This document shows, piece after piece, positions 1 through 32,000 of a DNA stretch of 32,000 nucleotides (positions are counted from its first letter, which is position 1; each line of letters starts with the position of its first letter). The stretch lies in assembly GCF_025273655.1 (NCBI RefSeq), contig NZ_CP045921.1, forward strand, positions 360,001 to 392,000, in the 5' to 3' direction. The notes below the pieces were generated by a model. That model had not been told where the DNA came from. It did not search any database and saw nothing but the letters and a program-made list of their open reading frames with translations. A program made the translations under genes and the position numbers. Source of the DNA: Candidatus Saccharimonadota bacterium. Lineage in GTDB: Bacteria > Patescibacteriota > Saccharimonadia > Saccharimonadales > Saccharimonadaceae.

Positions 1-174
1 CGCCGGCTGTATGCAGCGTTGTCCGTACTCCTCAGGTTGCCACTGGTGGCCTGCAAGGGCGATAGCGCCCTTGAGGAGTACTACGCACGACGTACCTGGC
101 TGCTACCGGTCGTGCTCGCGATCGCCGTAGTTGGCAGCGTTGCTTTTGTGATGTGCGTCATATTGTGGCCGTGA
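1..174 (+). CDS. 3' fragment of a CDS entering from upstream of the window; hypothetical, ends in a hydrophobic helix
   Basis: Frame 1 is open from base 1 to TGA at 172-174 (..RTWLLPVVLAIAVVGSVAFVMCVILWP*). It is absent from the ORF track because no start codon lies in the window. No family recognised. Confidence 0.35.
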   Translation, partial: RRLYAALSVLLRLPLVACKGDSALEEYYARRTWLLPVVLAIAVVGSVAFVMCVILWP

Positions 175-242
175 GGCTGCGTGTGCTGTTGTCGGGTGGA
201 GTCCGGATTTCCTTCCGCCTCCCCCAACCTATGCTGTCATAG

Positions 243-674
243 TTATGACGCTGTAGGCTGTGGGAGGTCAGCGCGACAATTTTTGCAGATACCGCTTAGC
301 TCGACGGTGTGGCTTTTCAATGTGAATTCATGCCTATTGGCGACAAGTGTTAACACGTCTTCGAGTGTGTCGTTGGCTATTTCCTCTACTCTGCCGCATT
401 GCTCACAGATCATATGGTGGTGATGTGGTTTGAATGGTTCGGCAAGTTCTGTAAAAGGTGTCCAGCCTCGGATAGTCGTCGTGGTGATGCCAAGTTTTGT
501 GAAAAGCTCCAGTGATCGATAGACACTGGCTCTGTCGATATTGGGTGTGCGTTTGGCTATTTCACCATTTTTGAGTGGTTCGTCAGTGGTTTTGAGTGTC
601 TCGAACACGGCCTGACGCGGCTTGGTGATACTTTGTCCTGCGTCTCGAAGGATTGATTCGAAGTCTGCATTCAT
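243..674 (-). CDS. Fur-family metalloregulator (Fur/Zur/PerR type)
   Basis: 143 aa with an N-terminal winged-helix-like region. It has HHHHMICEQCG (His cluster plus CxxC) and a C-terminal CKNC pair, as in Fur-family structural and regulatory metal sites. TATAAT (683-688, minus strand) lies 8 nt upstream of the ATG. Confidence 0.9.
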   Translation of the reverse strand: MNADFESILRDAGQSITKPRQAVFETLKTTDEPLKNGEIAKRTPNIDRASVYRSLELFTKLGITTTTIRGWTPFTELAEPFKPHHHHMICEQCGRVEEIANDTLEDVLTLVANRHEFTLKSHTVELSGICKNCRADLPQPTAS

Positions 675-795
675 ACATTACGATTATAGCATAAATTGCG
701 ACAGAATTGCATTTATAATTTTAAATGCGATATTTTTGCAAAATTACTAACTTATGCCGTATTATCAGATGATTATAAGAGAAAGGAGCAGTACG
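675..795. promoter_or_regulatory. Divergent promoter/operator region between the Fur-family gene and ORF 796-1170
   Basis: AT-rich region. 10-bp perfect palindrome TTTTGCAAAA at 734-743 overlaps a TTGCAA(736-741)-18 nt-TATTAT(760-765) promoter-like pair for the plus-strand gene. Imperfect inverted repeat AATTGCATTT..AAATGCGATA at 705-730. AAGGAG SD at 783-788. Confidence 0.4.
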
Positions 796-1170
796 GTGAA
801 CTATGAAGGTGATTTGAAACATTCATTCGCACATATTCAGATTAGTGATGCAGTAGTTCAAAATACAACGGGCGCACAGGCGGAACGTTTTACGCAGGCT
901 GGATTAACTGGATTTTTTGATGAGTTGCAAGACAGCTATGGCACTATCTTTGATCAACATCAGCTAGCGGGTATAATCACCAGTGAACATCATGATTTTG
1001 ATGCAGCGGGTGCTTTTGGTAAGTTTGCGGGCCGTTTGGCTGTGCGTGAAAGCGGTCTGGTAATCATCGAAAAACGTCTACACCATGAAGCGGCAGATAG
1101 CTTATTGAGTATATCATTGCAGGGCGCGCTTCGAAGGTCAGTTGGTAATCTACTGCACTACGCCCGCTAG
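796..1170 (+). CDS. Hypothetical protein (124 aa from GTG 796), divergent from the Fur-family gene
   Basis: ORF track gives 754-1170. I prefer GTG 796 because AAGGAG sits 7 nt upstream and the promoter-like hexamers would place the transcription start after ATG 754. Contains HHDFD and HHEAAD. No family recognised. Confidence 0.55.
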   Translation: MNYEGDLKHSFAHIQISDAVVQNTTGAQAERFTQAGLTGFFDELQDSYGTIFDQHQLAGIITSEHHDFDAAGAFGKFAGRLAVRESGLVIIEKRLHHEAADSLLSISLQGALRRSVGNLLHYAR

Positions 1171-2618
1171 CTCATGGAGGGCAAAAATGTATTGAGCGCA
1201 AGCCGACTTAACGCCTGAAAGATCGATTCGGGCGTATCTGTCGTGTTGACTACCGTTGCTGCAAGTGAAAATTCTGCACTCTCCTCGATACTGATAGTAT
1301 CTTTGAGGGCAATCAGGATTTTGTACTGCAGATCGGTAAGTTCAATCTCATTGTCGCTGGAGGTGTCGTTGTCGGTTTCTTTCTCCAGCTCAAGCGCGAT
1401 ACAGAGTTGCTCTGGACTGATGTCAAGCTTGTCGGCGATCTCATAGACCGAGTGTTGTAGCGATGAAGCTGTCAGTGGGGGGAGATCTTGCCCGGGAGAT
1501 TCCGCGTATTCAAGTAGGGAGTCTATGGTCATACGCGCCTCCTGGCGTGCTTCGGTGTCTATGGCGTCGAATGTCAGCTCGGGAGCGACGCTGGGTGCCA
1601 GTACGCTCAACGGTTCGACCGCTGGGTGATTCAGGGCATCTCTCGGTGATGCCTCAAGGAAATCATGCACGCCACTCGCGGAGAATGTCTCATCAACTTC
1701 TCCATCCGACTGAGTGTCATGGGTTTGGACTGTCGCTGCAACATACTCCCCGTCGAGATTTCCGTACAAGGCAGCATCCCACTCTTCTGCGGTGAACGAT
1801 GACTCGATTTCTGTCTCGGTGGCTGTATCGATTTCTGTGTGTAACTGGAGCACCTGTTCGAGCGTGTATTCCGGGAAGGCCACGGGGCTATGTGCCGTAG
1901 CCGACTCGAGGAGGATGGGTGCAGGAAACTCGTCTTCCCTATCGTCATGGTGGGTTGCGTCCAACACTGGGTCGTATGCGAGACCGATGCTTTCGGGTGG
2001 ATGCGTGCCTTGTGGCGGCGCCGGCAGCTCCTCCTCAGGTGCGTGCTGTATACGAGTGGTTTCGACTGGAATTTCTTGCACTTGCGGTATCATTGACTTG
2101 TTGCCTGCAGGGAAGGTGTCGAGTGCATGTGTTGCAGCCTCCGGGCGCATGGCGGTGGTCGGGGTGTTCGATGTCGCGGTGTCGTGTGGTGTGTCGGATG
2201 TATGCTTACTAGCGTTTCCCCTGGCGGCATCGACAGCCTGTGCGTCAACATCGTGACGCGTGCGGGTGTCGACTTCGGCGGCATGTGCGTGGGTAGGGGC
2301 ATCTGTATGAGTATGGGCAGCAGAGTCATTGTCTTCGATGTCGTCGCTTTCGAAAGTCTCTTTTTGCGGCGACTCACTGGGACTGGTGTCAAACAAATCT
2401 TCTGCAAGCTTGTCGGCTTGAGCCTGCGTGTGCTCGCAGTTCGCATCACAGATATGTCCTATCTCGCCATGAGCTGGGCTCTCGTGTGTATGCTCATGTT
2501 TGCCAAATAACTCCTCTGCAAGCTTGTCTGAGCTTTGCTGTGTATGCTCACACTCTGCTGTGCAGACATGTCCCAACTCTCCGTGGGGGGCATGGTGGGC
2601 GGTTTTGGTGTCAAACAA
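1167..2618 (-). CDS. Acidic His/Cys-repeat protein, downstream segment (frame stays open upstream to about 2765); probably one gene with 2681-2920
   Basis: 483-aa ORF beginning HGELGHVCTAECEHTQQSSDKLAEELF..HGEIGHICDANCEHTQAQADKLAEDLF. This is followed by ~300 aa of D/E/T/H-rich low complexity and a more ordinary C-terminal ~110 aa. The listed start is a TTG inside a repeat unit. Confidence 0.75.
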   Translation of the reverse strand: MFDTKTAHHAPHGELGHVCTAECEHTQQSSDKLAEELFGKHEHTHESPAHGEIGHICDANCEHTQAQADKLAEDLFDTSPSESPQKETFESDDIEDNDSAAHTHTDAPTHAHAAEVDTRTRHDVDAQAVDAARGNASKHTSDTPHDTATSNTPTTAMRPEAATHALDTFPAGNKSMIPQVQEIPVETTRIQHAPEEELPAPPQGTHPPESIGLAYDPVLDATHHDDREDEFPAPILLESATAHSPVAFPEYTLEQVLQLHTEIDTATETEIESSFTAEEWDAALYGNLDGEYVAATVQTHDTQSDGEVDETFSASGVHDFLEASPRDALNHPAVEPLSVLAPSVAPELTFDAIDTEARQEARMTIDSLLEYAESPGQDLPPLTASSLQHSVYEIADKLDISPEQLCIALELEKETDNDTSSDNEIELTDLQYKILIALKDTISIEESAEFSLAATVVNTTDTPESIFQALSRLALNTFLPSMS

Positions 2619-2805
2619 ATCTTCTGCAAGCTTGTCGGCTTGAGCCTGCGTGTGCTCGCAGTTCGCATCACAGATATGTCCTATCTCGCCATGAGCGGCA
2701 GGGTGGTCGTGGCTGTGTGTATTGAACAGATCTTCGGCAAATTTATCGGAACTTGCTGTGTATGCTCACACTCTGCTGTGCAGACATGTCCCAACTCTCC
2801 GTGGG
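2384..2805. repeat. Intragenic tandem duplication, unit about 220 bp, two copies
   Basis: Perfect 91-bp repeat 2384-2474 = 2606-2696 (offset 222). Perfect 53-bp repeat 2535-2587 = 2753-2805 (offset 218). The segments between are more diverged. Confidence 0.9.
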
Positions 2806-2920
2806 CAATTGCGTGCTCAGGGCCCGGCAACTCAAGGTCGTGGACATGAGGGTTGGGGCGCTCGAACTCATCATGTGTGTGTGGCTCCTGCTCTAGTGTC
2901 GCGGGTGTGTGTTCATGCAT
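2681..2920 (-). CDS. 5' segment of the same His/Cys-repeat gene, truncated by an apparent 1-nt frameshift near 2750-2755
   Basis: ATG 2920 overlaps the stop of the upstream ORF (ATGCATGA). Encodes MHEHTPATLEQEPHTHDEF..HGELGHVCTAECEHTQQ, then leaves the repeat frame (VPINLPK..stop). Confidence 0.6.
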   Translation of the reverse strand: MHEHTPATLEQEPHTHDEFERPNPHVHDLELPGPEHAIAHGELGHVCTAECEHTQQVPINLPKICSIHTATTTLPLMAR

Positions 2921-3563
2921 AGATGGGATTGTCCGCGTAGAGTAAGTCGAGGTGTATTCCGATACGACTTTGGGTCATGAGGTTGATTCGCTGTGCTTGC
3001 TCATCGGTGACGTGTTTGATGAAAAAGTCAAAAAAGCGATTTTCTGCGACAAAATATGTGGTGATAAGTAGGCGTTGATACGGCAAATTTTCTTGGCCGG
3101 TTTGCGTCCGCATCCAATACTCGACCTGTGGTGTATGGTCGACAAGTAGCGGAATGTTGCGGTGAAAAACGGGCTTACCATCTCGTTCGAGCCAGGTGTT
3201 GTAGAAGGCATCCCAGCTGTCGTACTCTGCAAATGCCTTGAACGTATCTGGACAAAAGCTCCCTGCCCGCCGCGAAAACTCATCGTAGAATTGATTGCGA
3301 CAGTGCGCAATGAAAGAGCGTGCAGCCTGATCGGGCACGTGTTTGACAAGACTTTGGCGAGTTTGGCGCGAAAACGGATGAGCCTCTGTCACTACGAGTG
3401 GCTGAAAGCCAAGCTTATCGAGGCCCTGCTGTTGCTGGATGGAGTAATCTTTGTCGCTTGTGTGGCTAATATTTACGACTGACCAATCTCGAAATCCATG
3501 TCTATTGATGTTTTCTGCGGAATAGCGCTCCCAGAAACTTTGAAAAGACTCATACATTATCAT
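2913..3563 (-). CDS. Hypothetical protein (216 aa), first gene of the operon with the His/Cys-repeat protein
   Basis: Long ORF with ordinary composition. Its stop overlaps the next gene's ATG by 8 nt, which suggests translational coupling. No family recognised. Confidence 0.75.
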   Translation of the reverse strand: MIMYESFQSFWERYSAENINRHGFRDWSVVNISHTSDKDYSIQQQQGLDKLGFQPLVVTEAHPFSRQTRQSLVKHVPDQAARSFIAHCRNQFYDEFSRRAGSFCPDTFKAFAEYDSWDAFYNTWLERDGKPVFHRNIPLLVDHTPQVEYWMRTQTGQENLPYQRLLITTYFVAENRFFDFFIKHVTDEQAQRINLMTQSRIGIHLDLLYADNPIYA

Positions 3564-3595
3564 CGGTATCTAATACTGTATAGGCGTGAACCATT

Positions 3596-3632
3596 TTCTG
3601 CAAAAATGTTGCAAAAACACAAAGTTTTGCGG
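3596..3632 (-). promoter_or_regulatory. Candidate operator or weak hairpin upstream of the 216-aa gene and downstream of pth
   Basis: On the minus strand, TTTTTGCA occurs twice with 11-bp spacing (plus-strand TGCAAAAA at 3599-3606 and 3610-3617). The same 8-mer sits in the fur promoter palindrome (733-740). GCAAAA(3611-3616)/TTTTGC(3625-3630) can also form a weak hairpin. Confidence 0.25.
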
Positions 3633-3638
3633 TATGAA

Positions 3639-4193
3639 CTATGTGTAGCTAGTCGAGTGAAATTTGTTCATGATACAGTCATCGATGATTTGTATGGCAG
3701 TCGGCTGGATATCTGTCAGGATTTTTTGTTCATTCGGGGTAAATTTACCAAGCACAAACGCCGTGGCGTCCATGCGCTCGGCATGCTCGGTCCAGATGCC
3801 GACGCGTGCTCGTTTGTAGTCTTGGCCGAGATGGGAGTTGAGTGATTTGATACCGTTGTTGCCGGCATCGCTCCCCCGCTCGCGGGTGCGAATGGTGCCA
3901 AGCGGCAACATGAGATCGTCATGCAGCACGAGTACATCTGCTGTGTCTATTTTGTAAAAATCCACCAATGCCCGTGCAGAGGCACCGGTGTCGTTGTAGT
4001 ATGTGGTCGGTTTTACGAGAAGGACTTTTTCGCCTGCGTCGCTAAACTCTGCGATGAGAGCTTGAAATTTTGTCTTTTCTGCAAACCTCGCACTGCGTGT
4101 TGCAGCATACGCATCAAGTAGTACGAAGCCCACGTTGTGTCTGGTGCCGCGAAATTCTGAGCCTGGATTGCCTTGGGCGAAGATGAGTTTCAT
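3639..4193 (-). CDS. pth: Peptidyl-tRNA hydrolase
   Basis: 184 aa. N-terminus MKLIFAQGNPGSEFRGTRHNVGF matches the conserved Pth GLGNPG..TRHN(V/I)GF signature. Typical length. Confidence 0.95.
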   Translation of the reverse strand: MKLIFAQGNPGSEFRGTRHNVGFVLLDAYAATRSARFAEKTKFQALIAEFSDAGEKVLLVKPTTYYNDTGASARALVDFYKIDTADVLVLHDDLMLPLGTIRTRERGSDAGNNGIKSLNSHLGQDYKRARVGIWTEHAERMDATAFVLGKFTPNEQKILTDIQPTAIQIIDDCIMNKFHSTSYT

Positions 4194-4215
4194 GTGTTTG
4201 TAGTATAACTAAGAT
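4194..4215. promoter_or_regulatory. 22-bp divergent region with overlapping -10-like hexamers
   Basis: TAGTATAACT at 4201-4210. Plus strand: TATAAC 4204-4209, 6 nt before ATG 4216. Minus strand: TATACT (4202-4207), 8 nt before the pth ATG 4193. Confidence 0.4.
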
Positions 4216-4476
4216 ATGGGAAAAGGTAAAAGATCACGGCATACTCATGAAGTATCAAACCCAGAAGCCGAGGCGCGAAGAGCTGAACAGGATCGTATCG
4301 TGGCGGAAGCGGCGCACCGCAAACGTATAGCTGGGTATATCAACGATTTAGGTGTAACGGGCGTGAGGGTGCGACAAGAGACGGTGCGTCGTCATGATGT
4401 CGATGACAACCCAAGGCATAAGCGCACAAGGGAGGAGGTATCAAAGCGCGCAATTCGAGAATCCGGAGCGGATTAG
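4216..4476 (+). CDS. Small basic hypothetical protein (86 aa)
   Basis: The ORF exactly fills the gap between pth and the oxygenase gene. Arg/Lys-rich, with a -10-like hexamer 6 nt upstream and no SD. No family recognised. Confidence 0.45.
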   Translation: MGKGKRSRHTHEVSNPEAEARRAEQDRIVAEAAHRKRIAGYINDLGVTGVRVRQETVRRHDVDDNPRHKRTREEVSKRAIRESGAD

Positions 4477-5300
4477 GCAGCGAAGTACTGTGCAAATTCC
4501 GTACGGAGCATATCGTAATTGAAGCCAGGTGTCCTCTCTTGCAGCCTGCCATAAGCTGCGCGGTCGTAGCGTGGAGTACGTACAAGTGGCACGAAGCAGA
4601 CGATGGCGTTGCGGCCAAGTTTGGCGGTTGTATTGTTCGCAATGATCTGGTGGCATAGACCTTTGATCTCTCCTTTGCTATACAACTGGGTTTGCATGCT
4701 CGCAAACATGACGGCTTGATCGTCGGAGACGGGCATCGGGAGCCACATGCGTGTTGATGGGTCGAGGCGTTCACAGCCATCGGTCGACTCATAGAGATGC
4801 AGCGTCAAGCCGCTATGATCGACATGCGGCTCGCCGATGACGGTGCCGACAGCCACTGGTGGATAGTGCAAAAAGCGTACGAAGGCTGAAGCGGCGCTCG
4901 CAGCTGCTTCGGCAGCAAAGCCGTTTGTGCCGTAGTGCTGTTCGATATGTGCGCCTTGTGCGGCGATAAACTGCTCGAGTTCATCAAAAAGCGCACGCGC
5001 CGCGATGGCAAACTGAGCTGTCGCTGGGTCGTGCATACTTATAGCTATCAGATCTTCGAGACTGGCACGAGTGACATCGAAGTTTTCTTTGATATCTTTG
5101 CTTTCGCGTTGGCCATCGCCTTTTTTCTCGTAGCCAGTGCCAGACTGCAAGCTGAGCGCGGCATAGCGTTGCTTGGTGTCGTCTGGCTGTGCTAGGAAAT
5201 CTTGCCATGCAATTGCTGCTTTTGCGACGCACTGCTTGATATTTGATGGGTATTCCACCATCTCTACCCCATCTTGTGTGAGTGATAATCGTTCTGTCAT
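4473..5300 (-). CDS. 2-oxoglutarate/Fe(II)-dependent oxygenase (isopenicillin N synthase-like family)
   Basis: HVDHSG (HxD) followed about 60 aa later by GLCHQI and then an Arg-containing strand, which fits the 2OG-Fe(II) facial triad layout. ORF track start is GTG 5351. I prefer ATG 5300, which has TACGCT 6 nt upstream. Confidence 0.85.
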   Translation of the reverse strand: MTERLSLTQDGVEMVEYPSNIKQCVAKAAIAWQDFLAQPDDTKQRYAALSLQSGTGYEKKGDGQRESKDIKENFDVTRASLEDLIAISMHDPATAQFAIAARALFDELEQFIAAQGAHIEQHYGTNGFAAEAAASAASAFVRFLHYPPVAVGTVIGEPHVDHSGLTLHLYESTDGCERLDPSTRMWLPMPVSDDQAVMFASMQTQLYSKGEIKGLCHQIIANNTTAKLGRNAIVCFVPLVRTPRYDRAAYGRLQERTPGFNYDMLRTEFAQYFAA

Positions 5301-5370
5301 ATGTCTAGCGTAGCGAGTTTGTGCAGATGAAAAAAGTGAGCCGCTACTCACTAGATTTTGCCAGTAAATA

Positions 5371-6063
5371 TTACCTGGCTATTTGTTCGTGGTAAAATCC
5401 CTGCAGCGTTTCGAGTGTGTCGTCTCGCAGGGCAGCGAGAGTTTTTGGTATGAAGTCGATATGGTCGTTTGGTCTGCTGTCGTTGGCGAGTGCTTCATCT
5501 ATCGGCACCCAGAAATTATCGCCAAATTCTGTGCTCGTTGGTTCGCCGCTCGCGTCGGTGCAGAGGCAAAACGGAAACAAGACATCAGAAAAAAGCTGTG
5601 CATCTCGATAGAATATACGCCGCTCGGTGCCGATATAACGAAATGTGCCCGTAAGGCCAGTCTCCTGCATGAGTTTGCGTGCAGCTCCCTCGAGCAGTGG
5701 TTCTGATTTGAGTATGGTGCCACCAGGAATGCCGACGATGCCGTAGGATGGTTGCGCGGTTCGGCGTTGGTTGAGAATGTGGAGTATCCCGTCTATCTCG
5801 CGCGCTACGACGAGCAGGACATTGTACTTGAATAGTCGATCACCCTGGTCGCTGGTATGATGGGTGTCAGCAACATGGCGCCTGCCCTGCTCGGAAAGTG
5901 TGTAGCCTTGGTGTGTTTTCTCTACTATGCCATCTGACACGAGTTTGCGCAGATGGTAGTTATATAAATCGTTGGGAATTTCGGCATCCGGTTTGAGTTT
6001 GGCATATCGCAAGGTATCCGCCTGCTTGAGCCGGGAGATGATGTCACGTCGTATATCGGACAT
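5371..6063 (-). CDS. Winged-HTH / Nudix-domain fusion protein, putative Nudix-related regulator
   Basis: N-terminal ~65 aa resemble ArsR/MarR-like wHTH (LYNYHLRKLVSDGIVEK). The C-terminal part has a Nudix-box-like GGTILKSEPLLEGAARKLMQETGL in which RE-x-EE reads RKLMQE. Its ATG lies 1 nt after the der stop. Confidence 0.85.
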   Translation of the reverse strand: MSDIRRDIISRLKQADTLRYAKLKPDAEIPNDLYNYHLRKLVSDGIVEKTHQGYTLSEQGRRHVADTHHTSDQGDRLFKYNVLLVVAREIDGILHILNQRRTAQPSYGIVGIPGGTILKSEPLLEGAARKLMQETGLTGTFRYIGTERRIFYRDAQLFSDVLFPFCLCTDASGEPTSTEFGDNFWVPIDEALANDSRPNDHIDFIPKTLAALRDDTLETLQGFYHEQIAR

Positions 6064-6064
6064 G

Positions 6065-7468
6065 CTAGTCCTCGAGTTCAGCTTGTTTGGCTTTTTTGTA
6101 TGCTTTAGTGACCGGAGCTTTACCCTCGGCTATGCGCTGCTTGTTTGCCTTGACCTGTTTCTCGTCGATGAAGCTGAATTTGATCGGTGTACCGGCGTAG
6201 TTATAGGTCTCACGGATGAGGCGTTCGAGATAGCGTTTGTAGCTCCAGTGAACGAATTTGAGATTGCTACCGTGGATGACGAACCATGGCGGCATGGTGT
6301 CTGTCTGTACGATATAGCGCAGGCGTGGATGAGTGTTTTTAAGACCTGATGGCGGGTGGGCCTGGACGGCTTTCTGCAATAAGTCATTAAGCACGCGCGT
6401 CTTAGTCTCTTGATCGCGGCGAGTTTCGATATCAAGTGCCAGGTCGAAGACTTTAGTGACGTTTTGGCCGGTGACAGAGCTTGTGAAGATGAGTGGTGCC
6501 CAGGGTACGAATTTGAGGTGGCGGCTGATTTGGGGCGCCAACGCGTCACGGGTAAACGCATCTTTGCCTTCGACTGAGTCCCATTTACTCACTACGACGA
6601 TGAGGCCTTTGCCAGCTTCGGCGATGATGCCGGCCAAGCGTTGGTCGAGTGCTACACCGATCTCGTTGACGTCGATGAGGAGCAAGCAGACGTCAGCTTC
6701 TTCGATGGCTTGGAGAGTGCGTAGGACGCTAAACTTCTCAATCCCCCGTTCTTGTTTGCCCTGGCGTCGCACACCAGCGGTGTCGAGAAGCTCGATAGTG
6801 CGTTGATTGTATTTGATTTGTACTCGGTTGACGTCGCGTGTCGTGCCAGCGATGTTGGCCACGAGTGCCTGCTGTTTGCCGGCGAGAGTGTTGAAAAGAT
6901 TACTTTTACCGACATTTGGACGGCCTATAAGTGCGACGCGGAACACGTCGTCGGCTTCTGCTTCGGTGCGACGTGGGATTTCTTGCACGATAGTATCGAG
7001 CAGGCCGATCGTGCCACGATTGTGCTCGGCGCTTGTCTGGACAATCTGCTTGATACCAAGGCGCTTGAATTCGTCGCTTGGCAGGCTGCCTTTGAGATCG
7101 GTTTTGTTGAGCACGAGGATAACTGGCTTTTTGCTCTTCAATGCTTTCTTTGCCACCAGGCGGTCATGATCTGAGACATACATGGTGCTGTCGACGACGA
7201 CAAGGATGACGTCTGCGGCTACAGCCGCCTCTTCAATCTGCTCTTGGATACTGGCTTCGAATTCGTCGTCGGGATCTTTCATGCCGGCGGTGTCGACGAG
7301 CCAAAATTGGAAACCATCGTGCTCTACCCTACCAAGTACGTTGTCGCGCGTGGTCCCGGCTTCGCGGGCAACGATTGCCTGCTGCGCACGCACCATACGA
7401 TTAAAAAGCGAACTCTTGCCGACGTTCGCTTGACCGATAATTGCTACGGTTGGGAGCTTGCTTGCCAT
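6065..7468 (-). CDS. der: Ribosome-associated GTPase Der (EngA)
   Basis: 467 aa with two tandem GTPase domains (GQANVGKSS and GRPNVGKSN P-loops, DTAG motifs twice, NKTD/SKWD) plus a C-terminal KH-like domain. Confidence 0.97.
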   Translation of the reverse strand: MASKLPTVAIIGQANVGKSSLFNRMVRAQQAIVAREAGTTRDNVLGRVEHDGFQFWLVDTAGMKDPDDEFEASIQEQIEEAAVAADVILVVVDSTMYVSDHDRLVAKKALKSKKPVILVLNKTDLKGSLPSDEFKRLGIKQIVQTSAEHNRGTIGLLDTIVQEIPRRTEAEADDVFRVALIGRPNVGKSNLFNTLAGKQQALVANIAGTTRDVNRVQIKYNQRTIELLDTAGVRRQGKQERGIEKFSVLRTLQAIEEADVCLLLIDVNEIGVALDQRLAGIIAEAGKGLIVVVSKWDSVEGKDAFTRDALAPQISRHLKFVPWAPLIFTSSVTGQNVTKVFDLALDIETRRDQETKTRVLNDLLQKAVQAHPPSGLKNTHPRLRYIVQTDTMPPWFVIHGSNLKFVHWSYKRYLERLIRETYNYAGTPIKFSFIDEKQVKANKQRIAEGKAPVTKAYKKAKQAELED

Positions 7469-7478
7469 GTGATGCTAA

Positions 7479-8144
7479 TTATACCAGAGGTAGCGAGTCT
7501 TTGCGAGCATGAGCAGTTTGCGCATAGGTTGCGCTGAATAGACGGGGGTCTTTGATGCAGATGTCGAGTAGTGCAAATGAGATAGGTGCGAGCTGATGGG
7601 CTTTTTGAGCTCGGCAGATTTTGGCGGGGTCGATATCTTTGTTCTCTTGCTCTTCATAACTTGCTCTGAATTGTCCTAAGGAATACGAGAGACCAGGATG
7701 TGAAAGTCTCCCGCTTTGCCATTTGTAGATATATGCTTCGGGCACCTCAAGTGTACACGTGGCATCTTGGCCTAGGCATAACATGCCCTCTAGATGGCGC
7801 GCAACGGCATTGGGCTGCGATGCTATATCGGCTAGGGGCAGCATGGCCGCTTCTGACTGCAGATAACCTATAGCATCCGAGTACTCCACCTCCTGCTCTG
7901 CTGCAGCGGAGATGGCGTGATCTAAATAGCGCATGATAACCTTTGTACCATGCTCAATACCGCCCTTTTGCCCATCGCTTAGATCCGTTATACGCTTGTC
8001 GACGCTTGCTTGATAGATTTCCTGAAGTGTGTGTTCTGCGGCTCCCACGTACGGTATATGTAAAGCTGCGGTAGTTTCGAGCGACTCGTCACCGCTCCAA
8101 TTGGCTGCCGCGGTTGTGAATTCATGTCCAAATGACCGCATCAT
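7479..8144 (-). CDS. Hypothetical protein (221 aa)
   Basis: Long ORF with normal composition, in line with der downstream. No family recognised. Confidence 0.65.
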   Translation of the reverse strand: MMRSFGHEFTTAAANWSGDESLETTAALHIPYVGAAEHTLQEIYQASVDKRITDLSDGQKGGIEHGTKVIMRYLDHAISAAAEQEVEYSDAIGYLQSEAAMLPLADIASQPNAVARHLEGMLCLGQDATCTLEVPEAYIYKWQSGRLSHPGLSYSLGQFRASYEEQENKDIDPAKICRAQKAHQLAPISFALLDICIKDPRLFSATYAQTAHARKDSLPLV

Positions 8145-8164
8145 GATTTATATACAATACCTTT

Positions 8165-8220
8165 TTTGGGTAAAAATGCAAAACGGGCATGACACCGACT
8201 TTCGTCGAGGCCATGCCCGT
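8165..8220 (-). terminator. Rho-independent terminator candidate downstream of the lipoprotein gene
   Basis: 9-bp stem ACGGGCATG(8183-8191)/CATGCCCGT(8212-8220) with an inner CGAC/GTCG pairing. On the minus strand it is followed by TTTGCATTTTTACCC. Confidence 0.6.
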
Positions 8221-8231
8221 GCGCACAGAGC

Positions 8232-9344
8232 TTACTCCTTTCTGGGCGATGGATAGATGGAGAGACCAGACAGTTGGCTGACATCATACCGATGCGTGAC
8301 GCCACTATGGCGCTGCCAGCTGCTCACCATGAGGGTGAGATTGTTTTTCGTCGACAGCGGATGAATGAATCCGCCGTAGAGAAAGTCCAATTCGTGGTAT
8401 GTGACTTGCACTGTCGGTGCACTCCACTGACCAGTTGGCTTGTCGGTGTAGCGTGTCACGATCGCGCCAGTGGTGAGATCGAAATACGCCATAACCCATG
8501 TGCCGTCCTGCAGTTTGCGCAGCGACGGTTCACCGAAGCGTCCACGGAGGATGCCTCGAGTGCAAGTGGTTGTCCACTTGGTGCCATTCCAGCAGCGGTA
8601 AGCAGTTGGCGTGAGAATATCCCGCCAGGGTACCCGTCGTAGGAACATGGGACCATCGACACGACCAGCGCGGACGCCGATCATGTAGACGTAGTCGCCA
8701 TCGAGCTGCATGGAGACCATCTGGGTAGCACTTCTGCCACCGCGACTACCCCATCTCACGCCGGTCCGATGAAAACTATTGCCGTCATCGGTGCTAAGCG
8801 CAAGCTCAGAGTAATTGGTGGTCCAAGTACCTGGTGGCCATCCTGAAACGCTCTGGAGTGACATTACCTGACGACCGTCGGGTAATACTACAACATCATT
8901 TGGTATAGCGCTGACTTCTCCGCCGCTGTTGTGGCCGTTGTGAGTCACTTCGGGTGTATAGCCGTCTCCTTGGATGCCTGCAGCATCGTCGAACTGAATC
9001 ATCTGATGCTTTGGGTCGCTCGACGAATGCAGGATCACAGGTGAACGCCAGCCGTTACCACTATCGGGCGTTGGCGACGAAAATGTATCACCAAATGTAA
9101 TACCTACACTGCCGTCACGTCGCAGATATGGGATACCTAGATCGGTGCCACATACACTCCAACGTGCACAGGCCTCGTTATTCGCCGTGCCGGTGAGGCG
9201 TGTGAGCGAGCGAGGCTGTTCGGGCGCGTAGGGCTGCTTAGGCTCAACGCGCTCGAGTGCACCAGTGGTGCCGCTGCCAAGCGTGACTGCCGTACAAGAC
9301 GACAATGCTGCAAGGCAAAGCAAGATCAGCAAGAAACGTCTCAT
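8232..9344 (-). CDS. Secreted lipoprotein, DUF4185-like (putative glycoside hydrolase fold)
   Basis: MRRFLLILLCLAALSSC lipobox. The motifs CGTDLG..FGDTF..WRSPVILHSS..DGDYVYMIGVRAGR..FGEPSL..LYGGFIHP match my recollection of DUF4185. ATG 9344 is preferred over TTG 9356 because GGAGA lies upstream of it. Confidence 0.75.
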   Translation of the reverse strand: MRRFLLILLCLAALSSCTAVTLGSGTTGALERVEPKQPYAPEQPRSLTRLTGTANNEACARWSVCGTDLGIPYLRRDGSVGITFGDTFSSPTPDSGNGWRSPVILHSSSDPKHQMIQFDDAAGIQGDGYTPEVTHNGHNSGGEVSAIPNDVVVLPDGRQVMSLQSVSGWPPGTWTTNYSELALSTDDGNSFHRTGVRWGSRGGRSATQMVSMQLDGDYVYMIGVRAGRVDGPMFLRRVPWRDILTPTAYRCWNGTKWTTTCTRGILRGRFGEPSLRKLQDGTWVMAYFDLTTGAIVTRYTDKPTGQWSAPTVQVTYHELDFLYGGFIHPLSTKNNLTLMVSSWQRHSGVTHRYDVSQLSGLSIYPSPRKE

Positions 9345-9452
9345 TGCTTTCTCCAATCTAAATTGTCTCTGTACGACTACCGGATCTCGATAGTATATAC
9401 ATTATACCATAAATACTTTATTTTTTCAAGTATTGATGATATAATTATATGT

Positions 9453-9803
9453 ATGACGAGCAGTGCAAAGGAGACATTAAGTGTCGATAATGCTGAACTA
9501 CAACAGGTTGCCACATGGTACGATGAGGCTGCCCAACTTGATGTAGGCGAAGAGATGCCTGGTTGCGCTGCGCGCATGTCACCTAGACAACTCGCCTACA
9601 TAATGAATCGCTGTATGGATGATGTGGTGCAGAACGCTACCGATGCCGGATATCGTCCACCACGCACGGCGCACGAAATCGAGACATTCTCGAAAGGCTA
9701 TTATATGCGTCTCCAGGAAAACCACAGTTTTACTCAGAAGCAGCTGCCGCGATTGCTTGATGCCCTGTCGTCGCAGTGGTATTCAGAAGTTAAGACATGG
9801 TAA
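9453..9803 (+). CDS. Hypothetical protein (116 aa)
   Basis: ORF track starts at 9363, but that part is AT-rich promoter-like sequence. ATG 9453 has TATAAT (9440-9445) 7 nt upstream. No family recognised. Confidence 0.55.
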   Translation: MTSSAKETLSVDNAELQQVATWYDEAAQLDVGEEMPGCAARMSPRQLAYIMNRCMDDVVQNATDAGYRPPRTAHEIETFSKGYYMRLQENHSFTQKQLPRLLDALSSQWYSEVKTW

Positions 9804-9806
9804 GTA

Positions 9807-10502
9807 TCATTTTTTGGTCACGGTTTGGTGAGTGCCTGCCTTGAGGTCGGCGAGTTGATATTCACCGAAGTGAGTGCGGTGCAGCTGAGTGACAGTATAG
9901 CCCAAGCTACTAAACGTGCGACGTATCTGGCGATTGCGACCTTCGCTCATGGTGACAAGCCAGGCTCGTCGTGAGTCTTCCGACTTTCTTTCAAGCGTGA
10001 GCTTACTTGGTCCGTCCTCTAGTTGTACGCCAAAATCGTTGATCATCTGCTGATGAAGCGGTGCGAGATCTTGATTGAGTATGATTTCGTAGCGTTTGAG
10101 TTTGTAGTACTTTGGGTGGGTCATGGCTTGAGCGAAATCGCCGTCGTCGGTGAGCAGTATGAGACCAGAGCTGTCTGCGTCGAGGCGACCTACCGGTTTG
10201 AGGTGGTGAAGCTCTCTGGGCAGAAGCTCGTAGATAGTAGGCGTGTCTCCTTGGCGCCGACGCGAGCATACATAGCCTGTTGGTTTGTGTAGTGCAATAT
10301 ACGTATATGACTGCTTTTTGGTGAGCGGCTTATTGTTGACCATGACTGTTTGTGCTGGTGCAATCCGTGCACCGAGCATAGCTGGGGCGCCGTCTATTGT
10401 CACGGCTCCGTGTGCGATCAATGCGTCGGCTTTGCGACGAGAGACGCCGAGATGAAATGCCAAAAACTTGTTGAGTCGTTCGGAAGAATTATCAGGAGAC
10501 AT
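9807..10502 (-). CDS. S4-domain pseudouridine synthase (RsuA/RluB family)
   Basis: N-terminal S4 RNA-binding motif (RLNKFLAFHLGVSRRKADALI) and catalytic GRLDADSSGLILLTDDG motif. Confidence 0.92.
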   Translation of the reverse strand: MSPDNSSERLNKFLAFHLGVSRRKADALIAHGAVTIDGAPAMLGARIAPAQTVMVNNKPLTKKQSYTYIALHKPTGYVCSRRRQGDTPTIYELLPRELHHLKPVGRLDADSSGLILLTDDGDFAQAMTHPKYYKLKRYEIILNQDLAPLHQQMINDFGVQLEDGPSKLTLERKSEDSRRAWLVTMSEGRNRQIRRTFSSLGYTVTQLHRTHFGEYQLADLKAGTHQTVTKK

Positions 10503-10527
10503 AGCCTATAGTATAGCGAATCTGCCG

Positions 10528-11346
10528 CTATGAGGCTACAGGTGGCTGAGGGGGCTGTGACGCTGTTGGCGCGGGTGTCTCGGGCGCGATGGTTGGCACG
10601 CCTGCACTCGCGAGCTCTGCAGCAATACGACTTGCCATGTCGTCTGGTGTCGGGGTGTCGTTTGCAACAGGCTGGATAACGCGCTCGCCTAGGGTAGCTG
10701 GTCGAGGCGATGAGAATGGCGCAGTTGGCTGTGGGAGCTCTCCTGTCGGTGCGTCAGCTGCGGGCGTAGCTACTGGGGTAGGTGGTGTTGGGGCTGCAGG
10801 GGCCGTCGGTGCACTTGGCACGGGTGTGGCCGTCGGTGCTACAGGTGTTGCTTGTGCTGGCGCGGGCTGGGCGTCGGGTGTGGCTGGTACTGCTGGCTGC
10901 GGTGCACTTGGCACGGGTGCTACAGGTGCTGCAGGCGCAGGTGCTGCAGGTTTGGCAAAGGTGTTTTGTGCGACAGGCGCATCGGCCAGTACTTCATGTA
11001 CGGTACGAACTACATCTTCGATACCTACCTGTGATTTGACAAGATAGCGGTCAGCGCCGAGCTGCTCGCCGCGAGCGCGTTGATCTTCGCTAGAGAGCGC
11101 GGTCATCATGATGACTTTGATGTCCTTGGTCTCAGTCGTAGAGCGAAGGATATCGAGCATATCAAAGCCGCTGATTTTTGGCATCATGACATCGCTGACG
11201 ATGAGCTGTGGGCGTTCTTTGATAGCCATGGCCAGCGCTTCTTCGCCATCACCTGCTGATACGATGTCGTAGCCTTCGGCGAGTAGTCGCACTCCATAAA
11301 TTTCTCTCAGGCTTTTGTCGTCTTCTACGAGTAGTATCTTGGTCAT
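10528..11346 (-). CDS. Response regulator: receiver domain plus ~150-aa Pro/Ala-rich tail, with no recognisable output domain
   Basis: KILLVEDD, SDVMMP (phospho-acceptor Asp context) and YLVKSQ (conserved Lys). The remainder is PAAPAPAAPVAPVPSAP..-type low complexity. GGAGA SD upstream. Confidence 0.9.
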   Translation of the reverse strand: MTKILLVEDDKSLREIYGVRLLAEGYDIVSAGDGEEALAMAIKERPQLIVSDVMMPKISGFDMLDILRSTTETKDIKVIMMTALSSEDQRARGEQLGADRYLVKSQVGIEDVVRTVHEVLADAPVAQNTFAKPAAPAPAAPVAPVPSAPQPAVPATPDAQPAPAQATPVAPTATPVPSAPTAPAAPTPPTPVATPAADAPTGELPQPTAPFSSPRPATLGERVIQPVANDTPTPDDMASRIAAELASAGVPTIAPETPAPTASQPPQPPVAS

Positions 11347-11404
11347 ATTGTCTCCATTGTACCTATGCTTTTACAAAAATACCATACTTCTTATGCACAA
11401 ATCA

Positions 11405-13489
11405 TCATTTCGGCTGTTCGGGACGTGGCGCAATGTACTGTGCCGGGTTGCGTTCGAGTGATGAAAGTGGGATATTGGCTCGTTCAGGGCGTGGGGTGGC
11501 ACGTGGTGTTGTGGTCGTAGCTACTGGGGCGACGAGAGTATTTGGTTCAGCTGGGCTGACGATGGGCTGGGCTGATATAGCCGTGGGAGCGGCGGGTGCT
11601 GGCGCGTACGCAACAGCTCCAAAGCGACGTGGCTCTGGGTCTTCGAACTGAATCGGCTCGGAGGCAAGGCTGCTGGCGGGCTCTGGTGTGGCGGGTGCGA
11701 GCTCTACGGGTACTGCTTCTGCGGCAGCCGGAGTCGGCGCAGCGGTTTCGGCAATTGGCGCTGGCGCTGGAGTGACAACTGGCGCGCTCTCGACAGTGCC
11801 AAGTTCGCTTGCCACGTTAGCGGTGTCGCTGGCTGGTTGAGCACTGGCTTGTCGAGCAGCGAGTGCTTCGCGCTCCATAAGCTCGGTGGCTTTGAGGCGG
11901 TCCATGCGAGGGATCTCGATATAGAATGTACTTCCCTTTTTGTACTCACTCTCGACCCAGATGCGGCCGTCCATGGCCTCGATGAGTTTGCGACAGAGAT
12001 AGAGTCCTAGGCCAGTGCCGCCGATCTCGCGGGTGTCACTGTTGTCGACACGGTAGAATTTTTGGAACAAGTGCGGTAAATCTTCGGCGGGGATACCAAG
12101 ACCACTGTCGGCGATGGCAACGCGTACATAGTCGTCTGTAGCGGTCACGTCAACCGTCACGCTGCCCTCGAGGGTGTATTTGACAGCATTCTCCACCAAG
12201 TTGTCGAGGACCTCGCGGAGGTGATCTTTGTCGACATGGGCGAAGAGGACGGGTGATATGACAGTGGTGCCAGTTGTTGTCTTAGAGCCATCTGGCTTAT
12301 AAATAAGCTCTAGACCCTTGTCGCTGGCTTTTGCTTGGAGGCCGACGACGATATCTCGGGTAAACTCAACAACATCGATGACCGCAGGAGTTTCTTTAAG
12401 GCGGCCATCGTCTGCTTTGGTGACGTCTAGCAAGTCCTGGAACAAGTGACCCAGGTGCTGGGCGGATGCATGCGCTTTAGTGATGAAGTCGCGCGCTTTT
12501 TCGTCGATCGTGGCCGTGTTGGGGTTGAGTGCGAGACCCAGATAGCCCTCAATACTGGCGACCGGTGTGCGCATTTCGTGGCTGGCGGTGGAGATGAATT
12601 CAGCCTGGGCTTTTTCTTCGTCGCGTTCCTTGGTAATGTCACGGAATACTGCAATGGCGCCGTCACCTTCACCCATCGGGCTGATGACGAATGCGACATA
12701 GACTTTTTTGCCAGATTTGGTGATGATGCATAATTCGTTTTCGCGGACTTGCTGACCGACATTGAGAACGCGGCTCACTGGATTGGCGCCGCTCTCGATT
12801 GGGGTGCCATCGGCGTTTTGAAGCTTGAGGATCGACTCAAAGTGCAGGTGCAGACCATCGTCTGCCGACCAGCCGGTCATCTGCTGAGCGGCCGGGTTGA
12901 TCACCAGCACCTCGCCGGTTTGACTCACAACTATGACACCGTCACCGATGGCTTGGATAATTGCGTCGGATTTGGTCGACTCTTGTTCGAGTGACTTGTT
13001 GAGCTTAGTCATGTTTTGATCGTGTGCTTCCTCTATCGTCTCGCGTCCATGCCAGAGGATGTAACTAACGAACATCGGCAGGTTGCCGGCGATAGCTGCC
13101 ACGATAATGTCGGTACGGATGATTTGACCGCTAAAGAGGCTATAGGCAATGTATAAGTTGACAGCTACTGTAATGCCAGCTAGGCCGTATAGCCCATACA
13201 ATCCCGCAAATACACTGACTGCCATCCATACGGCGACGAATGGTGATCCGACTCCCCCGCTCTGGACGACAAGCAGTCCGGTCGTGACGACAAGCAGGCT
13301 GTAGAGCCCAGCAGAAAAAGGAATCAGCTTGTCTTTTGGTGTCCAAAAATAACAGACGATAGCTGCGATGGCAACAACTCCTGCAAGACCGGCAGTGACT
13401 GGCGAAATATAGAGTGTGCTCGCAAGTGAGCTATTGGTAGTGAGGTGCTGTCCCCAGATGTACAGCGCGATGATGAGTAACGCCAACAC
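11405..13489 (-). CDS. Membrane sensor histidine kinase (multi-TM N-terminus, PAS, HisKA, HATPase_c) with a ~170-aa Pro/Ala-rich C-terminal tail
   Basis: H-box STASHEMRTPV, N-box DNLVENAVKYT, G-boxes DSGLGI and GGTGLGL. PAS-like DGVIVVSQTGEVLVINPAAQQMTGW. Several N-terminal hydrophobic helices. GTG start. Confidence 0.92.
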   Translation of the reverse strand: MLALLIIALYIWGQHLTTNSSLASTLYISPVTAGLAGVVAIAAIVCYFWTPKDKLIPFSAGLYSLLVVTTGLLVVQSGGVGSPFVAVWMAVSVFAGLYGLYGLAGITVAVNLYIAYSLFSGQIIRTDIIVAAIAGNLPMFVSYILWHGRETIEEAHDQNMTKLNKSLEQESTKSDAIIQAIGDGVIVVSQTGEVLVINPAAQQMTGWSADDGLHLHFESILKLQNADGTPIESGANPVSRVLNVGQQVRENELCIITKSGKKVYVAFVISPMGEGDGAIAVFRDITKERDEEKAQAEFISTASHEMRTPVASIEGYLGLALNPNTATIDEKARDFITKAHASAQHLGHLFQDLLDVTKADDGRLKETPAVIDVVEFTRDIVVGLQAKASDKGLELIYKPDGSKTTTGTTVISPVLFAHVDKDHLREVLDNLVENAVKYTLEGSVTVDVTATDDYVRVAIADSGLGIPAEDLPHLFQKFYRVDNSDTREIGGTGLGLYLCRKLIEAMDGRIWVESEYKKGSTFYIEIPRMDRLKATELMEREALAARQASAQPASDTANVASELGTVESAPVVTPAPAPIAETAAPTPAAAEAVPVELAPATPEPASSLASEPIQFEDPEPRRFGAVAYAPAPAAPTAISAQPIVSPAEPNTLVAPVATTTTPRATPRPERANIPLSSLERNPAQYIAPRPEQPK

Positions 13490-13604
13490 GCCAGACGCCT
13501 CGCAGATGCGCCTGTGCCAAAACGTGGAAACGTATGGAGTTTCGATGTGTGCCCCCTATTACCGTGATTCTTCTTATGGCTTATTATCGCTCAAGCGCCC
13601 GTAA

Positions 13605-13642
13605 AAAGCAACAAAAATAACCCCTGAATAGACAGGGGTTAT
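13605..13642 (-). terminator. Rho-independent terminator downstream of the FMN reductase gene
   Basis: Perfect 10-bp stem ATAACCCCTG(13617-13626)/CAGGGGTTAT(13633-13642) with a 6-nt loop. On the minus strand it is followed by TTTTGTTGCTTTTTAC. Confidence 0.7.
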
Positions 13643-13659
13643 CGTGCGAATACGCTGGG

Positions 13660-14205
13660 CTACTTACTCGCGAGCGTCGAGAGGACATTTTGTACAGCCG
13701 CTACCTCGTCTGCAGAGACGCCACTGCCGGCAAATGTACCGTCAACGACTGTCGCCTCGCCAAGCTGAACACCGGCTGTCTCGGGTACGAGATCGGTCTT
13801 GAGAAAGCCGAGGATGTCGGCGAGATGCTTGCGTGCGCTAGCTGCGCCGCCCATGTAGCCGTAGCCCAAGATAGCAGTCGGCTTGTCGACCCATTCGCTC
13901 GACAGATAGTCGATGGCAGATTTGAGGCTGGCTGGGATGCTCTGATTATACTCTGGTGTGAGTACGACGAGGTGCTCAGCGCTGGCAACCTTCTCTCCCC
14001 AGGCGCGGGCTTCGTCGCTGTCGACCGGTGCATACTGGGGTGGTACTGGTGTGTCAAATTTCGGTAAGTTTTGTTCTTTGAGATCGAGTAGTTCGACGCT
14101 ATCGAACCCGGCTGCTTTTGCCTGTTCGCCTACCCATTCTGCGATACTGTGACCGAGGCGGTTGGTGCGGGTACTGCCGACGATGATACTAAGTGATTTG
14201 GACAT
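13660..14205 (-). CDS. NAD(P)H-dependent FMN reductase family oxidoreductase
   Basis: 181 aa. N-terminus LSIIVGSTRTNRLG and overall flavodoxin-like layout are typical of the FMN_red family. AAGGAGG SD upstream. Confidence 0.88.
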   Translation of the reverse strand: MSKSLSIIVGSTRTNRLGHSIAEWVGEQAKAAGFDSVELLDLKEQNLPKFDTPVPPQYAPVDSDEARAWGEKVASAEHLVVLTPEYNQSIPASLKSAIDYLSSEWVDKPTAILGYGYMGGAASARKHLADILGFLKTDLVPETAGVQLGEATVVDGTFAGSGVSADEVAAVQNVLSTLASK

Positions 14206-14296
14206 TGTTCCTCCTTATGGTAAAATATTACTATAAATACTGTAGTACTTTATATTGTATAGTACTATAGAAATTAAAGCAAGAGGTGCCTAGGCT

Positions 14297-14602
14297 ATGT
14301 CGATGTGTGATTCGTTCAAAAACGACCCTAAGTTCAAAGAAGCGCTCCGTGTGGTCGGTGATTTTTGGACGTTGCGTATTATTGCGGCACTCGAGAATGA
14401 AGATTTACGATTTTGCGGCATAGAGCGCGCACTGACAGATAGTAACCCTGCCACTCTGACGAACAGGCTCAAAAAGCTAGAAGAGCATAAGATCGTGGCG
14501 CGCCGTGAAGATAACGGTGATACGGTGTATACATTGACACGCCATGGCGCTGCCCTGCTACCTATCGTGCAGCAGGTGCATCAGTTTACCCAGGAGGTCT
14601 AA
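14297..14602 (+). CDS. HxlR-family transcriptional regulator
   Basis: 101 aa. DFWTLRIIAAL..LRFCGIERAL..NPATLTNRLKKLEEHKIVAR is the HxlR-type wHTH pattern. Divergent from the FMN reductase gene. Confidence 0.9.
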   Translation: MSMCDSFKNDPKFKEALRVVGDFWTLRIIAALENEDLRFCGIERALTDSNPATLTNRLKKLEEHKIVARREDNGDTVYTLTRHGAALLPIVQQVHQFTQEV

Positions 14603-15783
14603 TCAGCTGCTGAAAGATCTTCGGGGATACGCAGACGTGGACGCATACCTGCTCGCCACGTGTCGATTGCATGACCCATTGGTAGTACATCATGGTGGCC
14701 TACGATATCAGCTGCATCGCGCATAAATGCGCCCAGGGCACCCGTGAAGCGAATTGATCCGCGTTCATAGATAGACCAATTGTGGCCGATTGGGACGACG
14801 ACGCCGAGGTTTTTTGTTTTGTGTTTAACGGGTTTGCTGCCCCAGCGCATACGTTGGATATGTCGTGCCACGAAGACACCGTCATGTACAGCTGTTTGAG
14901 CGAGTCCGGACAGTGGCGTATCAGCGTTGTCCCCTATCACGAAGATGTCGGGGCGAGCCTGCATGAACTCGTCGACAACGACTTTGCCGCGAGGGTTAAG
15001 GGTGAAATGCTGTGCGTTTTGCTTGAAAAATGGTGCATTGGCGACACCAGATGTCCAGATGATAGTCTGACTCTGGATTGGCTTACCGCTCACCATGAGG
15101 CTGTCTGCGGTGGCAGACTGCACCATTTTGTTGGTCTCGACTTTGACGCCAAGACTACGAAGACGCCGCAGCGCTGCTTTGGACGCCGCTTTGCTCATAC
15201 GTGGCAATACGCGGGGTGATGCTTCTACGAGGGTGATATGAATCTTCTGCTCGCGGAGGCCGAAGAAGACGCGCAAGCGTTCCAAGTAGGTGCCGAGTGC
15301 ACCGGCGAGCTCGACACCCGTAGGCCCTCCGCCAACAATCACATAGTTTTTGTCGATCACACCTTCGTCGCCCATCTGGCGAAACAGGTGTTTCTGCAAT
15401 GTGCGAATTTCTGTTTCGGATTTGATGCCGTAGGCATAGTGATCCAGGCCTTCGATACCGAAGTATGTTGTGACACTCCCGAGAGCCAAAATGAGCTTGG
15501 TGTAGTGGTATGAGAGTTTAGTGCCTTTCAGTGTCTTCTTTGCTGGGTCTATACTTGTGATCGTGTCATATTTGAGACGAACGTTTGGATAGTTCCGGAA
15601 TATGAATTCGAGCCCTACCCATGATTCTTTGTGGTCATGCCCGGTCGCCGTGCTATAGAGCGACGGATAGTAGACGAAATTGTGGTTCGCACTGATAAGT
15701 GTAATTCGATTGTCGCTGTCTTTGCCGAGTTCCAGTGCCGCCTTGACGCCACCAAAACCACCACCCACGATTGTTATGTTCAT
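14599..15783 (-). CDS. ndh: Type II NADH dehydrogenase (NDH-2, FAD-dependent pyridine nucleotide-disulfide oxidoreductase)
   Basis: 394 aa. Two dinucleotide-binding motifs (ITIVGGGFGG and YVIVGGGPTGVE) and a GDNA motif near the C-terminal third. Confidence 0.9.
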   Translation of the reverse strand: MNITIVGGGFGGVKAALELGKDSDNRITLISANHNFVYYPSLYSTATGHDHKESWVGLEFIFRNYPNVRLKYDTITSIDPAKKTLKGTKLSYHYTKLILALGSVTTYFGIEGLDHYAYGIKSETEIRTLQKHLFRQMGDEGVIDKNYVIVGGGPTGVELAGALGTYLERLRVFFGLREQKIHITLVEASPRVLPRMSKAASKAALRRLRSLGVKVETNKMVQSATADSLMVSGKPIQSQTIIWTSGVANAPFFKQNAQHFTLNPRGKVVVDEFMQARPDIFVIGDNADTPLSGLAQTAVHDGVFVARHIQRMRWGSKPVKHKTKNLGVVVPIGHNWSIYERGSIRFTGALGAFMRDAADIVGHHDVLPMGHAIDTWRAGMRPRLRIPEDLSAAD

Positions 15784-15859
15784 TGTCTCTTGCCTTTTTT
15801 ATGTTTTGGTACAACTTTGGTTGCTTACATTGTAGCACTAAGCACAAGTGGGATGCAAG

Positions 15860-15904
15860 GTGTTCATAGAAAAGGAACAAGCTCCGGATTTCTCCGGAGC
15901 TTGT
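15860..15904 (-). terminator. Rho-independent terminator downstream of the M23 peptidase gene
   Basis: Perfect 12-bp stem ACAAGCTCCGGA(15877-15888)/TCCGGAGCTTGT(15893-15904) with a 4-nt loop. On the minus strand it is followed by TCCTTTTCT. Confidence 0.65.
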
Positions 15905-15925
15905 CCACATGTAGAGAAGTTGGAA

Positions 15926-16948
15926 CTAGCCCGCGAATACCAGGTTACCTTGGCTGTCGCGGATGAACGCTGTCTTGGAGTCAGCTGGCCCCGCGTAGGG
16001 CTTGCCTCCCTTCACGTTGTTCGTGTAGGGGTTGGCATACGTGTGATCCGGCAGGATACCGAGGTCACTAGCAGCGTACAGATCGAACGTGTCCAATCTG
16101 TTCTGCTGGCCTTGCTTGCCATCTGCACCACGTCCGGCGTACAGGTTGAAGTGCAGCTGCGTCGCCCAGGTGGGAGACACCACCTTGTAGGCTCCCTGGG
16201 GATCCCATGGTGGGGTCACCAGGCGATTGCGCGGCAGCACTGTCCGGAGCACCGGGTTCCAGTTGTCGTACCAGTTGGCGCCGATGCCGGTGTCGCCCAT
16301 GTAGCCAATCACCTGACCCTGGCGGACACGCTTGCCCACCCTGATCAACTCACTCTGGGGTCGCAAGATCCCATCTGGAGAATAGTTGGTGATCGTCTGA
16401 TTGCCGACGGTCACTGTTCCGCTGGGGGTGGATGTGACGTACGGGATACCGGCTGCCACACGGTCCAGGTGGATATACTGCGTCACCCAGTGCGGGTTAC
16501 CGGGCACTCCTGTGGCGAGTTTGTCGTGCACCACCTCGACGAACAAGCCCGCACCTTCGTCGATGTAGTTGATCTGCCGACCGGTGATCGGGTCTTTGTA
16601 GTTCACCAGCTCGATGAGCCTTTGGTACGTGTAGTACGCCCAGCCATCTGCCGCCGCCACAATTGGGGCACCGTATGGATAACCCTCGAAATCGATTGCA
16701 GCATGGACACCAGGCCCGATGACTGTCTCCTCAGTTGCCTCCTCATTCCACCCTTGAGTGACTGTGAGGCGCTGTCCAAACGCACGTTTGAACGGCAACT
16801 TCAGAAACGGTTGATCGACGGGCACGATGCCTGCCGGCCTTGGAGGGTTCCAGGTATCAGCAGAGGCCGTACCCGGCGTCATGACCCCGAGCACCGCCAT
16901 CGCCAAAACTGCCAGAAATACGATACTGCTTTTTGCAGTATTTCTCAT
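15926..16948 (-). CDS. Secreted M23-family metallopeptidase (peptidoglycan endopeptidase-like)
   Basis: Signal peptide MRNTAKSSIVFLAVLAMAVLGVMTPGTASA. HAAID (HxxxD), YIHLD, GYMGDTG and a C-terminal LHF motif are laid out as in M23 peptidases. Confidence 0.85.
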   Translation of the reverse strand: MRNTAKSSIVFLAVLAMAVLGVMTPGTASADTWNPPRPAGIVPVDQPFLKLPFKRAFGQRLTVTQGWNEEATEETVIGPGVHAAIDFEGYPYGAPIVAAADGWAYYTYQRLIELVNYKDPITGRQINYIDEGAGLFVEVVHDKLATGVPGNPHWVTQYIHLDRVAAGIPYVTSTPSGTVTVGNQTITNYSPDGILRPQSELIRVGKRVRQGQVIGYMGDTGIGANWYDNWNPVLRTVLPRNRLVTPPWDPQGAYKVVSPTWATQLHFNLYAGRGADGKQGQQNRLDTFDLYAASDLGILPDHTYANPYTNNVKGGKPYAGPADSKTAFIRDSQGNLVFAG

Positions 16949-17135
16949 TGTCCGTCCCTTCTACTCGTGGACAGTTATATATTATAACATCTTTTGTCAA
17001 AACTAATATTTAATACATATTGAAATACAAGGCTTGTGCTAAACTCCGGTATAGAGCTTGGCGTACTTTTCTAGTGTGTTGGGTCTAGCGGAAGTATGAT
17101 TGGCTTCATAGTAAGGCCACTTCAAACAGCATATC

Positions 17136-18008
17136 TTATGGTAGTAGTGGTCCAATGCTCAGCATAACGCATAGCAGAAGGATGTGATACATCGCCAGAC
17201 GGAACATGCGCTTCCGGGCCCATTCTTCTGGCTTTTTTGCAGAGAAACCTTGGTAGCCGACGTATATCCAATAGAGCCCAGCGATGAGCATGATGACGAA
17301 ATAGATCCAGCCAGTGTAGCCAAGCGGTGTGAGCGCTACGGTACAGAGTACATAGAGGATGGTGTTGATGAAGATCCAGCGAATGGTAGCCGGGACTCCG
17401 CGTACGACAGAGATGACTGGTACACCAGCGGCTTTGTATTCTTTGCGGCGGTAGATGGAGATGGAATAGAACTCCGGGAACTGCCAAAAGAAGAGGATGA
17501 GAAATACCATGATAAGGCCGATGTCGATAGACCCAGATACAGCCGCGTAGCCGCCCGCTATCGGCATGGCGCCAGAGATACTACCCATAGTGGTGCCATG
17601 GAGCGAGAGACGCTTGGACCAGGCGCCGTACAGCCACACGTAGGTGACGAACCCGATGAGGCCGATAGCGACGACAAGCCAGTTGGTCCAAAGTGCGAGC
17701 ACGGCAGTGCCGAGCACGAGGAGCACGATACTATAGGTTACCATGGCCGGACCACTCACCTCTCCGGTGACGCTCGGGCGCTTTTTTGTCCGGGCCATGA
17801 TCTGGTCGATGTCTTGGTCGAGGTAGTTATTCAACACGCAAGCTGCCGAGACGACAAATGTCATGCCGAGTGTAGTAGCGATGAAACCAACCCAGCTGAA
17901 CTGGTGGAAGTGCCCGGCTGCGAAGAGGTATCCAGCAACACCCGTGAGGACATTCCCGTACATCACGCCAGGCTTAACGAGTTGGTAGTACGCCTTGATC
18001 TTTGACAC
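17136..18008 (-). CDS. cyoE: Heme O synthase (protoheme IX farnesyltransferase)
   Basis: 290-aa polytopic UbiA-family protein. N-terminus YYQLVKPGVMYGNVLT, NNYLDQDID and Asp-rich motifs. Last gene of the cyo cluster. Confidence 0.93.
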   Translation of the reverse strand: MSKIKAYYQLVKPGVMYGNVLTGVAGYLFAAGHFHQFSWVGFIATTLGMTFVVSAACVLNNYLDQDIDQIMARTKKRPSVTGEVSGPAMVTYSIVLLVLGTAVLALWTNWLVVAIGLIGFVTYVWLYGAWSKRLSLHGTTMGSISGAMPIAGGYAAVSGSIDIGLIMVFLILFFWQFPEFYSISIYRRKEYKAAGVPVISVVRGVPATIRWIFINTILYVLCTVALTPLGYTGWIYFVIMLIAGLYWIYVGYQGFSAKKPEEWARKRMFRLAMYHILLLCVMLSIGPLLP

Positions 18009-18014
18009 TACGCG

Positions 18015-18380
18015 CTAAAAACCTTTTTCGTTCTGTTTGAGCATGTACTTTTCCATGGCGTCGCCGCTCATGCCCATGCGGTAGTTGAGGTTGTACATCA
18101 CCCACAGTGAACCGCACACGACGACGAGCATCATGACAAGCGCATAGACAAAAGTCCAGTTGCGCCAGCGAGGCTTGGCTTCACCGCGGAGGTGCAGGAA
18201 ATAGTAGACCTGTACGACGAACTGGACGACGGCGAGCAGCAGTACAAACGCTGCTGTCGTGGTGGCATCGTACCAGTGAAATTTGACTGACAAATACGCC
18301 AGTACTGTAAGCACCGCTGCGCCCGCAAAGCCAATGATGTATTGCTGCGTTTCATATCGACGTACAGATGCCTTACTCAT
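18015..18380 (-). CDS. cyoD: Quinol oxidase subunit IV
   Basis: 121 aa with three hydrophobic helices. Position and size match CyoD/QoxD. Overlaps the cyoC stop by 4 nt. Confidence 0.85.
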   Translation of the reverse strand: MSKASVRRYETQQYIIGFAGAAVLTVLAYLSVKFHWYDATTTAAFVLLLAVVQFVVQVYYFLHLRGEAKPRWRNWTFVYALVMMLVVVCGSLWVMYNLNYRMGMSGDAMEKYMLKQNEKGF

Positions 18381-18964
18381 GATATAGCTCCTAATAAATA
18401 CACGATAGTGAAGATGAAGATCCAGACGAGATCGAGGAAGTGCCAGAAGACGGCGAAAAGACCAAATTTGCGAGCTGCATCTGGAGTGACGCCGCGCTTC
18501 GAGATGTAATCTCCCAGCGCGATTGCCCAGATAATACCGATGAGGATGTGCAGTCCATGCGTGCCGACGAGCGTGAAGAATGCCGACAGGAAGGCGCTAT
18601 GTGCGGGGCCGTGCCCTGCTCGGATGAGTTCGCCAAATTCGTACAGCTCCATAGTGACGAAGCCGATGCCAAGGGTGATGGTGGTACCGAGTAGAATGAG
18701 TGCGTTTCGCTTCTCCCCTGCTTTGATTGCCAAGTACGCCAAGCCACACGTGAAGCTGCTGATGAGGAGTAGGAATGTCTCGACCATGACGAATTCAAGA
18801 TTGAAGATGTCTTGACTGGCGGGTCCACCATTGGTGCCGTGACGGAGTATCACATAGGTAGCAAACAGACTGGCGAAGACCATGATGTCCGTCATGAGGT
18901 AGAGCCAGAAGCCGAGCGAGGCTTTCTCTGCTTTTTCCTTCAGATGTGCTGCGTGCGATGTCAT
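18377..18964 (-). CDS. cyoC: Quinol oxidase subunit III
   Basis: 195 aa. FWHFLDLVWIFIFTIVYL and a five-helix layout are typical of heme-copper oxidase subunit III. Confidence 0.92.
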   Translation of the reverse strand: MTSHAAHLKEKAEKASLGFWLYLMTDIMVFASLFATYVILRHGTNGGPASQDIFNLEFVMVETFLLLISSFTCGLAYLAIKAGEKRNALILLGTTITLGIGFVTMELYEFGELIRAGHGPAHSAFLSAFFTLVGTHGLHILIGIIWAIALGDYISKRGVTPDAARKFGLFAVFWHFLDLVWIFIFTIVYLLGAIS

Positions 18965-20928
18965 GCCCGCGCCTCCTTGTCGAGTCTATAGAGTTCGTCT
19001 GCCGTGAGTATGTACTCGGTGTCGTCATTGAGCGTGCGGCGGATGATAAGTGTTACGACGGCTATGAGTGCGACCACCAAAATCCACCAGACATGCCAGA
19101 TAAACGCGAAGCCGACCATACCGGCTGCGACAGCGATGTAGACGCCTTCGGCAGTGTTTTTGGGTAGTTCGATGTCTTCGTAGTCTTCGCGCTTCGGCTT
19201 TTTGATGCCGTCTTTCTTTGCATACCACCATTCGTCGCGGCGCGTTACTTTTGGTGCGATAGCGAAATTATAAAACGGTGCCGGTGACGGGATCGACCAT
19301 TCGAGCGTACGACCGTCCCATGGATCGCCCGTAGTGTCGGCCAGCTCTTTGCGTTTCCAGACGCTATACACCATGCCGAGGATCATGAGTACGGCGCCGA
19401 GACCGATCACACAGACGCCGACGGCCGAGACGACGAAGAGCGGCACCCAAGACGGATCATCGTAGGTATTGATGCGCCGCACGGCGCCCATGAGACCTAG
19501 GATATAGAGCGGAATAAATGCCAATACGAAGCCTACTTGCCAGCAGTATGCTGAGAGCTTGCCAAACTTGTCGTGGAGTTTGAATCCGAAAATCTTTGGC
19601 CACCAATAGTATATGCCTGCGAAGTAACCAAACAACACGCCACCGATAATGACATTGTGGAAATGCGCCACGAGGAACATCGTGTTGTGTACCTGGAAAT
19701 CGAGCGCTGGTACCGCCATCATGACACCACTGGCGCCGCCGATCGTGAATGTGACCGCAAAGCACATAAACCAGACCATCGGCGCGGTGAAACGGATGCG
19801 GCCTTTGTACATGGTGAAGATCCAGTTGAACAGTTTAACCCCCGTCGGGATGGCGATGATCATGGTCATAATGCCAAAGAATGCGTTGACGTTTGCACCC
19901 GCCCCCATGGTAAAGAAGTGGTGTTGCCAGACGACAAAGCTGAGGAACATGATAGCGATGAGCGCGGCCACCATGGTGGTGTAGCCAAACAGGCGTTTGC
20001 GTGCAAACGTGGCTACGACTTCCGAGAAGATACCAAATGCCGGCAGTATGAGAATATAGACCTCTGGGTGCCCCCACGCCCATATGAGATTGATATACAT
20101 CATGGGGTTGCCACCCGCTTCGGAAGTAAAGAAGTGCATACCTGCTACCCTATCGAGCGCGAGCATACCGAGCGTGGCGGTAAGCACTGGAAACGCCAAC
20201 ATGACAAGCACCATCGACACAAGTACGCTCCAGGCGAATACGGGCATCTTCATGAGCGTCATGCCAGGCGCACGGTGTTTGAGGATGGTAACGGTGAAAT
20301 TGATACCAGAAAGCAAGCTGCCTATACCAGATATCTGCAGCGCCCATATCCAATAATCCACTCCCGGTCCAGGGTTGTATTCTATACCAGTCAGTGGTGG
20401 ATATCCAAGCCAGCCGCCATTGCTGAAGCCACCAAAGACGAGTGACGCGTTGATGATGACCATGCCGGTAAAGAAGAGCCAGAAACTCACCGAGTTCATA
20501 AACGGAAATGCCACGTCACGCGTGCCGAGTAGCATCGGCAGTGCGATATTGATAAGACCAAACATAGCGCCCATGCCGACGAAAAAGATCATGATACTAC
20601 CGTGTGCAGTGAAGACTTCTTGGAATGTCTGAGTATTGAATAGCTCCACACCCGTCTGCGCGAGTGCCGTCTGTGCGCGCAGCATGAGTGCATCGGCGCC
20701 ACCGCGCAGTAGCATGAGAATAGCAATACCCATGTACATGACACCAATCTTCTTGGCGTCGAGGGTGGTGATCCATTCACGCCAGATATACCCCCAAAGT
20801 TTGAAGTAAGTGATGGCGGCGAGCACGCCGATGATAGCTAGTGGCATGCCGATAGCAGCGCCCATGGTGACAGGATCGTGCGGGAGGTATTCTGCCGAGA
20901 GTCGACCGATTAGCCATGACGGATCCAT
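18961..20928 (-). CDS. cyoB: Quinol oxidase subunit I (heme-copper oxidase catalytic subunit)
   Basis: 655 aa. WAWGHPEVYILILPAFGIFSEV and HHFFTMG..FLVAHFHNVIIGG are signature His ligand regions. Confidence 0.97.
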   Translation of the reverse strand: MDPSWLIGRLSAEYLPHDPVTMGAAIGMPLAIIGVLAAITYFKLWGYIWREWITTLDAKKIGVMYMGIAILMLLRGGADALMLRAQTALAQTGVELFNTQTFQEVFTAHGSIMIFFVGMGAMFGLINIALPMLLGTRDVAFPFMNSVSFWLFFTGMVIINASLVFGGFSNGGWLGYPPLTGIEYNPGPGVDYWIWALQISGIGSLLSGINFTVTILKHRAPGMTLMKMPVFAWSVLVSMVLVMLAFPVLTATLGMLALDRVAGMHFFTSEAGGNPMMYINLIWAWGHPEVYILILPAFGIFSEVVATFARKRLFGYTTMVAALIAIMFLSFVVWQHHFFTMGAGANVNAFFGIMTMIIAIPTGVKLFNWIFTMYKGRIRFTAPMVWFMCFAVTFTIGGASGVMMAVPALDFQVHNTMFLVAHFHNVIIGGVLFGYFAGIYYWWPKIFGFKLHDKFGKLSAYCWQVGFVLAFIPLYILGLMGAVRRINTYDDPSWVPLFVVSAVGVCVIGLGAVLMILGMVYSVWKRKELADTTGDPWDGRTLEWSIPSPAPFYNFAIAPKVTRRDEWWYAKKDGIKKPKREDYEDIELPKNTAEGVYIAVAAGMVGFAFIWHVWWILVVALIAVVTLIIRRTLNDDTEYILTADELYRLDKEARA

Positions 20929-20929
20929 G

Positions 20930-21868
20930 CTACATGGCCTCCATCTGGCTATGATCCATGGTGCTCATGTCGTGTGAGTCAGAAGTCGCTGCGCTCGATT
21001 GGCCGTGTCCCATGTATTTCATAACTATCGTATTATACAGATTTTTGTCCATCAGGTGGTAGGTTTGCGGCTCAGATATCACACTTGGTTTGGCGAGCAT
21101 CTTGTAGGTCGATTCGTCGATCATGTCGCCTGCTTTCATGGCCTTCTCTGGTGCGGTGAGGGTCCAGCTGGTGAAGTCTACTTCTGGCATGACTTTGGCA
21201 GTAAACGTCATCTTGGCGTAGCCTTCGCCATTGATGTTGGTGTTATAGCCTTTGTACTCACCTGTCTTGTTCGCGATAAGGTTGAGCTGCGAGTCCATAC
21301 CGTTCATGGAGTAAATCTGCGAACCAAGCGCCGGAATCCAGAAGGCACTCATAGGTGCGTCGGCAGCAAGGCTGAAATGAACCGGCCTATCGACAGGAAG
21401 CGGCAATTCGTTGACAGTCGCAACTTCGTATTCGGGATACAGGAACAGCCATTTCCACTGCAGGGCGACTACCTGCACTTCGAGCGGCTTCTTGTCGCTG
21501 GCGATAGGTTTGTAGGGGTCGAGTGAGTGACTCGTCTGCCAGGTGACGACACTCAGTATACCGATGATGACGATAGGAATTCCCCACCACAGTGCTTCGA
21601 GTTTGGCGCTGCCATCCCATTCTGGTTTGTAGTCGGCTTTGCCCCCTTCGCGGTAGCGCAGCGCAAAAACAGTGAGTATCACGAAGACCGGGATGATGAC
21701 GACCAGGCTTAGGATGACGGTAAAGATGAGGAGTTTGCGCTGGCTGTCGGCTACTTGTCCGCTCGGCATGAGTACGGGTATATCGACGCCGCGTAGCAGT
21801 ACCCACATCAGGACGACGAAGGCGCTGACGCCGAGTGGGATGATACTGGCTTTCAAGAAACGTTTCAT
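20930..21868 (-). CDS. cyoA: Quinol oxidase subunit II (no CuA ligands)
   Basis: I start at ATG 21868 (MKRFLKASIIPLG..), because the ORF-track extension to 22075 overlaps yaaA. Two TM helices plus a cupredoxin-like domain. The region aligned to the CuA site (GYNTNINGEGYAKM) has no Cys, as in quinol oxidases. Confidence 0.9.
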   Translation of the reverse strand: MKRFLKASIIPLGVSAFVVLMWVLLRGVDIPVLMPSGQVADSQRKLLIFTVILSLVVIIPVFVILTVFALRYREGGKADYKPEWDGSAKLEALWWGIPIVIIGILSVVTWQTSHSLDPYKPIASDKKPLEVQVVALQWKWLFLYPEYEVATVNELPLPVDRPVHFSLAADAPMSAFWIPALGSQIYSMNGMDSQLNLIANKTGEYKGYNTNINGEGYAKMTFTAKVMPEVDFTSWTLTAPEKAMKAGDMIDESTYKMLAKPSVISEPQTYHLMDKNLYNTIVMKYMGHGQSSAATSDSHDMSTMDHSQMEAM

Positions 21869-21933
21869 GTTGCTTCTATGATAGCGCTTATGGCAGCAAC
21901 TTCGCAAGCGTATCCGTGTATACTTGAAGGAAC

Positions 21934-22719
21934 ATGCTACAGATTTTACTTCATTCGTCCAAGACGATGCGTTCTGCGCCACCTGCGCCGCTACCATATC
22001 AGGCACCTCGATTACTCCATGAGACTCTGGGATTGGCTGGATATTTGGCGTCGCTGAATACCGACGAAATTGCAAAGGCTATGAAACTTTCACCCAAAAA
22101 AGCTGCTGATACTCACGAGCTGCTGGCGACATGGTCGTCTGACCCGGGAGTGACTCGCCCGGCGGTCGATGCGTTTATTGGTGATATCTATAGTGGCCTG
22201 CAAGTTGCGTCACTATCGGATGCGGATCGCATGTATGCGAATGAGCATCTCCTGATACTGTCTGGCCTCTACGGGGGCTTAAGGGCCCTAGACAGTGTGA
22301 CACCGTATCGACTCGAGATGGGATATCGCCTGCCAAATGAGCGCTATCGGAATCTCTACGAATATTGGGGCGATAGGATTGCTACATTGTTACATCCCCA
22401 AGTGACGGCAATCATAAACTTGTCGGCCGTCGAGTATACAAAAGCACTACTTCCCTACGCGTCCCAGCCTGTCGTGACGCCAAAGTTCTTGACTATTAGC
22501 CCTAAGACTGGTGAGTCGACATTCGTGGTGGTGCACGCCAAAATTGCCCGCGGCGCGTTTGCGCGCTGGATGATCGTAAACCGTGTCGAGGACGTGGCTC
22601 GGCTGCAGGAATTTAGCGATCTGGGATACGTATATGACGATAGGCTTAGTTCATCCGAAGAACCAGTATTTGTCTGCCGGGAATTTGGCGGGCTTGGGCT
22701 GAGTGTACGACTAACGTAG
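21934..22719 (+). CDS. yaaA: YaaA-family peroxide stress protein (UPF0246/DUF328)
   Basis: 261 aa. MLQILLHSSKTM N-terminus, GDIYSGL and LSGLYG..LD.V.PYRLEM motifs are characteristic of YaaA. Confidence 0.9.
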   Translation: MLQILLHSSKTMRSAPPAPLPYQAPRLLHETLGLAGYLASLNTDEIAKAMKLSPKKAADTHELLATWSSDPGVTRPAVDAFIGDIYSGLQVASLSDADRMYANEHLLILSGLYGGLRALDSVTPYRLEMGYRLPNERYRNLYEYWGDRIATLLHPQVTAIINLSAVEYTKALLPYASQPVVTPKFLTISPKTGESTFVVVHAKIARGAFARWMIVNRVEDVARLQEFSDLGYVYDDRLSSSEEPVFVCREFGGLGLSVRLT

Positions 22720-22720
22720 A

Positions 22721-25027
22721 CTATTTCTTGAACTTGCGCGAAGGCCACCAAACACGGTTGCCGATATCGTGCACGAGGGCTGGGACAAGGAGCGAGCGCA
22801 CGATGATGGTGTCGAGCAAAACGCCGAATGCTACGATAAACGCCAGTTGGGCTAGGAATAGGATTGGAATGACGGCGAGTGCGGCGAACGTAGCAGCCAG
22901 TACGATACCGGCACTGGTGATGACGCCTCCCGTGACGATGAGCCCAGCTAAGACGCCGCGACGAGTGCCGATACGCAGTGATTCTTCGCGCACACGTGTC
23001 ATGAGGAAGATATTGTAGTCGATGCCGAGCGCCACCAGGAAGATGAAGCCGTATAATACGACGGATGGATCGGCGCCAGGGAAGTGCCAGACGTTGTTGA
23101 AGAGTAGCGCGGAGACGCCGAGCGTGGCAGTAAACGACAGTATGGTGGTGAGAAGAAGGAGGATAGGCGCAAGGACAGAGCGCAGCAAGAGCATGAGGAT
23201 GATGGTAATGACTACGAGCACTGTCGGGAGCACTACTGCCCTATCGTGCTCGGCGCTAGTGCGGGTATCGAGTTGTGTGGCTGTCGTGCCGCCGACACGT
23301 GCGTCGCTATCGAGTTGGTGCATACTGGTACGCAGCCGCTGGACGGTGGCTTGTGCTGCGTCGGAATCGGCATTGTCTTCAAGCGTTGCTTCGAGTAGCA
23401 CTTCTCCGTTGACGACCTTGGGCGCCGCGTCTTTGAACGGATAGGCATCGGCTACGATGTCATCCGCAGTAGGGATATTGGCAACCGCCTGATCGTATAT
23501 CTGATCGACGACGCTGCTTGGCATACCGGGCGATTGGGCTTCGATCTGAGCACGCAGGTCGGCTTTTTGGGTGGTCAGTTCTTGCTCTGCTTTGGTGCGA
23601 ATCTCTTCTTTAATATCGGCTTCGGCACGGCCAAGTGGCTTGGTACCAGAGTCGGAGTTATTGGCTCGGACAGAAACGCTGGCGACGCCTGTGTCTGCTT
23701 CGACTATAGCGGCCGCGGCATCGAGCTGGCTCGCCGGTATGATGATTTGTGCCGGGGTGCCGGAGCCGCCTGGGAAATGCCGGTCGATGAGCTGCTGGCC
23801 GTCGCGGGCTTCGGACACCCCGAGGATAAGATCACTTTGGGCGACACCATCTGCTTGGAGTTTGGTGACGCCTGCGCTACATACTACGAGGATGAGTGTG
23901 GTGACGATCCAGACGCTACGTGCATGTGCACCCACGAACCCGGCGATGCGTGGCCACAGACCTGTCTTTGGAATATCGAGAGTAGCTTGGGCGCGGTACT
24001 TTGGCATGCGTGGCCAGAATACTTTGCGTCCCCACATGAGCAGTAGGCTTGGTAATAGTGTGAGTGCACTTACGATAGCCAGGATGATACCGACAGCACC
24101 GACTGGCCCCAGGGCTTTGTTAGAATTAAGGTCCGACAATAGCAGACAGAGTAGTCCAGCCGTGACAGTGCCACCAGCTGCGAGGATAGGCTCGAGTGAG
24201 CGTCGCCAACTGGCCAAAATCGCCTGGTATGCATGTGTATGACGCGTTAGCTCTTCGCGGTAGCGAGCAGTGTAGAGTAGCGCATAATCCGTGGCGGCAC
24301 CGATGACGAGGATGAACAGGATACCTTGCACTTGGCCATTTAGTGTCACGAGATCGGCCTTGGCGAGGTAATAGACTACCAGGATAGCGGCTGAAAGCGC
24401 AAAGATACTATTGAGCAGTACGACGAACGGCAACACCGGTGATCGGTATACGATGAGCAAGATAATGAACACGACGGCCAGTGCGACGCCAAGCAAGATA
24501 CCGTCGATGCCGGCGAACGCACCAGCGAGGTCGTATAAGAAGCCGACTGGTCCGGTGACTTTGAACTGTGCTGGTAGACTGGCGGCGTCGAGGGTACTGC
24601 GTAGTTCGGGTACGAATTCGTCGTATTTGACATTGCTGCTCACGTTGACAACCACTAGCGCGGCTTTGCCGTCGTCAGACGTGATAGGCGGCGACACCTC
24701 ACCTACCACTTCGGCACGTGATGAGAGTTTGGCGGTTTCGTCTTTGATCTTGGTGATAGTATCATCCGGCAGGATTTTGTCGCCGTCGGTGAATACCAGG
24801 ATTGTCGGGATCGATTTTTCGTCCTGGAATTTTTCGAGCTCTCCGCTCACCTGGGTAGACTCGGCGCTGGCTGGCAGGAATGTCGTCTGATCGTTGGTGG
24901 CAACGTCGCTAATCTTGCCGAAATACGGTCCACCGACGCTACCAAGCACGAGCCAGATCAGCAGGATGATCGTCGGGATGACGATGCGAAGCCGTTTTGG
25001 CGCGGTGCGTTCAGTGGACTTACTCAT
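22721..25027 (-). CDS. MMPL-family (RND superfamily) membrane transporter
   Basis: 768 aa from ATG 25027 (the ORF track starts at TTG 25087, inside the upstream gene). Two 6-TM bundles separated by soluble loops. The N-terminus KRLRIVIPTIILLIWLVLGSVGGPYF is typical of MMPL proteins. Confidence 0.92.
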   Translation of the reverse strand: MSKSTERTAPKRLRIVIPTIILLIWLVLGSVGGPYFGKISDVATNDQTTFLPASAESTQVSGELEKFQDEKSIPTILVFTDGDKILPDDTITKIKDETAKLSSRAEVVGEVSPPITSDDGKAALVVVNVSSNVKYDEFVPELRSTLDAASLPAQFKVTGPVGFLYDLAGAFAGIDGILLGVALAVVFIILLIVYRSPVLPFVVLLNSIFALSAAILVVYYLAKADLVTLNGQVQGILFILVIGAATDYALLYTARYREELTRHTHAYQAILASWRRSLEPILAAGGTVTAGLLCLLLSDLNSNKALGPVGAVGIILAIVSALTLLPSLLLMWGRKVFWPRMPKYRAQATLDIPKTGLWPRIAGFVGAHARSVWIVTTLILVVCSAGVTKLQADGVAQSDLILGVSEARDGQQLIDRHFPGGSGTPAQIIIPASQLDAAAAIVEADTGVASVSVRANNSDSGTKPLGRAEADIKEEIRTKAEQELTTQKADLRAQIEAQSPGMPSSVVDQIYDQAVANIPTADDIVADAYPFKDAAPKVVNGEVLLEATLEDNADSDAAQATVQRLRTSMHQLDSDARVGGTTATQLDTRTSAEHDRAVVLPTVLVVITIILMLLLRSVLAPILLLLTTILSFTATLGVSALLFNNVWHFPGADPSVVLYGFIFLVALGIDYNIFLMTRVREESLRIGTRRGVLAGLIVTGGVITSAGIVLAATFAALAVIPILFLAQLAFIVAFGVLLDTIIVRSLLVPALVHDIGNRVWWPSRKFKK

Positions 25028-25046
25028 ATCTGTAGTATAGCGCACA

Positions 25047-25865
25047 TCACTGTCCTGGTGGTAGTTGCTGGACGACAGCCTGCACAACGCTCGGTATCAT
25101 TGCACCTACGAGTTCATGGCTGGCAAGCGTCTGTCTGAGTGTGACATTTGGCATGGTGCGTGCAAGATATGTGAGATTTGCGGGCACCACCAGAGGGTCG
25201 AGCTGGCCACGTACAAGCGTGATTGGTAGAGTAAGATGCTCGATATCGTTCATGGCGGTCTGGTTGACGATGGCCGCCTGGAGAGTGGCCATATAGGTGG
25301 CGACGTTGTCGCTCGTGACGCTGAATACGTTGTTGACAAGTTTGTATTTCATGGCAATGCACGCTACGCGTACGAAATCTTCGGGGTGTTTCTGGACGAC
25401 TGTGTAGAGGTCGCGAAGTATAGCGTCTGGCTTGCGGATCAGCTGTCTCGTCGCTGGATCTTCCGGACGATAAAAAGGCGGACTGACAAGTACGAGAGAT
25501 TTGACGAGTAATGGATATCGCCTGGCTATCTCGACTGCTACGAGCGAACCGAGCGAATGACCGACGATCATCAGCTGGTCTGGGATGCCGAGCGAGAAAT
25601 AGGTCTGCAGTATACTGCGAGCTTGCTCGTGGGTATTGTATCGGATGTGCGATGGGTGTGGCGAGCGGCCAAATCCAAGCAGATCAACGGTAATGATACG
25701 TATGTTATGTGGTAAGCCGTGAATCACGTTGTCCCAAGCATGACCGTTGTTGCCGATGCCATGAACCATGAGGAGAGTGGCTCGTGGGTGCGGTGGATCT
25801 TGCACGACATCGACGTGGAGCCGATACGGAATACGCAGCCAGCGATGAACGAGATGGTCGTACAT
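25047..25865 (-). CDS. Alpha/beta-fold hydrolase
   Basis: 272 aa. HGIGNNGHAW oxyanion region and nucleophile elbow VGHSLGS. C-terminal His context (ASHELV). Confidence 0.88.
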   Translation of the reverse strand: MYDHLVHRWLRIPYRLHVDVVQDPPHPRATLLMVHGIGNNGHAWDNVIHGLPHNIRIITVDLLGFGRSPHPSHIRYNTHEQARSILQTYFSLGIPDQLMIVGHSLGSLVAVEIARRYPLLVKSLVLVSPPFYRPEDPATRQLIRKPDAILRDLYTVVQKHPEDFVRVACIAMKYKLVNNVFSVTSDNVATYMATLQAAIVNQTAMNDIEHLTLPITLVRGQLDPLVVPANLTYLARTMPNVTLRQTLASHELVGAMIPSVVQAVVQQLPPGQ

Positions 25866-25885
25866 GCTACTAGCGTAGCATGAGA

Positions 25886-26248
25886 TTAGCCGATGAGTTG
25901 GAGTTTTTCGCGCTCAAGTTGCTGCACGTCGACTTTGTATGATTGTTCGAGCCGCTGCTGATCAGCGATATGTTGATTATGACGTTCCCCGAGCTTGGCG
26001 TCGAGATTAGTGACCTGGCGCTCAAGTTCCATACGTTCCTGGGTCAGTTTCTGAATCTCCTGCTGGTACTGCTGTATATCCTGCTGGTCGCGATGGGCTA
26101 CTTGGGCATCCCCGGCGGCTTTTTGCTGCTTATCCTGTGCAGCATCCACGGTGGCTTGGCGCTGGTACTTGGCCATTTCCTTTTGCTTGGCGTCGATACG
26201 CTGCTCGTACTGGCTGATTTGTTGGTTAATGGCTGTGATACTACTCAT
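25886..26248 (-). CDS. Gln-rich coiled-coil hypothetical protein (120 aa)
   Basis: Strong AGGAGG SD upstream of the ATG. The sequence is almost entirely heptad-like Q/E/K/R-rich helix. No family recognised. Confidence 0.7.
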   Translation of the reverse strand: MSSITAINQQISQYEQRIDAKQKEMAKYQRQATVDAAQDKQQKAAGDAQVAHRDQQDIQQYQQEIQKLTQERMELERQVTNLDAKLGERHNQHIADQQRLEQSYKVDVQQLEREKLQLIG

Positions 26249-26324
26249 GGTACCTCCTGTATATATCTAGTATACTCCCCTACGGTATAGTAAAGGCGAC
26301 TTGGCGTGGATCGTCTGGCGTAGT

Positions 26325-26364
26325 CGTTTCATCCCACACTCCGACCGGAGCGCGGGATGAAACG
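26325..26364 (-). terminator. Stem-loop downstream of the 139-aa gene (terminator candidate without a U-tract)
   Basis: 11-bp stem CGTTTCATCCC(26325-26335)/GGGATGAAACG(26354-26364) with an inner CTCCG/CGGAG pairing. No T-run follows on the minus strand. Confidence 0.4.
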
Positions 26365-26371
26365 GCGCTGG

Positions 26372-26791
26372 TCAGGGTGTGGGTGTGCAGCTTTCTGTGA
26401 CGAACCGCAGGAACAGCTGGTACTCTCCCGTGTTGCGTGGTGGGTAGAGGAAGAAGTCTCGAACCAGCGGAAGCTCCTCTGTCGCACTGTTGAGATAGGC
26501 GCCGGCATCTGTGCGGATAGGCCCTGACCATGCGATGCGAGCGAATGTCACGCTGGTATTGCCTCTCGCGCCGGTTGCGATGTCCAACAGCTGGGCTCGG
26601 AATTCTGCGCTGAGTTCTTGCATGAACTTGTCGGCTTGCAGCACGAGCCAGTCTATGTCGTCGCACGCAGCCAGTAATGTGGCGGCATCAGCTTCGGTTG
26701 CTGTGGAGGAACCGACATTGACAGCAATCCGGGCTCCTAGATGTGCACGCATCGACATTGTGTCGATCGTATGTTGTTCTGCAGTGGCCAT
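26372..26791 (-). CDS. Hypothetical protein (139 aa)
   Basis: I start at ATG 26791 (MATAEQHT..), which has AAGGGGG upstream. The ORF-track extension to 27115 overlaps the divergent exporter gene. No family recognised. Confidence 0.6.
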   Translation of the reverse strand: MATAEQHTIDTMSMRAHLGARIAVNVGSSTATEADAATLLAACDDIDWLVLQADKFMQELSAEFRAQLLDIATGARGNTSVTFARIAWSGPIRTDAGAYLNSATEELPLVRDFFLYPPRNTGEYQLFLRFVTESCTPTP

Positions 26792-26893
26792 GGTGGCCCC
26801 CTTGTCTCTAGAGTCTGCAGCTTGGATAATATACTTTATATGTCGTAGTGTCAAATCTGGTACAATATGTAGTTGTAAGCAAGGAAGATAAAC

Positions 26894-28402
26894 ATGAAAC
26901 TCTGGCCATTCGGTCACCGCCGCATAGAAAAAGCCGTCGAAGCAGCTGCACTGCCACTCATAGAGAAATTTGGCTCTGGCCTCACCCCCAACATGCGAGC
27001 CCTGCGCATGGCCACAACCATGGCAGATCAACTTCTCTCTATGGGTGTGTCGGCAAACAGCGTTGTGTCGAAAGTGCTCGATGTGACGGATACCTACTGC
27101 GAGCGACCTGTGCATATTGATATTAGCGCCAATGTCATCATGGTGTCACAGCTACGCGGTATTGAGCGCGAACCTCTGACGATGATTCGACCTGTCGCAC
27201 CCCGCGAACTCAACTATATGACAATTCAGTCGATTCAGAATCTTATCTATGAGATAGGAAAAGGTCAGCACACGCTTGATGCAGCAGAGGCGCTACTCGA
27301 AACACTATTGGCTCATCCGAAACGATTTCCCTGGTGGGCAATTATGTTTGGTAATGCTTCGATTGTAGCCGGTGTGACACTGATGTACACGAGTGACTGG
27401 CAAGTGATAGTGACGACGTTTGGTATAGGGATTGCGATCGATCGAGTGCTCGCACTGTTGGTTCGCTATAGTATACCACCTTTCTTTCGACAGGCCGTGG
27501 CGGCACTTTTCATTACACTGCTGGCGGCGGGTATTACGGCGCTCGGTAGTAGTGGTATAGAGTTTTTTGCCGATACCAACCCGACATTGCTCGTGGTTGG
27601 TGGTGTGGTGATGCTTGTAGCAGGACTTGTCATAGTGGGCGCGATTCAGGATGCGATCGATGAGTACTATGTGACGGCAAACGCACGTATCGGAAAAGTT
27701 GTCATGCTGACAGTCGGAATAGTAGTGGGTATTCTGGCGGGACTCTATACGGCGCGCAAGCTTGGCATTGGCATCGCAGTGTCGACAGACCCGCTCGCGC
27801 TCAATAGTCTGGCGTTTCAAGTGATTGGTGCTAGTATCGCTGCTGCTGGCTACGCGCTGGCGAGTCAGACACGGAGGCGTGCGATTGTGGGCGTGGGGCT
27901 TATCGGCGGTGTTGGTCTGTTTGTACTGTCGTGTATCGTGGCAAACACGACTATTTCGGCCGTGCCTGCAAGTGGTGTGGCGGCACTCATCATTGGTGCG
28001 GCTGCGGCGATTATCTCGCGACTTTGGCGCACCCCGTCTGTGGGTATTATCTCTGGCGGTATCGTGCCACTCGTGCCCGGACTGGCACTCTATACTGGTC
28101 TCATGCAACTTATCCGGTATCCACCAGGCGACCCGCTGTTTCCTACTGCTATAGGCACACTGTTTACTGCGGTGGCATTGGCACTGACGATTGCGGCTGG
28201 TGCATCACTTGGCAGCATGATCGGACGACCTCTCAGGCAACAGCTGGCCTCGCAGCGCAACACGGCGGCATTTGCTGAGTTTATGCGGCGGCAGGTTAAG
28301 CCAACAAGCGCCAATTTCCTGGCTGGGCTGGCACTAGGTAGGTCAGGTAGGCGGAGGCATCAGGCTGTTCGTGCTGACGAGGATCCGAGCGAAGCCACCT
28401 AG
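26894..28402 (+). CDS. Threonine/serine exporter (ThrE) family membrane protein
   Basis: 502 aa. The N-terminal soluble/amphipathic region (ATTMADQLLSMGVSANSVVSKVLDVT) followed by about 10 TM helices matches the fused DUF1212 + DUF3815 layout. AAGGAAG SD upstream. Confidence 0.85.
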   Translation: MKLWPFGHRRIEKAVEAAALPLIEKFGSGLTPNMRALRMATTMADQLLSMGVSANSVVSKVLDVTDTYCERPVHIDISANVIMVSQLRGIEREPLTMIRPVAPRELNYMTIQSIQNLIYEIGKGQHTLDAAEALLETLLAHPKRFPWWAIMFGNASIVAGVTLMYTSDWQVIVTTFGIGIAIDRVLALLVRYSIPPFFRQAVAALFITLLAAGITALGSSGIEFFADTNPTLLVVGGVVMLVAGLVIVGAIQDAIDEYYVTANARIGKVVMLTVGIVVGILAGLYTARKLGIGIAVSTDPLALNSLAFQVIGASIAAAGYALASQTRRRAIVGVGLIGGVGLFVLSCIVANTTISAVPASGVAALIIGAAAAIISRLWRTPSVGIISGGIVPLVPGLALYTGLMQLIRYPPGDPLFPTAIGTLFTAVALALTIAAGASLGSMIGRPLRQQLASQRNTAAFAEFMRRQVKPTSANFLAGLALGRSGRRRHQAVRADEDPSEAT

Positions 28403-28632
28403 CTGTTATTTAGGTGCCATTTGTCGTCGTCACCTTTATGGTATTTCTGCTTAACTGCACTCCAAGCGACACGATGCGCGACTTCTTCGCGCGAGGCGTC
28501 ATCGCGACGATCTTCCTTGTGTTGGTACTCGTCGTAGGCGCTGTTAAATGCTTCTTTGTAAATATCTTGGGCATGCGCAGGGAGCACATTCTTTACGCTG
28601 TCGGGTAATTCACTTTTGTCTGAGTATGGCAT
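28399..28632 (-). CDS. chaB: ChaB-family protein
   Basis: 77 aa. LPDSVKNVLPAHAQDIYKEAFNSAYDEY..EDRRDDASREEVAHRVAWSAVKQKY..GDDDKWH is very close to the enterobacterial ChaB sequence as I recall it. AAGGAGGA SD upstream. Confidence 0.92.
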   Translation of the reverse strand: MPYSDKSELPDSVKNVLPAHAQDIYKEAFNSAYDEYQHKEDRRDDASREEVAHRVAWSAVKQKYHKGDDDKWHLNNS

Positions 28633-28645
28633 AGGTCCTCCTTTG

Positions 28646-29542
28646 TTAGGGTGTCCAGTTACCGCCAGTCACGCCTATTACTTCACCTGTGGTATAACTC
28701 GATTCTTGGCTGGCGAGAAATACATATGCCGGCGCGCACTCTGCGGGCTGGCCGGCTCTACCGTATGGTGATTGCTCACCAAAGTGAGTCAGCTTTTCCA
28801 TTGGCTGGCCGAAGCTGGGCTGGAGTGGGGTCCAGATCGGACCTGGTGCAACCGCATTAACACGGATGCCTCGTTCGATAAGCTGGGCGCTAAGTCCTTT
28901 TGTGAAACTGGTGATTGCTCCTTTTGTGGAGGCATAGTCGAGTAGTCCAGCTGACGGCTGGTATGACTGGATGGAGGTGGTATTGATAATGCTTGCGCCG
29001 GGCGGCAGAAACTCTAGTGCGGATTGTACGATCCAAAACATAGAATATATATTTGTTCGAAATGTTGCATCGAGCTGGTCGGTAGAAAGTTTCGTAATAT
29101 CGTCGCAGTAAATTTGTTTACCAGCATTGTTGACAATGATATCGAGACCGCCAAATGCCTTCATGATATTGTTTGGCAGATCTTGGGCAAATGTTTCCTC
29201 ACTCAGATCGCCGGGAATTGCAATAGTTTCCCCGGCTTCCTTTGAAATGATGCGCAGTGTTTCTTCGGCATCATTCTGTTCACTGGGCAGATAAGTGATC
29301 GCCACATCCGCTCCTTCACGCGCGAACGCAATTGCTACTGCCCTGCCTATACCAGAATCGGCTCCGGAGATAAGGGCTTTACGTCCCTGCAGTTTGCCCG
29401 ACCCTACGTAGGTGGTTTCTCCATGGTCGGCCTTTGGCTGCAATTCGGAGTCGAGCCCCGGCTCTTTTTGGCGTTGCTCGGGTATGTCGAGTGCTGGATA
29501 CTGTGAGCGCGGATCCTGCATAGTGTGTTGCGTGCGTGTCAT
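28646..29542 (-). CDS. SDR-family oxidoreductase (YdaD/YghA general-stress type)
   Basis: 298 aa. GADSGIGRA cofactor motif, NNAG, catalytic YASTK. The N-terminal extension with YVGSGKLQGRKALISG is typical of this SDR subgroup. Confidence 0.92.
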   Translation of the reverse strand: MTRTQHTMQDPRSQYPALDIPEQRQKEPGLDSELQPKADHGETTYVGSGKLQGRKALISGADSGIGRAVAIAFAREGADVAITYLPSEQNDAEETLRIISKEAGETIAIPGDLSEETFAQDLPNNIMKAFGGLDIIVNNAGKQIYCDDITKLSTDQLDATFRTNIYSMFWIVQSALEFLPPGASIINTTSIQSYQPSAGLLDYASTKGAITSFTKGLSAQLIERGIRVNAVAPGPIWTPLQPSFGQPMEKLTHFGEQSPYGRAGQPAECAPAYVFLASQESSYTTGEVIGVTGGNWTP

Positions 29543-29574
29543 TGATGCTCCTTTCGATTAGATTGGATGACTGG

Positions 29575-30303
29575 CTATTTGGACGGCGATCTGTATTCAG
29601 GATTAGCGAACCCATACTGTTCGCCGTCATTCCAGGCGGCTGGTACATTACCCTCTGCTGGGATTCCGCCTGCCTTGCGTAGTCGCTGAGCCGTGTGAAG
29701 GAGGTTGTACGTCATAAAGGTGATATTACGATTGGTGAAGTCACTCTCCGGGCCACCCGACCCTTTGTCCAAATAGCTAGGCCCGGGTCCTACTGGGCCA
29801 ATCCAGCCCGCATCCGCTTGCGGAGGAATTGTGAAACCAACATGTTGTAAACTATAGAGCACATTCATGGCACAATGCTTGATACCATCTTCGTTGCCGG
29901 TGATGATACAGCCGCCAACTTTGCCGTAGTAAATATATTGGCCCTTGCCGTTGGTGTCAGCAGAGTTTGCATAAAGGCGCTCGATGAGCTTCTTTGTCTG
30001 CGAGCTGTTGTCGCCGAGCCAGATTGGCCCACACACTACCACGATATCAGCAGCTTTAACCTTTTCGAACAGCTGGGGCCATTCATCTGTTTTCCAGCCG
30101 TGCTCGCGCATATCTGGCTGTACACCAGTTGCTATATCATGATCAATTGTGCGAATAATCTCGGCCGAGGCACCAAGCTTTTGCATGAGGTTGACGCTTG
30201 CCCGTAGTAGCCCCTCAGTGTTGCTGACCTCTGGCGAGCGCTTGAGCGTGCCGTTGAAAAACAAGGCTTTGAGTCCGGTGAAATCAGATTGCGTATCTGC
30301 CAT
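29575..30303 (-). CDS. Flavodoxin-like fold NAD(P)H-dependent FMN reductase family protein
   Basis: 242 aa. LKALFFNGTLKRSPEVSNT and DIVVVCGPIWLG motifs of the FMN_red/flavodoxin_2 type. AAGGAGG SD upstream. Confidence 0.85.
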   Translation of the reverse strand: MADTQSDFTGLKALFFNGTLKRSPEVSNTEGLLRASVNLMQKLGASAEIIRTIDHDIATGVQPDMREHGWKTDEWPQLFEKVKAADIVVVCGPIWLGDNSSQTKKLIERLYANSADTNGKGQYIYYGKVGGCIITGNEDGIKHCAMNVLYSLQHVGFTIPPQADAGWIGPVGPGPSYLDKGSGGPESDFTNRNITFMTYNLLHTAQRLRKAGGIPAEGNVPAAWNDGEQYGFANPEYRSPSK

Positions 30304-30358
30304 TCTATCCTCCTTTCGTACTTACCAGTATACACCCGACTGATGCTCGGCGCGAATG

Positions 30359-30934
30359 TCATGTATGCGATACGTAGGGATTGTCTCTGATATAAAACCG
30401 CCAAGGCTCATCGCGGGCCTTGCTGATACCTATACGTGTCGTTTGGACAATTTGATCCAGTGGCAATGGATCACGCAGAAGTAATTTGCACGGATTTTTT
30501 GCAAGATCGTGGCCGTTTAAAACCTTGTCTATTTGGAGTGCTTGGCACAATTTGGCAGGACCGTTGGTGAGTGCGATACCGTCTTTGTCTCGCAGTTGCT
30601 GCATATGCGTTTGTCCTTCAAGTGGCTCTGCGGCTCGTAGAAGTACTGCGGCACCGTAACCCTCTCTGCCTACGACAACATTGCAACAATAATGCATCCC
30701 ATAGGTAAAGTACACATAGAGATGTCCTGCTGAGCCAAACATGACATCGGTTCGAGGGGTGCGGCCATGGTAGCTGTGACTCGCTGCGTCTGACTGGTGG
30801 TATGCTTCGGTCTCGACGATGCGTACGCGTAGTAGCTTACCGTCAATCTCTCGAATAAGTTCTGCCCCGAGTAAATACTTAGCGGCCTCTATCGCGTCCA
30901 TTGCATCGAGAATCGAGTGGATGTTTGGATTCAT
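30359..30934 (-). CDS. DNA-3-methyladenine glycosylase (MPG/AAG family)
   Basis: 191 aa. IVETEAYHQSDAASHSY.GRTPRTDVMFG..GHLYVYFTYGMHYCCNVV is the conserved MPG-family core. Confidence 0.93.
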   Translation of the reverse strand: MNPNIHSILDAMDAIEAAKYLLGAELIREIDGKLLRVRIVETEAYHQSDAASHSYHGRTPRTDVMFGSAGHLYVYFTYGMHYCCNVVVGREGYGAAVLLRAAEPLEGQTHMQQLRDKDGIALTNGPAKLCQALQIDKVLNGHDLAKNPCKLLLRDPLPLDQIVQTTRIGISKARDEPWRFYIRDNPYVSHT

Positions 30935-30946
30935 GGGTGTGGCAGA

Positions 30947-31339
30947 TTACTGTGCGACAAATGGCAAAAAGTACGCGACTACAGCAACAAGCGCACCGAT
31001 ACATACTGCTCCCGTGATGATTGTCACAGCTTTTTGCTGATCTTTTTTGCGGTATTCAGCCTGGTCGACGCTTTCCTGGTGCTTCATGTCATCGCTGACA
31101 TTGAACAGCCCGCTCATGCCAAATTTGGCACAAAAATGTAGATAGGCCTGGAGGAATCCCATCGCTGCGAGTGTGGCCGGTATGAAAACTAGCGCGCGCC
31201 ACGCCGCGTCGATAGGCACAAGATAAAACAGTACGAATAACGCAATTGTCAGGGTCAAGCCAATATATCCTGTCATGCGCCGCATGCGAATCTCGGCGGG
31301 ACCGATATTACAGACTCCGGGTATATAGTTCGTGCTCAT
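30947..31339 (-). CDS. Small membrane protein (130 aa), hypothetical
   Basis: I start at ATG 31339 (MSTNYIPGVCNIGPAE..), which has TATACT 6 nt upstream. The ORF-track extension overlaps the divergent FKBP gene. Three predicted hydrophobic helices. Confidence 0.6.
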   Translation of the reverse strand: MSTNYIPGVCNIGPAEIRMRRMTGYIGLTLTIALFVLFYLVPIDAAWRALVFIPATLAAMGFLQAYLHFCAKFGMSGLFNVSDDMKHQESVDQAEYRKKDQQKAVTIITGAVCIGALVAVVAYFLPFVAQ

Positions 31340-31376
31340 ACTTCTAGTATACTCCTGTCCGCGGTATACTGGATAT
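31340..31376. promoter_or_regulatory. 37-bp divergent promoter region with two TATACT boxes
   Basis: Minus strand: TATACT (31346-31351) is 6 nt before ATG 31339. Plus strand: TATACT (31365-31370) is 6 nt before ATG 31377. No SD on either side. Confidence 0.45.
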
Positions 31377-31757
31377 ATGAATGATTCCCAACTCGAAGGT
31401 ACAAAACTTGCTAACTTTACTCCCCTGCCAAAAGTCGCAGAGTTGCAGATTATCGATACGGTCGAAGGAACTGGCGAGACAGTACCCGAAGGTGCGACGA
31501 TCACAGCCCACTACACCGGGGCGTTGTGCGTAGACGGTACTATTTTTCAGAGTAGCCATGATTTTGACGAGCCCATTACGTTTCCGCTTGACCGCGTGAT
31601 TGCGGGCTGGACTGAGGGTGTTCCCGGTATGAAAGTCGGTGGTACGCGCCGCCTTATTATCCCTTCGGAAAAAGCCTACGGCTCTGTACGCGCCGCAGCG
31701 AATATCCCACCAAATAGCGACCTGGTATTTGATATCGAACTAGTAGCAATCAAATAG
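31377..31757 (+). CDS. FKBP-type peptidyl-prolyl cis-trans isomerase
   Basis: 126 aa from ATG 31377. TAHYTGAL.DGT.F.SS.D...P..F.L..VI.GW.EG..GMKVGG.R.L.IP...AYG fits the FKBP_C core. Confidence 0.92.
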   Translation: MNDSQLEGTKLANFTPLPKVAELQIIDTVEGTGETVPEGATITAHYTGALCVDGTIFQSSHDFDEPITFPLDRVIAGWTEGVPGMKVGGTRRLIIPSEKAYGSVRAAANIPPNSDLVFDIELVAIK

Positions 31758-32000
31758 TCGGAGGATTATCTCTCTTGTAGGTAAGGGCGCGACGGCTCGA
31801 CTGCTCGTAAAACGCGCGTGCTGCAAACGCAAGGATAGCATGCCGAGTATCACTGAGTGATTGTGAAAAATATACGTCTATACCATCTATATGAAACCCA
31901 TACTCGCCTGCGACTGTTGCTGCAGCTTCATATTTAGTGAGGTCATGGGTGGCGGCTAGCGAATATATATCGATGAGACCATCTTCGATCGCTGCATGGA
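31750..32000 (-). CDS. 3' fragment of a CDS whose start lies beyond the window; hypothetical
   Basis: The minus-strand frame is open from the window edge to TGA (31750-31752): ..HAAIEDGLIDIYSLAATHDLTKYEAAATVAGEYGFHIDGIDVYF..TYKRDNPPTI*. It overlaps the FKBP stop by 8 nt. No family recognised. Confidence 0.45.
   Translation of the reverse strand, partial: HAAIEDGLIDIYSLAATHDLTKYEAAATVAGEYGFHIDGIDVYFSQSLSDTRHAILAFAARAFYEQSSRRALTYKRDNPPTI

Follow-up and report, generated by a model that had tools for sequence, protein, structure and literature searches.

A candidate Zur-type regulon module in Saccharibacteria containing a Cys/His repeat protein

In the genome of Candidatus Mycosynbacter amalyticus, an acidic protein with a repeated His/Cys motif (gene B) is encoded directly after a second gene (A) and close to a Fur-family regulator gene (fur). 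What could such a cluster do, and which metal would it concern? Here, these questions are addressed in a 32-kb stretch of the genome, hereafter the window, whose relevant features are collected in Table 1.

Table 1. Features of the A-B-C-fur region, in window positions
Feature	Positions	Strand	Description
Fur-family metal-sensing regulator, 143 aa, probably Zur	243..674	-	PF01475
Candidate operator copy 1, TGCGACAGAATTGCA	697..711	.	divergent fur/gene C promoter region; PWM 25.2 bits
Candidate operator copy 2, TGCGATATTTTTGCA	726..740	.	same fur/C intergenic region; PWM 26.4 bits
Gene C, 138 aa as listed	754..1170	+	conserved small protein, convergent with B
Gene B	1167..2920	-	584-aa acidic repeat protein once one base is restored
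Gene B as sequenced	2920..2681 (79 aa) and 2618..1167 (483 aa)	-	two ORFs
C-terminal all-helical domain of B	1170..1565	-	AlphaFold2 pLDDT up to 89; conserved columns
Acidic, predicted disordered region of B (~aa 180-445)	1587..2384	-	pLDDT <50
Repeat 4 (type B)	2391..2474	-	repeat unit of repaired B
Repeat 3 (type A)	2505..2588	-	PHGELGHVCTAECEHTQQSSDKLAEELF
Repeat 2 (type B)	2613..2696	-	AHGEIGHICDANCEHTQAQADKLAEDLF
Repeat 1 (type A)	2724..2806	-	broken by the frameshift
Frameshift site	2752..2758	-	CAGCAA/GT, one A fewer than intact copy CAGCAAAGC
Gene A, 216 aa	2913..3563	-	stop overlaps the ATG of B
Putative A-B promoter	3575..3603	-	-35 TTGCAG (3603-3598), 17-nt spacer, -10 TACAGT (3580-3575); by eye
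Candidate operator upstream of A, TGCAACATTTTTGCA (minus-strand reading)	3599..3613	.	PWM 28.9 bits, highest in the window

The repeat protein and its family

The initial annotation had placed a frameshift in gene B near 2750-2755 and predicted a repaired product of about 584 aa. The reading ...HGELGHVCTAECEHTQQ in frame 0 is continued by SSDKFAEDLF in frame +2; one A put between 2753 and 2752 joins both ORFs into a protein of exactly 584 aa with a pI of 4.4. The window reads CAGCAA/GTTCC at this point, compared to CAGCAAAGCTC in the intact copy. In the repaired protein, four H-x4-H-x-C-x3-C-x-H units start at aa 40, 77, 113 and 151, identical in sequence to the four first described for the N-terminal ~190 aa. 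The N-terminal 195 aa are rich in His (13.8%), Glu (13.8%) and Cys (4.1%), and the middle region is dominated by A/T/E/D/P.

Word-indexed homology searches with repaired B or an eight-sequence B alignment gave only the near-identical orthologue P0001. Since B orthologues demonstrably exist, the word index evidently fails on the composition of B, and an exhaustive phmmer search was needed. Among 1.84 billion proteins, this search returned only ~16 clusters, all of 474-639 aa and all with the motif near the N-terminus; two other long matches (P0045 and P0049) proved to be Cys-free repeat proteins unrelated to B and were dropped. Judged by these comparisons, B is a real, lineage-restricted family. 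Conservation of the His and Cys positions in orthologues had been proposed beforehand as a test that could refute a metal-related role, and these positions are retained: in 57 distinct repeat units from ~20 orthologues, C0 and C+4 occur in 57/57 and the flanking H-2 and H+6 in 50/57, with H-7 in 41/57, L+18 in 53/57 and F+19 in 55/57 of the same set. The A-[DN]-x2-A-x2-L-F helix downstream of the Cys motif is as conserved as the motif itself. Repeat number varies from 1 to 4 across orthologues, Cys is almost absent outside the repeats, and all members are acidic (D+E ~20%, pI 4.1-5.2), with neither a TM segment nor a signal peptide.

The disordered middle and more ordinary C-terminal domain suggested for B are backed by AlphaFold2 confidence. 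Residues 109-372 of P0001 (264 aa, corresponding to window residues 182-445) have pLDDT <50, and its C-terminal domain is formed by helices over residues 383-509, including a conserved ..YKIL..LK..SIE.S.EFS.. segment; a helix is also modeled after each Cys motif. Searches of B against Pfam, NCBIfam and PDB sequence profiles gave chance-level PDB matches only, and the model has no fold match in the PDB by Foldseek at E<=1e-3, in agreement with the earlier statement that the motif belongs to no known family. An N-terminal "MHE" resembling the HypA nickel motif is not kept in orthologues, and this reading was dropped. A beta-clamp-type Q-x2-L-F reading of the A-D-x-L-F helix was likewise discarded, as Ala rather than Gln comes first and there is no supporting context.

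Bacterial His/Cys-rich metal stores and tails include H. pylori Hpn/Hpnl, the HypB and SlyD tails and cyanobacterial SmtA. B shares with them a predicted cytoplasmic location and short units rich in His and Cys, which vary in copy number and would be expected to bind divalent metal at several sites. It differs in its strict 27-aa unit pattern with two Cys four residues apart, flanking His and an L-F helix, in having only 2 Cys per unit, and in its disordered acidic stretch (264 aa in P0001) and folded C-terminal domain, and it has zero sequence similarity to any of them. Bacterial metallothioneins (SmtA/BmtA) have ~55 aa and ~9 Cys holding a Zn4 cluster, from which B departs in length (474-639 aa) and Cys content (2 per ~37-aa unit), with no Pfam match. 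ZAS anti-sigma factors carry H-x3-C-x2-C, and the gene for the cognate sigma factor adjoins. Like them, B has an N-terminal His/Cys site followed by helices (which bind the partner in ZAS), a long linker and a C-terminal domain. Unlike them, it shows H-x-C-x3-C-x-H spacing, tandem repeats and a putative partner, A, modeled as an alpha/beta pseudo-dimer rather than being a sigma factor; no sigma factor gene is conserved beside the cluster, and only weak, sub-threshold matches were found. Both classes had been set aside in the initial annotation.

The lesion in the window copy is a recent event or an artefact. In a 97%-identical strain, represented by three independent assemblies, the orthologue P0001 is intact at 511 aa with two repeats only; the window B is consequently longer by a repeat pair of 73 aa, within which the frameshift falls. 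All ten codons past the frameshift differ from those of repeat-pair 2, eight synonymously and two conservatively, which argues that the repaired frame was under selection, and until very recently. It is possible, although rather unlikely, that B is dead in this genome, with a real frameshift leaving a 79-aa stub, perhaps an internally initiated fragment, in a decaying locus. The frameshift does stand in the window sequence, and the organism is maintained in co-culture, where the function of B could be dispensable. Furthermore, in a second lineage (L012) B is interrupted by an in-frame TAA stop and keeps a single degenerate repeat with CEQ replacing CEH; as B is broken in both genomes, it may be dispensable. 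Besides the selected frame and the intact copy in the close strain, this reading is opposed by the nature of the lesion, a one-base loss within an A run, which is a typical long-read or assembly error, and by the undamaged state of A, C, fur and all three operators in the window.

Partner genes and conserved gene order

As first noted, the stop of the 216-aa ORF (A) overlaps the ATG of B, in ATGCATGA. This arrangement is kept across lineages: A precedes B in 11/11 loci with sequence, with start and stop overlapping or abutting. The coupling within the proposed two-gene operon is thus conserved, but the unit is larger than proposed, comprising at least A, B, C and the regulator. In the same way, the Fur-family gene reported ~490 bp past the 3' end of B does start 493 bp beyond it, but this interval holds the conserved, convergent gene C. 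The conserved order is A, B and then convergent C, with the Fur-family gene adjacent in 10/12 loci, and the A-B-C cluster was seen in Saccharibacteria only.

A has 33 homologues, none with a Pfam domain, and those with a named source come from Saccharibacteria or Minisyncoccia; a profile search of genome contigs confirmed at least one A locus. The AlphaFold2 model (pLDDT 95, pTM 0.88) and an internal duplication (hhalign probability 93.6%, E 2e-7) describe A as a confidently predicted alpha/beta pseudo-dimer. The model has no match in PDB or BFVD by Foldseek at E<=1e-3, and sequence searches gave nothing in Pfam or NCBIfam and chance-level matches only among PDB sequence profiles, so the protein is as unassignable as initially stated. 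Members of the vicinal-oxygen-chelate (VOC; glyoxalase/HPPD) fold have paired beta-alpha-beta-beta-beta modules, and A recalls them in its paired beta-alpha-beta modules and symmetric conserved His (H34 and H143). The best Foldseek matches of A are indeed of this fold, although non-significant (1ss4, E 9e-3, TM 0.19/0.26, rmsd ~14 Å). With TM values of 0.19-0.26, no Pfam Glyoxalase match and an empty PDB profile search, they were counted as no match.

Gene C is syntenic in 9/10 loci whose sequence reaches far enough, and its translation may in fact start at position 769 (ATG), since its orthologues are 107-139 aa long. They share H-x-LAH, FG-x-FAGR-x3-E-x-GL and LHH motifs. C gave nothing in Pfam or NCBIfam and chance-level matches only among PDB sequences. 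A, B and C matched none of the PADLOC and PHROGs models of anti-phage defence and phage proteins.

Operator and regulator

The initial annotation had suggested Fur-family control of A-B and nominated positions 3564-3638. A conserved palindrome lies within this region, and also in the fur promoter region, which supports the suggestion in silico. The candidate operator is a 15-bp 7-1-7 palindrome, TGCAACA-w-TGTTGCA, present in exactly three copies in the 32 kb. Matches to TGCRA-N5-TYGCA number 3 against 0.31 expected, all in predicted promoter regions, and the three sites score 25-29 bits compared to 5.8 for the next-best site of the window, with a PWM that includes the window's own sites. By eye, copy 1 overlaps the -35/spacer of a fur TATAAT promoter, and the right half of the upstream operator forms the -35 of the putative A-B promoter. 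A generic promoter scan did not call the latter; the TTGCA[AG]-17-TAnnnT/GATACT spacing is shared by L001, L003, L008 and L009. Among relatives, the operator upstream of A is present in 12/12 distinct lineages, it precedes C in every locus examined, and the two-site fur/C arrangement recurs in L001 and L005. The pattern was set on lineages L001-L011; in L012-L015, fetched afterwards, the operator occupies the same positions, with zero stray matches in 180 kb. A search of positions 1-6000 against Rfam at E<=0.1 found nothing, which argues against a riboswitch.

The regulator near the motif gene is of the Fur family, as proposed (PF01475, winged helix plus dimerisation; E 1.5e-20, 74 bits against a cutoff of 23.1). 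Its eight orthologues share an invariant HHHH-x2-C-x2-C, E105, H122, E125 and a C-terminal C-x2-C; H84-H87, C90, C93, C130 and C133 present the pattern of a structural zinc site. Its closest relatives are mixed, with PDB matches to C. jejuni Fur (2.8e-18), M. tuberculosis Zur (1.5e-15) and PerR (2.5e-11), and NCBIfam scores of 78.5 and 57.3 bits for Fur models vs 37.4 for Zur. The regulator is most likely Zur, an assignment drawn from regulon content only, as its own sequence leaves Fur, Zur and PerR unsplit: in relatives, the operator also precedes a YcdH/AdcA-type zinc importer. This znuA-like operon (L008) encodes a binding protein close to B. subtilis YcdH (5.9e-65) and S. pneumoniae AdcA (2.6e-60) and more distant from YfeA (1e-36) and PsaA (1.4e-25); judged by these similarities, the co-regulated ABC importer is clearly of the zinc type and not of the Mn/Fe type. 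In sequence the regulator is no nearer to Zur than to Fur, and it lacks the regulatory-site Cys of actinobacterial Zur; both points count against the Zur assignment.

The same architecture could instead serve a regulator of the Fur, Mur or PerR type, responding to iron, manganese or peroxide, with B units binding Fe(II) or an Fe-S cluster or acting as redox-sensitive thiol switches. We consider this improbable. In both NCBIfam and the PDB, Fur proteins match the regulator best, with Zur and PerR lower yet significant, and the regulator retains a Fur-like E76 together with H84-H87, E105 and H122. Moreover, a zinc-uptake ATPase is under PerR control in B. subtilis, and a zinc importer is hence not strict proof of Zur. 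On the contrary side, the co-regulated binding protein belongs to the Zn-specific group, none of the ~22 operator sites seen lies beside an iron, haem, siderophore, catalase or Dps-type gene, and the DNA-binding domain of the regulators has no His at the position of the Fur H32/PerR H37 ligand. The operator also precedes ArsP_1/TIGR03943 permease pairs in L003, L012 and L013. The ArsP_1 permease is nearest to Cu/Zn efflux transporters, below cutoff, so some of the regulon could serve to deal with a surplus of metal and not with its scarcity; the literature on DUF1980, TIGR03943, ycgQ and Zur yielded nothing useful.

Proposed zinc handling and its alternatives

With somewhat more confidence than doubt, we read the region as a Saccharibacteria-specific Zur-type regulon module, in which a coupled A-B operon, a convergent C and an autoregulated regulator would handle zinc. 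The metal-loaded regulator would bind the palindrome over the A-B -35 and the two fur/C sites as a repressor, and zinc scarcity, the presumed signal, would make it let go of its operators. B would then act as a cytoplasmic, acidic and largely disordered protein, each of whose 1-4 N-terminal units may coordinate a single Zn(II), with two Cys and two or three His as ligands. The unit would consist of H-G-x2-G-H-[VI]-C-x3-C-x-H-x-Q followed by an amphipathic helix, A-[DN]-x2-A-[DE]-x-L-F, whose invariant L-F could serve as a docking element. The most economical docking partner would be the co-translated, pseudo-dimeric A, a contact that we guess from translational coupling. Together, A, B and C would capture or pass on scarce zinc, as a chaperone or buffer, in step with the co-regulated importers; this is the direction of zinc flow that we infer. 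It is also worth considering that the benefit of making a Cys/His zinc binder during zinc shortage is not self-evident.

Zur regulons are a known kind of system, and that of B. subtilis comprises ycdHI-yceA/znuABC, the COG0523 GTPase ZagA/YciC and ZinT. The module shares with Gram-positive Zur regulons a Fur-family repressor, a 15-bp 7-1-7 box overlapping promoters and autoregulation, as well as a YcdH/AdcA-type zinc ABC importer co-regulated with cytoplasmic accessory proteins, all as predicted here. In contrast, its box, TGCAACA-w-TGTTGCA, differs in sequence from those of Bacillus Zur, Fur and PerR, and none of the three proteins A, B and C is a GTPase or is homologous to COG0523, ZinT, FolE2 or ribosomal paralogues. 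COG0523 zinc metallochaperones (CobW/ZigA/ZagA) have a P-loop GTPase domain with a C-x-C-C motif; in A, B and C, Pfam and NCBIfam detected neither a cobW nor a GTPase domain, and membership was rejected. A bolder and unlikely proposal is that A, B and C form a new zinc-trafficking system of Saccharibacteria that fills the COG0523 role, with B as a disordered, multi-site Cys2His2-3 zinc shuttle, its L-F helices docking on the symmetric halves of A (a new fold), and B reset by an ssrA-like degron when zinc returns.

Alternatively, rather than a carrier, B might be a zinc-sensing switch, whose L-F helices and C-terminal domain would contact A or some other target differently depending on the zinc occupancy of the repeats, and whose level would be set by proteolysis through an ssrA-like C-terminus. 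A terminal -AA (ALAA in three cases, LHAA and YAAA in one each), resembling ClpXP degrons, is present in 5 of 17 distinct orthologues, and 10/17 end in Ala; a repeat number of 1 to 4 suits a tunable sensor as well as a store, and the long flexible linker parts the metal sites from the folded domain. We nevertheless regard a switch as quite unlikely: the window B ends in -PSMS and that of the L001 relative in -TAAL, the proposal names no target, and no sigma factor, kinase or protease is a conserved neighbour. With its short Cys-bearing repeats beside an unassigned, enzyme-sized A, B could also be a secreted effector or the multi-core precursor of a ribosomal peptide whose Cys are modified, A being the modifying enzyme. 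This is very improbable, as B has no leader, cleavage-site pattern, signal peptide or TM segment, 300-400 aa including a conserved folded domain follow the repeats, the conserved neighbourhood includes no RiPP-type enzyme, protease or exporter, and the locus is linked to a metal regulator and metal transporters.

Under the favoured zinc-handling reading, A-B-C looks like an undescribed system. Neither Zur nor zinc regulation in CPR/Patescibacteria came up in the full-text literature search, and the metal homeostasis of these ultra-small, host-dependent bacteria is essentially undescribed. The analysis yields a testable operator, TGCAACA-w-TGTTGCA, with a defined minimal regulon, and three uncharacterised protein families. 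Among these, B offers a short, strictly conserved Cys2His2-3 unit suited to peptide-level metal chemistry, and A a confidently modeled domain unmatched among solved structures. Since M. amalyticus is among the few cultivable Saccharibacteria, the predictions are directly testable. If the module scavenges zinc, it would have a bearing on the contest for metals between an epibiont or predator and its actinobacterial host, or on the stripping of metals from that host.

Gene B and its repeat family

Gene B, which encodes an acidic repeat protein, is frameshifted as sequenced and is called as two ORFs (table). In three-frame translation, frame 0 ends ...HGELGHVCTAECEHTQQ and frame +2 resumes at SSDKFAEDLF..., and reinsertion of a single A between 2753 and 2752 yields a protein of 584 aa with a pI of 4.4. 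The initial annotation had joined the ORFs by such a repair into an acidic protein of about this length with four copies of a His/Cys unit (H-x4-H-x-C-x3-C-x-H, types A and B), and this description holds exactly, the units starting at residues 40, 77, 113, and 151. At the frameshift site the window reads CAGCAA/GTTCC (slash at the break), compared with CAGCAAAGCTC in the other copy. A 97%-identical orthologue, P0001 (511 aa), is intact in three independent assemblies and has two repeats only; the window protein has one A+B pair more (73 aa), inside which the frameshift falls. The ends of the extra and second pairs are near-identical (1 difference in 54 nt and 3 in 96 nt), and the roughly 65 nt right after the frameshift are strongly diverged. 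Across SSDK(F/L)AE(D/E)LF, all 10 codons differ between the copies, 8 of them synonymously, which argues that the repaired frame had been under purifying selection. The frameshift is either a very recent lesion or a homopolymer error, and true inactivation of B in the window strain remains as a rival account. Loss of B does seem, from the gene sequences, to happen in some lineages: at the related locus L012, B (L012 8169) carries an in-frame TAA, and its only repeat is degenerate, with Gln for the +6 His. No fur gene is adjacent there, and both operators and an ArsP_1/DUF1980 pair are retained. The pattern across the window's repeat pairs (2391-2806), with almost identical ends and an A-to-B linker saturated with synonymous changes, points to gene conversion among the repeats or to recombination involving a diverged allele.

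A word-indexed homology search with B returned P0001 as the sole match. Proteins neighboring A homologues in other Saccharibacteria (504-592 aa) carry the same motif, and an exhaustive phmmer search of 1.84 billion representatives, with the window's three intact repeats as queries, gave 19 matches at E<=1e-3, 16 of which, including P0001, are proteins of 474-639 aa with repeats near the N-terminus. Two others, Cys-free and unrelated repeat proteins, were discarded as relatives of B. On this sequence evidence, B is a genuine, narrow protein family. Among 57 distinct repeat units, numbered from the first Cys (C0), both C0 and C+4 are invariant; H-2 and H+6 each occur in 50, the seven units lacking H-2 having a shifted HGHEG-x-C, and H-7 occurs in 41. 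The His and Cys positions, whose conservation in orthologues had been proposed as a test of a metal-related role, are therefore largely maintained. Conservation continues downstream at A+11, [DN]+12, A+15, L+18 (53/57), and F+19 (55/57).

Orthologues carry one to four repeats, are all acidic (pI 4.1-5.2, D+E about 20%), and confine Cys almost wholly to the repeats. They are without hydrophobic segments, and a reading of B as a RiPP precursor or secreted effector is not supported. An AlphaFold2 prediction using 16 sequences gave the repeats moderate confidence (65-76) with a helical A-D-x-L-F segment, a pLDDT below 50 for residues 109-372 of P0001, and an all-helical C-terminal domain reaching 89, in line with the disordered middle and more ordinary C-terminal domain expected earlier. 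Searches of Pfam, NCBIfam, PDB sequences, and PDB folds gave no match to B, as anticipated for a motif that fitted no known family. Assignments as a ZAS domain, metallothionein, or COG0523 protein were rejected because B lacks their defining features, the first two having already been set aside in the initial annotation.

The remaining phmmer match, P0052, is a secreted protein of 132 aa (L016/L017 1024-1422) whose N-terminus resembles a signal peptide and which has three PHG-x-PGHVCDKNCP units. The core HG-x2-GH-V-C-x3-C is common to P0052 and B, but P0052 has neither the later His nor the L-F helix; it may represent a separate use of this small metal site. On short metagenome contigs, its gene lies beside one for a Crp/Fnr-family regulator.

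Gene A, gene C, and cluster organization

The 216-aa product of gene A had been called unassignable, a view that the Pfam search and the fold search now support. Its sequence matches a hypothetical protein of Candidatus Mycosynbacter amalyticus at 100% identity, which places the window in this species. It has 33 homologues, none with a Pfam domain, and the few with a named source are from Saccharibacteria or Minisyncoccia. Twenty-six columns are invariant, including LGFQP, D142-H143, R164, and K183. The structural model (pLDDT 95, pTM 0.88) has a beta-alpha-beta-alpha-beta-beta-alpha arrangement occurring twice, and hhalign identifies the two halves as homologous (probability 93.6%, E 2e-7), with H34 pairing with H143 and K74 with K183. 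No fold in PDB or BFVD matched it at E<=1e-3; the best matches above this threshold were glyoxalase/HPPD proteins (TM 0.19-0.26).

The overlap of the A stop with the B start, also noted previously, lies in ATGCATGA, and B directly follows A in all 11 loci with sequence, start and stop overlapping or abutting. Gene C, present in 9/10 loci, encodes His-containing motifs and found no known relatives in Pfam, NCBIfam, or PDB. The Fur-family regulator placed about 490 bp past the 3' end was confirmed (493 bp; PF01475, E 1.5e-20); such a gene adjoins the cluster in 10/12 lineages, often divergent from A. Upstream of A lie genes for a protein weakly resembling 2OG-Fe(II) oxygenases, a NUDIX protein that begins with a winged helix, Pth, and GTPase Der. 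The order is the same in L001 and L005, indicating that placement of the cluster is conserved in this sub-lineage.

Features of the window and their coordinates
Feature	Position	Strand	Remark
Operators, two	697-711 and 726-740		Between fur and C; pattern match
Gene C	754..1170	+	Convergent with B, overlaps its end
B main ORF	2618..1167	-	483 aa; ORF call
B N-terminal ORF	2920..2681	-	79 aa; ORF call
Operator	3599-3613		Upstream of A; pattern match
2OG-Fe(II) oxygenase-like and NUDIX proteins	4473-5351 and 5371-6063	-	
DUF4185 protein	8232-9356	-	E 2.9e-72
Haem-copper quinol-oxidase-like cluster with adjoining YaaA and MMPL genes	17136-22075	-	
Same cluster	21934-22719	+	
Same cluster	22721-25087	-	

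Operator sites and the metal of the regulator

The operator pattern, TGC[AG]A-N5-T[CT]GCA, was found by eye in alignments of regions upstream of A. It occurs exactly three times in the 32-kb window against 0.31 expected, and 1/100 shuffles reached three. Across 15 related loci (L001-L015) together with the window, about 180 kb of sequence, all matches but one lay upstream of A, C/fur, or transporter genes. This exception, a third copy in L013 (12967-12981), is downstream of a 473-aa gene and has no intact ORF after it; the gene fragment that follows looks, by its sequence, like a truncated HxlR-type HTH. Loci L012-L015, fetched once the pattern was fixed, have the operator at the same places. 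A position weight matrix built on 22 non-redundant sites has the consensus TGCAACA-w-TGTTGCA, a 7-1-7 inverted repeat laid out like the classical Fur, Zur, and PerR boxes. The window sites score 25-29 bits versus 5.8 for the next best, a gap somewhat inflated because these sites are part of the matrix. By eye, in the window, L001, L003, and L009, a spacer of 17 nt separates the right half-site TTGCA[AG] from a downstream -10 of the TAnnnT type, and L008 has GATACT at the same spacing. The half-site thus occupies the -35 position of the predicted A promoter, which a generic promoter scan did not call, and a bound protein would occlude the -35.

By sequence, the regulator scores best with Fur models and Fur structures, with Mycobacterium tuberculosis Zur close, and no subfamily can be assigned. 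Regulon content is more informative on the metal. In L008, the operator precedes a string of genes for ZnuA (PF01297, 1.7e-88), an ABC ATPase, an ABC-3 permease, and, directly after these importer genes, ArsP_1. The binding protein matches Bacillus subtilis YcdH (5.9e-65), pneumococcal AdcA (2.6e-60), and Lmb, with Mn/Fe binding proteins ranking behind (1e-36 to 1e-25). At the equivalent position, L003, L011, L012, and L013 have an ArsP_1 permease, whose nearest named relatives are Cu/Zn efflux proteins (below cutoff), and a TIGR03943 subunit (149.7 bits versus a cutoff of 88.8). Given these relatives, the permease may act in uptake or in efflux. No iron, haem, or peroxide genes were seen beside any operator site. 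Given this zinc-type content, the regulator is most likely Zur; the rival that it answers to Fe, Mn, or peroxide remains. A conserved gene of about 470 aa following ArsP_1/TIGR03943 in three lineages (L003 9759-, L011 9430-, L013 11453-12874) probably belongs to the same regulon; its product has an N-terminal hydrophobic segment and only a weak Big_5 match.

The module as a whole is best read as a zinc-limitation response. When zinc drops, Zur would dissociate from its operators, allowing transcription of A, B, C, and fur alongside the uptake systems. B would bind Zn(II) at every Cys2His2-3 unit, and its conserved L-F helices could engage a partner protein, for which the co-translated pseudo-dimer A is the simplest candidate; the module would then retain or hand on scarce zinc. 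B as a sensor or switch remains as an alternative, hinted at by C-termini that resemble ssrA/ClpXP degrons: many orthologues (P0035, P0036, P0041, P0042, L009, and others) end in ALAA, LHAA, YAAA, or ALVA, with -AA in 5/17 and a terminal Ala in 10/17. However, the window's own B ends in PSMS. In its regulatory logic, the zinc-limitation module corresponds to Zur regulons already known. Pfam, NCBIfam, PDB, PADLOC, and PHROGs contain neither the operator sequence nor the repeated H-x4-H-x-C-x3-C-x-H...L-F unit, the B architecture, A, or C, and our literature search found no paper on them.

Other genes in the window

The haem-copper quinol-oxidase-like cluster encodes COX1 (E 2e-145), COX3, a subunit II that contains COX_ARM, and a prenyltransferase of the UbiA family. 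Genes for the peroxide-stress protein YaaA and for an MMPL transporter adjoin it. For a reduced Saccharibacterium, possession of a respiratory oxidase is notable, and the cluster implies that copper and haem are required. The DUF4185 family corresponds to GH183 endo-D-arabinanase. Candidatus Mycosynbacter amalyticus, a cultivable Saccharibacterium (TM7, Patescibacteria), has a DUF4185 member whose construct was insoluble (PMC10115798). The DUF4185 protein plausibly serves to breach the Gordonia host wall.
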